Source: Verrucomicrobiota bacterium (GTDB lineage: Bacteria > Verrucomicrobiota > Verrucomicrobiia > Limisphaerales > SXTU01). From it: DNA of 64,000 nt. A model generated the notes under the pieces. The model searched no databases. It worked only from the letters and a program-made list of their open reading frames with translations, and had not been told where the DNA came from. Below are positions 1-64,000 of this stretch, one piece after another. A program made the position numbers and the translations under genes. Numbering within the stretch: the stretch's first letter is position 1; every line of letters starts with the position of its first letter. The DNA lies in NCBI GenBank assembly GCA_016235545.1, contig JACRKB010000128.1, positions 580 through 64,579 on the forward strand, in the 5' to 3' direction.

Positions 1-843
1 AGGTTGCCGCCAGTCTAGTGCGCCCCACATGTAGATATGTGAATTTAGCCCAACATTTGTTCCTGGGGCGGAGGGCGGATTGGGAGTGTTGATTCTGCAA
101 TGATTTTCACTGAGTCAAGAGCCGACCAACCGCCTGCTGGCGGACCCTTTCGCGCAAGAAACAAATGAGGCTTGCGGCGTGAGGGGCGTTTTGGTGCATT
201 GAGCGGCGAACCGGAAGGGAAGCTGTAGGCCGGCTTGCCATGCTGTTCCGTAGAACCCGTTCAGGAGCTTGGCCCCGCGTGAGCCGACCCTATCCCTAGT
301 GGCGTCCGTGGCCGCGAGGCTGCGGTAACGACCCTGCTTACGAGATTGCTCACTTGCGTTTGGACCATGCGGCCCGCTTCCGGTTCCACAATTTAATCCG
401 CTACTTTGGCCGCGTGGAATTTTGCCGAAACCACGACCGGCCTTTTTGTGTTGCCGCAACGACTGGCCTCCGAAATCGGGCCTTGTAAAAACGCCCACAA
501 AAACAGGCTTTCTTACGCAGCCTTGTTTCTTACGAGATAGGGGCGACACTACATCGGCGTGCTCAGCTTGCTTTGGAGGGGCTGATGCGAGGGGGCCCTT
601 GCGGGGGTAGGGTCAGTTTCACACGAACTTCGAAATAGAAAATGGGTCGTAATGTGGAAGAGGCTGTCGGCAATGGGATTGATGCTTAACTCGACTTCCG
701 CTAGTGGACAGCTTATTCGACTAATTTGCGGAGTGAACGCGTGGATATGCTGGGGGGATATCCCGCTGCCTATCCTCAAAAGGGGGTGTAGTGTGAGCGT
801 CACACCGAGCACCACTATGCGTAGCATCCGTAGCATTGCGGCT

Positions 844-1460
844 ATGACATCTACGGAGGATGAACAGATTCTCAAGGTCGATACCAAAGGGCGGATCAGG
901 ACACAGTAGGCCCGCCGGGAGCAGTTGCTGGAGGAGTTCGAGCGCAGCAGCCTCTCGGTCGCCAAGTTCGCCGCCTTGACGGGCCTCAAATACCAGACCA
1001 TCGCCGGCTGGGTGCAGCGGCGGCGCAAGGAGCGGGGCGCCGCTGCGCCGGTGGTTGCGCCTGCGCTTGGACAACTGCGCTGGTTGGAAGCGGTGGTGGA
1101 CTAGGCCACCGGTGCGGAACCCAACGGAGTATGTGCAGTTGCCCGGCGGCGCTCGGCTGGAGGTGAACACGTCTGGGCAGGCGGTGCTGGCGGCGGAACT
1201 GTTGCGGGCGCTGGCCCAACCTTCCAGCACCTGATGAGTTTTGCTGGCAGCCTACGGGTGTTTGTGGCGCTGGAGGCCTGCGACATGCGCAAGGGGGCTA
1301 ACGGCCTGCACGCGCAGGTGACCGAGCGGCTGGGCAAGGACCCCAAGACGGGCGCGTTGTTTGTGTTCACCAACCGGCGGCGCACGCGGCTCAAGATCCT
1401 CTGCTGGGACCGCACTGTGCTATGCTCGCCTCCGCTGCGCCTCCCGCGAAAGGGGGGGCA
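844..1460 (+). mobile_element. IS66-family insertion sequence relic: disrupted orf1 plus truncated orf2/TnpB, no orf3 transposase
   Basis: Frame-1 translation MTSTEDEQILKVDTKGRIRTQ(TAG 907-909)ARREQLLEEFERSSLSVAKFAALTGLKYQTIAGWVQRRRKE looks like IS66 orf1. Its C-terminal part (VQLPGGARLEV...) is in another frame from ~1133. A TGATG overlap at 1232-1236 leads into MSFAGSLRVFVALEACDMRKGANGLHAQV...LFVFTNRRRTRLKILCWD, the IS66 Orf2/TnpB N-terminus. Similarity fades by ~1455. Confidence 0.7.
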
Positions 1461-1577
1461 GCGGGCAGGAGAAAGCACATTTGCAGAAAGCAATTTACAC
1501 CGGCCAACTTGCCTTGTATCTCCGCAGCGCCCGACATTAATCACTAACCACTTCGCAACCCGCGCCGACTACGCCTG

Positions 1578-2201
1578 ATGAGCCCCACATCTTCCCTTAC
1601 ACCGACCGCCGTCGTCTTCGACCTCGGCAAGGTGCTGCTGGAATTCGACTACGGTATCGTGGCGCGGCGGCTGGCGGCGCACAGCGGGCGGGACGCGGAG
1701 CAGATTCGCGGGCTGCTGGACCAGTCGTCGTTGCTGTTCCGCTTCGAGAGCGGCGGGATGACGAACGACGAGTTTTTCCGCGAGGTCTCCGCGGTGAGCG
1801 GCTACACGGGTGGCTTCGATGAGTTTGCGGACATCTTCGGCGACATCTTCACGGCGATTCACTCGATGATCGAGCTGCACGCGCAGCTCCACGCGCGCGG
1901 CGTGCCGACGTTCATCTTCTCGAACACGAACGACCTCGCGGTGCGCCATATCCGCGTGAACTTCCCGTTCTTCTCCGGCTTCACGGATTACATCTACTCG
2001 CACGAGGCGGGCATGATGAAGCCGGACCACCGGATTTATGAAATCGTCGAGCACCGCACAGGCCGCACGGGTGCGATGCTGCTCTACATTGACGACCGGC
2101 TGGAGAACGTGGAAGCGGGAGCGTCGCGAGGCTGGCGCGTGGTGCATCACCAGACGCCGGAGCAGACCATCGCGGCGGTGCGTGCGATGGGTTTGCTGTG
2201 A
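1578..2201 (+). CDS. HAD-superfamily hydrolase (subfamily IA-like)
   Basis: 207-aa ORF with ATG at 1578. It has the N-terminal motif VVFDLGKVLLEFD (DxD-type nucleophile region) and a C-terminal LLYIDDR motif typical of HAD phosphatases. Confidence 0.85.
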   Translation: MSPTSSLTPTAVVFDLGKVLLEFDYGIVARRLAAHSGRDAEQIRGLLDQSSLLFRFESGGMTNDEFFREVSAVSGYTGGFDEFADIFGDIFTAIHSMIELHAQLHARGVPTFIFSNTNDLAVRHIRVNFPFFSGFTDYIYSHEAGMMKPDHRIYEIVEHRTGRTGAMLLYIDDRLENVEAGASRGWRVVHHQTPEQTIAAVRAMGLL

Positions 2202-2266
2202 AGAAGCCGACGCACGAAGTTCGCGCAACTTGAGCGGCGGCATGGTGTTTGTCTGTCCACGCAGCC

Positions 2267-3337
2267 ATGAACGAGCCACTTGACTCCCGCCCGCAACGAA
2301 CGGTCAACCGCCTGCGGCTTCTGGTTTTGATCCCCGCCGCGCTCGCGGGCGTCGGGGTTGTGTTTCTGGCCGTTCAACTCGCGCAGCACTTCCGTGCAAT
2401 GAAGGAACCACCGGCGCGGGATTATCCGCCGAACCCGGCAACGATGCCGGGTGTTCCCGGGCGACCAACCGCTCCGTTGTCGGTGCGTCTGACTGCCCCC
2501 GTTCGAAGTGCCGCCGCACAGGCGAAGTCCCGCGCCGATGCCGTCGCTCCCGTGCCGGGCAGCGCAGCACCGCCACTCGGTGCGCGGGTCGTTGCAGCCG
2601 ATTCACCACCGGGGCTGATCCCTCCCGCCCGAGGTGCGCTCGCGGTGATTGGGCTGCCAGCACGCGACATCGTGGGGCGCGTGTTCCTGCGCGGAGCACC
2701 TCCCGCCGAGAAGGCGATTCCGATGGATCCATCGTGTGGCAAACTGCATGCGGGCAACGCCCAGCCATTCACGCGGCTCTACGTTGTCGGCACAAACGGT
2801 AGCTTGGCGGATGTGTTCATTGTGTTGAAGGACTTCCCCGCCGGGCTTCAGGAAGTGCCGGGCAACCCCGTCGAAATCCGCCAGCGCGGCTGCGAATATC
2901 TGCCTTACGTGAGCGCTGTGCGCGTCGGTCAAATCATTCGCGTGTTCAACGACGATCCGTTGATGCACAACGTCCATCCCACACCAATCGTTGTTGGCAA
3001 CCGGGAGGGGAATCGTGCGCAAATGGCGGGGGGCGCGCCGCTGGACTTCAGCTTCCCCAAGCCCGAGTTCTTCCTCCGCTTCAGGTGCGACGTGCATCCG
3101 TGGATGTTCGCCTACGTTAGCGTGGTGGAGCATCCGTTCTTCGCCGTGAGCGCGGCTGACGGGCATTTCGCCCTGCCCGAGCCGCCTGCTGGGGAATACA
3201 CGTTGAAGTTCATCCATCGCAAAGCGGGCGAGAAGCTCGTGCCGGTGAGCGTGCGGCCCGGCAAGCGCACCGTGGTAGCCGTCACGCTCGATCTCGCCGA
3301 CCCGTTCAAGCACGAGGCGGTGGTGACAATGGAGTGA
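2267..3337 (+). CDS. Membrane-anchored protein with cupredoxin-like / CarboxypepD_reg-like C-terminal region
   Basis: The track start at 2249 is TTG; the first ATG is 2267 (MNEPL). The protein has an N-terminal TM helix, a Pro/Ala-rich linker and the C-terminal sequence RCDVHPWMFAYVSVVEHPFFAVSAADGHFALPEPPAGEYTLKF, which resembles a widespread soil-bacterial family. Function unknown. Confidence 0.6.
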   Translation: MNEPLDSRPQRTVNRLRLLVLIPAALAGVGVVFLAVQLAQHFRAMKEPPARDYPPNPATMPGVPGRPTAPLSVRLTAPVRSAAAQAKSRADAVAPVPGSAAPPLGARVVAADSPPGLIPPARGALAVIGLPARDIVGRVFLRGAPPAEKAIPMDPSCGKLHAGNAQPFTRLYVVGTNGSLADVFIVLKDFPAGLQEVPGNPVEIRQRGCEYLPYVSAVRVGQIIRVFNDDPLMHNVHPTPIVVGNREGNRAQMAGGAPLDFSFPKPEFFLRFRCDVHPWMFAYVSVVEHPFFAVSAADGHFALPEPPAGEYTLKFIHRKAGEKLVPVSVRPGKRTVVAVTLDLADPFKHEAVVTME

Positions 3338-3396
3338 CCGCTCAGAGGACGGCGGTCACAGACCGCCGCTACAGAACGGCTGCATGTCGCCGGCAC

Positions 3397-3431
3397 AAAG
3401 AAAAACTCCGGCCCGCATTGGCGGACCGGAG
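3397..3431 (-). terminator. Rho-independent terminator downstream of the cytochrome c gene
   Basis: Stems ctccggcccgc (3406-3416) and gcggaccggag (3421-3431) pair with one mismatch. On the minus strand they are followed by a U-run (complement of aaagaaaaa, 3397-3405). Confidence 0.6.
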
Positions 3432-3460
3432 TTACGTGAAGGTGAGTTGCGGGACCGTGC

Positions 3461-3856
3461 TTACTTCGCGCCCTGATCAATCCACGCGCGGATGAGGCCG
3501 ATCTGCTCGCTGGTCAGCGGCTTGCCCTTGCCTTCGGGCGGCATGGCGTCGTCTTCTACGAGACGGGCGACGGCCTTGACGAGTGAGCTGTCGGCGCTCT
3601 TGCCGGGCGTGATGGACTTGCCATTCTCGCTGGCCTTCAGCGCGTTGGCGAGTGTGTCGAGGCGCAGCTTGCCTTTCTGCTTCTTCTCGCCGTGGCACTC
3701 GAAGCAGGACTTCTCAAAGATGGGCTTGATGTCCTTGTCAAACGTGAGGCCGGTCTTTTTGGAGGCCGGGGGGAGTTCATTCTTGGCGGCGGCCGTGGCG
3801 GTGATGGCGAGCGCAAGGCCCGTGCAAAGACTGAGTGCGATAGTGAATTGTTTCAT
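3461..3856 (-). CDS. Secreted c-type cytochrome domain protein (Planctomycete-type PSCyt-like)
   Basis: 131 aa with a signal peptide (MKQFTIALSLCTGLALAITATAAA), the heme motif CFECHG followed by KKQKGKLRLDT, and a C-terminal MPP...LT..Q...IR.WI motif typical of PSCyt domains. Confidence 0.8.
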   Translation of the reverse strand: MKQFTIALSLCTGLALAITATAAAKNELPPASKKTGLTFDKDIKPIFEKSCFECHGEKKQKGKLRLDTLANALKASENGKSITPGKSADSSLVKAVARLVEDDAMPPEGKGKPLTSEQIGLIRAWIDQGAK

Positions 3857-3934
3857 AATTTGTGTGCAGTTGGCGGCGGGTGTCTAGCCGGAGGGAGGAC
3901 AGTTTGCACGCGAAAAATCTCGCAGTGAGCACGC

Positions 3935-4345
3935 TCAGTTTGGAGAGAGCAGCGCCGTCCGCACCGACTTCAGCAGCGTCGCCACGGGAAACGGCTTGGA
4001 GACGCACAGGTCGGGGTGAAACTCGTTCTCGCCCTGCATCAGGTCGGAGGCCATGCCGCTGAGGAGGATTGTCTTGAGTCCCTGAATTTCTGACTTCCCG
4101 CGCGCGAGCAGTTGCAGTCCGTTCAAGCCGGGCATCTTGAAGTCAGCGAGGAGCATGTCGGGCTTCACGGGCGAATTGGCCAAGGCCTCCGCCGCCATCT
4201 GCGAGTCATGAAAAACACGGGTGCGGTAGCCTTCCAGTTGAAGCAGTTCGGCCACGATGTCGGCTGACACAGGCTCGTCATCCACGACGAAAATCATTGG
4301 CGCTCCGTGCGCGGCAGCGAGAGGGGAATCGGTGGCGGCGCTCAT
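3935..4345 (-). CDS. Single-domain response regulator (CheY-like receiver)
   Basis: 136 aa with receiver signatures MIFVVDDEP, LLADFKMPGLNG and a conserved Lys region (CVSKPF). There is no output domain. The start could instead be the internal MIFVV. Confidence 0.85.
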   Translation of the reverse strand: MSAATDSPLAAAHGAPMIFVVDDEPVSADIVAELLQLEGYRTRVFHDSQMAAEALANSPVKPDMLLADFKMPGLNGLQLLARGKSEIQGLKTILLSGMASDLMQGENEFHPDLCVSKPFPVATLLKSVRTALLSPN

Positions 4346-4545
4346 GCGTTTGCAAATCTACAGTGGCAACCGTAGAGGAAGTTCCATGCCAGCCGCGGGT
4401 TTGCGAAGAGCACGCGGCCGACGGGCAGGTTTTGCTTTCCATCATCTTGTTCGGCAGATACAACCACGCCCGAATGCACGCGCGACCGGGACCGCTCCCA
4501 GCGGAGCAGGCGCCCGATGTCGCGGCATAGCTGTCGAACCATCAC

Positions 4546-5829
4546 ATGAAAATCGGCATCATCGGACTGGGCTACGTCGGCCTCCCTCTCTCCTTGCAAT
4601 TCGCGCGCTCCGGCGTGGATGTCACCGGCTTGGATGTGGACGAACGGAAGATCGTCGCGCTCACGGCGGGCAAGAGCTACATTGAGCACATCCCGGCGGC
4701 GGCGATTCAGGAGCAGGTGAGCGCCGGCCGCTTCCGCGCGACGACGGACTTCTCCGCCATCAAGAAGCTCGACGCCGTCATCATCTGCGTTCCCACCCCG
4801 CTCAACAAGAACCGCGAGCCGGACATCAGCTACATCATCAAGTCTGGCGAGGCGATCCTGCCGCACGTCCACAAGGGCTTGCTCGTCGTCCTGGAATCCA
4901 CCACCTACCCCGGCACGACCGATGAGGATCTCCGCGCCGTGCTCGAACGCAGCGGCCTGAAGGCCGGCGTGGACTTCAACCTCGCCTTCTCTCCCGAGCG
5001 CGAAGACCCCGGCAACCCGAACAGCATCGTCGCGCAGATTCCCAAAGTGGTCGGTGGCCTGACGCCGGCGTGCTTGAAACGGGCCATTGAGGTCTATGGC
5101 AAGGCCATCAAGACAATCGTGCCCGTCAGCTCCTGCCGCGCGGCGGAGGCGACGAAGCTGCTCGAGAACATTTTCCGGGGCGTGAACATCGCGCTGGTCA
5201 ACGAGCTGAAGCAGGTTTACGCCGCGATGGGCATCGATGTTTGGGAGGTCATCAACGCGGCGAAGACCAAGCCGTTCGGCTACATGGCCTTCTACCCCGG
5301 CCCCGGTCTCGGCGGGCATTGCATCCCGATTGACCCGTTCTACCTGACGTGGAAGGCGCGCGAGTATGGGCAAAACACGAAGTTCATCGAACTGGCCGGC
5401 GAGGTGAACACCGCCATGCCGATGTATGTCGTCCACCGCACGCAGGAGGCCCTCAACGCGAAGAAGAAATCCATCAACGGCAGCAAGATTCTCATCATGG
5501 GCCTGGCCTACAAGGCCAACGTGGACGACGACCGCGAGTCTCCCAGCTACACGTTGCTCGACCTGTTCAAGGCGCGCGGCGCGAAGATGTCCTACTACGA
5601 CCCCCACGTCCCCGTCGTCCGCCCAAGCCGCGAGCACGGCCACTGGGCCGGCACGAAGTCCGTGCCGTGGACCAAGAAGAGCATCAGCAGCTACGACGCG
5701 GTGGTGATTTCCACGAACCACAAGAAGGCCAGCAACCAGGAACTCGCAGACTGGGCGCAAGTCATCGTGGACACCCGCAACGCGATGGCGGATGTGAAGG
5801 TCGCGGCCGGGAAGGTCTGGAAGTCTTGA
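4546..5829 (+). CDS. UDP-N-acetyl-hexosamine 6-dehydrogenase (WbpA / WbpO / TviB family nucleotide-sugar dehydrogenase)
   Basis: 427 aa with the Rossmann motif MKIGIIGLGYVGLPL and the family-typical FSPEREDPGN and GGHCIPIDP (catalytic Cys). It sits next to a WbpP/TviC-like epimerase. Confidence 0.85.
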   Translation: MKIGIIGLGYVGLPLSLQFARSGVDVTGLDVDERKIVALTAGKSYIEHIPAAAIQEQVSAGRFRATTDFSAIKKLDAVIICVPTPLNKNREPDISYIIKSGEAILPHVHKGLLVVLESTTYPGTTDEDLRAVLERSGLKAGVDFNLAFSPEREDPGNPNSIVAQIPKVVGGLTPACLKRAIEVYGKAIKTIVPVSSCRAAEATKLLENIFRGVNIALVNELKQVYAAMGIDVWEVINAAKTKPFGYMAFYPGPGLGGHCIPIDPFYLTWKAREYGQNTKFIELAGEVNTAMPMYVVHRTQEALNAKKKSINGSKILIMGLAYKANVDDDRESPSYTLLDLFKARGAKMSYYDPHVPVVRPSREHGHWAGTKSVPWTKKSISSYDAVVISTNHKKASNQELADWAQVIVDTRNAMADVKVAAGKVWKS

Positions 5830-5836
5830 GGCCCTT

Positions 5837-5894
5837 GCGCATTACGTGTTATCGACTGCCTCGATTGCGTAACGAGTAATGCGTAATCCGTAAC
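5837..5894. repeat. cgtaa-type heptamer repeat tract just upstream of the epimerase start codon
   Basis: Four consecutive 7-mers (gcgtaac gagtaat gcgtaat ccgtaac) occupy 5867-5894. An inverted copy, gcgcattacg, lies at 5837-5846. The tract ends 5 nt before the ATG at 5900. Confidence 0.6.
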
Positions 5895-5899
5895 CCGCC

Positions 5900-6928
5900 A
5901 TGTCCGCCTACGAAACCCTCCGCGCCGACCTGAAGAAATCCCCCCGCACCTGGCTCGTCACCGGGGCCGCCGGCTTCATCGGCTCCAACCTCGTCGAGCA
6001 TCTGCTCAAGCTCGACCAGCGCGTCGTGGGCCTCGACAACTTCGCCACCGGGCACCGCAAGAACCTCAACCAGCTCAAGGACCTCGTCACCGCCAGCCAG
6101 TGGGAGCGCTTCCGCTTCCTCGATGCCGACCTGCGCGTCGGCCACCTCTGCCACGAGGCGTGCGCCGGCGTGGATTACGTGCTGCACCAGGGCGCGCTGG
6201 GCTCCGTGCCGCGCTCCGTCGCCGACCCCGTGACCAGCAACGAGGCCAACGTCCTCGGCTTCTTGAACATCATGCTCGCCGCGCGCGACGCGCAGGTGAA
6301 GCGCCTCGTCTATGCCTCCAGCAGCAGCGTCTATGGCGACCACCCGGACCTGCCCAAGGTCGAGGACAAGGTCGGCAACGTCCTCTCGCCCTACGCCGCG
6401 ACCAAAAAGTTCAACGAGATTTACGCCGACGTCTTCGCGCGCACCTACGGCTTCAAGGCCATCGGCCTGCGCTACTTCAACGTCTTCGGCCCGCGTCAGG
6501 ACCCCGACGGAGCCTACGCGGCCGTCATGCCCAAGTGGGTCGCCTCGCTGCTGAAGAAGGAACCCGTCTTCATCAACGGCGACGGCGAGACCAGCCGCGA
6601 CTTCTGCTTCGTGGAAAATGTCGTGCAGGCAAATCTCCTCGCCGCCACCACGCAGAACGACGACGCGTTGAACCAAGCCTACAACATCGCCGTGGGAGAC
6701 CGCACCACGCTCAACGACCTCTACCGCGCCATCCACGACGGCCTGCGCCGGCGCAACCCGTCGCTGCCCGAGCAGAAGCCCACCTACCGTGAGTTCCGCG
6801 TGGGCGACGTTCGCCACTCGCTCGCGAACGTGGACAAGGCCCGCCGCCTCCTCGGCTACGCGCCCACGCACACGATGCCGCAGGGCCTCGAACTCGCGCT
6901 GGACTGGTATGTGGCGAATGTGCGGTGA
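5900..6928 (+). CDS. NAD-dependent UDP-HexNAc(A) C4-epimerase (WbpP / TviC-like SDR)
   Basis: 342 aa with [29 protein letters not shown] and the catalytic YAATK. This is the typical extended-SDR epimerase partner of WbpO/TviB-type dehydrogenases. Confidence 0.85.
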
Positions 6929-7006
6929 CCGGCGGAACGCGCCCCGATGCCAAGTTCGATGAACGCCGCGTCGCAGCTCCAGCAGCCAGTGCTCCGCCGG
7001 ACAGGA

Positions 7007-7407
7007 GGGCTGAAAGCCCGCCATTCGCCAGCCTGGGGTGAAGCCCCAGGTTCAGAGTTTCCAAAAGTTCGGAGCGCTGAAAGCGCGGAACTTGATTCTG
7101 CAAATGCAACCGTTTGTGCCGGGCTTGCAGCCCTTGGCCCGCTGGCTGTCCGGGACCTGGGGCTTCGCTCACTGCGTTCGCTCCACCCCAGGCTGGCGAA
7201 TTGCGGGCTTTTAGCCCTTGTCTTGCGCACGAACGCCCCTCTCATTGGCACCCGGCTTCAGCCGGGTGATGGCACGGGAGATGGCAGCGGAAACCGTTTC
7301 GACGGTTTTCGCCACGCTGGCACACGCCGCAACGGGAAGCCGTTGAAACGGCTTCCTCCGTTGCTCCGCCCGGCCACCGGGCTGAAGCCCGGTGCTAATG
7401 AGAGGAG
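7007..7407. repeat. Composite nested palindromic intergenic element (two large inverted-repeat pairs plus inner hairpins)
   Basis: IR pair 1 is 7007-7040 (gggctgaaagcccgccattcgccagcctggggtg) against 7184-7217, with 2 mismatches. IR pair 2 is 7236-7268 (cccctctcattggcacccggcttcagccgggtg) against 7375-7407. Inner hairpins lie at ~7288-7313 and ~7334-7356. Confidence 0.75.
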
Positions 7408-7452
7408 CGCCAGACTTGAATCTCCTTCCGCTTCGTTCAGCCTTCTGCCCGC

Positions 7453-8334
7453 ATGACCGCCCCTGAACCGCACGTCAACGAACTCGCCGATTACGAGCGC
7501 GTCATCCGGCCCAAGAAGGGCCTCGTGGCCGTGGACTTCGACGAGCTGTGGCGCTACCGCGAGCTGTTCTGGTTCCTGGCCTGGCGCGACATCCTCGTGC
7601 GCTACAAGCAGGCCGCGCTCGGCGTCGCGTGGGCGGTGCTCAAGCCATTCCTTACGATGGTCGTGTTCACGATCGTCTTCGGAAAGCTCGCGGGCTTCTC
7701 TGAGAAGAAGGGGATGAACTTCGAGACCTACGCCGTGCTGACGCTGGCCGGGCTGCTCCCGTGGCAGTTCTTCGCCAATGCGATGGGCGAGAGCAGCAAC
7801 TCGCTCGTCGGCTCCTCGAACATGATTTCCAAAATCTATTTCCCGCGCCTCATCATCCCGGCCAGCGCGGTCATCAGCGGCGCGGTGGACTTCGCCATCG
7901 GGCTGGTCATCCTGTTCGGCGTGATGTTGTGGGCGGGCGTGAGCTGGCAACTGCACTTGCTCCTGCTGCCGGTGTTCTTCCTCGTCGCCTTCGCCGCCGC
8001 GTTTGCCATCGGCCTGTGGCTCTCGGCGCTGAACGTGAAGTATCGCGACGTGAAATACATCGTGCCGTTCATCGTGCAGATGGGCCTCTACGCCAGCCCG
8101 GTGGCGTTTCCGTCCAGCCTCGTGCGGGAGAAGTTCGGCGACACGGTGTTCTTTCTCTTCAGCCTGAACCCGATGGTTGGGGTGATTGACGGCTTCCGTT
8201 GGTGTGTGCTGGGCGGGGCGTTTGAGCCGTATTGGCCGGGCTTCGGCGTGAGCATCGGGGTCATCGCCGCGCTGCTGGTCAGCGGCGCGCTCTACTTCCG
8301 CCGCGCGGAGAAGACGTTTGCGGATGTGATTTAA
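7453..8334 (+). CDS. wzm: ABC-2 type polysaccharide/O-antigen export permease (Wzm/TagG/KpsM family)
   Basis: 293 aa with about 6 TM segments and the N-terminal motif LVRYKQAALGVAWAVLKPFLTMVVFTIVFGKL typical of ABC-2 permeases. It is followed by a Wzt-type ATPase. Confidence 0.85.
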   Translation: MTAPEPHVNELADYERVIRPKKGLVAVDFDELWRYRELFWFLAWRDILVRYKQAALGVAWAVLKPFLTMVVFTIVFGKLAGFSEKKGMNFETYAVLTLAGLLPWQFFANAMGESSNSLVGSSNMISKIYFPRLIIPASAVISGAVDFAIGLVILFGVMLWAGVSWQLHLLLLPVFFLVAFAAAFAIGLWLSALNVKYRDVKYIVPFIVQMGLYASPVAFPSSLVREKFGDTVFFLFSLNPMVGVIDGFRWCVLGGAFEPYWPGFGVSIGVIAALLVSGALYFRRAEKTFADVI

Positions 8335-8511
8335 CCACGAATGGACACGAATGGACACGAATGGGGCGTCGGCGTGCTGCGTGTTGCGTGTTGCGTGACT
8401 ACGGCAGGACGCGCTCAAAGTCATTCACGGAACACGAAACACGCAGCACCTCACCGTTCTCCTCAATTCGGCTGGTTTCCCATTCGTGTTCCTTCGTGTC
8501 CATTCGTGGTT
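8333..8511. repeat. Nested palindromic element filling the wzm-wzt intergenic region
   Basis: The outer IR is 8333-8364 (aaccacgaatggacacgaatggacacgaatgg, containing ~3 tandem 10-mers) against 8480-8511 (ccattcgtgttccttcgtgtccattcgtggtt). The inner IR is 8374-8397 (gtgctgcgtgttgcgtgttgcgtg) against 8426-8449. It overlaps the wzm stop codon. Confidence 0.8.
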
Positions 8512-8523
8512 GCCGCCTGACCC

Positions 8524-9726
8524 ATGTCCAAGCCCATCATCAGCGTCCGCAGCATCTCCAAGCAGTATCGGCTCGGCATGGCCAAGTCGCAGGACACTCT
8601 GCGCGACCAGCTTTCGCACTGGGCCAAAAGCCTCGGCAAACCGCACGAGGCCGCCAATGAGTCCTTCTGGGCGCTGCGCGATGTCTCCTTCGATGTCCAG
8701 CCCGGCGAGGTCATCGGCATCATCGGGCGCAACGGCGCGGGCAAGTCCACGCTGCTCAAAGTCCTCAGCCAGATCACCGAGCCGACAGAGGGCGAGATTT
8801 ACCTGCGCGGACGGCTCGCGTCGCTGCTGGAGGTCGGCACCGGCTTTCATCAGGAACTCACGGGCCGCGAGAACATCTTCCTCAACGGCGTCATCCTCGG
8901 CATGACCAAGGCGGAAGTGCGCGCGAAGTTCGACGAGATCGTCGAGTTCGCCGAGGTTGGCAAATTCCTCGACACCCCGGTGAAGCGCTATTCCTCGGGG
9001 ATGTATGTGCGCCTCGCCTTCGCTGTCGCCGCCCATCTGGAGCCGGAGATTCTCGTGGTGGACGAGGTGCTCGCGGTGGGCGACGCCGCGTTCCAGAACA
9101 AGTGCCTGGGCAAGATGCAGGATGTGGCCAAGAATTGCGGGCGCACCGTGCTCTTCGTCAGCCACAACATGGCCGCCGTGCAGGCGCTCTGCGGGCGCAT
9201 CATCCACATGGCTGGCGGCAAGCTCATCGGCGACGGCAGCCCGGAAACGCAGATCAACGCCTACCTCGGCGAGATCAAGAAGCCGCGCACCGACACCGCC
9301 GTGCCGTTGGGAAAAATCATCGAGTGCCGCCAGCTGGAGTTCAACCCGAACCCTGTCGTCAGCGGGCAGCCGTTGGAGTTCACACTCGAACTTGGCACCA
9401 AGCAGCGCACCCAGCTCATCGCCGTGGCCATCCTGATTTACAGCGCCTTCGGCCAGCGCGTGGCCATCCTCGACCTCCGCACGACCGCCGGCCAGTTTCC
9501 CATCGAGCCGGGCCAGCCATTCCGCTGCACGGGCCGCATCAAGAACTTTCCCCTTGTCGAAGGCGACTACCGCGTGGGCCTCTACATGCAATGCTCCGAG
9601 TATGACGGTGACTATCACGACCTTGCCTCGCTGACCGTGAGCGCCGCGACGAAGGAAGGCGAACTCGCCCCCTACGCCGCGCACTTCCGCGGGCTGGTGG
9701 AGCTGGATTGCGAATTGAAGTTCTGA
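8524..9726 (+). CDS. wzt: Polysaccharide ABC exporter ATPase with C-terminal glycan-binding domain (Wzt/TagH family)
   Basis: 400 aa with Walker A GRNGAGKST, the signature YSSGMYVRLAFA and Walker B ILVVDEVLAVGD. About 150 extra C-terminal residues look like the Wzt_C beta-sandwich. Confidence 0.85.
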   Translation: MSKPIISVRSISKQYRLGMAKSQDTLRDQLSHWAKSLGKPHEAANESFWALRDVSFDVQPGEVIGIIGRNGAGKSTLLKVLSQITEPTEGEIYLRGRLASLLEVGTGFHQELTGRENIFLNGVILGMTKAEVRAKFDEIVEFAEVGKFLDTPVKRYSSGMYVRLAFAVAAHLEPEILVVDEVLAVGDAAFQNKCLGKMQDVAKNCGRTVLFVSHNMAAVQALCGRIIHMAGGKLIGDGSPETQINAYLGEIKKPRTDTAVPLGKIIECRQLEFNPNPVVSGQPLEFTLELGTKQRTQLIAVAILIYSAFGQRVAILDLRTTAGQFPIEPGQPFRCTGRIKNFPLVEGDYRVGLYMQCSEYDGDYHDLASLTVSAATKEGELAPYAAHFRGLVELDCELKF

Positions 9727-9776
9727 CCCGGAACTCCGAAGTGGCTGGCAGCCGACTGGCAGGAGCGCGGCTCCGC

Positions 9777-10065
9777 CGACTGTGTGAAATGTTCACGCAC
9801 CCTTCTGACTTCGGCAAAGCAACGAAGTTGCGACTGAAAGTAGCCCACGGCGAGAGCCGTGGGTTTCACGGACGGAGGCGGCGAGCCGCGGCGCGGCGGC
9901 AGAACGGGCGAGCGGACTTGGTGGCAGGCCGAACTTTCTGCCGCACCGTCGGGGCTTGCGATGGTTGCCTGCGCGCACCCACGGCTGACGCCGTGGGCTA
10001 CTCTCTTTCGCAACTCCGTTGCTGCAACCAGCACTTCCGGTGCGGCGGCGGAGTTTTCACACAGT
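9777..10065. repeat. Composite palindromic intergenic element downstream of wzt
   Basis: Outer IR: gactgtgtgaaa (9777-9788) against tttcacacagtc (10054-10065). Inner arms: 9819-9864 (gcaacgaagttgcgactgaaagtagcccacggcgagagccgtgggt) against 9978-10022. Each arm carries its own cccacgg/ccgtggg hairpin. Confidence 0.75.
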
Positions 10066-10186
10066 CTGTGGATTCCTCAGAAACGTGCGCTAGCCAGCGA
10101 AATGGAAATTCAAGCCCACTTCTCGTGCCGGAGCTTTCTGCCGCGTGGCACCGCGCTCCGCGCACGGTCAGTGGCCGCTACCATCC

Positions 10187-11470
10187 TCACCCTCCCAGCT
10201 CAAATCCCGGTATCGTCCCGCTGCCGGAGCTGGAGCCAAACGCGTTCACATCCGCGCCGAGGCGACGAAGGAACTGCACGTAAAGATTCGAGAGCGGCGG
10301 GTTCTTCTTCGGGTCGAACGCAAGGTGCTGGCCGTGCCGGAAGCCGCCGCCGGCCACAACGATGGGCATGTTTTTGTTGTCGTGGCTGCTGGCGTTGCCC
10401 AGGTTGCTGCCGAAGAGGACGATGGTGCGGTCGAGCAGAGTGCCACCCTGTTCGAGCGTGCCCTTGAGCTTGGCGAGCAGCTCTCCGAAGAGCTTCATCT
10501 GCTGGAGCTCCACGAGCTTTAACTCCGCAAGCTTGAGCGGATCCTGCCCGTGGTGCGAGAGATTGTGCCAGTCCTGCGTGACGCCAGCGATGACGGGCAC
10601 GGCGTTGAGGCCGTTCAGCGCGAAGGTGATGAAACGCGTCGAGTCCGTCTGGAGCGCGAGGTGCATCAGGTCAATCATCAGCCGCACGCGCGCGGGCACC
10701 TCGACGGAGCTGGCGATGTCCACCGGCGGCTTGGCGTCCACCTTCGGCTTGGGGCGCCGCGCCCAGTCCTGCGCCTTGACCATGCGCACCTCGACCTCGC
10801 GGACGGAGGTGAAATACTCGTCGAGCTTCTCGCGGTCGGGCTTGCCGAGGCCGCGTTGGAAATCCTTCGCCTCATCGAGCACCGTGTCCATGATGCTCTG
10901 GCCCTGCTTGAGCCGCTGCACCTGGGCGTTCACCTCGTTGACCGTGCCGTTCACGAACATATTGCGAAAGACGCGCGATGGCCGCTCATCCGCTGGAATT
11001 GGCACGCCGCTGCGCGTGAAGGACAAGCCCCGGCTCGACGACGACGCGAGCGTGAGCGAGCCGAACCGCGTGTCCGGCACGAGCTTCTCGATGGCGAACT
11101 GGTCGAGCGAGATGGTGTTCTTGAAATTGTCCGCGCGCGGGTGCGGGGCTGACGTGAGGTAGCACAGCTCGGCGGGATGCCCGCCATCCACCTCGGGATG
11201 CGAGAGGCCGGAGAAAACGGTGAAGTCGCGGCGAAATTCCGCGAGCGGTTCCAGATAAGGTGTCAGCGCGTAGTCCTTTCCCGCCGCCGAGGGAAACAAG
11301 TTCGGCGTGTGCAGCCCCAGCGTGGTGTTGATGCAAATCAGGCGGCGCGGCGGGGCGGCAGCCTGCGCGCGCAACGGCGTCATGGCCTCGAGCAACGGCA
11401 GCGCGAGCGTGACGCCGGCGCCGCGCAGGAAAGTGCGGCGGGAGAATGTGGCTTGGCGGTTGGTGTTCAT
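10187..11470 (-). CDS. DUF1501 domain protein (sulfatase-fold, Tat-signal)
   Basis: The track ORF is over-extended. The internal ATG at 11470 gives MNTNRQATFSRRTFLRGAGVTLALPLLEAM (twin-arginine signal), followed by conserved DUF1501-type blocks (GGHP..., SEFGR-like region, NHDN...). 428 aa. Confidence 0.8.
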   Translation of the reverse strand: MNTNRQATFSRRTFLRGAGVTLALPLLEAMTPLRAQAAAPPRRLICINTTLGLHTPNLFPSAAGKDYALTPYLEPLAEFRRDFTVFSGLSHPEVDGGHPAELCYLTSAPHPRADNFKNTISLDQFAIEKLVPDTRFGSLTLASSSSRGLSFTRSGVPIPADERPSRVFRNMFVNGTVNEVNAQVQRLKQGQSIMDTVLDEAKDFQRGLGKPDREKLDEYFTSVREVEVRMVKAQDWARRPKPKVDAKPPVDIASSVEVPARVRLMIDLMHLALQTDSTRFITFALNGLNAVPVIAGVTQDWHNLSHHGQDPLKLAELKLVELQQMKLFGELLAKLKGTLEQGGTLLDRTIVLFGSNLGNASSHDNKNMPIVVAGGGFRHGQHLAFDPKKNPPLSNLYVQFLRRLGADVNAFGSSSGSGTIPGFELGG

Positions 11471-11618
11471 GACAGGCTCAGGCGACCAGCGGACAATCAG
11501 ACGCGGAGACGGGGAGCGGTTAGTCATGCGCATTCGCGTGCGGCGGCTGCGGGCCGAAGGAACTCGCAAGCTACTTGCCCATGCCCGCCCGCGGGAGGAA
11601 GTCATGTCCAAACATGGC

Positions 11619-11753
11619 GGGCGCATCTTGACACTGCCCCCGGAGCGCCGGTCTCCGACCCGGCGGGTGGTGCAAAGCACCCGGAAACGCGCCGGATCGG
11701 AGATCGGCGCACCGCAATGCCAGTCAAGTCGGGGGCAGTGTCAAGATGCGCCC
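11619..11753. mobile_element. MITE-like 135-bp element with perfect 23-bp terminal inverted repeats and 9-bp target-site duplication
   Basis: The left end GGGCGCATCTTGACACTGCCCCC (11619-11641) is the exact reverse complement of the right end GGGGGCAGTGTCAAGATGCGCCC (11731-11753). Identical AAACATGGC copies flank it at 11610-11618 and 11754-11762. The interior is itself partly palindromic. Confidence 0.75.
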
Positions 11754-12750
11754 AAACATGGCTGGACGCGAGATTTCAACTTGGTCCGACGAGCGGACTG
11801 CGGGTAGGCTCCCTGCGCTCGTGGCTTCGACATTGGACAATCTCCCGCCGCACCGACATCGCGTCTATGGTCTGACTGTCGCGACATGGATTCCCTTTCC
11901 CGAATTGGAACCCGCGCCCGCCGACGCACCGGTGGACGCCGTCTTCCGCCTCGGCGAGGTGCCGACGGAACTGGCATCACCTCAGTTCTCGGGGGCGTGC
12001 TTCCAAACCGCGCCGGACAGCCTCTTGATGTGGGTGACAGAAGGTGCGCACTACCTGGTCAGGGCTGGGCGGGAAATCATCGTCCAACCCAAGCCTGGTG
12101 CTCCTCTGGATGCGGTGCGTGTTCTGTTGCTCTGCTGGCCTATGGGTGCGCTTTTGCTGCAACGAAGACTGCTGCCCCTCCACGCCAGTGTAATAGCCGC
12201 GCCGCGTGGGGCGGTTGCGTTCTTGGGAGCGTCCCGGGCCGGCAAGTCCACGCTCGCGGCTCATTTTCGAAAGGCCGGCTTTCGGGTGCTCTCCGACGAC
12301 ATCGCCGTGGTTCACTTTGCTCCCGATGGCCGGCCTTGGATTGCACCCGGGTATCCCCAATTCAAGTTATGGCCTGAGGTGGCAGAAAAACTCGGGGAGG
12401 ACGCCAGACGAATGCCGAATCTCTGGCCGAGCCAGCCCAAACGGTCGCTTTCGTTTCGGAGCGAGTTTCACTCCACAAGCCTCCCAATCGCCCGGCTCTA
12501 CGTCCTGGAACCCGTGGCTACAGATGAAGTTCAGTTGAGCCGGCTAGCTCCTTTCGAGAGCATCCGTTGCCTGGCCGAGCACACGTATCGCGCTCAATTT
12601 GTCCCGGGGTTGGGCTTGCAGAGCAGCCATTTCCAGTCCATCGCACGCTTAGCGGACGCAGTGCCCCTCACACGCGTCAGGCGTCCTGCACAAGGATTCC
12701 AACCGGAGAAGCTCACTTCAGTGCTGGCAGCAGACTTTGGGATGCCCTGA
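11746..12750 (+). CDS. HPr-kinase-like serine/threonine kinase of lasso-peptide clusters (precursor C-terminal kinase type)
   Basis: P-loop LHASVIAAPRGAVAFLGASRAGKSTLAAHF followed by VLSDDIAVV resembles the HprK C-terminal domain. It lies immediately upstream of B1/B2 genes. The ATG at 11746 is inside the MITE end, so the native start is probably ATG 11758 (MAGRE...). Confidence 0.75.
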   Translation: MRPNMAGREISTWSDERTAGRLPALVASTLDNLPPHRHRVYGLTVATWIPFPELEPAPADAPVDAVFRLGEVPTELASPQFSGACFQTAPDSLLMWVTEGAHYLVRAGREIIVQPKPGAPLDAVRVLLLCWPMGALLLQRRLLPLHASVIAAPRGAVAFLGASRAGKSTLAAHFRKAGFRVLSDDIAVVHFAPDGRPWIAPGYPQFKLWPEVAEKLGEDARRMPNLWPSQPKRSLSFRSEFHSTSLPIARLYVLEPVATDEVQLSRLAPFESIRCLAEHTYRAQFVPGLGLQSSHFQSIARLADAVPLTRVRRPAQGFQPEKLTSVLAADFGMP

Positions 12751-12861
12751 AAGTCTGAGGTAAGTTCAATCTTTCACTGCTCTTGGCCTTGTGTTTTAGT
12801 GTGCCCAGTCAGCTCAATCTGGGGCCAAGGCAGCCATGCCCTGCTCCAAGCCAGCAAAACC

Positions 12862-13167
12862 ATGCCACAGACGTTTTTGAACTTGGACTCGCGGGTCGCC
12901 CGGTCGACGGACTTGATCAGCAGTTCGGTGAGCGGCCAGACAGCCTTGATGAGCATCGCCAACGGGGCTTACTACGGGCTGGACCCAGTGGGCAGCCGCA
13001 TTTGGGAACTGATTGCAGAGCGTCGTCGGGTCGGGGCGATCTGCGAACAACTACTTGCAGAATTCGCCGTTGACCGGGCCAAGTGCGAAACTCAGGTGCT
13101 TGCATTCCTCCACCGACTGGCCAATGACGGGCTTCTGAGTGTGAGCCATGAGCAGCCGCGTGCTTAA
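12862..13167 (+). CDS. Lasso peptide biosynthesis PqqD-family chaperone (B1 / RiPP recognition element)
   Basis: Taking ATG 12862 gives 101 aa. The sequence LMSIANGAYYGLDPVGSRIWELIAERRRVGAICEQLLAEFAVDRAKCETQVLAFLHRLANDGLL is a typical PqqD/RRE pattern. Its 3' end overlaps the B2 start by 20 nt. Confidence 0.8.
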   Translation: MPQTFLNLDSRVARSTDLISSSVSGQTALMSIANGAYYGLDPVGSRIWELIAERRRVGAICEQLLAEFAVDRAKCETQVLAFLHRLANDGLLSVSHEQPRA

Positions 13168-13591
13168 GCTTGGGCGATGCAACTGGAGCGACCAAGCGCT
13201 GCTGATGGAGGCGGTGGCTTGGCTCTGCGGTGCCCGGCTCCTGCTCCTGCTCCTGCCATTTCGCTGGCTGGCCCCAAGGCTGGGCCAGGCGATGAGCGAA
13301 AGTCCGGCCCAGATAACCGAGCCTGAGCGCAAACTCGCCCTGCGGGTTTCATGGGCCGTCCAAGCAGTCGCCAGGAATCTCCCCCTCGGTTTTGTGTGTC
13401 TGCCCCAGGCGATCGCGGCCAAGTGGATGCTACAGCGGCGGCAACTCGCCACCACGCTCTACCTCGGAGTGGGCCGACCGGAGGATGCGGCACTCACCGC
13501 TCACGCTTGGTTGCGTGCCGGGGACAACATTCTCACCGGACGGGAAGCGAGCCTCCAGCACACAACCATCGCGTGGTTCGGCGACAAGTGA
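13148..13591 (+). CDS. Lasso peptide biosynthesis B2 protein (transglutaminase-like leader peptidase)
   Basis: 147 aa. The sequence FVCLPQAIAAKWMLQRRQLATTLYLGVGR...LTAHAWLRAGDNILTG matches the McjB-C / Transglut_core3 pattern, with a catalytic Cys and the His of AHAW. Confidence 0.85.
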   Translation: MSSRVLKLGRCNWSDQALLMEAVAWLCGARLLLLLLPFRWLAPRLGQAMSESPAQITEPERKLALRVSWAVQAVARNLPLGFVCLPQAIAAKWMLQRRQLATTLYLGVGRPEDAALTAHAWLRAGDNILTGREASLQHTTIAWFGDK

Positions 13592-13739
13592 TGCCATTGT
13601 TCACAAATGCGGTTGGCGGACGGGGGTAGCTGGTGGCGATTCAACCCTTCCCCGCCTCCACAAATAGATAAAAAATGCTTGCGCCAGCCATCGAAATCCA
13701 AGACAACGGAGACCGGTTTTTGAATCAACTAATCAATTT

Positions 13740-13880
13740 ATGAAAAACGACACCGAAACGCAGGACTCACAGCTCGAAAAGAAACAGTGGAACGAGCCGA
13801 CCGTCACCGAACTTTCCATCAACTTTGACACCCTTATCGGCTTAAACGCAGCCGTTGACGGTCTTAACACCAACACCTGA
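13740..13880 (+). CDS. Candidate lasso peptide precursor (46 aa), not in the ORF track
   Basis: ATG 13740 to TGA 13878-13880 translates to MKNDTETQDSQLEKKQWNEPTVTELSINFDTLIGLNAAVDGLNTNT. The leader has a WxxP motif and a Thr at -2 if cleaved after TL. The putative core IGLNAAVDGLNTNT has Asp8. The ORF lies in a locally AT-rich stretch, directly after B2 and directly before a strong terminator. Confidence 0.6.
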   Translation: MKNDTETQDSQLEKKQWNEPTVTELSINFDTLIGLNAAVDGLNTNT

Positions 13881-13904
13881 AGTTCAGGTCGAAAAGCTTC
13901 TTCC

Positions 13905-13942
13905 CGCCACGCTTGGGCTTTTCCAAGCGTGGCGTTTTCTTT
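13905..13942 (+). terminator. Rho-independent terminator after the precursor ORF (possibly bidirectional)
   Basis: A perfect 12-bp stem, cgccacgcttgg (13905-13916) against ccaagcgtggcg (13923-13934), has loop gctttt and is followed by ttttcttt (13935-13942). It sits between the convergent precursor and cyclase genes. Confidence 0.8.
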
Positions 13943-13983
13943 GAGTTGCGAAGCAATGCGCCGCAGAAAATCCTGCTCCCAAA

Positions 13984-15936
13984 TCATCTCGACCAAGGCA
14001 AGGGCCGTTCAATTTCGGGGCTGTCAAAGCGAAGGAGAAACATCCCCACCATCGTCCCGCGGGTGATCAGAGTCACGCACTCCATCGTGTTTTGCGCATT
14101 GATTCCGTATTGGAGTGAGTCAAGCACCCGCCGCAGGTGAGGCACGTCAACTGCCTCGTTCGCCAACGCAGAGCGTTCCATCCGCTCAAAAACCTCCCGT
14201 AACTCGTGAGCGGAAGCTCGAATCCGATAGCCGATATCCATCGCCTGCTTGCCGCGCTTGGGATTGAGGCGAACGGCGTCCGGGAGCAATCCATCCATCG
14301 CGCGCCTGAGCAACCATCGGGTTTGACCCCGGTGATAGAATTGGCTGTTGGGCACCCGCAGACAAAACTCAATCAACTCGGGGTCCATTGTCGGATCGCG
14401 CACGTCCAGGCCATAGGCGGCACCCAGTTCGGCCCAGCCACAGCCCACCGGGTTCTCCGCCAAGTTCATGACCGCCAGGCGTTCTTGATGCGGGTCCGAG
14501 AAGGAGAAGCTGGGGTTGTGTCCCGTGTCCTGCATCCGCTCGCGCAGATTCAATCCACGGGCAAACTCAGTCCGAATCGCCGAGTAGTTCAACCACGGTT
14601 CCTGCCAGTTCCCTTTTCGTTGCCGCCAACTCTCTCTGAGCGGTAGCAGGGCCGGCCGCAGCAGATGCCGACGGAAGACCATCGCGGCGGTGGGCTGCAG
14701 CTTTCTGGCGCGACCCCACAGGCCCCGCCAGCGCCCGTGCAGCAGGTCGGGCCACAAGCTCTCTGGCCAGCCAGTCCAGGAAACGCCGCCGTTGCCGAAC
14801 TGGCCCGTCAACAAAACACCGATCCCCCGTGCCCTCGCTTGTTCGAGCATGTCCACGATCCAAAAATGATTCACCGCCCCGTGCCCGGGTTCATCGCAAA
14901 TCTCCAAAACTCGTGCGAAGCCCGCCAGCGGAGAAATGCGCTCACCTCGGACATACTGCACATCCAGATTTCCGAAGTGAGCGCGGTTGGCCTCCACCAA
15001 CGGCTGCTCGTCGAAGAACAAGCCGGGCAGCTCAAACTCGATCTTGTGTAGCGGCACTGAGCAAAACGCCGCCAGTCGGCGTCCCTCGGCACGAAGCTCC
15101 CGTGCCGCCAGGGCGCAAACCGAACCGGAATCAAGCCCTCCGCTCAACGTGCCGCCCACCGCCCGCCCGCCGCGCATCCGCACCCGCACGGCGCGCGTGA
15201 ACTGTTCCCGGAACGCCTCGACGTATTCATCGTCGGACTTGAGCTCCAATGGAGCCAAAGTCTCGGGAAACCAATACCGCCGCTTCCTCATCTGGCCGCC
15301 CGCGCAAATGGTGAGGGTGTGTCCCGGTTCCAGTCGCACGATGCCTTCATACCCGCACAAATTGCCCCGGCCACTCCACGCTGTCAGCACTTGCGCAACG
15401 CGCAAGAGGTTTGGACGGCGCGGCATTTCTGGCACGGCCAGCAGGGCCTTGACACAGGAGGCGAACGCAAACCACCGCGGATTCGCGTGATAATAGAGGG
15501 AACTCACTCCGCACGGGCATTGGGCCAGGAACAAGCGGCGCTCGCGGGACTCCCAGATGGCGAACGCGAAATCACCGCGGAGGTGGAGCACGCAATCCTC
15601 ACCCCACTTCTGGAAGGCTCGCAGAATCAGCTCACCATCCCGCACGGCGGTGTGATTGTTCCCAGCAAGTGCGAGCTGGGTGGCCAGTTCCTCCCGGTTG
15701 TCCAAGCGAGCGGCCGCCGTGATGATCAGCCCGCCGTCTGAATCACGCAGGGGCAGCTGCTCCTGCAAACTTTCATGCGTGGCGTGCCGCAATAAATGCC
15801 CAAGCCCCACGTTGCCATCGTGCCAGAGGCCGGCACCGTCCGGCCCCCAGTAGGCCATCGCCCCGCGCATCCCTTCGAGGGCGCTGCGATCCACGGGCCT
15901 TCCATCCAGGGAGAAATAGCCGTAAATGCCACTCAT
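13984..15936 (-). CDS. Lasso peptide cyclase (asparagine synthetase-like, C protein)
   Basis: The track ORF is trimmed to ATG 15936 (MSGIYGYFSLDG...), giving 650 aa. It has the AsnB fold with PP-loop TLSGGLDSGSVCALA, but the N-terminal nucleophile Cys is replaced (MSGI instead of MCGI), as expected for lasso cyclases. It is convergent with B1/B2/A. Confidence 0.8.
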   Translation of the reverse strand: MSGIYGYFSLDGRPVDRSALEGMRGAMAYWGPDGAGLWHDGNVGLGHLLRHATHESLQEQLPLRDSDGGLIITAAARLDNREELATQLALAGNNHTAVRDGELILRAFQKWGEDCVLHLRGDFAFAIWESRERRLFLAQCPCGVSSLYYHANPRWFAFASCVKALLAVPEMPRRPNLLRVAQVLTAWSGRGNLCGYEGIVRLEPGHTLTICAGGQMRKRRYWFPETLAPLELKSDDEYVEAFREQFTRAVRVRMRGGRAVGGTLSGGLDSGSVCALAARELRAEGRRLAAFCSVPLHKIEFELPGLFFDEQPLVEANRAHFGNLDVQYVRGERISPLAGFARVLEICDEPGHGAVNHFWIVDMLEQARARGIGVLLTGQFGNGGVSWTGWPESLWPDLLHGRWRGLWGRARKLQPTAAMVFRRHLLRPALLPLRESWRQRKGNWQEPWLNYSAIRTEFARGLNLRERMQDTGHNPSFSFSDPHQERLAVMNLAENPVGCGWAELGAAYGLDVRDPTMDPELIEFCLRVPNSQFYHRGQTRWLLRRAMDGLLPDAVRLNPKRGKQAMDIGYRIRASAHELREVFERMERSALANEAVDVPHLRRVLDSLQYGINAQNTMECVTLITRGTMVGMFLLRFDSPEIERPLPWSR

Positions 15937-16053
15937 ACGATTCGTTTCAACGAAAGGGTCGGCGGCGGTCCTTGGACTCGATACCTGCCTGATCAAACCA
16001 CCGCGCGCGCTTTGTCATAGAGTGCAGCATAGCTAAGGACTACGGCGACAAGT

Positions 16054-17109
16054 TTATGGGGTAGAGCCGCGGGAATTGGAGTTGATCGTCGGCGAAAGCT
16101 GAGGTTCAAGCTGTCGGGCAAATTCCTCGGCAATCACGCGATTCACCCAAGGCCGCAGATGCCCGCCTGAATGCGGATTGTGCAGGGGCAGCTCCGGAAT
16201 CGAGGCGCGCGTGGACTCGACTGCTGGCCACCAGTCTGCGAACGCCACAGAATTGCTGGCCGCCCACGACTTGAGCCAGTCATACGAATGCGAGGGCGCG
16301 GCGGCCCAACCGACCACCAGAGTTGTGTTCGTGGCACGGCACTGCACCTTTAACCGTTCGAATACGCTCCGCTGCTGCTCTGCCACGGAAGGGCCGGAGC
16401 GCACACCGGCAGGCACCGAGGACGTGGGCGGTCGTTTCACCGCCACTCGGAGACGCTTGCCAATCTCCGTCTCTGCCGCCCAGCGCGCGAGCGGCAACGT
16501 CGCGCCCCAGCGCGGGCTGCCATCCACCAGATGCCGGTGTCGGTCGCCGCGCAGGAACATGGCGTCATCGCTTCCGTCGTTCTCCGCACCGAGATAGAGC
16601 ACCACGTCGGGCCGGCCCAGCTTCTCGATGAAGCGGCGCAGGATGAGCAGCGACTGCTCGCCGCCGTTCGCGGCTAGGCCGAGGTTGATCACCGCCACGC
16701 GTCTCTCGTAACGGCCAGCGGCGTCGCGGTTCAGCAAGAGATCGAGTTGAAAGGGATATACCGCGTCCGCCGGCAGGCCCGTGCCCTGCGTGTAGGAATC
16801 TCCGAGCGCGAACAGGCGGGCGCGGTAGCCAGAGAAATCCTCCTGAAAGTTGACTGTGCCCAACCGGTTGACACGCAGCTCCTGCTGGTGGTCGGTGGTC
16901 CGCAGTGCATGAACGCCCGGCTTTGCGCGGACGCCCAGTTCGGCATCGAACTCGTAGGCCCTCGGAAAGCCGACCAAGTGCATGGGCGCAAACAGCCGCA
17001 GCGCTACTTCGCCGGCCACGAGCATCAGCCCACAAGTAGCCGTCGCCAATGCCAGCCGCGCGAGTGGGCGATGTGAGCGAGCTGGATAGTTGATGTGGGT
17101 CGGAGTCAT
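16054..17109 (-). CDS. SGNH/GDSL-type hydrolase family protein with N-terminal TM anchor
   Basis: 351 aa with an N-terminal hydrophobic segment, the block I-like LFALGDSYTQGTG, the block III-like YLGAENDGSDD and a C-terminal HSGGH region. It lies between the nucleotidyltransferase and the cyclase. Confidence 0.6.
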   Translation of the reverse strand: MTPTHINYPARSHRPLARLALATATCGLMLVAGEVALRLFAPMHLVGFPRAYEFDAELGVRAKPGVHALRTTDHQQELRVNRLGTVNFQEDFSGYRARLFALGDSYTQGTGLPADAVYPFQLDLLLNRDAAGRYERRVAVINLGLAANGGEQSLLILRRFIEKLGRPDVVLYLGAENDGSDDAMFLRGDRHRHLVDGSPRWGATLPLARWAAETEIGKRLRVAVKRPPTSSVPAGVRSGPSVAEQQRSVFERLKVQCRATNTTLVVGWAAAPSHSYDWLKSWAASNSVAFADWWPAVESTRASIPELPLHNPHSGGHLRPWVNRVIAEEFARQLEPQLSPTINSNSRGSTP

Positions 17110-17118
17110 CGTCAGACG

Positions 17119-18309
17119 CTAGCCGCGGCGCATGCGCCGGCGCAACCACAGCAGCGGCGCGGCCGGGTAGTAGAGCGCGAACAACCGGTCCGGCAACCGC
17201 AGCATCTTCCAGTTGGCTGGCGACATGAGGCGAGGCCGCAGCACGGCGGCCTTTGCAGACCAGTCGCCACGCAACCGCAGTTGATAGCGGGTCTGCCGCA
17301 GCAGTTCCCGCAGGCCCGGCTGGTCCGCCTCAGCCCGGTTCATGCGCCGCAGTGCAGAGTTGACGAGCCAGCTCACCCGTGACGCATGCACCGTTGGCAC
17401 GTTCACCCGTTCCGGCACCGTGACGCCAAACAGCACTTCCACCAGCCGCGCACCTTGCCAGACGGACGCTTCCACGCCGGACGCCCGAGCCATCCTCATC
17501 ACTTGCGGCCAGTCAACCCCGCCGTGGACCAGCAGCCGTGCCAAGTCCACAAGCCAGAACAGGCGGAACCATTCGTGGCCCGCACCGTGGACGAACAGGT
17601 AGAGCGCCTCCGTCTCCGCCGGCAGCCGCGCCAGTTCGACGCCGCCGAGCGCTTCCCGTGTGCCCGACTTCAGCCACTCATTGAAAGCCTGACGCCCCAG
17701 TCCCTCCAGCCGCCACTCGACCTCGATGCGCACGCCGGTCGCGTCGTTGAAATACTCGAACTCGTGCTTGAGCCGCTGGTATTCGCGGCGCTGCCGGGGC
17801 GTCAGTTCGAAGTCTGGCTGTGAACGGCGGCAGCCGGCGGCGAGCAGAGCCTTGTCGGCGTCGCCGAGGCGGGCGGGTGCGATGAGCAAATCCAAGTCGC
17901 CTGCGTGCCGCACACCGACGCCCCCATAGAGCGCTTGCGCCAGCAGCGGACCCTTCACGCTGAGGAAAGGAATGCCCGCGTTCGCGAACAGCCGGGCGAT
18001 GCGCACCAGCTCCGCAGACCGCACCAGCGCGAGCCGCGCCGTGCGCCGGGCAGTTTCCGTGAGTTGCTCCTGCACAGCCGCAGGCAGCGCCGCGCGCACG
18101 TCTCCGGCGAGGTGATGATGCAGATACGCCCCCACGCGATGCCTCGCGACGACGGCACCAAACGCGGTGGCATCAAGTCCGGCTGGCCAGTGAAAGTCCT
18201 CCGCCCCCGCTGTGCCAAGCGCCAAGCGCAGCAGTTGCACCAGCGCCTTCAACTCCGGCGGCCACGCGGCCACGCGAGGGGACAGTTGGGCTGGCAGCGC
18301 GGCGGTCAT
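17119..18309 (-). CDS. Uncharacterised nucleotidyltransferase (NTP_transf_5 / PF14907-like), lasso-cluster associated
   Basis: 396 aa. The sequence FLSVKGPLLAQALYGGVGVRHAGDLDLLIAP matches the family hallmark (KG..LA...Y......R..gDlDLLv). Its ATG overlaps the stop of the upstream ABC gene (ATGA at 18306-18309). Confidence 0.75.
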   Translation of the reverse strand: MTAALPAQLSPRVAAWPPELKALVQLLRLALGTAGAEDFHWPAGLDATAFGAVVARHRVGAYLHHHLAGDVRAALPAAVQEQLTETARRTARLALVRSAELVRIARLFANAGIPFLSVKGPLLAQALYGGVGVRHAGDLDLLIAPARLGDADKALLAAGCRRSQPDFELTPRQRREYQRLKHEFEYFNDATGVRIEVEWRLEGLGRQAFNEWLKSGTREALGGVELARLPAETEALYLFVHGAGHEWFRLFWLVDLARLLVHGGVDWPQVMRMARASGVEASVWQGARLVEVLFGVTVPERVNVPTVHASRVSWLVNSALRRMNRAEADQPGLRELLRQTRYQLRLRGDWSAKAAVLRPRLMSPANWKMLRLPDRLFALYYPAAPLLWLRRRMRRG

Positions 18310-20087
18310 GGCAAGTCCAGCCCAGCCGACATCAACCGGCGGAAGGCGCCTCCCTCGCGACGGGTCAGTTCACCGGGCGCGCCGCTTTCCACCACGCGCC
18401 CGTGTTCGAGCACGATGACTTGGTCGGCATTCTGAACGGTTGAGAGCCGGTGCGCGATGATGACGAGGGTCAGCTCTCCGTGCAGCCGCTCGATGGCCTG
18501 CTGGATAATCTGCTCGTTCACCGTGTCCAGCGCGCTGGTTGCCTCATCGAGCACCAGCAACGTCGGCTGCCGCAGAAGCGCGCGGGCCAGCGCGAGTCGT
18601 TGCCGCTCACCTCCTGAGAGACGCACGCCGCGGTCGCCCACAATGGTTTCCAAGCCCTGCGGCAGTCGGCTTACAAACTCTTCCGCAGCCGCAGCCCGCA
18701 GCGCGGCGACGAGTTCGGCCTCAGTCGCCTCGGGCCGCGCCCAGAGCAGGTTCGCCCGGATGCTTTCGTGAAACAGAAACGTCTCCTGCGGCACATAGCC
18801 CACGCTCGCGCGCCACGCGTGGACGCGCTCGCCCTCCAGCGCCGCATCGTCCACCAGGACGCGTCCGGCGGAGGGGCGCAACAGGCCCAGCAGCAGGTCG
18901 GCGATGGTGCTCTTGCCCGCGCCCGATGGACCGCAGATGGCGGTCATCTGGCGTGCCGGGATTTTGAGGCTCACACCTGCCAGCACTTCCCGCCCCTCGA
19001 CACCGGGATAGCGGAAGGAAACGGTGTCGAAGCAAACTTCGCCAGCAACCGCGACGCGCGCCATCATCGGCGGGGATGCGGCCTCCTGCGCGGCGATGAA
19101 CTGTTCCCGCAGCTGTTCCGCAGCCGTGAACGATGGAATCATGTGCATCACCCGCTGCCAGTTGCTCTGCAGCGCCGCCAGCCGTGGCAGCAACCGCGCG
19201 AAGATGAAGACAAGCAGCAGCAGCTCGGGCGTGCTCAGGCCCGCGTAGCGCACTGCGGCAAAGAGGAACAAACTCAGCACCACCACCGCGCCCAGTTCGT
19301 AGGCCGCGCGAGTCGTGGCATACACGCGCGTTGCGTCGAGGATGTGCGCGACGATGTCTGCCAGCACACGGCGGAAGTGGGCGAGGTGATGCGCCTCGCG
19401 GCCGTGGCTCTTGGCGACCTTGAGGCCGGCGAGATGCTCCGTGATGGCGGCGGCCATGTCCGCGCGGCGTTCCTGGCCTTCTTTGCCGAGATTGTAGGCG
19501 CGGCGTGTGAGCGGGCGCAGCGCCAGAGCCAGCGCCAGGCCGCTGCCCAGCGCCAGCGCGGTCAACACCGGCGAAAGCGCCAGCGCCAGCGACGCCTGCA
19601 CCAGCGCCACGCCCGCGAGGCCCAACCCCGCGAGCAGTTGCTGCGTGCCGAAGCCGACGCGCTGGATTTCATCCGTGAGCACCTGCGTGATGTCCGACGC
19701 CCGCTGCCGCGTGAAGAACAGCCAGTCCGCCCGGACCATCGCCGCATAAAGCTCTTCGCGCAGCCGGCTCGTGAAAGCGGTCTCAATCCCCGCGTTGAGC
19801 AGATCAAGCGTGTGCCGCAGCGCAATCTGCGCGGCCATGAAGGCGATGAAAATGACCAGCGCCACCGGCAGGGTCAGCGGCAGGCCGACCGCCTGCCACA
19901 CGTCCGCAAGTCCCGTCGCCAGCCCGCTGCTCGCGCGCGGTCCGCCAGTGCCGATGAGTTCCAACACCGGCAGCAGCACCACCAGCCCGGCACCCTCCAG
20001 CACGCCCACCACGACCGTGAGCACGACCGAGAGGCCGACGCGGTTGCCGGCGTGGTTCAGGAAGCAGCGGAGGTAAGTGGCAAGCAT
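18306..20087 (-). CDS. ABC transporter permease/ATPase fusion (lasso peptide exporter, McjD-like D protein)
   Basis: Trimmed to ATG 20087 (MLATYLRCF...), giving 593 aa. It has a 6-TM exporter domain, then Walker A GPSGAGKST, the signature LSGGERQRLALARALL and Walker B LLVLDEATSALD. Confidence 0.85.
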   Translation of the reverse strand: MLATYLRCFLNHAGNRVGLSVVLTVVVGVLEGAGLVVLLPVLELIGTGGPRASSGLATGLADVWQAVGLPLTLPVALVIFIAFMAAQIALRHTLDLLNAGIETAFTSRLREELYAAMVRADWLFFTRQRASDITQVLTDEIQRVGFGTQQLLAGLGLAGVALVQASLALALSPVLTALALGSGLALALALRPLTRRAYNLGKEGQERRADMAAAITEHLAGLKVAKSHGREAHHLAHFRRVLADIVAHILDATRVYATTRAAYELGAVVVLSLFLFAAVRYAGLSTPELLLLVFIFARLLPRLAALQSNWQRVMHMIPSFTAAEQLREQFIAAQEAASPPMMARVAVAGEVCFDTVSFRYPGVEGREVLAGVSLKIPARQMTAICGPSGAGKSTIADLLLGLLRPSAGRVLVDDAALEGERVHAWRASVGYVPQETFLFHESIRANLLWARPEATEAELVAALRAAAAEEFVSRLPQGLETIVGDRGVRLSGGERQRLALARALLRQPTLLVLDEATSALDTVNEQIIQQAIERLHGELTLVIIAHRLSTVQNADQVIVLEHGRVVESGAPGELTRREGGAFRRLMSAGLDLP

Positions 20088-20156
20088 GACAGCGCGTCGG
20101 GCTTGGCTTTGCCCGGTATCCTTGGGCGGCTCAAGCAATTTCTCCGGCGCGGGCCG

Positions 20157-20193
20157 GGAGAAAAGCAAACGGCGCTCCGAGATTCGGAGCGCC
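20157..20193 (-). terminator. Rho-independent terminator ending the long glycan gene array
   Basis: A perfect 10-bp stem, ggcgctccga (20171-20180) against tcggagcgcc (20184-20193), has a 3-nt loop. On the minus strand it is followed by GUUUGCUUUUCUC (complement of 20157-20170). It lies 31 nt after the DUF5989 stop codon. Confidence 0.75.
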
Positions 20194-20223
20194 GCGTGCG
20201 CAGGAAGGAACGTCAATGGCAGA

Positions 20224-20421
20224 TCAGAACAGAGTGTAGATGAACGGGGCCGCAGCCGTGCCACCGAGGATGAGCAGCGCGCCGATGGCCAGCAGCGCCA
20301 GCAGCAGCGGGATGAGCCAGAACTTCTTGTTTTCGCCGAGGAAGGCGATGAACTCCTTCACGAGGCCGGGCTGCGCCTGCTCGCCAGCCTTCTCAAAGTC
20401 GTTTGGTTTCTGGTCGCTCAT
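20224..20421 (-). CDS. DUF5989 family small membrane protein (SxtK-like)
   Basis: Real start is ATG 20421, giving 65 aa: MSDQKPNDFEKAGEQAQPGLVKEFIAFLGENKKFWLIPLLLALLAIGALLILGGTAAAPFIYTLF. The KKFWL...APFIYTLF ending is the family hallmark. Confidence 0.8.
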   Translation of the reverse strand: MSDQKPNDFEKAGEQAQPGLVKEFIAFLGENKKFWLIPLLLALLAIGALLILGGTAAAPFIYTLF

Positions 20422-20444
20422 GTCGTGCCTTTCATCGAGGCCAT

Positions 20445-20885
20445 CTAGAACTGACGGTAGTAACGCTTTGCTTCCGGTGCGGGCGGCGCGTCCACCCAAT
20501 AGGTGCTGGCCTGTCGATCCGGAGTCTTGCGGATGGGCTGCCGCCCGCCAAGCCGTTTCAGGAAGCCGATGCCCGTGACCAGCACGTAGAAAATCAGGCC
20601 CAGCAGGACATTGCCAACGACAATCCCGACGCAGCACGCGAGCGCATACCAGACGATGTAAAACGGCCTGGCGATGGCAGGCACCACGTAGAAGAGCGCG
20701 CCAGCCGCCGCGCCGCCGCCGCCGAGTTTCAGCGCGAAGGAAAGATTCCAGCCCTTGCCCGCGAGGAGGCCGGCCAACAGGAAGGCAACCGCGACACACG
20801 GAAACCCGATGACCAAGCTCCGTGCAAACGTGCGGAGCGCCGCCCTGTCCGGGTTCCAGTTAACTTCTTTGAACGGGTTGACCAT
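20445..20885 (-). CDS. SxtJ-like small membrane protein
   Basis: The track start is TTG; ATG 20885 (MVNPFKEV...) gives 146 aa with 3-4 TM helices. It holds the position between a carbamoyltransferase and DUF5989, as in SxtI-J-K type triads. Confidence 0.65.
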   Translation of the reverse strand: MVNPFKEVNWNPDRAALRTFARSLVIGFPCVAVAFLLAGLLAGKGWNLSFALKLGGGGAAAGALFYVVPAIARPFYIVWYALACCVGIVVGNVLLGLIFYVLVTGIGFLKRLGGRQPIRKTPDRQASTYWVDAPPAPEAKRYYRQF

Positions 20886-20890
20886 GTGGC

Positions 20891-22741
20891 TCAATCCAGC
20901 TTGAAACTCTCAATGTATCTTTTCCGTTGACCTTCGTCCTGCTGCGGCTGCTCGGTGCGGCGGAGCACGCAGTTCTCCAGCACCAGCAAGTCCATATCCG
21001 ACGCCCTGAAGCAGCGGTAAGCGTCCTGCGGCGTGCAGACGATCGGCTCGCCCCGGATGTTGAAGCTCGTGTTGATGATGACGCCGCAGCGGGTCTGGCG
21101 TTTGAACTCCTTCATCAGCCGCCAGTAACGCCCGTGCCGCTCCTCGTCCACGGTTTGAATGCGCGCACTCATGTCCACATGGGTGATGGCCGGCAGCGTC
21201 GAGCGTAGGACGTTCACGCGCTTGCGCAGATCGGGGTCTTTCTGCAACTGCCGCTGCTCGGGCGTGAGCGGCAGCCTATGTTTCTTCTTCACGTCGGCCA
21301 CCATCAGCATGTAGGGCGACTCGCGGTCGTGGTCGAAATACTTGGCCACATCCTCGATGAGCACGCACGGAGCGAAGGGGCGGAAGCTCTCGCGGAATTT
21401 GATGCGCACGTTCATCTGCGACTGCATCGCCGGGCTTCGCGGGTCGCCGATGATGCTGCGCGCGCCGAGTGCGCGTGGGCCGAATTCCATACGTCCGCTG
21501 AACCAGCCGACCACTTTCTCCGAGGCCATTTCCTTCGCGACAGCTTCCAGCAACTCCGGCTCCTGCTCGTAAAACGTGTAGCGAACTTGCTGGCCGTCGA
21601 GGAAAGCGCGGATTTCCTCGTTCGAGAATTTCGGACCGAGCAGCGAGCCTTTGAGCGAGTCTTTCCGCGAAGCCGTGTGCGTGCGCGGCTGGTCGAGCAA
21701 CTGGTGTTGCACAAAGAGCGCCGCGCCCAGCGCACCGCCCGCATCGCCCGACGCGGGCGTGACAAACACGTCCTCGAAGATTCCAGCGCGGAGCAACCTG
21801 CCATTTGCGACGCAATTGAGCGCGACGCCGCCTGCGAGGCAGAGATTCTTGCTGCCGGTAAGCTCCTTCGCATGCCGGGCCATGCGCAGGACAATCTCCT
21901 CCGTGACCTTTTGAATCGAGGCTGCGATGTCCATCTCGCGCTGCGTGATGGCGGACTCGACGCTGCGTGCGGGGCCGCCGAAGAGCGACGCGAACTTGGC
22001 GTTCGTCATTGTCAGCCCCTGGCAGAAGTTGAAGTAGCTCATGTCCATCGCGAGCGAGCCGTCGGGCTTCACGTCCACGAGATGCTTGAGAATGGTGTCC
22101 ACGTATCGCGGCTCACCGTAGGGCGCGAGGCCCATGAGCTTGTATTCTCCCGAGTTGACCTTGAAGCCGCAGAAGTAGGTCACCGCGCTGTAAAGCAGGC
22201 CGAGCGAGTGTGGGAAGTGAAGCGTTTTGAGGAGTTTGATTTTGTTCCCCTGCCCATGCCCGATGGTCGCGGTGTCCCACTCGCCGACTCCGTCGAGCGT
22301 GAGGATGGCCGCGTCTTCGTAGGCCGACGGAAAAAAGGTGCTGGCCGCATGCGACTCGTGGTGGCCTGTGAACGCGATGCGTTTTCTGTAGCGGCCTCCA
22401 AGAGCGTTCCGAATCTCGCGGGGCAGGTGCAGCTTGGTCTTCAGCCACACCGGCATCGCCATCATGAAGGACTGAAGTCCGGCGGGCGCGAATGCGAGGT
22501 AGGTTTCCAGCAGGCGGTCGAACTTGAGCAGCGGCTTGTCGTAGAAGACGACATGGTCGAGCTGCTCTGGCGTGAGGCCGGCCTCGCGCAGGCAGTAATC
22601 CACGGCGTGCTTCGGAAACTCGGAGTCATGCTTGATGCGCGTGAAGCGTTCCTCCTGCGCGGCGGCGACGATGTCCCCATCCACAACGAGCGCGGCGGCG
22701 CTGTCGTGGTAGTAGGCGGAGATGCCGAGAATGCGGGCCAT
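20891..22741 (-). CDS. Carbamoyltransferase (NodU/CmcH family)
   Basis: 616 aa. The sequence MARILGISAYYHDSAAALVVDGDIVAAAQEERFTRIKHD has the typical N-terminal ASKHA-like fold signature, and a C-terminal YrdC-like carbamoyltransferase domain is present. Confidence 0.9.
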   Translation of the reverse strand: MARILGISAYYHDSAAALVVDGDIVAAAQEERFTRIKHDSEFPKHAVDYCLREAGLTPEQLDHVVFYDKPLLKFDRLLETYLAFAPAGLQSFMMAMPVWLKTKLHLPREIRNALGGRYRKRIAFTGHHESHAASTFFPSAYEDAAILTLDGVGEWDTATIGHGQGNKIKLLKTLHFPHSLGLLYSAVTYFCGFKVNSGEYKLMGLAPYGEPRYVDTILKHLVDVKPDGSLAMDMSYFNFCQGLTMTNAKFASLFGGPARSVESAITQREMDIAASIQKVTEEIVLRMARHAKELTGSKNLCLAGGVALNCVANGRLLRAGIFEDVFVTPASGDAGGALGAALFVQHQLLDQPRTHTASRKDSLKGSLLGPKFSNEEIRAFLDGQQVRYTFYEQEPELLEAVAKEMASEKVVGWFSGRMEFGPRALGARSIIGDPRSPAMQSQMNVRIKFRESFRPFAPCVLIEDVAKYFDHDRESPYMLMVADVKKKHRLPLTPEQRQLQKDPDLRKRVNVLRSTLPAITHVDMSARIQTVDEERHGRYWRLMKEFKRQTRCGVIINTSFNIRGEPIVCTPQDAYRCFRASDMDLLVLENCVLRRTEQPQQDEGQRKRYIESFKLD

Positions 22742-22753
22742 ACGACGAAGGGC

Positions 22754-23893
22754 TCAGTGCCTGTTGCCGACCAGCGAGCGGTAGATTTCGTCCATCTGCC
22801 GCAGCGGCTCGGCCCAGGAAAGCTGCGACATCACTTCATTCCGGCGGCTGGTCAAGCGTGCACGCTCCACCGGGTCGAGCATCGTGCGGAGACCATTGGC
22901 GAGCGTCTCCACGCCCAGCGGCACGGCCAGGCCGGCACGCTCGTGGATGGCCGGGGCGATGCCGCAGGTGTCGGTGAGCAGCACTGGCAAGCCGGCGGCC
23001 ACGGCCTCAGCCACCGCGTTGCCGTAGCTTTCGATGAGCGAGGGCATCACAAACAAATCGGCGGCGGCGAGGGCCGAGAGTTTTTCCTCGTCGTAGAGCG
23101 CGCCGGCGAACGCGATGTCGCCCGTGATGCCAAGACGCTGCGCCACGGCTCGGAGCCGCGTTTCGTAATCTGGCTCGGCGGGGCCGACGAGCGCGAGGGT
23201 TGTGTCGGCCGGGCGCACGCGGGCGAAGGCTTCGAGGAATTGCTCCAGGTTCTTCACCGGACTCAGCCGACCGAGGAAGAGGACGACGCGGCGGTCGGCG
23301 GGAATTCCCAGCTTGCGCCGAAAGATGTCGGCGTCGGGAAGGTTTGCGAAACTCTCAACATCAATGCCGTTGCGGCGCAGCACTAGCTTTGGCGGTTGCC
23401 CCAGCGGCTCGAGCTCCTTGAACTCCTGCGGCGAAGTGGCGATGACGAATTGCGCCTGTCGCGCGATGCGATGCGTGAAGGCGTGGTGGTAGAGTCGCTT
23501 CGCCCAGAGGTTCCGCCCGCGCGGCAAATACCCGCCGAGCGGTTCGAGCACGCAGGGTTTCCCCGCCTGAGCGGCGGCGCGGGCAGCGAGCGGGGTAAGT
23601 GAGTTGTAGAGTCCGTAGATGTGAACCACGTCCGCCGCCGCGACTGCCTGCGTGATCAGCCGCCGATCCGTAGGCCATTGGCGCAGGCCGCTGCCCCGCC
23701 AGGGCAGATACTGCACGTGGACACCGTCGTAGTGGGTGGACGCGGAGCGCGCTGAGTCCTCTGAAAAAAAAGTCAGCACGGACACCTCGTGTCCGTGCTG
23801 GCGCAAGCCCTGAGCAAGGGCGTGAATTTTGAGCGGCGGGCCGCCGAACTTCAGCTCCGGGAAATAGACGCCAGTTGCTTTCAGGACGCGCAT
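22754..23893 (-). CDS. Glycosyltransferase family 4 (GT-B, group 1)
   Basis: 379 aa starting MRVLKATGVYFPELKFGGP, with a C-terminal E..G.....EA motif region (PSLIESYGNAVAEAVAAGLPVL). Confidence 0.85.
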   Translation of the reverse strand: MRVLKATGVYFPELKFGGPPLKIHALAQGLRQHGHEVSVLTFFSEDSARSASTHYDGVHVQYLPWRGSGLRQWPTDRRLITQAVAAADVVHIYGLYNSLTPLAARAAAQAGKPCVLEPLGGYLPRGRNLWAKRLYHHAFTHRIARQAQFVIATSPQEFKELEPLGQPPKLVLRRNGIDVESFANLPDADIFRRKLGIPADRRVVLFLGRLSPVKNLEQFLEAFARVRPADTTLALVGPAEPDYETRLRAVAQRLGITGDIAFAGALYDEEKLSALAAADLFVMPSLIESYGNAVAEAVAAGLPVLLTDTCGIAPAIHERAGLAVPLGVETLANGLRTMLDPVERARLTSRRNEVMSQLSWAEPLRQMDEIYRSLVGNRH

Positions 23894-23914
23894 GAGCCTA
23901 CCGGAGCTGGGCGA

Positions 23915-25027
23915 TCAACATTTCGCTTTGGGCCGCCTGGAGGGCACGAGACGGTTCACAATTCCGTGGGTGCGGCGTGTGAAGTTTTCGATGGAGAAGT
24001 AGTCCAGACCCGCCGGCACAGGCCCGCGCTCGCGCGCCAAGGTCTTGCGGATTCCCTCGGCCACCGCCCCCGGCGCGCGCGGATCCACCAGCACGCCGAG
24101 TTCTCCGTTGCGCACGGCCTCGCGGCTGCCGTCCACGGCGCTGGCGAGCACGGGGATGCCACAGGCGAGCGCTTCGAGATAGACGATTCCGAATCCTTCA
24201 CCCCAGCCGGGCATCACGAACGCGTTCGCAAGCCGGTAGTGGTCTGCCTTGGTTTCCTCCGGGATGCGCCCGGCGAAGACGACGCGATCTCGAAGGCCCA
24301 GTTGCGCGGCCTTCACCTCCAACCGCTCGCGGTCCGTGCCGTCGCCGCAGATCAGGTAGCTCAAGTTTGGAATTTCCCGGGCCAATTGCGGCATCGCCTC
24401 CAGCACTTCATCCACCCCTTTGTAGCGTTCGTCCGCCGAAAGGCGCGCAAGCGTCATGATTACGGTGCGGCCCGCGAGGCCATACTGCCGCGCAAGCTGC
24501 GCGGGTGCGGGGCCGGGGCCGTAGCTCGACAGCTCCACCGCGCACGGCAGAACATGGCTCCGGGCTGCGGCCACGCCGGACCAGCCGAGGAATCGTTGCT
24601 GCGTCAGCTCGGTGATGGCCACGGCGGCCTCCACTCTCCGGGCGAGCCGGCCATGCAACCGGCTGGCCGGTGCCTGCCACGCTTCCACGCCATACAGATT
24701 CAGAATGACCGGACCACGCACGCGCCAACGCACCAGGGCGGCTGCGGGCAGGAGGTTGAGGTGGCTGCAAACCAGCAGGTCAAACGGCCCTTGGCGAATC
24801 GCGGTGCCAGCCGCCGCGAGGAGAAACTTCAGTTTGCCGCCAGTGCCGTTGGTCAGATGCCTCAGGCGGGGTGGCAGCGGGCCGGGCGCTTCTGGCAACA
24901 ATCGCGGGAGCGCGACCACTTCCGTGACTTCTGGGTGAGCGCATAACGCGCCGAGCAAATCGCGGTTGAACTTGGCGATGCCGCCCTGGCTGCCGAAGCC
25001 ATCCGTGAGCAGGACGAGAATGCGCAT
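23915..25027 (-). CDS. Glycosyltransferase family 4 (GT-B, group 1)
   Basis: 370 aa starting MRILVLLTDGFGSQGGIAKF, with a C-terminal PGWGEGFGIVYLEALACGIPVL motif. Confidence 0.85.
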   Translation of the reverse strand: MRILVLLTDGFGSQGGIAKFNRDLLGALCAHPEVTEVVALPRLLPEAPGPLPPRLRHLTNGTGGKLKFLLAAAGTAIRQGPFDLLVCSHLNLLPAAALVRWRVRGPVILNLYGVEAWQAPASRLHGRLARRVEAAVAITELTQQRFLGWSGVAAARSHVLPCAVELSSYGPGPAPAQLARQYGLAGRTVIMTLARLSADERYKGVDEVLEAMPQLAREIPNLSYLICGDGTDRERLEVKAAQLGLRDRVVFAGRIPEETKADHYRLANAFVMPGWGEGFGIVYLEALACGIPVLASAVDGSREAVRNGELGVLVDPRAPGAVAEGIRKTLARERGPVPAGLDYFSIENFTRRTHGIVNRLVPSRRPKAKC

Positions 25028-25037
25028 CCGCAGGAGT

Positions 25038-26828
25038 TCAGTTCCGTGCGAACTGAGCGTGGATGAACCTCGCCCAGCCGCGCAGGCCGCGCTCGGCTGG
25101 CGTGCTGCTGCTTCCCTCCAGCAGCCAGTCGCGGACGGGGATGAAGAAGCCGGTCTTGGGACGGTTGAGCACGGCGGCTGGCAGCGCGCGGGCGGGACTG
25201 AGGGCGAGCGATTGCTTGCCGGGCGGGTGCGAGCTGGCGATCAGCGGGGCGAGCGTGCGCCACAGGTTCACATCCACAAGCGGCACGCGCACCTCGATGG
25301 AGTGGGCCATGCTCGCCCAGTCCGCGTCGCGCAGGAGCTGGTTGCGCATATACCAGACGGCTTCGAGCGAGGAAACTTTCTGGCGCGGCGTGGGCAGGGT
25401 GGTGTGCGTTTCGTCGAGCCGGAGCAATGGTTGAAGTTCGTTCCATCCTGCGCGCACCAGGTCAGGATCGAGAAGGGCCGGCAGTTCCCACGGCATGAAC
25501 ATGCCGCGCCGCAACAAGTATGCGCCGCCGGGCGTGCCGCCGTATTCCAAAAGGCCGGCGTATTTCGGAGATGTTCGCTGTCGCAGCACCGGCGCGGCCA
25601 CCGCTCGAAACGCGCGACCGAGCCATTGCGCGTGGCGGAACGGCGCGAGCCAGCGCGCGGCGCGCGGCACATCGCGGAAGCTCGGATAGCCGCCGAGCAA
25701 TTCGTCACCGCCCAACCCGGAGAGCGCGACCTTCAGCCCTGCGCGACGCGCGGCGAGGCTGACGAAGTATGTGTTGACGCCGTCAGTGGAGGGCTGGTCC
25801 ATCGCCCGCAGGAGCGCGGCGCGTTCGCCGTGAAAATCCTCCTTCGTCACCCAGATGGTCTGGTGCTCAGCGACGTAGTGGCGCGCGACTTCTTCGGCCA
25901 GCGGCACCTCGTCATTCGCGGTGCCTCGAAACTCGGTGAAGCCCAGCGTCACGGTGCGCAGCCGTCCGCCTTGCTCGGACGCCAGGCCCGCAAGCGCGGT
26001 CGAGTCCAGCCCGGCAGACAGGAACACGCCGACGGGCACATCGGCGATTAGGTGGTGTCGCACCGTGTCGGCGAACGCAGTGCGCACGAAGTCCGGTGCT
26101 TGTGCCATGCCATCTGAACCCGCGGCCACGCGGAGAATATCACCCACGCTCCCGTGGGTTCCGCCGTCCCGCGTGCCGTCCGCGCCTGCCCACAGCCAGC
26201 CCCCCGCCGGGAGCGAGCGGATGCCGCGATACAGCGAATACGGCTCCGGCACATGGCCCCAGAGAAAAAAGCCGACTTGTCCGGCGGGGTCCGGCGCGGT
26301 GTCCACATGTCCGCCGGCAAGCAGGGACTTCACTTGCGATGCAGCGCGCAACGTCCGCCCATCATCCGCGATGTAAAGCGGCTTGATGCCAAAGGTGTCG
26401 CGCGCGAGCAGCAGGCCTTGGCGCTGCGCATCCCACAGCGCGAAGGCGAACATCCCGCGCAACTCGCGCAGCATTTCACGGCCCCGCTCTGCATAAAGGT
26501 GCAGCAGCACCTCCGTGTCGCTGTGGGAGCGGAAGCGCCGTCCGCGCGCCTCCAGCCCTGCGCGCAGCTCGCGGTGGTTGTAAATCTCGCCGTTGAAGAC
26601 AATCACCAGCCGGCCATCCTCGGAACTCATCGGCTGCGCGCCTGCGGTGGAAAGATCGATGATGGACAGGCGGCGGTGCGCCAGTCCCACGCGCCGGTTG
26701 TCGGAAAACCAAAGGCCCGCGCCGTCCGGTCCGCGCGCCGTCATCTGGTCGCGCATCCGCAGCAGCTCAGATTCATCCACCGGCGGAGCGGCGGAGGAAT
26801 GAGCAAAGCAGGCGGCGATGCCACACAT
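25038..26828 (-). CDS. asnB: Asparagine synthase (glutamine-hydrolysing) family amidotransferase
   Basis: 596 aa. The N-terminus MCGIAACF carries the Ntn Cys2, and the PP-loop is VFLSAGLDSTALAGL. It is embedded among glycan genes, so it is likely a sugar-carboxylate amidotransferase (WbpS-like) rather than a housekeeping AsnB. Confidence 0.85.
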   Translation of the reverse strand: MCGIAACFAHSSAAPPVDESELLRMRDQMTARGPDGAGLWFSDNRRVGLAHRRLSIIDLSTAGAQPMSSEDGRLVIVFNGEIYNHRELRAGLEARGRRFRSHSDTEVLLHLYAERGREMLRELRGMFAFALWDAQRQGLLLARDTFGIKPLYIADDGRTLRAASQVKSLLAGGHVDTAPDPAGQVGFFLWGHVPEPYSLYRGIRSLPAGGWLWAGADGTRDGGTHGSVGDILRVAAGSDGMAQAPDFVRTAFADTVRHHLIADVPVGVFLSAGLDSTALAGLASEQGGRLRTVTLGFTEFRGTANDEVPLAEEVARHYVAEHQTIWVTKEDFHGERAALLRAMDQPSTDGVNTYFVSLAARRAGLKVALSGLGGDELLGGYPSFRDVPRAARWLAPFRHAQWLGRAFRAVAAPVLRQRTSPKYAGLLEYGGTPGGAYLLRRGMFMPWELPALLDPDLVRAGWNELQPLLRLDETHTTLPTPRQKVSSLEAVWYMRNQLLRDADWASMAHSIEVRVPLVDVNLWRTLAPLIASSHPPGKQSLALSPARALPAAVLNRPKTGFFIPVRDWLLEGSSSTPAERGLRGWARFIHAQFARN

Positions 26829-26867
26829 GGGCGGGAAGCGGGAAGGGGAGCGGGCGGGAAGCGCGAT

Positions 26868-28748
26868 TCAAGCGCCGCCGAGGAAGGGCTGGTATTCCGG
26901 CACGGACTCGCGGATGAGCCGCTTCATCTGGTCCGGCTCGACGATGTGCATCTCGCGCTCCAGCTTCGCGAACTGCTCACACACCTGGTCGAGCCGCGCG
27001 GGCGTGCAGACGAAGCGCATGATCTTCGAGTGGTTCGTGGCCTTGAAGTTCTCGCCGTGATGGCTGAGTTCCTCGAAGAGCTTCTCGCCGGGCCGCAGGC
27101 CGGTGAACTCGATTTCAACGTCCTCGTCCGGCCGCAGCCCGTGCAGCTCGATGAGCTGCCGCGCGAGGTCCACGATTTTGATCGGCTTGCCCATGTCGAG
27201 GACGAAGATTTCCCCGCCCTCGGCCTGGCTCGCGCTCTGGAGGACGAGGCCGACCGCCTCGGGAATGGTCATGAAATAGCGCGTCACTTCCGGATGCGTC
27301 ACCTTCACCGGGCCCCCAGCCTCGATCTGGCGGTTGAAGGTCGGAATCACACTGCCGGAGGAGCCGAGCACGTTGCCGAAACGCACGGCCACGAAGCGCG
27401 TGCCGCCGGGCTTCTGCGCGTGCAACGCCTGGAGGAATATTTCAGCCAGGCGTTTGCTCGCGCCCATGACGCTCGTGGGATTGATGGCTTTGTCCGTGGA
27501 GATGAGGAGGAACTGGCCGGTGCCGAACTCCTGCGCCAGCTCGGCGATGAGTTTCGTGCCCAGCGTGTTGTTCTTCACCGCCTCCGCCGGCTGGTGCTCC
27601 ATCATGGGCACATGCTTGTGTGCCGCAGCGTGGAAAATGGCGTTCGGACGGAACCGGGTGAACACCGCCCGCATGCGGGCCGCGTCCAGAATGTCCGCGA
27701 CCACCGGCACAATGATCCCACCATGCCCGGCTGAGGCCAGCTCCTGCTCGATTTGGAAGAGCTGCACCTCGCAGCGTTCCACCAGCAGAAGCCGCTGCGG
27801 ATTGAAGGCGGCGATCTGGCGGCACAACTCGCTGCCGATGCTGCCGCCCGCGCCTGTGACCATCACCACGCGGTCGTGCAGCAACTGACGGATGTTGTCC
27901 GTCTGCAACTCCACGGGATCACGGCCCAGCAGGTCCTCGATCCGCACCGCGCGCAGCTGGCTCACCTTCACACGACCCGTCGCCAGTTCTTCCATCGAGG
28001 GGACGGTCTCGCACTTGATCCGCGCCTGCTGGGCGAGCGCGAGCACCTCGCGTATGCGCCGTGCAGAGGGGGCTGGCAGCGCGATGATCAGCTCGTCCAG
28101 TTGCCATTCAAATTTCTCCTCAAGGAGCAGGTCCGGCCCGCCCACCACGGGGATGTCATGCACTCGCGAGTTCCACTTTGAACTGTCGTCATCGAAGAAC
28201 ACCACGGGGTTCAAGCCCAGCCCGCGGCGCATCAGCAGCTCCTTCGCGAGGTTGGCCCCGACAAAACCAGCGCCCACGATGGCGACTCGTTTCATCCGCC
28301 CGTGCCCATGGCGCTCCGGGTGCGCCACCTTCTCGCGGTAGAGCCGGAAGAACAGGCGAATGCCCGCCAGCCCAACGAACGAAAGGATGAAATCCACCAT
28401 GATGACACCCCGCGTGGGCGTCCACTCGCTGGCCGTGTCCATCGAGCGGACCACGAGCAGGACAACCGCCCCGCCTGCCACCGCCACGAACAGGAGGAAA
28501 AGATCCCGGATGCCGAAGTAGCTGAGCAAGCCGGCGAACTGCCGCGATGCCCACAGCAGCGCCAGCTTCACCGGCACAATCCACGCGATGGACATCCACA
28601 TCGCCGGCTGATACTCGCCCGGCACGGCAAAATCGAAGCGCAACTGCCACGCAAGCCACAACGATCCAATCAACCCGGCGCTGTAAAGGGCCACCAGTAG
28701 CAGAAAACGCAACTGTGCCCGGTATCGCGGCAGAAAATCTTTCCACAT
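26868..28748 (-). CDS. Membrane-bound UDP-HexNAc 4,6-dehydratase (WbpM / CapD / PglF family)
   Basis: 626 aa with 4 N-terminal TM helices, two Rossmann motifs (VAIVGAGFVGANL and VMVTGAGGSIGSELCRQI) and a conserved GASKR region. Confidence 0.9.
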   Translation of the reverse strand: MWKDFLPRYRAQLRFLLLVALYSAGLIGSLWLAWQLRFDFAVPGEYQPAMWMSIAWIVPVKLALLWASRQFAGLLSYFGIRDLFLLFVAVAGGAVVLLVVRSMDTASEWTPTRGVIMVDFILSFVGLAGIRLFFRLYREKVAHPERHGHGRMKRVAIVGAGFVGANLAKELLMRRGLGLNPVVFFDDDSSKWNSRVHDIPVVGGPDLLLEEKFEWQLDELIIALPAPSARRIREVLALAQQARIKCETVPSMEELATGRVKVSQLRAVRIEDLLGRDPVELQTDNIRQLLHDRVVMVTGAGGSIGSELCRQIAAFNPQRLLLVERCEVQLFQIEQELASAGHGGIIVPVVADILDAARMRAVFTRFRPNAIFHAAAHKHVPMMEHQPAEAVKNNTLGTKLIAELAQEFGTGQFLLISTDKAINPTSVMGASKRLAEIFLQALHAQKPGGTRFVAVRFGNVLGSSGSVIPTFNRQIEAGGPVKVTHPEVTRYFMTIPEAVGLVLQSASQAEGGEIFVLDMGKPIKIVDLARQLIELHGLRPDEDVEIEFTGLRPGEKLFEELSHHGENFKATNHSKIMRFVCTPARLDQVCEQFAKLEREMHIVEPDQMKRLIRESVPEYQPFLGGA

Positions 28749-28759
28749 ATCCAGCTACT

Positions 28760-29782
28760 TCATTGTTGTTGCGCCCGCCGGAAAAGCGTTTCCGCCCAGC
28801 CGAAGAACCCCAGCCACAGTGCGACGACCGCCGCTGCCAGCCAGGGCCGCGCCTCCGGTGCCGCGAGCACGTAGCAGACCATCAGGCCGAGGGCGGCTAA
28901 TTGCAACGCCAGCTCCACGCCCGTCACGAACACGTGGGATTTTCCGGCGCGGATCAGCCTCTGGTAGAAATGCTCGCGGTGCGCCTCGGACCACCGCTCA
29001 CCCCGAGCCACACGGCGTGCGAGCGTGATAGCGGTATCGAGCAGGAAGTTGGCGTGGAGCAGCGCCAGCGGCAGGAGCAGCCAGGGCCCGTGCACGCTTG
29101 CCAGCCACACCGCCAGCGCCGCCAGCATCAGCCCCAGCGGCGCGCTGCTCACATCACCCATGAACATCCGCGCGCGCGGGAAATTATGCGGCAGGAAACC
29201 CGCCGACGCGCCCGCCACTGCCCAGCAAAGCAGCACCGGCGGCGAGGCCCACGCCTCCGCCGCCAGCCCCGTGACCACCGCCATGCCCACACCGGTGATT
29301 GCCGCCTGACCGGCGGCCAGCCCATTGATGCCGTCCATGAAGTTGAACGCGTTCGTGTGGCCGACGAGGCAAAACAACACGAGCGCCATGCCCGCTGCCG
29401 CCGGCAGTTGCACGCCCCCGGCAGCTTGAAACGAAAGCACCACGGACGGCCAACCCGCCACCGCCGCGAACAACACAGCCCCGGTGAGCTGACAGCCGAA
29501 GCGCTGCCATGCGGGCTGAGGCCGGAGATCATCCAGAAATGAAATAACGGCAACCCCCAGCCCCGCCCCGAGCCAAGCGGCCAGCAGCGGGCCACCCGGC
29601 ACCGCCGCAGACGCGACGACCCCCAACGCGAGCAGGATGCCCAACCCGCCGCCGCGCGCCACCGGCTCCGAATGGCTGGACCGCGCGTTGGGCTGGTCAA
29701 TGATGTTCCAGCGCACGAGCAGCCGCCGGACGGGAAAGCCCGCGAGCCAGGAAACCAACGCCGCGCTCAAGAAAAGCCACAT
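28760..29782 (-). CDS. Polyprenyl-phosphate HexNAc-1-phosphate transferase (WbpL/WecA, MraY-like family)
   Basis: A polytopic membrane protein with ISFLDDL and NAFNFMDGINGLA motifs. Start taken at ATG 29782 (MWLFLSA...); the track alternative is 29830. Confidence 0.85.
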   Translation of the reverse strand: MWLFLSAALVSWLAGFPVRRLLVRWNIIDQPNARSSHSEPVARGGGLGILLALGVVASAAVPGGPLLAAWLGAGLGVAVISFLDDLRPQPAWQRFGCQLTGAVLFAAVAGWPSVVLSFQAAGGVQLPAAAGMALVLFCLVGHTNAFNFMDGINGLAAGQAAITGVGMAVVTGLAAEAWASPPVLLCWAVAGASAGFLPHNFPRARMFMGDVSSAPLGLMLAALAVWLASVHGPWLLLPLALLHANFLLDTAITLARRVARGERWSEAHREHFYQRLIRAGKSHVFVTGVELALQLAALGLMVCYVLAAPEARPWLAAAVVALWLGFFGWAETLFRRAQQQ

Positions 29783-29796
29783 CGCGGAAAAACCAT

Positions 29797-30816
29797 TCAA
29801 CTTCTGTGCGGCCCGCCCGCGCGATACCACGCCACCATCTCAGCCAGGCCTGCCTCCGTCGTGACCGGGTGGGTGAACCCGGTGCCGACAAGCTTTGCGC
29901 TGGTGAAATGAGTTTCTTCCAAGAGCGCCGCCAGCCGCCGTGAAGTCAGAGGAGATTTCATCCCAGTCATCCGCTCCACCACGTCCCCTGCCACCGCGCC
30001 CGCCCGGAGCAAGGGCACCGGCAGGGACCGGATTCCACTGTCGCGCCCCAGCGCGCGCGCTATCATCGCTGCGATTTCCTGCACAGAAAAACTTTCCCGG
30101 TCCACGAGATAAAACAGCTCCACCCCTGGCTGCATCCGCGCCGCCAGATGCTCGACGGCGGCGACGACATTTCGCACTGCGACGAGCGACTTGATGTTGT
30201 CGTTCCGCCCGGCGAAAAAAAAACGCCCGCGCGCAATGGCGTCCACGACCGCAAACAGGTTGGCCGTGTTGCCCGGGCCATACACGACAGACGGCCGCAG
30301 GATGATCGCCGCGCGACTGGCGTCCGCCGCTGCCCACTCCCGCACGCACTGCTCGGCGGCCAGCTTGGAGCGGCCGTAGTCCGAGTTCGGCAGCTCGCCC
30401 ACCGGGTCAGCTTCAGTCTGGGCTGCTGTCCCGTGAACGGCTGCCGCCGCTTTGATCGAGCTGAAGAAAATGAAGCGCCGGATTCCCGCCGCCGCGCAAT
30501 CTGCCAGCAGTTGCCGCGTGCCTTGAACATTCACCTCATGGAAAGCCGCCAGCGCCAGCGCATCCGGTCGCTCGACGTGATGGACGGTGGCGAGATGGAG
30601 GGCGCACGCATCCGCCCCGGCCCCGTCCAAACGCACGGTCCGGCCCGCCTGCCACTTCTGCCACGCGAATCCGGTGGGGACACGGGACGGTTGCTTGCGA
30701 GACAACAGGCAGCCGCCCGCACCAGTCTCGGCGAGTCGCGCGGTCAGGTGTCCGCCAATGAACCCGCTCGCGCCGGTGACCACCAAGCGCCGGGGCAGAT
30801 TGGATTCAGCGGCCAT
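29797..30816 (-). CDS. NAD-dependent sugar epimerase/reductase (WbpK-like SDR)
   Basis: Trimmed to ATG 30816 (MAAESNLPRRLVVTGASGFIGGHL), giving 339 aa. It has the catalytic YGRSK motif and is adjacent to the WbpL- and WbpM-like genes. Confidence 0.8.
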   Translation of the reverse strand: MAAESNLPRRLVVTGASGFIGGHLTARLAETGAGGCLLSRKQPSRVPTGFAWQKWQAGRTVRLDGAGADACALHLATVHHVERPDALALAAFHEVNVQGTRQLLADCAAAGIRRFIFFSSIKAAAAVHGTAAQTEADPVGELPNSDYGRSKLAAEQCVREWAAADASRAAIILRPSVVYGPGNTANLFAVVDAIARGRFFFAGRNDNIKSLVAVRNVVAAVEHLAARMQPGVELFYLVDRESFSVQEIAAMIARALGRDSGIRSLPVPLLRAGAVAGDVVERMTGMKSPLTSRRLAALLEETHFTSAKLVGTGFTHPVTTEAGLAEMVAWYRAGGPHRS

Positions 30817-32071
30817 TTGCGACGACCCCATCGAAGACCTGCAGATAGCGCGCCGTGGCCAGCGGGCGATCGTAGTGGGCCTCAAACGCATGTCGCGCGT
30901 TCGCCCCCAGCCGAGCGCGCAACTTCGGGTCAGCGGCGGCCTCCCGCAACGCATATGCCAGCCCGGCGGCGTCCCCTTGCTCGATGACCCAGCCCAGCTC
31001 GTGCCGTTTCACCAGCGCGGGCACATCGCCGTCCGGCGCGCCGTAGTAGAGCACTGGTTTGCCGACGGCCATGATGCCGTAAAGTTTGCTCGGGACCAGG
31101 AGCCCCTCGAAGCCACGCGCGACGGTGACGAGGCAGACATCCGCAGTGTTGAGGCTCTGGTTGAGTTCCTCCTCGGAAACATAGTCGTGAAAAGTGCAAC
31201 TGGTCAGCCCGTGTTGTCTGACTTCATCTTCCAACCAAGACCTGCGACGTCCGCCGCCGACGAATTGAAAGCGCAGCCGCGCATCCTCTTTTACCAGTTC
31301 CAGCGCCTCAACGAGCGTGGCGAAGTCATGGCCTTCGCCGAAGTTCCCCGAGTATTGGACGCACACGCGTTCACCTGCCGCGCGCCCCAGCGGGAAGAGG
31401 CGTCGCCCGTCATGCCAGTTGTCAATCGGCACGACGCGTGCGGCGTCGAGTCGCGGATGGGAGGCGAGGAGCCGTGCTTTCATATGCTCGCCCAACACGA
31501 TGATCGCCGCAGCCCGGTGCAGCCAGCACCCGAAAAGCCAGCCAGCCAATCGCGCGGTGACGGAGTCCGCCCGGAGGATTTTCGAGGCGATGGCGATCTC
31601 GGGATACAAATCCTCGGCCACGAACACAAAGGGGACGCGCCGGAATACGCGCATGAGCCACGCGAGCGCCAGCGAGAAGGGCGGGGCGGAAGTCACCACG
31701 AGGCAGTCCGGCGACGGCAGCCACAGCAGCTTCCAGCCAGATGCGACGATGAAGCTGAGGTAGTTGGCAAGCCGCCCGGCGACGGAGTGCCGGTTGAAGC
31801 GCGCCCCGCCGACACGGTGGATGCTGGCCCCGCCGTGCTCGGCCTGCGGAGGGTAGGTTTCGTCCGCATTGTAGCCGCGCGCGCTGGTGACCACAGTCAC
31901 GCGCCAGCCCCCCTTCGACGCGTCCTCCGCCACCGCCGAGACCATCTGGGACACAGCGGAGTTGTCCGGCCAGAAAACTTGGCAGTGAATCAGGAGGTGG
32001 CGCTGGCTCGCGGACACGCGGGAAAAGGGAAACCGAGACGGGAAGGAGTCGCCGAGAGAGGCGATTGCCAA
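30806..32071 (-). CDS. Glycosyltransferase family 4 (WbuB-like)
   Basis: HLLIHCQVFWPDNSAVSQMVSAVAEDASKGGWRVTVVT is the WbuB-type N-terminus. The track start at 32071 is TTG, and GTG 32017 (VSASQRHLLIH) is an equally plausible start. Confidence 0.8.
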   Translation of the reverse strand: MAIASLGDSFPSRFPFSRVSASQRHLLIHCQVFWPDNSAVSQMVSAVAEDASKGGWRVTVVTSARGYNADETYPPQAEHGGASIHRVGGARFNRHSVAGRLANYLSFIVASGWKLLWLPSPDCLVVTSAPPFSLALAWLMRVFRRVPFVFVAEDLYPEIAIASKILRADSVTARLAGWLFGCWLHRAAAIIVLGEHMKARLLASHPRLDAARVVPIDNWHDGRRLFPLGRAAGERVCVQYSGNFGEGHDFATLVEALELVKEDARLRFQFVGGGRRRSWLEDEVRQHGLTSCTFHDYVSEEELNQSLNTADVCLVTVARGFEGLLVPSKLYGIMAVGKPVLYYGAPDGDVPALVKRHELGWVIEQGDAAGLAYALREAAADPKLRARLGANARHAFEAHYDRPLATARYLQVFDGVVANGR

Positions 32072-32084
32072 GGGCTGTCGCGCG

Positions 32085-33623
32085 TCATGCGTGGCCAGCC
32101 GTCTCCTCTCCTGGACTGGCGGCAGAGGGCAGCGGTGCGACAGGCGCGCGCCAAGAGGTCGCGAAATAGCGCAAGATGATCGGCAGGGCTATGAAGCCCT
32201 GAATGGCGAGGAAAAAGAACATTGTCGTTGCTGAGCCAAGGCCGTTCATGAAAAACGCGAAAACGACCACATAGGTCGCCCTTCCCCCATCGCTCAAGGG
32301 GCCGTTGAAAACCATGCCAATGGCACCGAACAGCCACCCAATCAAAAACATCACTCCCATCACCCCCCAGACCCCGAAGTTGGCATAGGCTTCCGTCAGG
32401 AAGCCAATGCCCATCCGAGTGGTGTCACGTTGCGAGTCCACCAGCAGGCCGTAGTCGAGCGCGAACATGACGTTGGCCTCCTGAGCAATGGGTTTGTCAG
32501 GCCAGATCGCGCGTGGAATCCACCCGTAGAACAGGTAGGAATAGCTTGCCCCTTCATAAAAGGGCAACTCCCCTGGGGTTAGTCCCAAAACGTGAGCAAA
32601 GATGTGGATCATGTCAAACCGGTGGACCGTCCGAACAACCGCGTCGTTCAGGCCATCGGATGTGCTCAGGCTCTTCACCACTGCCGAACTCTTGTCCATC
32701 CAGACAGCCAATTGTTCCGTGACCGTGGGGATTTTCTCCGCAAACCAAACCTCGTTCCGGTAGTCGGCTTTGGCCGAGTTCATCACCAGAATGGCTGCCC
32801 AGCCAACCAACAGCCACACTATGGGAACGCGTTGCCGCGCACTCCAGCGGGCGGCCAGCAGAACGAGCATCGGAGTGAACACAGCCTCCAACATGCCCGT
32901 TCCCGCACCAATCATCGCAAAGGCCGCCACCACGCCATAAAGGATCACCTTGAGGTGGGGCGGTGATTTCGCCCCCGGCGAGAAGACCCGAAATGCCAGC
33001 AAGGCGATGCCAGCTCCAGTGACAAACGTGAACAGCGAAAACAGCTGACCGGGGAGCCGCGCGGCCAAGCTGCCAGCGGTGGCCTGGTTGATCATCTGCA
33101 GGCCGCCCGCGACGCCAAAAGCAATGAAGAGGAAAGTGAAAAACCGTCCGGGTTTCATGGGCAGATCTGCCCGGGGCAGCCAACGTGATAACGGCGACTG
33201 CGGGGCCAAGTAGTAGCCTCCGATCATCGCGGTGATTCCCAAGATGGTGATTTCCAGCGCCCGTCGCATCGTCACCCAATCGAGCGGCGAGTAAGTGTTG
33301 AAAACACGGATGGAGTTCTCATGCAGGAACACAGGAATCGCATAGGCGATCGCATAGGCCACGCACAACAGCTCGAACATAGGTGCCCCGCTGCGGGCAC
33401 CGGCCTGCCACAATGCGAGCGGCAGGAGACACAAGGCCAGCAACCCCATTCCGAGCAGATACACATCTTCGGGCACAGGCTCAGCCTGCCAGTATTGAAA
33501 AACTACCGCGCTGGCGGAGATGACCGCCGCGTAGCCGCCGAGAGCCAGCAACGAATACGCCCGACCCGGCACCGGCGGAGTCGCTGTGGTCGCTGACGTC
33601 GAGGAAGAAGAGACAGCACTCAT
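32085..33623 (-). CDS. O-antigen/oligosaccharide repeat-unit polymerase-like membrane protein (Wzy-type)
   Basis: About 12 predicted TM helices with a large loop and no soluble domains. Start set to ATG 33623, which forms an ATGA overlap with the upstream GT stop. The assignment rests on topology and context only. Confidence 0.6.
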   Translation of the reverse strand: MSAVSSSSTSATTATPPVPGRAYSLLALGGYAAVISASAVVFQYWQAEPVPEDVYLLGMGLLALCLLPLALWQAGARSGAPMFELLCVAYAIAYAIPVFLHENSIRVFNTYSPLDWVTMRRALEITILGITAMIGGYYLAPQSPLSRWLPRADLPMKPGRFFTFLFIAFGVAGGLQMINQATAGSLAARLPGQLFSLFTFVTGAGIALLAFRVFSPGAKSPPHLKVILYGVVAAFAMIGAGTGMLEAVFTPMLVLLAARWSARQRVPIVWLLVGWAAILVMNSAKADYRNEVWFAEKIPTVTEQLAVWMDKSSAVVKSLSTSDGLNDAVVRTVHRFDMIHIFAHVLGLTPGELPFYEGASYSYLFYGWIPRAIWPDKPIAQEANVMFALDYGLLVDSQRDTTRMGIGFLTEAYANFGVWGVMGVMFLIGWLFGAIGMVFNGPLSDGGRATYVVVFAFFMNGLGSATTMFFFLAIQGFIALPIILRYFATSWRAPVAPLPSAASPGEETAGHA

Positions 33624-34813
33624 GTGAGGATCCACGTCGGTGACAGGCCGGATGTCAGGGCACGCATCCGGTCCAGCACCGGAGCGAACTGCCGGTCATA
33701 GCAATAACTCTCTTCAAAGACGCGCCGCGCCGCACGTCCCATGGACTCTCGCCGATCCTCATCATTGAGCATTTCGTTGATGCCCTTGGCGATGCTGGCG
33801 GGGTCTCGCTCGTCTGCACAGGCGCCGCAAGCGTTGGTTGAAACGAGTTGTCTTAACTTTTCGTTTGGCGACACCAGCAGCGGCACCCCGGCGGCAAGAT
33901 ACTCCATCACCTTGTTCGACGCCGTGCCGATATGGACATTGTTGACATGGGTCTGCTCATACAGCGCGTGTCCAACATCGGCGTCCGGGGTGAAGTGCAG
34001 TATCTCGTCGTAGTTGACTGGGGGCAACACCACGAACCGGTCGGCGACCCCCCGCTCGCGCGCCAGCTGATGGAGGGATTTGAGATAGGCCTCGTCGGAG
34101 AGGCCCATCACAACGAAGGCCCAACCGGGCCGCTGCCAGAGTGGCATGGACTGGATGGTCGCCTCGATGGCGTGGCCCCGGCCAATCCTGCCCTGGCGAA
34201 ACACCACCTTCTCAAACCGGTGGCCGCGCGCTTGCAATGCCTCGCGCAGCGTGTGCCTCCGCACCAGTGGCGTCAGGATCGGCGCGTTGGCCGCGACCAG
34301 CGGTGCGCGTCGCAACCGAAGATCCTTGGCAATGACCTCGGCCCGTCCCGCGTCCGGGATCACGACCGCATCCGCCGTGCGCGCGAAGCGCCGCTCGAAC
34401 GCATGGACCACTTGGATGCCTGCCGTCATCCAGCCGGGGTCCGCATAATCGTGGCAGTGATATACGAACGGGCGACCGCGGCGCCATGCAGCGATGCGTG
34501 CCGCCACAAACCCATGCATATCATGCCCCCAAAACAAACCGGCATCACTTCGCGCACGTCCCGTAGCCTCGCGGAGGAACGCGAAAAACTGTGACCATGA
34601 GCCTTTGCCGCGATGGTCCAACCGCACAATCCGCGCCTCCGGCGGGTAGCTCACGCCGTGCGGCCCGCCGGTTTCCCGGCAAAACAGCTCCACCGAGAAT
34701 CCGGCCCGGCACAGCAGGCGAATCGCGTTGACGATGGGCGGGTAAAGGTCCGGGTCATTGTAGAAAAAGCCCTGCACCGTCAACCGCTGCTGCTCGTTGG
34801 TCTCCGTCGCCAT
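33620..34813 (-). CDS. Glycosyltransferase family 4 (GT-B)
   Basis: Trimmed to ATG 34813 (MATETNEQQRLTVQGFFYND), giving 397 aa. The C-terminus has HIGTASNKVMEYLAAGVPLL, an E-x7-E-like region. Confidence 0.75.
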   Translation of the reverse strand: MATETNEQQRLTVQGFFYNDPDLYPPIVNAIRLLCRAGFSVELFCRETGGPHGVSYPPEARIVRLDHRGKGSWSQFFAFLREATGRARSDAGLFWGHDMHGFVAARIAAWRRGRPFVYHCHDYADPGWMTAGIQVVHAFERRFARTADAVVIPDAGRAEVIAKDLRLRRAPLVAANAPILTPLVRRHTLREALQARGHRFEKVVFRQGRIGRGHAIEATIQSMPLWQRPGWAFVVMGLSDEAYLKSLHQLARERGVADRFVVLPPVNYDEILHFTPDADVGHALYEQTHVNNVHIGTASNKVMEYLAAGVPLLVSPNEKLRQLVSTNACGACADERDPASIAKGINEMLNDEDRRESMGRAARRVFEESYCYDRQFAPVLDRMRALTSGLSPTWILT

Positions 34814-34884
34814 GATCTGTGCTTCCACTGATTGTTGGTGAAAAACCTGCCCGGCTGGCTGGCCTGAACTCTGAATCCGCCCTC

Positions 34885-36066
34885 TCAACCTGGTGTGGTG
34901 CGGTTGTGGCCGAACCACTTCACGAGCGCCTTTCGGGCGGGGGTCTCCAGCCACTTCAAAACCAGCACGGAGAACGCGATGGCGGCCAGGACGAAAATAA
35001 TTCTCAGCCCACGCCCCATCTCCGGATCTCCGGTGAGCCTCCGCTTGATCGTCTCGAAATAGGGTAGCAGCGACTCATGGGTGATGTAGAGCGCATAGCT
35101 CGCCTCTCCCAGAAGCGTCATCGGAGCGCAGCCCAGAACGCGGTCGGCTGTGCCCAAGGACAGACAATGAATCAGCCACGCAAAGCACAGCGGGAGCATT
35201 ATCCCACGCGCCACTTCTCCGACGCCGTCGGATTTCCACGCGACGGCCAGCACGCAGGCAGCAACCGCCAGCAGCAGGGCAAACGAATTGCCCGCAACCC
35301 ACTGTATGCTAGATGGCCGGCCAGCCTCCGGGCGTAGGTGGAGCAGTGCGATGCCCAAGGTGAACTCTGACAACCGCAGCAACGGGAAGTTGCTGAAAAA
35401 CGCATACCAGACCGGCGCCTCTTCCCCCGTGTGCAGCTTCCCAAACCCAACGGCTATTTGGGTCACAACGCAAAACACCACCGCCACGCAGAGAGCCGTC
35501 CGGCGGGGAGCAGAAAGGATTGGGCCAAGCAGGAAAGGAAAGCTGACGTAGAAGAACATCTCGACGCTCAGACTCCACGCCGGCGCGTTCCAGCTCAGCG
35601 AATCAGGCGGATACCACGACTGAACCAGCAACAGGTTCAGCAGGCCACGTCGGCTAGCATCGCCGGGCAATTCTGTTTCCGTGAAGATTCTCGCCACCAC
35701 GAACGGCAGGACCATGAGGAAGGCGAGGAGATACACAGGGTAGATTCGCGCGAACCGCATCCAGTAAAACTCAGGCAGAGCAACGCTCTTTCCCAACGTG
35801 TCGCGATAATTGTAGGCCAGAATGAAACCGCTCAACACGAAGAAGAGGCTGACGCTGGAGCGCCCGGTGAAAGCCAGGTTCCCAATGAGTTCGGACACGA
35901 GCTGCGTGGCGCTGGCCCCAAATACTGAACTCACCGACTCGCTGCGCACGAGGGCCGCGAAATCCGCGAACATCCACTGCGCCTCGTGGCCCAGGACCAC
36001 ATGGAGGGCGGCCACAAATCTCAGCCCGGTGAGAGCGCCAAGTTTTTCTTTGGGAGTATTGGGCAC
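34885..36066 (-). CDS. Acyltransferase family 3 membrane O-acetyltransferase (OafA/WecH-like)
   Basis: 393 aa with a GTG start. LTGLRFVAALHVVLGHE is the family N-terminal motif. About 10 TM helices. Confidence 0.8.
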   Translation of the reverse strand: MPNTPKEKLGALTGLRFVAALHVVLGHEAQWMFADFAALVRSESVSSVFGASATQLVSELIGNLAFTGRSSVSLFFVLSGFILAYNYRDTLGKSVALPEFYWMRFARIYPVYLLAFLMVLPFVVARIFTETELPGDASRRGLLNLLLVQSWYPPDSLSWNAPAWSLSVEMFFYVSFPFLLGPILSAPRRTALCVAVVFCVVTQIAVGFGKLHTGEEAPVWYAFFSNFPLLRLSEFTLGIALLHLRPEAGRPSSIQWVAGNSFALLLAVAACVLAVAWKSDGVGEVARGIMLPLCFAWLIHCLSLGTADRVLGCAPMTLLGEASYALYITHESLLPYFETIKRRLTGDPEMGRGLRIIFVLAAIAFSVLVLKWLETPARKALVKWFGHNRTTPG

Positions 36067-36102
36067 GAATTGGGTTCGCTGATATCCGCTGAGCGGTGCC
36101 GT

Positions 36103-37332
36103 CTACCGCCAAAGAAGCGGGCTTACCATGAGCTTGACGACCGACGGGACCATCCAGGCCGCCCCGGTCTTCACATCGTAGCTGGGCACGATCAAGGCCG
36201 AGGCCAGCAGCACTATCGCCAGCCCAAACACGAACCGCTGGCCGGCTGCCCGGGCCAGCAGCCCCACCGAAATGATGACCGCCGGAAACGCGTAGGCGAG
36301 GCTGCGAGTGATGTCCACCACTGCCAAGGCCGCCGCCGTTGAAGCCACCACAGCCGCTCCTCCCAGCACCAACAGCGCCCAGCGGCGAGTCGCCCACAAC
36401 CAGGCCGCCGCGAGCCCCACCACCAGCCAGTGCAGCTTGAAGGGTGAGAGGAGGCCGATGGGCAGGCGGTCAAGTCTGGCGGATTGGAAAAATTTCGTCG
36501 CGCTGACATCGCTCTCCGGGCCAAGGGGAAGGTGGAAGCCATGCACCTTCGTGAGCCAAAGTCTCAGCCCCAGCGTCATCGCGACCGCCAGCGGCACCAC
36601 GATGCTGGCGCGGTCCGGCAGCAGCAATTGCCGCCAGCCGTCCGCCAGTCCCTCGCGCAGCTTGATCCACAGGAATGGAAAACTCGCGGCGATGACGGCG
36701 CGTTCATCAATCCAGAACGCGCCGAGCAGACAGGCGAACACCACTCCGGGCACGCGGCACCACATGGCCACCAGCAGGAACACTACAGCCGTGCCATCGA
36801 ACACTCCGAAGAGATCGTGGAAGCAGGCCTGGCCGGGATAGAGGAACGCCGTTCCCAACGTCAGCACCGCAGCGGTGGCCGGGTTCTGCACCAGCTCACG
36901 GAACAACTCGAAGCACAGGACGAAAAACAGGACACCTGCCGCGTATTGCAGGGCGAAGAGGAACAGCATCCGGCCCCGTGGAGTTCCCACCGGCGAAAGT
37001 TTTGCCAGCAGCGGCATCGTGAGGCGGAACACGCGCTTCGACTCGTGCGAAGTGGGTGCCAAGCCCGGCACGGGCGTGAGCGGGTGTGTTGCCTGCTGAT
37101 GGACCACGTCCCAAAGCGGAGGGGTGTCCATCGAGGTCAGCGTCGTAAGATTCGGCGTGGCATACAGGATCGAGCACAGGCTGCAAAATGCCGCCAGCTT
37201 GAGCCGCCACCAGCGGCCCGCCGCCCAGTTGGTGAGCCGTGCCTCCAGCGCGGTCATCAGCCTGTCGAGCCACTGTGTCAGGCTGGCGGCCGCGGAACTG
37301 CCCGGTGTTTGCTCAGGTTGCATCGGTTGCAT
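36103..37332 (-). CDS. Polytopic membrane protein of unknown function (possible second polymerase/ligase-type protein)
   Basis: Start set to ATG 37332, which has a 1-nt TGATG overlap with the upstream gene. 409 aa and at least 10 hydrophobic segments. No recognisable catalytic motif. Confidence 0.5.
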   Translation of the reverse strand: MQPMQPEQTPGSSAAASLTQWLDRLMTALEARLTNWAAGRWWRLKLAAFCSLCSILYATPNLTTLTSMDTPPLWDVVHQQATHPLTPVPGLAPTSHESKRVFRLTMPLLAKLSPVGTPRGRMLFLFALQYAAGVLFFVLCFELFRELVQNPATAAVLTLGTAFLYPGQACFHDLFGVFDGTAVVFLLVAMWCRVPGVVFACLLGAFWIDERAVIAASFPFLWIKLREGLADGWRQLLLPDRASIVVPLAVAMTLGLRLWLTKVHGFHLPLGPESDVSATKFFQSARLDRLPIGLLSPFKLHWLVVGLAAAWLWATRRWALLVLGGAAVVASTAAALAVVDITRSLAYAFPAVIISVGLLARAAGQRFVFGLAIVLLASALIVPSYDVKTGAAWMVPSVVKLMVSPLLWR

Positions 37333-38417
37333 CAGGCCGCTGTTTGGATCTCCGCGAGCGCGCGCTCCAGCCGGTGGAAATAGGCGTAGCCGCTCTGGTG
37401 GCACCGAGCGAGGCCGGCTGCGGCGAGTCGTGCACGGGCGGGTTCATTGCCAATGTAGAACTTCACCTTGTCCACCAGTTCCTCCGGCGTGTCAAAGAAC
37501 TCGGCCTCAACGCCTTCCTGAAAAAACTCGCGGTGTTCATCCGTCCGGTCCGCCAGCAGCAGGCTGCCGGTGGCAGGAATTTCAAACGTGCGCGTGGTGT
37601 GCTGGTCCGGGCACACACGGCGCAGGAAGCCAACGCCAATCTTCGATCCGGTCAGCGCGCGCGCGTAGTCGTCGCCATAGACTTCGTCGCCCTGCAGCGC
37701 GCGGGCGAGTTCCGGCTCACGGCGGAACCGCACCGGCTCGCCACCCGCGAGTTGGCGCAGGATGATGTGGCGGCGAAACGTCCATCGTCCGTCCACCAGA
37801 AAATCCCAGTAGCCGCCCCACACCTTCAACTGCGCGCCGGTAGCAGCCACCGCCGCGAGCAGCTCCTGCCGGCGCGGCTCCCATCCGCCCAGGAAGCCAA
37901 CCTGGCAATTCCAGCGCGGGTCCGGATCAGGCAGGGGTCGGTGCGTCTCATCGCAAAAACCCAACGGCATATAAACCAGCGGGCGACCCAGCGCCGCGTA
38001 GTCGCCCCGTTCGTAGCTTTTGCAGAAGACCAGCACATCGAAACGCCGGATGGCCGCATCCATGAGCCGCGTGCGCTTCCAGTCCAGCGTGAAATATGGG
38101 TCTGGCGTGAAATGCACCAGCCGCGCGCCCGTCCCGCGCAGGACTTCGAGTGTTTCACCGCGCAGATACTCCTGCTTCTCCGCCCACACCAGATCGGGCT
38201 TGAACTCCCGCGCCGCCGCCACGACCCGTGCGTTGATCTCATCAATGATCGAGCCGAAGCCCAGCCGCTTCTGGCATTGCCGACGGAGCCAGGTCGCCCG
38301 CAGCCACGGCTCCACAGTGTGGACGCCGCGGACCTCATGCCCCAGCCGCGCAAACGCGCGCAGACGCATCAGAGAGGTCTGGCCTGGGTCCACCTGCCCG
38401 AGGAAAAGAATCCGCAC
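37332..38417 (-). CDS. CgeB-family / DUF3880-type glycosyltransferase (Glyco_trans_1_2)
   Basis: 361 aa with a GTG start (MRILFLGQV...). The C-terminal GDDYARALTGSKIGVGFLRR...TRTFEIPATGSLLLADRTDEHREFF resembles CgeB-like proteins. Confidence 0.7.
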   Translation of the reverse strand: MRILFLGQVDPGQTSLMRLRAFARLGHEVRGVHTVEPWLRATWLRRQCQKRLGFGSIIDEINARVVAAAREFKPDLVWAEKQEYLRGETLEVLRGTGARLVHFTPDPYFTLDWKRTRLMDAAIRRFDVLVFCKSYERGDYAALGRPLVYMPLGFCDETHRPLPDPDPRWNCQVGFLGGWEPRRQELLAAVAATGAQLKVWGGYWDFLVDGRWTFRRHIILRQLAGGEPVRFRREPELARALQGDEVYGDDYARALTGSKIGVGFLRRVCPDQHTTRTFEIPATGSLLLADRTDEHREFFQEGVEAEFFDTPEELVDKVKFYIGNEPARARLAAAGLARCHQSGYAYFHRLERALAEIQTAA

Positions 38418-38427
38418 AGCAATCTCC

Positions 38428-39546
38428 TCACCCCCCCCGCGCGACCGCCAGAAACACTTCCCTCATCGCCGTGGCATGGCTGGCTGGTGCGCAGTGCTCG
38501 TTCATCCACAGTTTGCCCCGCCGGATGAACTCGGCGCGCTCCTCTGTTCCCAAGGTCAAGGCGCGCTCGATCGCATGTCCCAGATCCTCCGCCGTCTGGC
38601 TCGGGTAGAGGATCCCCCCTTGGGATGCCGCAAGCACTTCGGCGGCGCCCCCTGATCCAGCGAAGGCCACCGGGACGCAGCCCGTGTCCCACGCCTCAAA
38701 GATCACGCGGCCCAGCGGCTCGCGGTGCGACGGCACCACCAGCACCGAGCACTGGCGGAGCGTCGCCAGCGGCTCGCGTTGAAAGCCCAGCCACGCGACG
38801 CTGTCCGTGAGGCCCAGGGCCGCCGTTTTCCGCTGCAACTCCGCCCAGTATTCTTCACCGCTGCCCACCATCGCGCAGCGCGTCGCCAACCCTTGCGCCT
38901 GCCTCCACGCGAGCGCCTCCAGCAGAACGTCCTGTCCTTTAATCGGCACGATGCGGCCAACGCAGGCGATCTGCGGCGAGGAGGCCGGTGGCGACGTGGC
39001 CGGCACCGCGTCCGCCCCAGGCGGCGAGGCATAGGCGTCATAGATCGTGTGCACCGGCAGCCCGCGGAGCGAAGGATGCTTGGCGATCTCCTCCGCAATG
39101 GACTGGCTGATGGCGATGATGCCATGCAGTTCATGGCTTGCCGGCGCCAGCCGGGCCAGATACTCGGCGTCCTCGAAAATCCGCACATGAACGACGATGG
39201 GAATGCGGAACAGCCGGGCGGCAACGCGCGCAATCCGGTAGCAGCCGGCCTGGTTCAGGTAGAGCAGGTCAGGACGATGTGCCGCGCACGCACGAATCAG
39301 CCCCAGCAGTGCGGCAAGCCGCGTGAACCGGGACTTCTCATGCAGCCGCTCGATGAAGGTCTCTAGGACGCGAATCCGCAGCCGTGCCAGCTCCGCCACA
39401 ATAGGCGTCGCCGGTGGACAGCAGACCGCCACGTCCATCCCATCAAGGCTGGCCAGCATGTCGAGCAACACCCGCTCCGAACCCCACAGGTTTCCGGCGG
39501 ATTCAAGGACCAGCAATTTTGCGGAGATGGTTGGGATGGATGCCAC
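38428..39546 (-). CDS. Glycosyltransferase family 4 (GT-B)
   Basis: 372 aa with a GTG start. It has LVLESAGNLWGSERVLLDML at the N-terminus and VVPSHREPLGRVIFEAWDTGCVPV at the C-terminus. Confidence 0.8.
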   Translation of the reverse strand: MASIPTISAKLLVLESAGNLWGSERVLLDMLASLDGMDVAVCCPPATPIVAELARLRIRVLETFIERLHEKSRFTRLAALLGLIRACAAHRPDLLYLNQAGCYRIARVAARLFRIPIVVHVRIFEDAEYLARLAPASHELHGIIAISQSIAEEIAKHPSLRGLPVHTIYDAYASPPGADAVPATSPPASSPQIACVGRIVPIKGQDVLLEALAWRQAQGLATRCAMVGSGEEYWAELQRKTAALGLTDSVAWLGFQREPLATLRQCSVLVVPSHREPLGRVIFEAWDTGCVPVAFAGSGGAAEVLAASQGGILYPSQTAEDLGHAIERALTLGTEERAEFIRRGKLWMNEHCAPASHATAMREVFLAVARGG

Positions 39547-39562
39547 AGAGCCTTACCCGCTG

Positions 39563-42500
39563 TCAGTTACCCGTGACCACGTTGTTGGTGCCCGCGCTCT
39601 CTTCAATCCGGAGCGTCAAGGGCGGGAGGGTGTTGTTCGTGATCGTGTTGTGGTTCGCACCGTTGGCGAGCCGGATGGAATAGGAACTGAACGTGGTCAC
39701 GAGGTTGCCAGCCACCATGTTCCCCAGGGCGCCGGGGCCGACCAGGAGAATGGTGCCCCCGCCGTCGGTGATGGTTTCGTTGAACACATTGTTCGTGATC
39801 ACATTGTTGGAGGTGAGACAAAAAACGGAAGAGCCGGCCAGCGTGACGTGGTTGCCCGTCACGATGGCACCTGCCTGCCCGACGTTGGCCGTGTCGCTGA
39901 GCATGATGCCCACCATTGGCTGGGTGCCCGTGATGAGGTTGCCCTCAATCCGGCCCGTGCCCGTGGAGTCGGCCCAGATAACCGCATCGCTCTGCTGGAC
40001 ATCCGTAAAGATGTTGCCCCGCACGAGGAATTCGGTTGCGTCTCCGTTCACCCGCACTCCGAAGCGACAGCCGGTAAAGGTGTTACTGACAATGACGGTG
40101 CCCCGGACCCCAACCGTAGCACCGAGAAAGATCAGCCCCACGGAATTGACGACGTTGGTGAAGCCCGTGAAGATGTTGTTGCTGATGATGGTGTTGTAGG
40201 CCAGACCGTTGACCGCAAAAGTGTCGGCCCGAAGCCCGTCCGAGATGATCATGTTGCCTTCGACCACCACATCGAGATTTGTCTGACCGGAGCCTCCGGT
40301 GACATCCACGTGGTTGCCGTAGTCGCTTATCTGGCCGGGCCGGCGGAGCGTGTTGCCGACGAAGCGGGAGCCATAGACACCTTGGGCGATCTCCAGACAA
40401 CTGGCCGTGCTGCCATCCACCAGGTTGCTACGCCAGAGATTCCAACCATGTGGCACGACACCTGCCCCGTAGTCCTCGCAGGCGGAGCGGGTGGACGTGT
40501 GCGCGGCATCGATGAAGCCGAAGTTGTTCACGATCTGGTTGTTCTCCACCAGGCCGTTGGTCACCCCCGGCCACAGGCCCACGCCCTGGGCCCAGCCGCG
40601 CACCACGTTGCTGCGGATCACCGGACTGGCCGAACCCGCGCAGAAGATCCCATATCCGTGCCCGCCAGGAGTGCCTTGAGGGACGTTGTTGGTGGCTGAG
40701 TTTTCCACCACGCAGTTCTCAATCAGGAAGCCTGGCACGGAAACACCCACAAGGACGCCGTTGTTCGGGGCGTCCCGGACGACGCAGTTGCGCACTGTCA
40801 CGTCCGCTCCGGCCACGCTGATGATTCCATTCACGCCGATCACCGCGCCGGGCAGAACGCTGTAGGCGGAACGCCGGCCATCCACGGTCATCGCCTCGAT
40901 CAAAACATTGCTGCCACCCACGCGGAACACCTGCCCCACGCCGTCCAGCGGTGCGCGGATAATTGTGCGGCCCGCGCCCTGACCACGGACGACGGTATTG
41001 CGCGGCAGTTCAAATGCTCCGTCATAAACTCCCTCGTCCACGGTCACGGTCCCGCCGGTTTCCGGCAGCAGGGTCAGCGCGTAAGCCAAGTTGGTGGAGG
41101 CAATGGTCAACGTGCCGCCCTCAAGCCGGATTCCCGGCAACTGGCCGAGCACCGTGCCGTTCATGCTCAACGGACCGACAAACATCTGGCAGGTGGACGG
41201 CACGATGGCCACAACAGTGTTGCCGGGACCGGGACCGGCCAGGAGAAACGACGGCATGGCGCGCAAAATCAGATTGTTGGTCGCCGTCGTTGTGGCCGCA
41301 CCGTTGACGAGGTGAAACGCGACCGAATTGGCGTCGTAGCCGATGATGACGTTGTTGACGGCGACATTCCGTTCTGCGGCGGGTGACTCGATGCGGACAA
41401 TGCCGGTGTCCGGGAGGCCCGTTTTTTCCAGCCGATTGCCCTCGATGCGATTGTCGGCTGACAGCACGAGCAGGTGCTGCCCGGGCATCGTCACCGTGTT
41501 GCTGGACACCAGAAGGTTCGTGCCCGTCTCAAGTCGAATGCCGGCGGCGTAGTTCGTGGAGAGAATGATGTTTCCAACGATCTGATGAGCGTCGCCACCG
41601 GCGGCGTTGATGGCCACGGCGTTGGAGGCCATCCGGGGAAAACTATTGCTCTGGATCAGGATTCCGCTGCACAAGCCCGTCGTGGTAATGCCCTGCCCGA
41701 AATCGGTGAACTCGTTTCCTGCCACAACCCCATTGGTCACGCCGGTGGCCAGCACGATGCCCTGCCCCCAGCCTCGCACGAGGTTGTTTCTCAAGACGGG
41801 CCGCACGGCCTCCTGACATCTCACGCCTACCTGTCGCGCGCCCTCCGTCCCCGCTGGGAGGTTGTTCGTCGCCGTGTTGTAAATTTCGCAGTTCTCCACG
41901 AGCGCATCGCTCGTCGCCGGGAGCAGGGACACACCGTGGTTGATCGCGTTGATCAACCGGCAGTTTCGGATGGACACCCGCGCGCCGGACACGGTGATCA
42001 GGCCATTGATGTCGGCAGCCGCCGGCTGGCTGGCTCGCTGGCCGTCCACTTCCACGCCCTCGATCACCACGTCATCGCCTGCAACGGTGACGGCTTCCGT
42101 CCGCAGGCCGGTGCCGTTCCAGATCGGCGCCAAAACCCGCGTTTGATCCGCCCCCGCACCCCGCAGCGTGACGCGGGAAGGAATCGTCAGCCCCCCGGCA
42201 TACGTCCCCGCCCGCACTGTCACCACGCCGCCTTCCGGCGGCATGCTTGCCACTGCCCCATCGATGGTGGTGTGGTCTCCGCTGCCGGAAGCGTCCACGA
42301 CCATGTGCACCAAATTGTTTGAAAGCACTCCGACGCTGCGCAGGCGGTAAAACCGCGATGCGACTGACATCTGAAGGTGCTGCGCCAGGATGTCGTTGGT
42401 GGCGGCAAGCAAGTTCAGGCCACTCGCGGGCACAAACGTCCAGTTCGTTGCCGGAAAAGTCTCGGCGAACTCCAGCCTGAAGAACCGGCTGCCTTCGACC

Positions 42501-42646
42501 GTCCAGCGCAGCGCGGGGCGGCTGTTCGTGTCCACTTGAATGTTCACTTCTTCGCCCCGAGCCGGACTGAGCAGCCATCCGGCCCACAGGCAAAGCCCCA
42601 CGGCCCAGCGCCGCCATGTGTCACACGCGCTTTGCATCGAACACAT
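39563..42646 (-). CDS. Secreted right-handed parallel beta-helix repeat protein (pectate-lyase fold), internally duplicated
   Basis: 1027 aa with an N-terminal signal-like segment and many N-x-[IV]-x-G/N-N repeats (RNCRLINAINHGV, VENCEIYNTATNN, VRNCVVRDAPNNG, IENCVVENSATNN). Two modules of ~175 aa are clearly paralogous. Confidence 0.8.
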   Translation of the reverse strand: MCSMQSACDTWRRWAVGLCLWAGWLLSPARGEEVNIQVDTNSRPALRWTVEGSRFFRLEFAETFPATNWTFVPASGLNLLAATNDILAQHLQMSVASRFYRLRSVGVLSNNLVHMVVDASGSGDHTTIDGAVASMPPEGGVVTVRAGTYAGGLTIPSRVTLRGAGADQTRVLAPIWNGTGLRTEAVTVAGDDVVIEGVEVDGQRASQPAAADINGLITVSGARVSIRNCRLINAINHGVSLLPATSDALVENCEIYNTATNNLPAGTEGARQVGVRCQEAVRPVLRNNLVRGWGQGIVLATGVTNGVVAGNEFTDFGQGITTTGLCSGILIQSNSFPRMASNAVAINAAGGDAHQIVGNIILSTNYAAGIRLETGTNLLVSSNTVTMPGQHLLVLSADNRIEGNRLEKTGLPDTGIVRIESPAAERNVAVNNVIIGYDANSVAFHLVNGAATTTATNNLILRAMPSFLLAGPGPGNTVVAIVPSTCQMFVGPLSMNGTVLGQLPGIRLEGGTLTIASTNLAYALTLLPETGGTVTVDEGVYDGAFELPRNTVVRGQGAGRTIIRAPLDGVGQVFRVGGSNVLIEAMTVDGRRSAYSVLPGAVIGVNGIISVAGADVTVRNCVVRDAPNNGVLVGVSVPGFLIENCVVENSATNNVPQGTPGGHGYGIFCAGSASPVIRSNVVRGWAQGVGLWPGVTNGLVENNQIVNNFGFIDAAHTSTRSACEDYGAGVVPHGWNLWRSNLVDGSTASCLEIAQGVYGSRFVGNTLRRPGQISDYGNHVDVTGGSGQTNLDVVVEGNMIISDGLRADTFAVNGLAYNTIISNNIFTGFTNVVNSVGLIFLGATVGVRGTVIVSNTFTGCRFGVRVNGDATEFLVRGNIFTDVQQSDAVIWADSTGTGRIEGNLITGTQPMVGIMLSDTANVGQAGAIVTGNHVTLAGSSVFCLTSNNVITNNVFNETITDGGGTILLVGPGALGNMVAGNLVTTFSSYSIRLANGANHNTITNNTLPPLTLRIEESAGTNNVVTGN

Positions 42647-42741
42647 TTTCGCGAAACTAGAGGGCTATGCGCGTGCGAAGCGCTGCGCCCGGAGAGCGTC
42701 GGGCGGCGACTGACGCGAATTGCGCGCGCAGCCAGGGGGCG

Positions 42742-43377
42742 TCATTTGCTGGCCTCCACATACAGCGACTCATTGCGCCGATATTCCGAGTCCTTGAGGA
42801 GTGCCGGGTCCACTCCTTGCATGAAAGAGCACTTCGCGATGTCTTTGAAACCAACCTCAGCTAGCAGGATTCGCATGGTGTTGAAATCGTGGATGAACTG
42901 ATGGCCGTGATTGCGGAACAGGCCATTGATCCTCGCCATCGGTGAAACGTAGAACTCCTGGTAGGGCATCTTCACGTTCTCGCCCTGCTTCTGCCTTTGG
43001 TAGAGGTCGAAATACAGCTCCCCGTCCGGAACGACAATTCTGACCCGACCGCCGGGCTTGAGCAGCCGGTAGAACTCAGCCAGGTTTTTCTTCAAATCAT
43101 CGAGGCTGATATGCTCCAGACAGTGTTCCGTGTAGATCCCCTGGAAGCGGTTCTCAGGGAAAGGATACGCTCGCTTCACAATGTCCCAGCACACTTGGAC
43201 ACCAGGCCGCCACTCCCAATCCAGATTCACAAAAACGTTCTGGTTCACGAACGGTCCGCAGCCTACGTCGAGGTAGTCAAGATGCTTGAAGGACTCCGCA
43301 CTGACGAAGCAGGCGCGGCCGCGGATTAGCGCTCCGATGAAGATTTGAACCTTTGTGTAAGAAGTGATTGCTCTCAT
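42742..43377 (-). CDS. Class I SAM-dependent methyltransferase
   Basis: 211 aa with motif I YLDVGCGP and post-I/II LLKPGGRVRIVVPD. An ATGA overlap links it to the upstream gene. Confidence 0.8.
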   Translation of the reverse strand: MRAITSYTKVQIFIGALIRGRACFVSAESFKHLDYLDVGCGPFVNQNVFVNLDWEWRPGVQVCWDIVKRAYPFPENRFQGIYTEHCLEHISLDDLKKNLAEFYRLLKPGGRVRIVVPDGELYFDLYQRQKQGENVKMPYQEFYVSPMARINGLFRNHGHQFIHDFNTMRILLAEVGFKDIAKCSFMQGVDPALLKDSEYRRNESLYVEASK

Positions 43378-45011
43378 GGATTCTTTGAGTTCACCGGACT
43401 GACGAAGCCGGCATCGCCCGAATGGTGAATGACCGCTTCACCAATTATTCCCACCACCTTCCAACCTGATGGCACAGCCGGCGGGGTGCTGACCAAGGCC
43501 ATCGTCGGCTTCGTTTCTGCCGGGTAGGCGACATACACAAACCGCACCGGCTTGGTTTCTCCCGTCCGACGCAGGGCTTCCTCGACTGTGGCGGAGGCGG
43601 ACACTCCGGTCTCGATGCCAAAGCGATATTGCTCGTTGGAGACGAATGCAACTTGGCCGACGGGACTCAGCATCCGCACCAGCTCGGCGCGTGCGCGTTT
43701 GCGCTGCGGCTCGTCCGGCACACGCAGCCGCGTGAAGGATGCAGTGCGCGCCGACTCCGCAAGATTCGCCACGGCGATCACTGCCCCGGCGACCAGCACC
43801 GACGCGCGCAACGCGTGGCGCGCCAGCCCGGTCAGTTCCGCGAGACCCACCTGCGCTGCCAGCCATGCGAACATCAGGAAGAACAGCCCGATCTCCATCC
43901 AGTAACGCGTCTCCACCCAGCCGGTCTTGTCCAGCTTCACCCCGGCGGCGACCGCCGCGATGAAGGTCAAAGAATAAACCACCGCAAAAATCGCCCCTGG
44001 CCCAGCCTCTTCGATTCGTGCGACCAGCCTCCTTAATCGCCCGGCCCGGCCTGCCGGCAACGCCAGCGCTGCGACGATTCCAATCACGGCCAGCCCGAAC
44101 AATCCCAACATCACGACCGCGCGCCCGCTCTCAGTGAAGGCTCCGTGCCGCGGAACGAACAGCCGCCCCAAATCCAGCAGCGATTTCATCACCGCGTCCG
44201 GTGCCGCCAGCCCACCGCTGCCGATCGTGCCGAGCGACAGGTTGCGCAGCAGCCACGGAGCTGCGCCCACGCCGCAGCCCGCCGCCAGCCAGCCGGCGCA
44301 GATGATGCGTCGGCGGAGCGGCCAGTGGCGCAGACACAGCACGCTCGCCACAGCCGCCATCATGAAACCCGGCCCGATGCTTTTCAGATAATACACGCTG
44401 GAGAACAACAGGCCGACCGGGAGGAAAATCGCGTTCGACAGGTTTGCGGTGGTCGCGACGCGATGGAAAAGCACGATTCCGCCAAACGTCACTGCCAGAT
44501 AAAGTCCCTCCGCCATCCACGACTCGATCACCCACCACTGGACCGCGAACAACGCCAAGTAGAGCAACGTGAGGATGATCGAGGCCGCAGCAGAACGCGT
44601 CACCAATCGTGACACCGCGAAGCCGCCCGCCGCCGCCAGCCCCGCGAAGAGCGCAACCAATCCCCGCACCGCAAGCTGGATGTCCACTCCGGCCCACATC
44701 GCGCCGGCCAGAAGCGCAGACATCCCGGGAGGCCAGATGGTGTTGACCTCGAACCTGCCCGCCAGCGGCACCGCACGCCCATCCTCGGCCAATTGCCAGA
44801 CCAGCCAGCCGTGTTGTTGGGACTCCAACAGGCTGCGGGCCGATTCGAGATACGCCACAGAGTCGCCGCTCGGGATGGTCGGCCCGGCGCGCATCCAGAA
44901 CAGGCTCAACGCAAACCCAAGAAGTCCAAACGCCAGCGTCACGAAGCCTGGACGCTGCGCGGCGGCGGCACTGAAGCGGTCCCATGCGGTGACTTCGTTT
45001 GATGCGCTCAT
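43374..45011 (-). CDS. GT-C fold membrane glycosyltransferase (ArnT/PMT family 39/83-like)
   Basis: 545 aa with at least 11 TM helices and an acidic motif in the first loop (PSGDSVAYLESA). It is translationally coupled (ATGA) to an upstream GtrB/ArnC-like GT2. Confidence 0.6.
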   Translation of the reverse strand: MSASNEVTAWDRFSAAAAQRPGFVTLAFGLLGFALSLFWMRAGPTIPSGDSVAYLESARSLLESQQHGWLVWQLAEDGRAVPLAGRFEVNTIWPPGMSALLAGAMWAGVDIQLAVRGLVALFAGLAAAGGFAVSRLVTRSAAASIILTLLYLALFAVQWWVIESWMAEGLYLAVTFGGIVLFHRVATTANLSNAIFLPVGLLFSSVYYLKSIGPGFMMAAVASVLCLRHWPLRRRIICAGWLAAGCGVGAAPWLLRNLSLGTIGSGGLAAPDAVMKSLLDLGRLFVPRHGAFTESGRAVVMLGLFGLAVIGIVAALALPAGRAGRLRRLVARIEEAGPGAIFAVVYSLTFIAAVAAGVKLDKTGWVETRYWMEIGLFFLMFAWLAAQVGLAELTGLARHALRASVLVAGAVIAVANLAESARTASFTRLRVPDEPQRKRARAELVRMLSPVGQVAFVSNEQYRFGIETGVSASATVEEALRRTGETKPVRFVYVAYPAETKPTMALVSTPPAVPSGWKVVGIIGEAVIHHSGDAGFVSPVNSKNP

Positions 45012-45997
45012 CGCGTTGTTCCGCCACAGTCATCACGATTCGGCTCCGGCTCATCGAATCCTGCAGTGCTCGCGATCACCCAGAGCGGACGGCGTTTTGA
45101 TTCCAAGAAAACCTGGCCCAGATACTCGCCGATGATGCCCAGCGCGAGCAGTTGCATGCCGCCGAGGAAGAGAATCAGGCAGACCAGCGTGAGGAAGCCC
45201 ACCACGTCCTGCGGCGCGTGCCCCAAAATCCGAAAACCGAAAAAGTGCCAGAGCAGATAAAAGCCGATCATCGCGAAAGACAGGCTGGCCACCGCGATGC
45301 CCGCCACGCTGATGGCCCGCAGCGGCACCACCGAGAAACCGAGGATGCCGTCGCTGGCGAGCCGGACCAGTTTGGACAGGCTGTATTTGGTCTCCCCGCT
45401 TGCGCGGTCCGGCCGGTCATACTCCAGCGCCTCCTGTCGGAACCCAGCCCAGCTCCGCAGCCCGCGCACGAACCGGCTTTGCTCCGGCATCGCCCGCAGC
45501 ACCTCCACCACGCGCCGGTCCATCACGCAAAAATCCCCGGCGTCCAGCGGCATCTCCATCGCCGCCAGCGAGCGCAGTATCCGGTAAAACAGCCGGTAGC
45601 AGGCCCGTTTCCACAATGCACCCTGCCGCGTGCGCCGCACCGCATACACCACGTCCGCGCCGGCGCGCCACTTCGCCACCATCGCCGCCAGGTGCGCGGG
45701 CGGGTCCTGAAGGTCAGCGTCCATCACGCCCACGCAATCGCCGCGCGCATGGTGGATGCCCGCTGACACGGCCGTTTGATGGCCGAAGTTGCGGCTGAAG
45801 TTGACGATCTTCACACGCTCATCCGTGCGCCGCAGCTCCTTCAACACCTCCGGGGTGCGGTCCCGGCTGCCATCGTTGACGAAGATCAGCTCCACCCGCT
45901 CTGGCAGCTCCCGCAGCATCGCAGCCATCTCGGCATAGAAGGCGGGCAGCACTTCCTGTTCGTTGAACACAGGCACGACGATGGACAGAAGTTTCAT
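45008..45997 (-). CDS. GT2 polyprenyl-phosphate glycosyltransferase (GtrB/ArnC-like)
   Basis: 329 aa. It starts MKLLSIVVPVFNEQEVL, has FVNDGSRDRT and a DADLQDPP motif, and ends in two C-terminal TM helices. Confidence 0.85.
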   Translation of the reverse strand: MKLLSIVVPVFNEQEVLPAFYAEMAAMLRELPERVELIFVNDGSRDRTPEVLKELRRTDERVKIVNFSRNFGHQTAVSAGIHHARGDCVGVMDADLQDPPAHLAAMVAKWRAGADVVYAVRRTRQGALWKRACYRLFYRILRSLAAMEMPLDAGDFCVMDRRVVEVLRAMPEQSRFVRGLRSWAGFRQEALEYDRPDRASGETKYSLSKLVRLASDGILGFSVVPLRAISVAGIAVASLSFAMIGFYLLWHFFGFRILGHAPQDVVGFLTLVCLILFLGGMQLLALGIIGEYLGQVFLESKRRPLWVIASTAGFDEPEPNRDDCGGTTR

Positions 45998-46050
45998 GAC
46001 AATAGTGGCGCAGGCGTCCCGCCTGCCGCTGGGTTGGTGGACCGCTTCCG

Positions 46051-47442
46051 TTACGGTTGGCCCGCTGGGGCCAGCTCTCGTTCAGCAGGCTTGACCGGAC
46101 GCGCGGCGTCAACGACCTGACGCACCAGGTCCGCCATCTGGCGGCCAGTTTCGCGCCGGTGGAACCCACGCAGATACGGCAGGTTTGGCACGGGCGAGAA
46201 GCAACCCTCAATCAATTCCGCGAGTCCTCGCGCGCCCGCCTCCGGTTCATCCGCGTCACACACGATGGCAAGTCCCGATGCGGCCAGGAATTCCCGCTGC
46301 TCACCTTCCGTCACGAACGCGATGATGGGCGTCCGGCTCGCGACGTATTCGAAGGTCTTGCCCGCGATGCAATAGTCCCGCCCGCCGATGACTTTCGCCG
46401 ACGTGGCCAGCAGCGCGTCGCACGACGCCTGAAATTCAAGACAAGCGCGATGCGACATCCGCCCGAGATGCTCCACCACGTCCGTCAGCCCAAACTCCTC
46501 CACCTGCGCTCGCAGCCAAGACGGAGTGTCCCCGACGAAGCGCACTTTGACGCGCGACCGTAGTTCGGGCCGCCCATAGAGCAGCCGGCGAAGCGCGCGA
46601 AAGAAAAAGAACGGGCTGCGATACAGCCAGTCCTCCCGCCGGGGCGCATACTGGAGCCAGCGATGCGGCGAGCGCTGCCACCACGGGCCCAGCAGCGCGG
46701 CGCGCGTCTCAGGCGTGTAGTAGAAACTGCCGACGTAACCGATGACGAACGGCTTTTCACAAGGGGCCGGGCGCGCTGCGGGAGAGTCCGGCAACGACGC
46801 GTCGTAGCCGTTCGCGACCACATGAAACTTCTCCGCTGGCACTCCGGGATGAGCGCGCTGCAAATCCTCCACCAACTGCCGCGTCACGCCAACCACCGCG
46901 CTCGCGGCGTCAAGGCACGCGCGTTCGCGGCGGAGCGTGAGCCGGTAGTGCAGCCAGCTCGGCTGCGGGCTGCAACACCACTGCGACCAATTGTCCCGGA
47001 AATCCAAGATGAGCGGCAGCCCGCTGCGCTGCGCCAGCTCGACAGCGAGCGGGGCCATGCTGAACGGCGGAACGGACACGTAGAGCGCATCGGGTTTTTC
47101 GCGGCGGACCAGCTCCGGCCACGCGGCGAGCAGCGGCTCGCGCCACGCACGACCGAGGCCTTCACCTAGGCTGAAGAACTGATGAAGCCAGTCGCCGATT
47201 CGGGAACCGCCCCGCCGCACCGGCGGACACGGCACGCGCTCGATGCCGGTTGCGGCGGGCAGTTCATCCAGCAACGCGGCTTCCCGCGCCGGGCCAATCA
47301 CCGCCTCAATGGATTCTTTGTCCGGCGTCACCACCACCGGGCGGACGCCGTGCTCCGGCAGATACTTGGCGAACTTCAACGAACGCTGCACTCCCACGCC
47401 GCCCAGCGGGGGAAATTCAAAGGCGAGCATCAGCAGGTTCAT
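46051..47442 (-). CDS. Glycosyltransferase family 4 (GT-B)
   Basis: Trimmed to ATG 47442 (MNLLMLAFEFPPLGGVGVQRSLKFAKYL), giving 463 aa. A 1-nt overlap links it to the wecB stop. The upstream 96 codons of the track ORF are Arg/Gly-rich junk. Confidence 0.8.
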   Translation of the reverse strand: MNLLMLAFEFPPLGGVGVQRSLKFAKYLPEHGVRPVVVTPDKESIEAVIGPAREAALLDELPAATGIERVPCPPVRRGGSRIGDWLHQFFSLGEGLGRAWREPLLAAWPELVRREKPDALYVSVPPFSMAPLAVELAQRSGLPLILDFRDNWSQWCCSPQPSWLHYRLTLRRERACLDAASAVVGVTRQLVEDLQRAHPGVPAEKFHVVANGYDASLPDSPAARPAPCEKPFVIGYVGSFYYTPETRAALLGPWWQRSPHRWLQYAPRREDWLYRSPFFFFRALRRLLYGRPELRSRVKVRFVGDTPSWLRAQVEEFGLTDVVEHLGRMSHRACLEFQASCDALLATSAKVIGGRDYCIAGKTFEYVASRTPIIAFVTEGEQREFLAASGLAIVCDADEPEAGARGLAELIEGCFSPVPNLPYLRGFHRRETGRQMADLVRQVVDAARPVKPAERELAPAGQP

Positions 47443-48521
47443 CAGTGCGGAGCCGCTGCCGCCCCCGCGAGCACGAGCGCGGTGATTTGCTCCGCCGAAT
47501 GACCGTCTCCGTAGCACGGGATTGGGTGTCGGCTCCCGGCGAGGACCCGTTCCACTGCGGCTACGATTCCGTCCGGCTCGGTGCCGGCGAGGACGTTCCA
47601 GCCCGCCTCCACCGTCTCCACCCACTCGGTCTCCGGCCGCAGCGTCGCGCAGGGGACGCCCAGAAAATAGGCCTCCTTCTGCAACCCGCCTGAATCCGTC
47701 AGCACGCACCGGCTGTTCGCGACGACGCACAGCATGTCGAGATACCCCAGCGGGTCGCAGAGAATGACATTGCCCGGCACGACCACGCCCGCAGCCAAAA
47801 GCGGTCGAGTCCGGGGATGCACAGGAAACAGCACGGGCGCACGCAACGCCCCAGCCGCCGCGAGAATTCCCCGCAGCACGTGCGGGTTTTCTGTGTTGTA
47901 AGCGCGGTGGATGGTCAGCACGAAGTAGCCGCCCGCCGACAAACCAAAACGCGCCAACGTCTCCGCCCGGGCCTTCGCCACTGCGCCAAAACGCCGCACT
48001 GCGTCAAACATGATGTCCCCGACCATGTGAACTCCGCGCGTGATGCCCTCCGCCGTAAGATTCGCCACCGCCTGCCCGGTCGGGCAGAACAGCCACGTGC
48101 TGCAATGGTCCACCTGCACGCGGTTGATTTCCTCCGGCATGGTCCGGTTCCACGAGCGCAAGCCTGCCTCGACGTGCGCCACGGGGATTTGCAATTTCGC
48201 CGCCGCCAACGCGCCCGCGAGCGTCGTGTTGGTGTCGCCGAACACGACGACTCGTTCCGCTCGCGAGCTGATGAGGCACGACTCGATGGCCTCCAGCATC
48301 CGCCCGGTCATCTGGCCGTGGCTGCCGGAATGAATGCTCAGGCTGAAGTCAGGCGTCGGCAGGCCCAGCTCACGGAAGAAGACCGCCGACATGTTCTCGT
48401 CGAAGTGCTGGCCCGAATGGACCAGCAGCGGCTCCACGCCCGGCGTGGCACGCAACTGGTCCAGCAGTGGCGCGGCCTTGATGAACTGCGGCCGCGCTCC
48501 AACGACGAGTGCGACCCTCAC
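47442..48521 (-). CDS. wecB: UDP-N-acetylglucosamine (or UDP-GlcNAc3NAcA) 2-epimerase, non-hydrolysing (WecB/WbpI family)
   Basis: GTG 48521 (VRVALVVGARPQFIKAAPL) forms a GTGA overlap with the upstream stop. 359 aa with HSGQHFD, VHVEAGLRS and DSGGLQKEA motifs. Confidence 0.85.
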   Translation of the reverse strand: MRVALVVGARPQFIKAAPLLDQLRATPGVEPLLVHSGQHFDENMSAVFFRELGLPTPDFSLSIHSGSHGQMTGRMLEAIESCLISSRAERVVVFGDTNTTLAGALAAAKLQIPVAHVEAGLRSWNRTMPEEINRVQVDHCSTWLFCPTGQAVANLTAEGITRGVHMVGDIMFDAVRRFGAVAKARAETLARFGLSAGGYFVLTIHRAYNTENPHVLRGILAAAGALRAPVLFPVHPRTRPLLAAGVVVPGNVILCDPLGYLDMLCVVANSRCVLTDSGGLQKEAYFLGVPCATLRPETEWVETVEAGWNVLAGTEPDGIVAAVERVLAGSRHPIPCYGDGHSAEQITALVLAGAAAAPH

Positions 48522-49717
48522 GAGGCCGGCCTCCCGCGCCGCAGCAGGCCATACTTCACCGCTTGATAGGCCCGCAGCCCCGCGCGAAACACGCCGCCGC
48601 GCTGGGTCTTCCAGTAGGACGGAAAGTCGTGGAAGGAGCGTTTCGGCCCGGTCAGAATCTGGGTGAACTCCGCTTCGCTCAGCCCAAACTTCTTCTTCAC
48701 GTAATCCGTGTCGGCCTGTTGAAGTTCCGGGTCGTAGCTCGGCTTTGCCAGCTCCTCCAGTGCGGCGGCGCGCGTGGTCTGGCCGGAGCAAATGAGGCTC
48801 GAAAGGTGGGTCTTGCGCTTGTCGTAGCCCCAACGTTTCGGCAGGAACCAGCCCTGATACCAGCGCGTATAGACGCTCTCGTGGTGCTTGCCCCCGTAGC
48901 TCCGCCAGCCGAGGTCCCGCTCTAGGATTTTCAACGCAGCCGGCTTCGAGAAATCAATGTAGTCCAGCAGCATCAGCCTCTTTTGACGCAGCCGAAAATT
49001 CGTCACGTAGGACAGGAAATCCACGCGGGGGAAAGTCTTCACCCGTCCCGAGCCGTAGCGCTGGTGGATGGCGCGGAGGTAGCCCCAGTCCAGATGCGCG
49101 CGCGACCAGGCCTTGGGCAGATGGGTCTCGGTCTTCAGGTTGTAGCCCCAGATCGTGTTGCGCACGCCCTCGCGCGTCGCCGCGTCGTGGACGCACGCCA
49201 CGATTGCGTGGTCGCTGGGAATCTCGCAGTCCACCACGCCGGAGCGGAGGAACGCGAGCTGGATGTCCTTGAACTCCTCCCAGTCAATCACGTGCGTGTA
49301 GAGGTCAATCCCAAGGTTTTTCAGCGTCACCGAGATGTTGCTCACCGCTATCTCCGAGTCCCACCCGTTGTCCAAGTGAACGGCCAGAGGACGCAGGCCG
49401 AGCTGCTTCACCTTGTAGGCGACATACGTGCTGTCCACCCCGCCACTCACGCCGATCACGCAGTCATACTTCTTTCCCACGCCCTCGCGCTTGATGGTGG
49501 CAACAAGTTCCTCCAGCCGGCGCTGCCCATCCGCGCCGCCAAAGACATGCTCGCGCGTCACGCGGTCGTAGTCATGGCAATGCTGGCAAACGCCCGACGC
49601 ATCAAACGTGATGTCCGGGTCCGTCGTGTCCATCACGCAACGCGTGCAGACACGCAGCTCCGCCGACTGGGCGGTCGCGGTGGCCGGAGCCGGGGCGGGG
49701 GAAAGAGTGGCGCTCAT
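48518..49717 (-). CDS. N-acetyl sugar amidotransferase (WbpG/PseA family, PP-loop ATPase)
   Basis: 399 aa with the zinc-ribbon-like CTRCVMDTTDPDITFDASGVCQHC, then the PP-loop CVIGVSGGVDSTYVAY. Confidence 0.85.
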   Translation of the reverse strand: MSATLSPAPAPATATAQSAELRVCTRCVMDTTDPDITFDASGVCQHCHDYDRVTREHVFGGADGQRRLEELVATIKREGVGKKYDCVIGVSGGVDSTYVAYKVKQLGLRPLAVHLDNGWDSEIAVSNISVTLKNLGIDLYTHVIDWEEFKDIQLAFLRSGVVDCEIPSDHAIVACVHDAATREGVRNTIWGYNLKTETHLPKAWSRAHLDWGYLRAIHQRYGSGRVKTFPRVDFLSYVTNFRLRQKRLMLLDYIDFSKPAALKILERDLGWRSYGGKHHESVYTRWYQGWFLPKRWGYDKRKTHLSSLICSGQTTRAAALEELAKPSYDPELQQADTDYVKKKFGLSEAEFTQILTGPKRSFHDFPSYWKTQRGGVFRAGLRAYQAVKYGLLRRGRPAS

Positions 49718-49728
49718 GGGTGCTTCAG

Positions 49729-50880
49729 TCAGGCCGCCAGAAACTCGCGGAGCAGCGCGATGACCTCATCCTGCTGCGCACGGTTCAGCTCCGGGTAAAT
49801 GGGCACGCTCAACGCCTCGCCTGCTAGCTGCATCGCCACCGGCAAATCACCGGGCTGGCAGCCGCAGTAACGGAAACACTCCTGCGCGTGCATCGGGACC
49901 GGATAGTAAATCTCCGTCCCAACTTTCCGCGCCTCGCACAGCGCGCGCAGCGCATCGCGGCGGCCCGCGCCGATGACCCGCAGGGTGTATTGGTTCCAGA
50001 TGTGGTCGTTCCCCGGCAGCGCGACGGGCAGAAGCAGCTTCGCGCCCGCGCTGGGTTCGTTGACCAGCGCCACGCCGGGCAGGCCGCGCAGTTGCGCCGT
50101 GTAGTAAGCCGCGTTCGCGCGCCGCCGCTCGGTGTAGCTGGCGTAGTGCGGCAGCTTCACCGCCAGCAGCGCGGCTTGCAGCGCGTCGAGCCGGAAGTTT
50201 CCGCCCACGAGCTTGTGATAATACTTCGGCTTCGAGCCGTGCGTGCGGAGCAGGCGCGACTTCTCCGCCAGCGCGTCGTCATTCGTCACGAGCAATCCCG
50301 CGTCGCCGAACGCGCCCAGGTTTTTCGACGGGAAGAAGCTGTAGGTGCCCATGTCCCCGATGGTCCCCAACTGCCGGCCGCGATGCGCCGCGCCCATGGA
50401 TTGCGCGGTGTCCTCGATGACACGCAGGTTGTGCTGGCGCGCGAGCGCGAGCACTTCATCCATCGCAGCGGACTGGCCGAAGAGATGGACGGGAATGATG
50501 GCCTTCGTGCGGGGCGTCACCCGGCGCGCGGCGTCCGCCACGTCGAGGTTGAACGTGACTGGGTCGGCGTCCACGAACACGGGCTTTGCGCCCGCGCGCG
50601 CCACGCAGCCTGCCGTCGCGAAGAACGTGTAGCTCGGGCACAGCACCTCGTCGCCCGGCCCGATGCCTGCGGCCATCAGCGCGAGGAGAATCGCATCGGT
50701 GCCGGAGGAGACGCCGATGGCGTGCTTTGCGCCGGTGAACTTGGCGATGGATTCCTCGAACTGAGTGACCTCCTTGCCGAGGATGAATTGGCCGTGGCGC
50801 AGCACGCGCTCGAAGGCGGCCTTGAGTTCGGTTTCCAGCGCAAGATTTTGCGCGTTGAGGTCGAGCAGGGGGACAGGCAT
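49729..50880 (-). CDS. DegT/DnrJ/EryC1/StrS family PLP aminotransferase (WbpE-like)
   Basis: 383 aa with GKEVTQFEESIAKFTGAKHAIGVSSGTDAI and the PLP-Lys motif FFPSKNLGAFGDAG. Confidence 0.9.
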   Translation of the reverse strand: MPVPLLDLNAQNLALETELKAAFERVLRHGQFILGKEVTQFEESIAKFTGAKHAIGVSSGTDAILLALMAAGIGPGDEVLCPSYTFFATAGCVARAGAKPVFVDADPVTFNLDVADAARRVTPRTKAIIPVHLFGQSAAMDEVLALARQHNLRVIEDTAQSMGAAHRGRQLGTIGDMGTYSFFPSKNLGAFGDAGLLVTNDDALAEKSRLLRTHGSKPKYYHKLVGGNFRLDALQAALLAVKLPHYASYTERRRANAAYYTAQLRGLPGVALVNEPSAGAKLLLPVALPGNDHIWNQYTLRVIGAGRRDALRALCEARKVGTEIYYPVPMHAQECFRYCGCQPGDLPVAMQLAGEALSVPIYPELNRAQQDEVIALLREFLAA

Positions 50881-50905
50881 GGGTTGTTTTGGAGAGGGCC
50901 GGTGT

Positions 50906-51553
50906 TCAGGCCGTTTTGAATTCGTCGTAAATCTTTTTTCCGACCGCCAGCTCCGGTGGCAGCGGCGCTTCCTCGTCGAGGTCGAGACAGCGCAAAGCGC
51001 CGGCGGCAGTCAGTTCATAGCGGTAGCCGGACTCGGGACAGCGCAGCACGCCGTCTGCGCCCGGAGCGAGCCGGTGGCCGTGGCGGCTCATCCAGCCCTG
51101 CTGCCGCGCGGGCACGCCGACCATCAGCGCGTAGTCGGGCACGTCCTTCGTCACGACCGTGCCGGCGGCGATGAAGCAGTAGCGACCCAGCGTGACGCCG
51201 CAGACGATGGTGCAGTTCGCGCCGAGCGTCGCGCCGCGCCGGATGAGCGTGCGCTCGTAAAGGCTGTGGCGGCTCACCTGCGACCGCGGGTTTGTGACGT
51301 TCGTCAGCACGCACGACGGGCCGAGGAAAACATCGTTCTCGATGGTCGTGCCGCCGTAGATGGCGACGTTGTTCTGCACCTTCACGTTGTCGCCCACGAC
51401 CGCGTCCCCGGCCACCATCGTGTTCTGCCCGAAGCCGCATTGGGCGCCAATCTTCGCGCCCGCGCAGACGTGGGCGAAGTGCCAGATTTTCGTGCCCGCC
51501 CCGATGATGCAGGGCTGGTCAACGACGGCGGTGGGGTGGGCGACGTAGTCCAT
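50906..51553 (-). CDS. Hexapeptide-repeat N-acetyltransferase (WbpD/WlbB-like)
   Basis: 215 aa. It starts MDYVAHPTAVVDQPCIIGAGTKIWHFAHV and continues with left-handed beta-helix repeats. Confidence 0.85.
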   Translation of the reverse strand: MDYVAHPTAVVDQPCIIGAGTKIWHFAHVCAGAKIGAQCGFGQNTMVAGDAVVGDNVKVQNNVAIYGGTTIENDVFLGPSCVLTNVTNPRSQVSRHSLYERTLIRRGATLGANCTIVCGVTLGRYCFIAAGTVVTKDVPDYALMVGVPARQQGWMSRHGHRLAPGADGVLRCPESGYRYELTAAGALRCLDLDEEAPLPPELAVGKKIYDEFKTA

Positions 51554-51615
51554 GTTTAGGAAAGGTCCCGTTCACGCGAACTCCGGGCTATGAGCACGGG
51601 GGGCGGGAGAAAACA

Positions 51616-51684
51616 TATTAGGAGAGCAGGAATGCAGGAGATATGCCGGCACCCTCTTCTTCCTGCCTTCCTGCTCTCCTAATA
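51616..51684. repeat. Intergenic palindromic hairpin element
   Basis: The arm tattaggagagcaggaatgcagga (51616-~51640) pairs, with one mismatch, with tcttcctgccttcctgctctcctaata (~51657-51684). It lies between the WbpB-like and WbpD-like genes. Confidence 0.7.
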
Positions 51685-51707
51685 AATTCCCTTGCCGCAT
51701 TCATGGT

Positions 51708-52709
51708 TCAGACGTCGGCGAGCACCGTGGGGCGGCCGTTGAGTTGCAGCGAAGTCTGGCAGGCTTGCAGGACGCGCAGCACGGCGATGCCGCTGGCCGA
51801 GTCGGTCAACGGGCGGGAGCGTGTGCGAATGCAATCGAGGAAGTGCTCGCACTCGGCGCGAAGCGGTTCGCCCGCCGGGAGTGCGACGGCAACGTCCGCG
51901 CCTTTTTGCAGCACCGGCTGGCGGTTGCTGAAATCCACGCGCTGGTCGAAGAGGACGAGCTTGTCCTCCTTCGCCACGTCGTTGAACACGGCCATTTTGC
52001 GGTCTCCCACCACGACGAGCTTCTGCTCCTTGAACGGGTTGAGCCAGCTCACGAAGATGTGCGCGCGGAGGCCGGACCGGAAGTGGAGGCAGGAGACGGT
52101 CACGTCCGCGAGGTTTGGCGTCAGGTAGCTGCCGCCGGTGCATGTGACCTCCAGCGGCAACTCGCCGACGAGCCGGAGGATCACGGCGATGTCGTGCGGC
52201 GCGAAGCTCCACAGGGCATTCTCCTCAGTGCGGATTTTCCCGAAGTTGAGGCGGTTCGAGTAGATGTAATTCACGCGGCCCAGCTCCCCACCCGCCAGCA
52301 GTTCGCGCAGCTTCAGCACTGCTGGATGGAATTCCAGGAGATGCCCGACCATCAAGATGCGGCCCGCCTTTTCCGCCGCCTCGTGCATCCGCAAGCCCTG
52401 CTGGTGATTGAGCGCCATCGGCTTTTCCACCAGCACATCTTTGCCGGCCGCGAGCGCCTGCAGGGCCAGCGGCTCGTGCGTCTCGGCGGGCGTGGCCAGC
52501 ACCACGGCATGGATGTCCGTGCGCTGGAAAACGCTCGCGAAATCATCCATCACTTCCACCTCGGGCGCGAGCTGGCGGGCGCGAGCACGCCCAGCCTCGC
52601 CGGGATCGCACACGGCGCGCAGAACTCCGAGCCCGTGGAAGTTTCGGACGAGATTCTGGCCCCAGTATCCGCAGCCGAGAACGGCGATGTTTGGCGAGTG
52701 TGTGTTCAT
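51708..52709 (-). CDS. Gfo/Idh/MocA family oxidoreductase (WbpB-like UDP-GlcNAcA 3-dehydrogenase)
   Basis: 333 aa with IAVLGCGYWGQNLVRNF (Rossmann) and VLVEKPMAL motifs. It is clustered with WbpD- and WbpE-like genes. Confidence 0.85.
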   Translation of the reverse strand: MNTHSPNIAVLGCGYWGQNLVRNFHGLGVLRAVCDPGEAGRARARQLAPEVEVMDDFASVFQRTDIHAVVLATPAETHEPLALQALAAGKDVLVEKPMALNHQQGLRMHEAAEKAGRILMVGHLLEFHPAVLKLRELLAGGELGRVNYIYSNRLNFGKIRTEENALWSFAPHDIAVILRLVGELPLEVTCTGGSYLTPNLADVTVSCLHFRSGLRAHIFVSWLNPFKEQKLVVVGDRKMAVFNDVAKEDKLVLFDQRVDFSNRQPVLQKGADVAVALPAGEPLRAECEHFLDCIRTRSRPLTDSASGIAVLRVLQACQTSLQLNGRPTVLADV

Positions 52710-52733
52710 AGGCAGTGGGATTGTGCGGGCGAT

Positions 52734-53639
52734 TCAGGCAGCCGGTGGCGCGGCCACTTCGCCAAGGGACTTGAGGAATTCTGCGGCTCGTTCCGCCGGG
52801 ACGACGAGATAGTCCGACCACGCGATTTCACCATGGACGCCAATCTCCTCCAACCTGCGCAGGCCGGCAAAGCCCTCGGTCGGGGTTTTCCCGACACGGA
52901 AAATTTGATAACCCAGCTCGCGAAAAATCCGCTCAATTGCCGTCTGCCGTTCCAGCCGCTGCGTGTTTTCCGGTTTGTAGACGGGAAGAATCTCCATGAG
53001 CACTGGCGGACGCGCTGATTGAAGAACTGGCCTCAGCGTTTCAATGACCTCCTTCTCGCCGCCCTCCACATCAATCTTCACAAAGGCTACGCCTGTGCGC
53101 GCGACGAACGGCTCGATCGCCGCGAACGGCAGGGTGGAAATGAGCCGATGACCAAAGACCTTTTCGTCCGGGCGAAAGTTCGCCACCAAGGACGCCGAGC
53201 TGTCCGTGCCGTCGGCAGTGTAGAAATCGAGTTTCATCAGCGCCGCCTCGGTGTGCAGGCCGACAGGCACCAGCTCGCAGGCGCGAAACCCGTTGGCCGC
53301 GATGAGCTGGCCGAGATACTGGACGCAGGCGGGGTTCGGCTCCAACCCCACCCACGGCGTGTCCGTCCAGCGGCTTCGCAGTTTAAGCAGCGTCTGGCCG
53401 GTGTTCGCGCCCACATCGAGAAACACCCCGCTGCGCGGCGGGGCCAGGCGGTCGAAGATTTCCACCATCCACGACTCGATGATCTCGATGTTCCCCATCC
53501 CGAGCCCCTGCACCACCGGCACACGGAACGAACGACCGCCGACCTGTGTCGTGAGGTTCATGGCGATCCGTTGAGTGATCCCAAACCGGGACAGATCGCG
53601 CAGGAGGCGGCGCACAACTCGAATTCGGAGAGGAGGCAT
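52734..53639 (-). CDS. FkbM family methyltransferase
   Basis: 301 aa with VFLDVGANTGQTLL, and later FVKIDVEGGE, typical of FkbM-type SAM methyltransferases. Confidence 0.8.
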   Translation of the reverse strand: MPPLRIRVVRRLLRDLSRFGITQRIAMNLTTQVGGRSFRVPVVQGLGMGNIEIIESWMVEIFDRLAPPRSGVFLDVGANTGQTLLKLRSRWTDTPWVGLEPNPACVQYLGQLIAANGFRACELVPVGLHTEAALMKLDFYTADGTDSSASLVANFRPDEKVFGHRLISTLPFAAIEPFVARTGVAFVKIDVEGGEKEVIETLRPVLQSARPPVLMEILPVYKPENTQRLERQTAIERIFRELGYQIFRVGKTPTEGFAGLRRLEEIGVHGEIAWSDYLVVPAERAAEFLKSLGEVAAPPAA

Positions 53640-53672
53640 GAGTATGAAAGGGGGCAGATGCAGCAGCGCGAC

Positions 53673-54431
53673 CTAATGTGAAATCGCCTGCAACTCAGCG
53701 GCCGTCGGATAATTGATCAGCACCGCGCGATGCGGTCCGGTGAACACGAACAGGCTCCCAGCCGCCACGCCGGACGCGCCGGCGGTCACCGCCTCGCCGA
53801 GATGCGCCACCGAGCCGGCGCCGCCGCACGCCACCACGGGGACATGCACCGCCTTAGTGACCTCGCGGATCAGCTCGACATCAAAACCCCGCATCGTGCC
53901 GTCGCGGTCCACTGAGTTGAGCAGGATTTCCCCCGCGCCTCGCTCCTCCATCTCGCGAATGTATTCCACGGGGCCGCGGCCGGTGTTCTTCGTGCCGCAG
54001 TGCGTGAAGACGCGCGGACGTCCCAGCCAGTCGTTCTTCACGTCCACGCCCACGATGATGCTCTGGTTGCCAAAGGCATTGGCCAGCTCGGTGATGAGCG
54101 CGGGGGTTTCCGCCGCCGCCGTGTTCAGCGCGACCTTCTCAACGCCGAGGTTGAACAACTGCCGCGAGTGCTCCAGCGAGCGCACGCCGCCGCCGTAGCA
54201 CATGGGCATGAAGCATTCGCTGGCAATGTTCCGCACCCGCTCGAACGACGGGGTGCGGCCCTCCGGGGTGGCGGTGATGTCCAGGAAGATCAGCTCGTCC
54301 ACTTCCTTCTCGTTGAAGATTTTCACCGCGTTGATCGGATCACCGACGTATTTCGGCTCCTTGAAGCGGACCGTCTTGACGAGGCCGTCGCCCTTGAGCA
54401 GCAGGCACGGGATGACGCGGGCGCGAAACAC
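53673..54431 (-). CDS. hisF: HisF-like cyclase subunit of imidazole-glycerol-phosphate-synthase paralog (acetamidino/amidotransfer module)
   Basis: 252 aa with a GTG start. It begins RVIPCLLLKGDGLVKTVRFK and shows (beta/alpha)8 HisF signatures (DELIFLDI, GGGVRS, ACGGAG). It lies next to HisH- and WbpG-like genes. Confidence 0.85.
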   Translation of the reverse strand: MFRARVIPCLLLKGDGLVKTVRFKEPKYVGDPINAVKIFNEKEVDELIFLDITATPEGRTPSFERVRNIASECFMPMCYGGGVRSLEHSRQLFNLGVEKVALNTAAAETPALITELANAFGNQSIIVGVDVKNDWLGRPRVFTHCGTKNTGRGPVEYIREMEERGAGEILLNSVDRDGTMRGFDVELIREVTKAVHVPVVACGGAGSVAHLGEAVTAGASGVAAGSLFVFTGPHRAVLINYPTAAELQAISH

Positions 54432-55046
54432 TCAGAGGGCGAGGAAGTTTTTCAACAGCGCCAGCCCGAACTTGTGGCTCTTCTCCGGGTGGAATTGCGT
54501 GCCCCAGATATTCCCTCGCTGCACGGCGGAGGCGAAGCGGTGGCCATACTGCGTCCACGTCAGCACGTCCGCCGCGTCATCGCAGACGAGGTGGTAGGAA
54601 TGCACGAAGTAGAAGCGTGGTTCGGGCGGAAGGTCGCGCAGCAGCGGGTCAGCCTTCGCAGGCTCGATGTAGTTCCAGCCCATGTGCGGCACCTTGAGCT
54701 GCGAAGGCGGGACGGCGCGCTTGAACCGGATGGTGTTGCCGGCAATCCACCCGAGGCCGGGCAACACGCCCTCCTCGCTGCCGCGTGTGAAGAGCTGCAC
54801 GCCCAGACAGATGCCGAGAATGGGAATCTTCCGTTCCAACACCTGCTGGTTCAGAACTGGAATCAACCCGCGCTCGCGCAGCTTCGTCATGCCGTGATCG
54901 AACGCGCCGACGCCGGGGAGGATGAGCTTGTCCGCTTGCGCGATGACGGCGGGATCCTCGGACACCGTGAAGGCGCCGCCCGCCTTGCGCCCCATGTTGA
55001 CGATGGAGCCGAGGTTGCCCATCCCGTAGTCAATTACGGTGGTCAT
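54432..55046 (-). CDS. hisH: HisH-like glutamine amidotransferase subunit
   Basis: Trimmed to ATG 55046 (MTTVIDYGMGNLGSIVNM), giving 204 aa. It has LILPGVGAF, the catalytic GICLGVQ and the terminal FHPEKS. Confidence 0.9.
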   Translation of the reverse strand: MTTVIDYGMGNLGSIVNMGRKAGGAFTVSEDPAVIAQADKLILPGVGAFDHGMTKLRERGLIPVLNQQVLERKIPILGICLGVQLFTRGSEEGVLPGLGWIAGNTIRFKRAVPPSQLKVPHMGWNYIEPAKADPLLRDLPPEPRFYFVHSYHLVCDDAADVLTWTQYGHRFASAVQRGNIWGTQFHPEKSHKFGLALLKNFLAL

Positions 55047-55060
55047 CTTCGGTGCGTCGG

Positions 55061-55705
55061 TCAGACATTCAGCCGCCGCTGCCGAAAGGCCTCGAACTGG
55101 GCGCTCGGGATGTAGCCGTTGTATTCCACAGCGCTGCGATGGAAGACGCATTTCGAGCGGTTCAATTGCTTGATCAGGCGGGCTGGATTGCCACCAATCA
55201 CGCAGTAGCCTTCGGGGAACGGCTTCGTCACCACGGCGCCAGCCCCGACAATCGTGTAGTCGCCCAACTCCACACCTGGGAGGATCACGGCGTTCATCCC
55301 GATCCAACAATACTTGCCAACCCGCACGGTGCTCGGCTCTGGATGTTTGCGGTTGTCATGCAAGTCGTGGTTGGCCGTGATGATGCCGACGTTTGGCGCG
55401 ATCTGCGTGTAGTCGCCGATGTAGATTTTCCCAATCGCCTGGATGTAGCAGCCGGGCGAGTAGCCGGGGCACGTCTCGATGCCGCAATACACATTGTTCG
55501 CCCCCGCCACAGTGCTGGTGAAGTGACACGGCCAATATACATGACGGTTGAACCCGAGAACCTTTTGGAAGAACCAGGTCCGAAATGTGATTGGCGTCTG
55601 AGTTCCCTGGGTTTCGTGAATCGGACGCAGCGCCGGCACGGTCCGCACAATCCACCAACCGAACGCTACGAGCGCCCGGTAGCAGGGTCGCAGCAGAGCT
55701 TTCAC
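55061..55705 (-). CDS. Hexapeptide-repeat O-acetyltransferase (WbbJ/LacA/NodL-like)
   Basis: Only the C-terminal 214 aa of the 518-aa track ORF look real. GTG 55705 forms a GTGA overlap with the flippase stop. Left-handed beta-helix repeats include IGDYTQIAPNVGIITANHD...VGKYCWIGMNAVILPGVELGDYTIVGAGAVV. Confidence 0.8.
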   Translation of the reverse strand: MKALLRPCYRALVAFGWWIVRTVPALRPIHETQGTQTPITFRTWFFQKVLGFNRHVYWPCHFTSTVAGANNVYCGIETCPGYSPGCYIQAIGKIYIGDYTQIAPNVGIITANHDLHDNRKHPEPSTVRVGKYCWIGMNAVILPGVELGDYTIVGAGAVVTKPFPEGYCVIGGNPARLIKQLNRSKCVFHRSAVEYNGYIPSAQFEAFRQRRLNV

Positions 55706-56985
55706 CTTCCAGCCCCCTGAGCAAAACGGTGCGAGCGCCAGAGGTAGTAGAGGTAGATGCTTCCGAAGTTGAGCGAGAAGCAGAGCAGCGTTATCAGCGC
55801 GTCCCCCGACAGCCAATAGCCAAGCCCCAACGCGGCGGCACTGGAGGCGATGATGTGGAGATGCAGCCACAAATCCTCCTGCTGCCTCCCGGCCAGCAGG
55901 AAGGTGTGGGTAAGCGGACTCACAACGAACTTCAGCAGGAACATCACGCTCATCACCTGTGTGAGGCGGCCCGCCATCCGCCAGGATTCTCCGAACACCC
56001 ATGCGAACAGCTCCGGCGCGGCGAGCATCAGCACCAGAAACGGCCCGGCGCCCAGCAGCGCCAGATGCTTCAACGTCTTTCGGAAAATCTCCCGGCAATT
56101 GCCGTGCTCGGCGTAGTCCCGGCTCGCCTGGCTGCGGAACACCTCGCCCACCGCTCCGCCCACCAGCGTCGTGGGAATCCCAATCACCCGCTGACCCATC
56201 GCATACCAGCCCAGCACCGCCATGCCGAAAAACTTTGGCAGCAGCAGCACGACCAGTTGGTTGGACAAGCTGTTCAACAGCTCGGCCCCCAGCGTGAATT
56301 TTGGGAAGCTGGCGAAGCGCGCCGCCTCCGCCCGGATGGCGCGGAGGCTTGTCTGCGACCGCAGGGCGCGCAGCAAAGCGGACGAGGGCCGCCACAGGAT
56401 CGCGAGCGTGGCGACTTGGACAACGAGAAACCCGCAGACCAGTCCTGCCGCGCCCCAGCCGGCAAAGCCAAGCGCGATATTGGCAGCGGTGCCGGCCAGC
56501 GCCCCGGCCATCCGGCTGTTCGACAGCGCGCCGTAGGCCTGCTGGCGATTCGCCCAAACTGTCAGCACGAGGCCCAGGTTTGTCAGCACCACGGCCAGTG
56601 GCACCAATTGGAGCCAAGGGGCCAGGAGCGGATCCCCCAGCCAGGCGGCGAGCGGATGGCAGGTGAACCAGAGCAGCACGGTCAGCACTGCCGCAACCAC
56701 GGTTGTTATCAGCATGCTCGCTCCGACAAGCGCCGTGGCCGCCGCATCCTCCTTGGGAATCAGGATGGCGAGGTCGTATTTGCCACTGGCAAACAGCGCG
56801 GACAAACCTACCACCGCCCCGAACAGTGCGAAGACTCCGTAATCCTCGGGGCGATAGAGCCGCGTGAGCAACGGAGCAGCAAGGATGGTCAACGCCTGCG
56901 CGGCTGCCGTGCCGGTCGCCAGCGTCAGCACCTGCCGCGTGAAATCCGACCGCTGCCGGAACAGATTGGTCAGGGAGAGAATCAC
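55702..56985 (-). CDS. wzx: Wzx-type oligosaccharide flippase (MOP superfamily polysaccharide biosynthesis protein)
   Basis: 427 aa with a GTG start. The N-terminus LTLATGTAAAQALTILAAPLLTRLYRPEDYGVFALF is typical. About 12 TM helices. Confidence 0.8.
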   Translation of the reverse strand: MILSLTNLFRQRSDFTRQVLTLATGTAAAQALTILAAPLLTRLYRPEDYGVFALFGAVVGLSALFASGKYDLAILIPKEDAAATALVGASMLITTVVAAVLTVLLWFTCHPLAAWLGDPLLAPWLQLVPLAVVLTNLGLVLTVWANRQQAYGALSNSRMAGALAGTAANIALGFAGWGAAGLVCGFLVVQVATLAILWRPSSALLRALRSQTSLRAIRAEAARFASFPKFTLGAELLNSLSNQLVVLLLPKFFGMAVLGWYAMGQRVIGIPTTLVGGAVGEVFRSQASRDYAEHGNCREIFRKTLKHLALLGAGPFLVLMLAAPELFAWVFGESWRMAGRLTQVMSVMFLLKFVVSPLTHTFLLAGRQQEDLWLHLHIIASSAAALGLGYWLSGDALITLLCFSLNFGSIYLYYLWRSHRFAQGAGR

Positions 56986-57016
56986 GACGAAAACAGACTG
57001 GCCGGGTTTGGTGCGG

Positions 57017-57585
57017 TCATCCTTGCGCGGGCGGGCGCAGTTTCCGGTCCAGGTGCCGGCGGACTAGCAGCACCGCCACAGCCACAGCCGCGAGGCCGCT
57101 CACGGCGAGCATCCCTCGCCAGATGTTGCTGTCCTTGAACGCGTGGCCCAGCGAAACAAAGGCGATGGCGTAGGCAAGTTGGACGGGAAACGAGATGGTC
57201 AGGTAGCGGACGAACCGCACTTGAGCGAGGCCGAGCAGGTAGTTCTGCACGAAGAGCGGCACGCCCGGGGTCACGCGCAGGAGGAGAATCCACAGGGTTT
57301 CCTCCGCCTCGGGAATCTGCGGAGCGCTCTTGCCCCGCGCGCGCAGCCATGACTCGATGGGTTGTCTTAGCCATTTCCGAGCGAGCCAGTAGCCGACCGT
57401 CTGGTTGAGGATGAGCGCGAAGGCCGAGAGCATGCCGCCCAGCCCCGCGCCGGCGTGTATGCCCTGGCAATCCAGAGCGGGCTGATCGACACGCCCAGCA
57501 GCGGCAACACCACTTGCGCCCCCACCAGGCCGGGCAGCGGCAGCGCCTCAATGAAGGCGAACAGCTCTTGCAGCATTCCACTCAT
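57017..57585 (-). pseudogene. TVP38/TMEM64 (DedA-related) family membrane protein, frameshifted
   Basis: The N-terminal 72-aa ORF (MSGMLQELFAFIEALPLPGLVGAQVVLPLLGVSISPLWIA...) and the 138-aa ORF (...GIHAGAGLGGMLSAFALILNQTVGYWLARKWL...VTPGVPLFVQNYLLGL) are consecutive parts of one protein in different frames. The shift lies near 57440-57460. Confidence 0.7.
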
Positions 57586-57697
57586 GAGGTTGCGTTGCGC
57601 TAACTGGAGACGGGGCGCGTGTGATGGCCCCGAGGGCGGGGCGGTTCACAATCCACAGGCTGCGCGCGGCTGCTGCGGGCGGGACGCAAGTGCTCCG

Positions 57698-58570
57698 TCA
57701 CTTGGACAGATCGGGCGCAGACCATTGCGCCCGATTTTCAGAAAGTATCTGCTCCAAGGCTAGTGGCCGGTAGCCCAGAGCTGCGCAGGTCGCTGTGTTG
57801 TCGAGGGACAAGTCGGCTGGCCGGATGCGCTCGCTCCTTGTTTCGCCTCGGATCAGGCCGGCGTTGAGGTTGAAGGCGGCGGCAATCTTCCTTGCAAATG
57901 CCTCGCGCGAAAACCCATGGCTGCCACAGGTGTGGAAGACACCTTCGCTCCGCCGGGAAATGATCCGCCGCAGCATCTCAAAGAGTGTGCCGAGATAGGT
58001 GGGGTTGCTCACCAGATCAGAAAACGCGGGGAAGGGCTGCCCCTTTCGCAGGGTGTCGAGCACGAGCGACACGAAGTCACGTGGGTAACCAAAAATGCTC
58101 GATGAGCGGGCGATGGCGTATTTGCGGCTGCTCGCGCTGAGCAGGTGTTCCGCCGCCAGTTTGCTTTTTCCGTATTCGGTCCTGGGCGCGGCAGGGGAGG
58201 TTTCGGAATACGGGCCGGCAGTCCCCTCGAAAACGTAATCGGTGGAGAGATAGACAAAAAAGCAATCCCTCCCTGCAATCGCGTCCACCAGATTCCTCGT
58301 GGTGTCGACATTTGCCTGGCGTGCGAGCGCCGGGGCTTTTTCCAGCGCGAACACATCCTTGTTGCCGGCGAGATGGAGGACCGCGTCGGGCCGTTGCTCG
58401 GCGATCAGCCTGGCGACCGCCGCCGGATCGGCAAGGTCGCAGCCGATGGTCCCGTTCGCTTCCCGCCCGGGGCGATCGACCCGAATCAGCGGCATGGCCG
58501 GGTCTGAAAAACATCTGGCGAGCGCCGAGCCAACCACGCCCGCAGCACCGGTGAGCAGCACTCGCGTCAT
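57698..58570 (-). CDS. RmlD-like NAD(P)-dependent sugar reductase (dTDP-4-dehydrorhamnose reductase family)
   Basis: 290 aa starting MTRVLLTGAAGVVGSAL, with the catalytic YGKSK. An ATGA overlap links it to the upstream GT2. Confidence 0.75.
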   Translation of the reverse strand: MTRVLLTGAAGVVGSALARCFSDPAMPLIRVDRPGREANGTIGCDLADPAAVARLIAEQRPDAVLHLAGNKDVFALEKAPALARQANVDTTRNLVDAIAGRDCFFVYLSTDYVFEGTAGPYSETSPAAPRTEYGKSKLAAEHLLSASSRKYAIARSSSIFGYPRDFVSLVLDTLRKGQPFPAFSDLVSNPTYLGTLFEMLRRIISRRSEGVFHTCGSHGFSREAFARKIAAAFNLNAGLIRGETRSERIRPADLSLDNTATCAALGYRPLALEQILSENRAQWSAPDLSK

Positions 58571-59298
58571 GAGCAGAGCCGGGCGGTGATGACCTTGGCG
58601 ATGAAGCGCAAGTAGCGGACGCTCTCGCGGAAGAGGCGCAGCTTCGTCTCTCCATGGATGCGTTTGCCGTAGATGATCGGAATCTCCGTGACGCTGAAGC
58701 CCGCGCGCTTGGCGTGGATCAGGAACTCGACGAGGAACACGTTGCCCTCGTTTATCAGGCGAGGCTTGATCGCATCGAAGACGCTCTTCTTAAACATCCG
58801 AAAGCTGTGGGACGTGTCTGTTTCGGGAAACCCAGTCGCGAGGCGCGTGAGGAACCGCCCGAGGAAACTGGCGTAGATCGCGAGCCGCGACTTGTCCTTC
58901 ATCATCTGGCCATCGAGGTAGCGTGAGCCGATGACGATGTCGTGCTGGCCCATGAGGGAGAGCATTTTGGGAAAGCATTCGGGATCGTGGCACAAGTCCG
59001 CGTCTATGCAGACGATGTTCGCCTTCGACGCCAGCTCAAATCCCTCAAACCAGGAGCGTGCGAGGCTGGGCCGGCCCTTTCGGAGGTGGACGACGAGCGA
59101 GGGCATCGTCGCGGCGAGGCTGCGCAAGGTTTCGCGCGTGCCGTCCGTGGAGTTGTCGTCTGCCACAACGATCTCGCCGTCAATGTTGTTCGCCTCAAAG
59201 ACCCTCTGGATTTGGGGCAGGAGGATGGCGATGTTTTCCCGCTCGTTGAAGGTCGGGATGACAACCGAGAGTTGCCGCGAGGAAGGAGGGATTGACAT
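58567..59298 (-). CDS. GT2 polyprenol-phosphate glycosyltransferase (Dpm1-like, soluble type)
   Basis: 243 aa with LSVVIPTFNERENIAILL, VADDNSTDGT and CIDADLCHDP motifs. Confidence 0.8.
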   Translation of the reverse strand: MSIPPSSRQLSVVIPTFNERENIAILLPQIQRVFEANNIDGEIVVADDNSTDGTRETLRSLAATMPSLVVHLRKGRPSLARSWFEGFELASKANIVCIDADLCHDPECFPKMLSLMGQHDIVIGSRYLDGQMMKDKSRLAIYASFLGRFLTRLATGFPETDTSHSFRMFKKSVFDAIKPRLINEGNVFLVEFLIHAKRAGFSVTEIPIIYGKRIHGETKLRLFRESVRYLRFIAKVITARLCS

Positions 59299-59330
59299 GG
59301 AGGGTGCCGAGCTTTGTCCCGCGTGGTTGC

Positions 59331-59750
59331 CTATGCCTTGTAGAAATCCGGCCTCTCCTCGTCCATGCGATGCGAGAGCATGTTGAGCCAGGTCGAGTCC
59401 TCGATGGTGGTGAAAGTGTGCACCACGTAGGGCTCAATGATGAAGGCCATGTGCGGCTTGGCGCGGAAATGGTGTTCCTCGTTCGTGACGATGTTCCTCA
59501 CGTCGATCTGGATCTCGCCGCTCAGGATGTAAAAAAGCTCCTTGGTGTAGCGGTGATAATGGTTGCCGCGCTCGACGCCCGCCCGGGTGTGGATGTAGTT
59601 GACCTCGCCCCAAGTGTATTTGTTGATGATGCCCAGGAAGCCGCCACGCTGGTCCTCGTGGATGACGTATTTTTCCAGAAACTCCACGGGGGGTCTGCTG
59701 TTGACGGGGATGGGGCTGCTGGCTGCGGCTTGCTGCTCGGGGGATTTCAT
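59331..59750 (-). CDS. Cupin-fold sugar isomerase/epimerase (WxcM/FdtA-like or RmlC-related)
   Basis: 139 aa. HEDQRGGFLGI...RGNHYHRYTKELFYILSGEIQI is a cupin His cluster typical of nucleotide-sugar ketoisomerases/epimerases. An ATGA overlap links it to rfbB. Confidence 0.65.
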   Translation of the reverse strand: MKSPEQQAAASSPIPVNSRPPVEFLEKYVIHEDQRGGFLGIINKYTWGEVNYIHTRAGVERGNHYHRYTKELFYILSGEIQIDVRNIVTNEEHHFRAKPHMAFIIEPYVVHTFTTIEDSTWLNMLSHRMDEERPDFYKA

Positions 59751-60847
59751 TTCGTCCGGTTCACTTGAGGGGATTTTCGGTTGAGGGGAGCGGGTGTCAA
59801 GCGTGCCTTGCCGCAGGCCGCCGGTTCGGGGAGCGCACTTCCGCCGCCACGCGCGGGCTGCTGCGTCAGATACCGCCGCACGGTTTCACGGATGCCGCTC
59901 TCGAAGCTGTGCATGGGCTGCAAGCCGAGTTCGCGGCGCGCCTTTGCCGTGTCCATTGCGTAGCGGCGGTCGTGGCCGGGGCGGTCGGGCACGAAGGTGG
60001 TGAGCCGTCGCGTGTTGCCACCGAGCTGCGGGGCCAGCTCATCCACGAGGTCGCAGAGGTGTTCCACGAGGCGGAGGTTGGGCCATTCATTGCCGCCGCC
60101 GAGGCAGTAGGTCTCGCCGGCGCGGCCGCGCATCAAGGCTTGCCACAGGGCTTGGGCGTGGTCGGTCACGTGGAGCCAGTCGCGGATGTTTTGGCCGTCG
60201 CCATAGACGGGGATGGGCTGGCGGGCAGCGGCGCGGATGATGACCAGCGGGATGAGCTTCTCCGGGAACTGGCGCGGGCCATAGGTGTTCGAGCCGTGCG
60301 TGGTGACGGTGTCCAGGCCGTAGGTTTGGTGGTAGCTGCGGACGAGCAGGTCGCTGGCGGCTTTGCTCGCGGCGTAGGGCGAGTTCGGCGCGTAGGGCGA
60401 GGTCTCGGTGAAGTGGCCGGCGGGGCCGAGGCTGCCGAAGACTTCATCGGTGCTGACGTGCACGAATCGGGTCTGGGGCCTGGGGTCTGGGGTCTGGGTC
60501 CAAGCCGCGCGGCACGCTTCGAGCAGGTTGAAGGTGCCCACGACGTTTGTTTGGATGAAGTCGCCGGGGGCTTCAATCGAGCGGTCCACATGAGACTCGG
60601 CAGCGAGGTGGAGCACGTGGGTGATGGTGTGGTCGCGGACGACGCGTGCGACGGCGGGTTTGTCGCGGAGGTCCACTTGCTCGAAGTGGTATTTCGGATG
60701 GCTGGCAACGGCGGCGACATTCTCCAAACGTCCGGCGTAGGCGAGGCAGTCGAGGTTGACGACGCGCTCGACTTCGGGCTGGCCGATGGCGTGTTCAAGC
60801 ACATGGGAGCCGATGAAGCCGCAACCGCCGGTGACCAACAGGTTCAT
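59747..60847 (-). CDS. rfbB: dTDP-glucose 4,6-dehydratase
   Basis: ATG 60847 (MNLLVTGGCGFIGSH); the track start is TTG. It has HLAAESHVDRS, the catalytic YAASKAASD, and a ~35-aa C-terminal extension. Confidence 0.9.
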   Translation of the reverse strand: MNLLVTGGCGFIGSHVLEHAIGQPEVERVVNLDCLAYAGRLENVAAVASHPKYHFEQVDLRDKPAVARVVRDHTITHVLHLAAESHVDRSIEAPGDFIQTNVVGTFNLLEACRAAWTQTPDPRPQTRFVHVSTDEVFGSLGPAGHFTETSPYAPNSPYAASKAASDLLVRSYHQTYGLDTVTTHGSNTYGPRQFPEKLIPLVIIRAAARQPIPVYGDGQNIRDWLHVTDHAQALWQALMRGRAGETYCLGGGNEWPNLRLVEHLCDLVDELAPQLGGNTRRLTTFVPDRPGHDRRYAMDTAKARRELGLQPMHSFESGIRETVRRYLTQQPARGGGSALPEPAACGKARLTPAPLNRKSPQVNRTK

Positions 60848-60859
60848 CCACAATCGGGC

Positions 60860-62611
60860 TTAGCTCGTCCGCGTGACCATCCAATCGCCGAGCACCAGCA
60901 CGTCCATCTTCGTGCGGAGGAAGCAGTCGAGCGCTTCTTGCGGGCGGCAGACGACAGGTTCGTTTTCGTTGAATGAGGTGTTGAGCACGATGGGCACGCC
61001 GGTCCGTTCGCGGAAGGCTTCGATGAGGCGGTGGTAGCGCGCGTTCGTGTCACGATGGACGGTTTGCAATCGTCCCGAGCCATCGGCGTGCGTGGTGGCG
61101 GGGATTTGCGCGCGCCTGGCTTCGCGGACTTGGAAGACTTCCATCATGAAGGGCACGTCGTCGTCCTGCTCGAACCACTCGCTGACGTGCTCGCGAAGAA
61201 TGCTCGGGGCGAAGGGGCGGAAGCTCTCGCGGCGCTTTATCTTCAGGTTGAGAATGTCCTTCATGTCGGCGCGGCGCGGGTCGCCGAGGATCGAGCGGTT
61301 GCCGAGGGCGCGCGGGCCCCATTCCATGCGGCCTTGGAACCAGCCGATGACTTTGCCTTCGGTGATGGCCTGGGCGGTGCGGCCGCACAGGGCGGCTTCG
61401 TCTGTGAAGTGCTCGATGGTGCAGCCTTCCGCGGCGATGGCGGCGGCTTTGGACTCAAGCAGCGACTTGACTTCAGCGTTGCTGGAGCTTGGTCCCCAGT
61501 AGCCGTGGTCCATGTGCGGGCGGGATTTCACGTCGCCGAGACGGTTTGCCACGACGAAGGCGGAGCCGATGGCCCCGCCGGCATCGCCCGCAGCGGCGGG
61601 GAGATACATCCGCTTGAACGGGGAGTTGAGATACACCTTGCCGTTGGCGACGGAGTTCATCGCGCAGCCGCCGGCGAAGGCGAGGTTCGGGCACTGGTAT
61701 TTCTTGTGCAACGCGGCCAGCAGTGCGGCGAAAGCCTCCTCATACATGACCTGCGCGGAGCGGGCCAGGTCCTTGTGGCGCTGTTCGAGCGGCTCGCCGG
61801 CCTTGCGCGCGGGGCCGAGGAGTTCCTCCAGCTCGGGGCTGAAGACGGTGCCAATCTCGGGCGAGCAGTTGTCCCATGTGTAATGGACGTTTTCACGGTG
61901 GTGCCGGAAAAACTCCAGGCCGAGGCGGAAGGTGCCATCGCTCTGCACACGGACGATTTGGCGCATCTGCTCCACATAGGTGCGCTGGCCGTAGGGGGCA
62001 AGGCCCATGACTTTGTATTCGTCGCCGTAGTGGGGGAAGCCGATGAGCTGCGTGACGGCCGTGTAGAATAGGCCCAGTGAGTGCGGGAAGAAAACACGCC
62101 CGTCGATCTGGATGTCCCCGCCCCGGCCCATGCCCCACGCTGAGCTGGCGAAATCACCGAAGCCATCCACGGAGAGACACACCGCCTCGTCGAAATTGCC
62201 GACGTGAAAAGCGGAGGCCAGGTGCGCGAGGTGGTGCTCGATGTGATGAAACTTCGCGCGGAGCGGCTCGCCGGCAAAGGCTGCGGCCAGCGAATCCTCG
62301 ACGGACGCGGCGCGGCGGATGTTGCGCACGCGGTTGAGGATGAGTTTTGGGCTGGGCATCCGTCGCAGCGCGTAGGCGATACGGCGGAAGTTGTTCACGC
62401 CCGGATCGCGGTTGAGCGAGATGTGCTCGACATCGGCGAGCTTCAGCCCGCCTTCACTCAGCACGTAGCGGATGGCCTCCGAGGGCATGCCCGACCAGTG
62501 CTTGATGCGGCGGAAGCGTTCCTCCTCCGCGCAGGCGATGAGTTTGCCATCGCGCACGAGACAGGCGGAGGAGTCGCCGTGAAAGGCGTTGAGTCCGAGT
62601 ATGACGGCCAT
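60860..62611 (-). CDS. Carbamoyltransferase (NodU/CmcH family), second copy
   Basis: Trimmed to ATG 62611 (MAVILGLNAFHGDSSACLVRDGKLIACAEEERFRRIKH), giving 583 aa. It is a paralog of 20891-22741. Confidence 0.9.
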   Translation of the reverse strand: MAVILGLNAFHGDSSACLVRDGKLIACAEEERFRRIKHWSGMPSEAIRYVLSEGGLKLADVEHISLNRDPGVNNFRRIAYALRRMPSPKLILNRVRNIRRAASVEDSLAAAFAGEPLRAKFHHIEHHLAHLASAFHVGNFDEAVCLSVDGFGDFASSAWGMGRGGDIQIDGRVFFPHSLGLFYTAVTQLIGFPHYGDEYKVMGLAPYGQRTYVEQMRQIVRVQSDGTFRLGLEFFRHHRENVHYTWDNCSPEIGTVFSPELEELLGPARKAGEPLEQRHKDLARSAQVMYEEAFAALLAALHKKYQCPNLAFAGGCAMNSVANGKVYLNSPFKRMYLPAAAGDAGGAIGSAFVVANRLGDVKSRPHMDHGYWGPSSSNAEVKSLLESKAAAIAAEGCTIEHFTDEAALCGRTAQAITEGKVIGWFQGRMEWGPRALGNRSILGDPRRADMKDILNLKIKRRESFRPFAPSILREHVSEWFEQDDDVPFMMEVFQVREARRAQIPATTHADGSGRLQTVHRDTNARYHRLIEAFRERTGVPIVLNTSFNENEPVVCRPQEALDCFLRTKMDVLVLGDWMVTRTS

Positions 62612-62752
62612 ACAGATGAAATCAGGCCAAGCTGCCGCCCTTGGTCGCGAGCCGGAAAACTCCGGCGCAACCACTCGGGCGCACTGCGTTCAATTGTCTG
62701 TTTCGCGACACGGGGTCGGAAACCACTGCGGCCCGGCGAACCGGGCGGAAAA

Positions 62753-63283
62753 TTACTTGCCGAGGAAGCGGATCAACAGCGGCAGCAGGCCCGCTGCGCG
62801 GCTGTGCCATGTCTCCAGTTGTTTCACGCGCTGGACGACGTGAGCGCGTTCCGAGGCTGGGGCAGCAGCGGCGAGACGTTTGAGCCGCACCAGCCGGCCC
62901 TCGCCGCTCTTGATATGCGGCTCGATCTGCTCCTTCAAAAATCCCGTCGCCAGCGCGCGCAGGCCTGTCTCCGCCTCGTAGTGGTCGCAACGCGATTCGT
63001 GGTCGTCACACGACCGCACCGCGCCCGTGCTGCGGAGGAATTTCAAACCCTGGCTCGCCGAGCCTTTGCTGATGTCCAGCCGCCCGGCGATGTCATCCAA
63101 GCTCAAGGCCGCCGTGGAAATGTAGAGCAGCCCGTAAATCTGGCCGATGGACTTGGGCAGGCCCACCACCTGCGCCAGCCCCACGAAAAGGTCCACTGCC
63201 TCCGCCTCCAACGCATTCAGACCAGCCAGCGTGGGAACGCTGGCAGGGCGGCGGGTCGTGATTTCGGTGGTGTCGAGTGCCAT
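62753..63283 (-). CDS. GbsR/MarR family winged-helix transcriptional regulator
   Basis: ATG 63283 (MALDTTEI...) gives 176 aa. The sequence LPKSIGQIYGLLYISTAALSLDDIAGRLDISKGSASQGLKFLRSTGAV is the GbsR-type HTH. Confidence 0.75.
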   Translation of the reverse strand: MALDTTEITTRRPASVPTLAGLNALEAEAVDLFVGLAQVVGLPKSIGQIYGLLYISTAALSLDDIAGRLDISKGSASQGLKFLRSTGAVRSCDDHESRCDHYEAETGLRALATGFLKEQIEPHIKSGEGRLVRLKRLAAAAPASERAHVVQRVKQLETWHSRAAGLLPLLIRFLGK

Positions 63284-63517
63284 GGACGACGGATTGGCAG
63301 TGAAGCAGAAGAACACGATCAGTTCAATATTTTTTGAACAGAGAGTTCCCTGGCGACCCGGCTCTCAGGGCCGCAGCACGTTCAGTAGTGCGGACGGGCA
63401 GCAGCCGTTCCAACCCGCCCATGCATTTGCTGCCGCTGCGTGCGAGGACGCCCGCGCCCTGCGCTTCTGATTACCGAAGTGCTTTCCGCCTCTTCGCCGT
63501 CGTGCTAAGACGCGCCC

Positions 63518-64000
63518 GTGCGCAGCTACCAAAACTTCATCGGCGGCGAGTGGATCGCCGCTCAATCCGGCCAGACCTTCACCAACCTCAACCCCGCCGA
63601 CACGCGCGAGGCCGTCGCGCACTATCCGCTGGGAGGGCGCGCCGATGCGCTCGCCGCCGTCACAGCCGCTCAGGCCGCGTTCCCCGGCTGGGCCGCGCAG
63701 AGCTCGGTCGCGCGCGGGCGCGTGTTGAGCAAGGCCTCGCAGCTCATCGAGGCGCGCAAGCCCGAGCTGGCCGAGCTGCTCACGCGCGAGGAAGGCAAAA
63801 CTCTCGCCGAGGCCACCGGCGAGGTGCAGCGCACCGCCGACATCTTCCGCTTCTTCGGCGGCCTGAGCTACGTGCTCGGCGGCCAGACCATCCCGCACGA
63901 TTTGCCCAGCCAGTTGCTCTACACCCGACGCGAGCCGCTCGGCGTCGTCGCCCTCATCACACCGTGGAATTTCCCCATCGCCATCCCCGCTTGGAAAATG
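63518..64000 (+). CDS. NAD(P)-dependent aldehyde dehydrogenase, 5' partial (runs off window)
   Basis: GTG 63518 opens a frame that stays open to the window end: VRSYQNFIGGEWIAAQSGQTFTNLNPADTREAV...EPLGVVALITPWNFPIAIPAWKM. The PWNFP motif is diagnostic. It is not in the ORF track because no stop codon falls inside the window. Confidence 0.85.
   Translation, partial: MRSYQNFIGGEWIAAQSGQTFTNLNPADTREAVAHYPLGGRADALAAVTAAQAAFPGWAAQSSVARGRVLSKASQLIEARKPELAELLTREEGKTLAEATGEVQRTADIFRFFGGLSYVLGGQTIPHDLPSQLLYTRREPLGVVALITPWNFPIAIPAWKM

Follow-up and report, generated by a model that had tools for sequence, protein, structure and literature searches.

Lasso peptide clusters associated with kinases, sulfotransferases or nucleotidyltransferases have already been published (PMC8498205, PMC9266682, PMC6993621, PMC7533575), and those of paeninodin and pseudomycoidin are the closest to the locus described here. 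In lasso biosynthesis, protein B1 binds the leader of the precursor and presents it to B2, the leader peptidase (PMC5067487). The kinases PadeK, ThcoK, SyanK and PsmK act on the linear precursor, whose C-terminal Ser they phosphorylate (PMC9266682, PMC6993621), and all characterised C-terminal phosphorylations of lasso peptides are on Ser, with none on Thr (PMC10368454). PsmN, described as an 'uncharacterised nucleotidyltransferase' in which D134/D136 are essential, adds one or two hexoses to the phosphate; without its modification pseudomycoidin is not threaded, and the phospho-hexose was put forward by its authors as a lock (PMC6993621). Modification as a third locking strategy has so far merely been hypothesised, for pseudomycoidin (PMC6993621). 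Solved lasso structures range from 14 to 33 aa, and the empirical minima are three residues for the loop and two for the tail (PMC12214591). Gly as first residue was used as a search criterion in PMC7533575, and non-Gly first residues are found in the caulonodins (Ser/Ala), fusilassin/cellulassin (Trp1) and halolassin (Tyr1) (bioRxiv 10.1101/2020.11.25.399105).

The subject of this analysis is a 46-codon open reading frame in the window, a term used here for the whole stretch of 64,000 nucleotides that was analysed. It runs on the + strand from ATG 13740 to TGA 13880, and is almost certainly a genuine lasso precursor gene (A) of the kinase-tailored (paeninodin/pseudomycoidin) kind. Its translation, MKNDTETQDSQLEKKQWNEPTVTELSINFDTLIGLNAAVDGLNTNT, is identical to the 46-aa peptide given in the preliminary description, and ATG 13740 is the earliest start codon in the stop-to-stop segment, past the in-frame stop preceding 13668. 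The ORF lies after B2, as had been described, at a distance of 148 nt and not 149 nt (B2 ends at 13591), and the convergent C gene has its 3′ end 103 nt from the ORF. The AT-rich island that had been pointed out around it is borne out by composition, with GC of 0.45-0.47 over 13625-13849 against ~0.60-0.68 in the flanks.

Signals lie on both sides of the ORF. A terminator scan places an intrinsic terminator hairpin and T-run at 13905-13934 (+), 24 nt after the precursor stop, in agreement with the perfect 12-bp-stem terminator previously placed within 25 nt of it. The stem comprises 13 pairs (12 Watson-Crick and one G-U) and is followed by TTTTCTTT; the region 13881-13950 folds as RNA with -26.9 kcal/mol (z = -2.9 relative to shuffles), and the stem is kept in the related loci L001 and L005 with a divergent loop. 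Abutting the precursor ATG is a conserved non-coding block of ~70 nt (13672-13739, +), which is common to the window, L001, L005 and L034 and contains the elements …AAAAATGCTTGC…CGAAAT…GACAAC…CCGGTTTTTGAA…. The block has no meaningful match in Rfam, and no match to the sigma-70 consensus was found within 13300-14300, the block included; it may be a lineage-specific promoter, 5′ UTR or translation-initiation region. The precursor has no Pfam or NCBIfam match, even at E = 1, and its earlier designation as unannotated holds for these family models; it does not hold for the homologues, which are present as hypothetical proteins in public assemblies.

The precursor is situated between a kinase-B1-B2 set on the + strand and a convergent cyclase-SGNH-nucleotidyltransferase-ABC set on the - strand, and thus adjoins B1, B2 and C genes recognised by Pfam and NCBIfam models. 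The first gene of the + strand set encodes an HprK-related peptide kinase (K; 334-aa ORF, 11746..12750), which weakly matches the NCBIfam models HprK_rel_A and HprK_rel_B (TIGR04352, TIGR04355). The true start is probably ~25 codons downstream of the ORF start; homologues are ~309 aa in length and carry PF27840 or PF07475. Residues H146, K167, D184 and D185 are invariant in 32 homologues and make up the His-Lys-Asp-Asp kinase motif as given in PMC9266682. An AF2 model of the kinase has a pLDDT of 82, with residues 1-29 below 50, and matches PEPCK and HprK/P folds, including 1kkl (TMt 0.60). B1 is a PqqD-type RiPP recognition element of 101 aa (12862..13167, +; PF05402, E 1e-18; NF033536 lasso_PqqD_Bac, 77 bits) that matches TbiB1 (5v1u, E 4e-14). 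Its start is placed at ATG 12862, the mechanical ORF beginning at GTG 12799, and the homologous gene in relatives is likewise 101 aa. B2, the leader peptidase, is a protein of 147 aa (13148..13591, +; PF13471, E 1e-24; NF033537 lasso_biosyn_B2, 85.6 bits with a cutoff of 33) whose gene overlaps that of B1 by 20 nt. Its candidate catalytic residues are Cys84 and His119, and a sequence search of the PDB with B2 gave nothing meaningful.

On the opposite strand, the lasso macrolactam synthetase C (670-aa ORF, 13984..15996, -) combines Asn_synthase and GATase_7 domains and matches NF033535 with E 4e-121, the score of 405 bits being below the equivalog cutoff of 525; its start is likely Met21, at 15936. 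It is followed by an SGNH/GDSL-family protein with a hydrophobic N-terminus (16054..17109, -; PF13472, E 5e-6, below the gathering score). No SGNH gene lies between the cyclase and the nucleotidyltransferase in L001-L005, the closest relatives. A Lipase_GDSL_2 gene does adjoin NTP_transf_5 in the more distant locus L036, and so the SGNH gene may be a recurrent tailoring or accessory gene. The next protein is an NTP_transf_5 'uncharacterised nucleotidyltransferase' (17119..18309, -; PF14907, E 1e-48) with a D138-x-D140 motif. It may be a PsmN-like putative tailoring enzyme, in which D138-x-D140 would be comparable with D134/D136; this comparison draws on the published description of PsmN. The set ends with the ABC exporter D, a fused permease/ATPase with ABC_membrane and ABC_tran domains (18306..20264, -), which is paired with NTP_transf_5 in every relative that has one.

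Comparative evidence for the small ORF came from searches of increasing depth. A word-indexed single-sequence search with the 46-aa peptide returned only the peptide itself and one homologue, and a 2-sequence profile run against 1.84 billion representatives added two more; the family opened up only with a 12-sequence profile, which found 39 proteins, none of them named as a lasso precursor by any source. These matches hold 37 distinct homologous cores, mostly from Verrucomicrobiota metagenomes. In addition, 29 genomic loci encoding a relative of the kinase, located with 17 closer kinase sequences, were scanned. An 80% identical 46-aa ORF (P0002) is called as a gene on at least nine contigs of other assemblies, in the same K-B1-B2-A / C-NT-D arrangement as in the window, and a 72% identical ORF occupies the equivalent place in L005. 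Together, these two ORFs cover L001-L005, and the search for homologous small ORFs at the equivalent position in related clusters, suggested in the preliminary description, thus finds them there. A 39%-identical homologue (P0124) lies immediately upstream of a PqqD gene in another gene arrangement, and a small profile detects further homologues in the kinase-containing clusters L006, L008, L012, L014, L016 (two copies) and L028. Four longer contigs (L036-L039) also have homologues inside kinase-containing clusters, here of the form kinase-sulfotransferase-B1-B2-C-A-methyltransferase ... NTP_transf_5-ABC. When the window itself is scanned with the family profile, the precursor ORF is the sole match (E 1e-23); the next best reaches only 0.5, on which ground a second precursor elsewhere in the window was rejected. 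Codon-position counts over the three closest ORFs give a third-position excess that is no more than moderate, and the case for the gene therefore rests on the deep conservation of the family.

Several features of the related loci were noted in passing. Two precursor genes are present in some relatives (L016, 10789-11193 and 12633-12848; L037, 6162-6620), and a 48-aa precursor homologue in the latter (P0143, L037 6162-6308) bears the JGI name 'phenolic acid decarboxylase', evidently a misannotation. L018 (9572-10928) encodes several tandem short ORFs whose leaders follow W-x-x-P-[TA]-L-[TA]-T-W and whose C-termini are odd or very short; these may represent a different type of peptide. The MAG contigs of L005, L008, L014 and L016 are titled 'Klebsiella pneumoniae' or 'uncultured Klebsiella sp.', labels that are probably wrong since the clusters are Verrucomicrobiota-like and their nearest records are from Limisphaerales.

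The leader comprises residues 1-32, MKNDTETQDSQLEKKQWNEPTVTELSINFDTL (13740-13835, +). An alignment of 12 sequences, with homologues taken from independent clusters, shows W17, P20, L25, T31 and D40 to be invariant; two features picked out in the preliminary description, the W-x-x-P motif of the leader (W17 and P20) and the Thr at position -2 (T31), are therefore conserved throughout. The leader conforms to the RRE-binding motif Y/W-x-x-P-x-L, position 22 being V, L, M, I or Y among the 12 homologues. Thr is found at P+11 in 38 of the 39 profile matches, all 38 with WxxP, the exception being P0159 (E = 2). Eight of 16 residues are identical to the paeninodin-type leader of B. cereus KPR-7A (sequence from PMC7533575, Table 3). 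How far the motif lies from the cut differs between lasso families; in the B. cereus paeninodin-type leader this distance is one residue shorter (PMC7533575, Table 3).

The core comprises residues 33-46, IGLNAAVDGLNTNT, which are free of Cys and together with the stop codon occupy 13836-13880 (+). When the Thr at P+11 is taken as the canonical -2 residue, the matches yield the 37 distinct cores, and in this register every one of them has Asp at position 8, with no other acidic residue at positions 7-9. This pattern, anchored by Thr(-2), supports the Ile1-Asp8 eight-residue ring that had been predicted. Residue 1 is variable (A in 20, G in five, I in four, S in three, T in two, and N, L and M in one each); residue 2 is G in 10 cores and N, M, A, T, Q, S, I or D in the others, and residue 9 is Gly in 28. 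The cores are 13-29 aa in length, 14 aa in 12 cases, and are composed of 24% Gly, 16% Ala and 16% Thr. To our knowledge, Ile at position 1 has not been experimentally documented for any natural lasso peptide, and many lasso cyclases are strict at this position. Citrulassin has a Leu1-Asp8 ring.

We consider it likely that the peptide encoded by 13740-13880 serves as precursor A in a class II kinase-tailored lasso cluster, and is processed and modified in the following way. B1 would bind the WxxP leader and present it to B2. [quoted passage not shown] Cleavage by B2 after Leu32 would release the core, and the cyclase would join the amino group of Ile1 to the side chain of Asp8, forming an 8-residue ring with a 6-residue tail; the product would then be exported by the ABC transporter. 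What sequence and comparison show is the gene with its conservation, the register of the motifs and the families of the enzymes; the enzyme steps are drawn from analogy with paeninodin and pseudomycoidin.

Alternative readings of the gene and its cut site can be weighed against this proposal. The ORF is short, lacks a Shine-Dalgarno sequence at the usual spacing and matches no family model, as might be expected of a chance, untranslated ORF in an intergenic spacer; the 37 distinct homologous cores with frame-specific invariant residues and a preserved stop, and a position kept across clusters of differing gene order, effectively refute this reading and leave it a probability of practically nil. 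As to the cut, B2 might cleave one residue later, yielding the core GLNAAVDGLNTNT with a seven-residue Gly1-Asp7 ring and the Thr at -3. Gly, the commonest first residue among known lasso peptides, would then be the first residue here, and residue 2 of the present register is indeed Gly in the closest subfamily of the window. The later cut would also place W and P at -17/-14, as for BsfA (PMC10368454), although motif-to-cut spacing varies among lasso families (PMC7533575, Table 3). It would, however, put the invariant Thr at -3 throughout the family, away from the canonical -2, and would make first a residue that is G in only 10 of the 37 cores, whereas the register adopted here begins with Ala or Gly in 25. 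As residue 2 is not conserved, Ile1-Asp8 is favoured over the Gly2-Asp8 ring offered as an alternative in the preliminary description, and a later cut appears very improbable. A cut far upstream, after Val22, would give a core starting TELSINFD with a Thr1-Asp8 ring: the window sequence permits T21 at -2 with D30 eight residues from T23, and the position of D30 is D or E in 31 of the 37 homologues. Such a cut would fall only two residues past WxxP, and the scissile bond would then follow the motif bound by B1 without a spacer. The register Thr23-Asp30 fails, and was rejected, because the position of D30 is G, H or N in six members while Asp40 is invariant; we find this reading scarcely credible.

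For the Ile1-Asp8 peptide, two further questions concern the target of the kinase and the topology of the product. The C-terminal residue, Thr in the window, is Thr in 31, Ser in five and Pro in one of the 37 cores; the hydroxyl is retained, though mostly not on the Ser that ends the characterised paeninodin-type precursors (PMC10368454). The kinase might instead act on another hydroxyl, such as that of core Thr44, or on no residue of this precursor, given that BsfK phosphorylates Ser3 and not the C-terminus (PMC10368454), that all proven C-terminal sites are Ser, and that the tails of the family are Thr-rich, with T the commonest residue in the last five positions. Yet only at the last residue does the tail keep a hydroxyl across the family (36 of 37 cores), Thr44 is replaced by Asn in L005, and more distant kinase-linked precursors end in Ser (L020, L022, L024, L026 and L028). 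A target other than Thr46 therefore seems fairly improbable. More weight, though still that of a minority reading, belongs to the suggestion that the peptide is processed and cyclised but remains a branched-cyclic, unthreaded lariat, at least without tail modification. The lack of plug residues noted earlier for the tail extends to the family, as 28 of the 37 cores, that of the window included, have no F, W, Y, R, H or K after Asp8; the 14-aa core with its tail GLNTNT, a mere six residues, has nothing obvious to hold a thread, and pseudomycoidin made without PsmK and PsmN is unthreaded (PMC6993621). Against a lariat, the six residues past Asp8 are at the lower end of the known range yet satisfy the empirical minima for loop and tail (PMC12214591), and selection for intact B1, B2 and C, along with the hydroxyl preserved at the C-terminus, suggests that it is important for the product to have a defined topology. 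The earlier idea that threading may depend on modification of the tail matches the hypothesis published for pseudomycoidin (PMC6993621). As the tail has no bulky residue, any threading of the peptide would most likely be locked sterically by the modified C-terminus, and by analogy the plug-poor tails of the whole family would fit the idea of a phospho-hexose lock.

The lasso cluster is embedded in an envelope-polysaccharide locus (window 7453-9726, +, and 20240-30954, -), whose genes include a Wzm/Wzt-like ABC system, SxtJ-like, carbamoyltransferase, two GT4, Polysacc_synt_2, WecA-like and epimerase genes. The ABC exporter also has DUF5989, carbamoyltransferase and GT4 genes beside it in L001, L036, L037 and L039, a neighbourhood that could reflect shared ancestry or a functional link. 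The locus also contains, 9 kb from the lasso cyclase, a second asparagine-synthase paralogue of 596 aa with strong Asn_synthase and GATase matches (25038-26828, -), which is probably an amidotransferase of the polysaccharide locus rather than another cyclase. Just upstream of the kinase, L001 (1713-2933), L002, L003, L012 and L013 have a JmjC_2/cupin-type gene, possibly encoding a hydroxylase; in the window there is no such gene upstream of the kinase, which is abutted by a DUF1552 gene. In L036-L039 (e.g. L036 2984-10964), a sulfotransferase is fused into the K-B1-B2-C operon and a PRMT-like methyltransferase follows the precursor; an APS kinase adjoins the cluster in L036, L038 and L039, and L036 also encodes a 2OG-Fe(II)/PqqD fusion. 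These extra enzymes point to heavily tailored, uncharacterised products. The recurrent neighbours (sulfotransferase, methyltransferase, JmjC, SGNH, and carbamoyltransferase/glycosyltransferase by the ABC gene) could link the peptide to envelope-glycan chemistry.

The cluster leaves the known logic of lasso biosynthesis unchanged; what sets it apart from its published relatives is the C-terminal Thr, the minimal 14-aa core, the Ile first residue, the Verrucomicrobiota-like source and the extra SGNH gene. Should it be expressed, the product would rank with the shortest lasso cores found in nature, begin with a beta-branched residue, carry Thr as phosphate acceptor and be the first case worked through from Verrucomicrobiota. 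That position 1 varies freely suggests a cyclase whose N-terminal specificity is unusually relaxed, a property useful for engineering. In this family, nature also offers a means of testing whether a phospho-glycosyl group at the C-terminus can take the place of bulky plug residues in locking a lasso. A bolder proposal, speculative and on balance doubtful, is that the 37 or more distinct cores, which come mostly from Verrucomicrobiota of fresh water and soil, form a sizeable, uncharacterised clade of minimal Gly/Ala/Thr-rich 'plug-less' lassos ending in Thr, held threaded only by a bulky phospho-(glyco) group put on that Thr before cyclisation.

How the locus compares with known systems can be set out as follows. 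Citrulassin resembles the peptide predicted for the window in having an 8-residue ring closed on Asp with a non-Gly alpha-amine donor; the window peptide differs in its beta-branched Ile1, and in its family position 1 varies freely (A, G, I, S, T, N, L or M). Pseudomycoidin (psm, Bacillus pseudomycoides; PMC6993621) is encoded by genes of the same kinds, for an HprK-like kinase, split B1/B2, cyclase, an 'uncharacterised NTP transferase' and an ABC exporter, and its precursor likewise ends in a hydroxy amino acid, begins with a non-Gly residue (Ala1) and has a tail with weak or no intrinsic threading, for which a C-terminal phospho-hexose lock has been proposed. The window differs in its C-terminal Thr in place of Ser, in a predicted Ile1-Asp8 ring as opposed to Ala1-Glu9, and in a 14-aa core far shorter than the ~2.6 kDa pseudomycoidin. 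Its gene order is also unlike that of psm, with convergent operons and A after B2, an SGNH gene is added, and the host is Verrucomicrobiota-like and not a Firmicute; the likeness to PsmN and PsmK is taken from their descriptions. BsfA/BsfK of Bradymonas sediminis (PMC10368454) is likewise a kinase-tailored lasso system in a Gram-negative organism, in which B1 has been proposed to aid both kinase and B2 and the kinase tolerates Thr for Ser. BsfK, however, targets the ring residue Ser3 and the BsfA leader has Ile(-2), whereas the window precursor has the canonical Thr(-2) and a conserved hydroxyl at its C-terminus. With paeninodin (pade, Paenibacillus dendritiformis) and the ThcoK and SyanK systems (PMC9266682, PMC5067487), the window shares the HPr-kinase family with its His-Lys-Asp-Asp motif, a PqqD-type B1 guiding B2, and the leader type [W/Y]xxP[T/S]L...T-x. 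It departs from them in ending in Thr where the paeninodin type has an 'extremely conserved' Ser, in a predicted 8-membered and not 9-membered ring, in a tail free of acidic and aromatic residues, and in the presence of a nucleotidyltransferase. Since the precursor does not end in Ser, it is best said to work like the paeninodin type, and its membership lies in the broader group of kinase-tailored lasso peptides.
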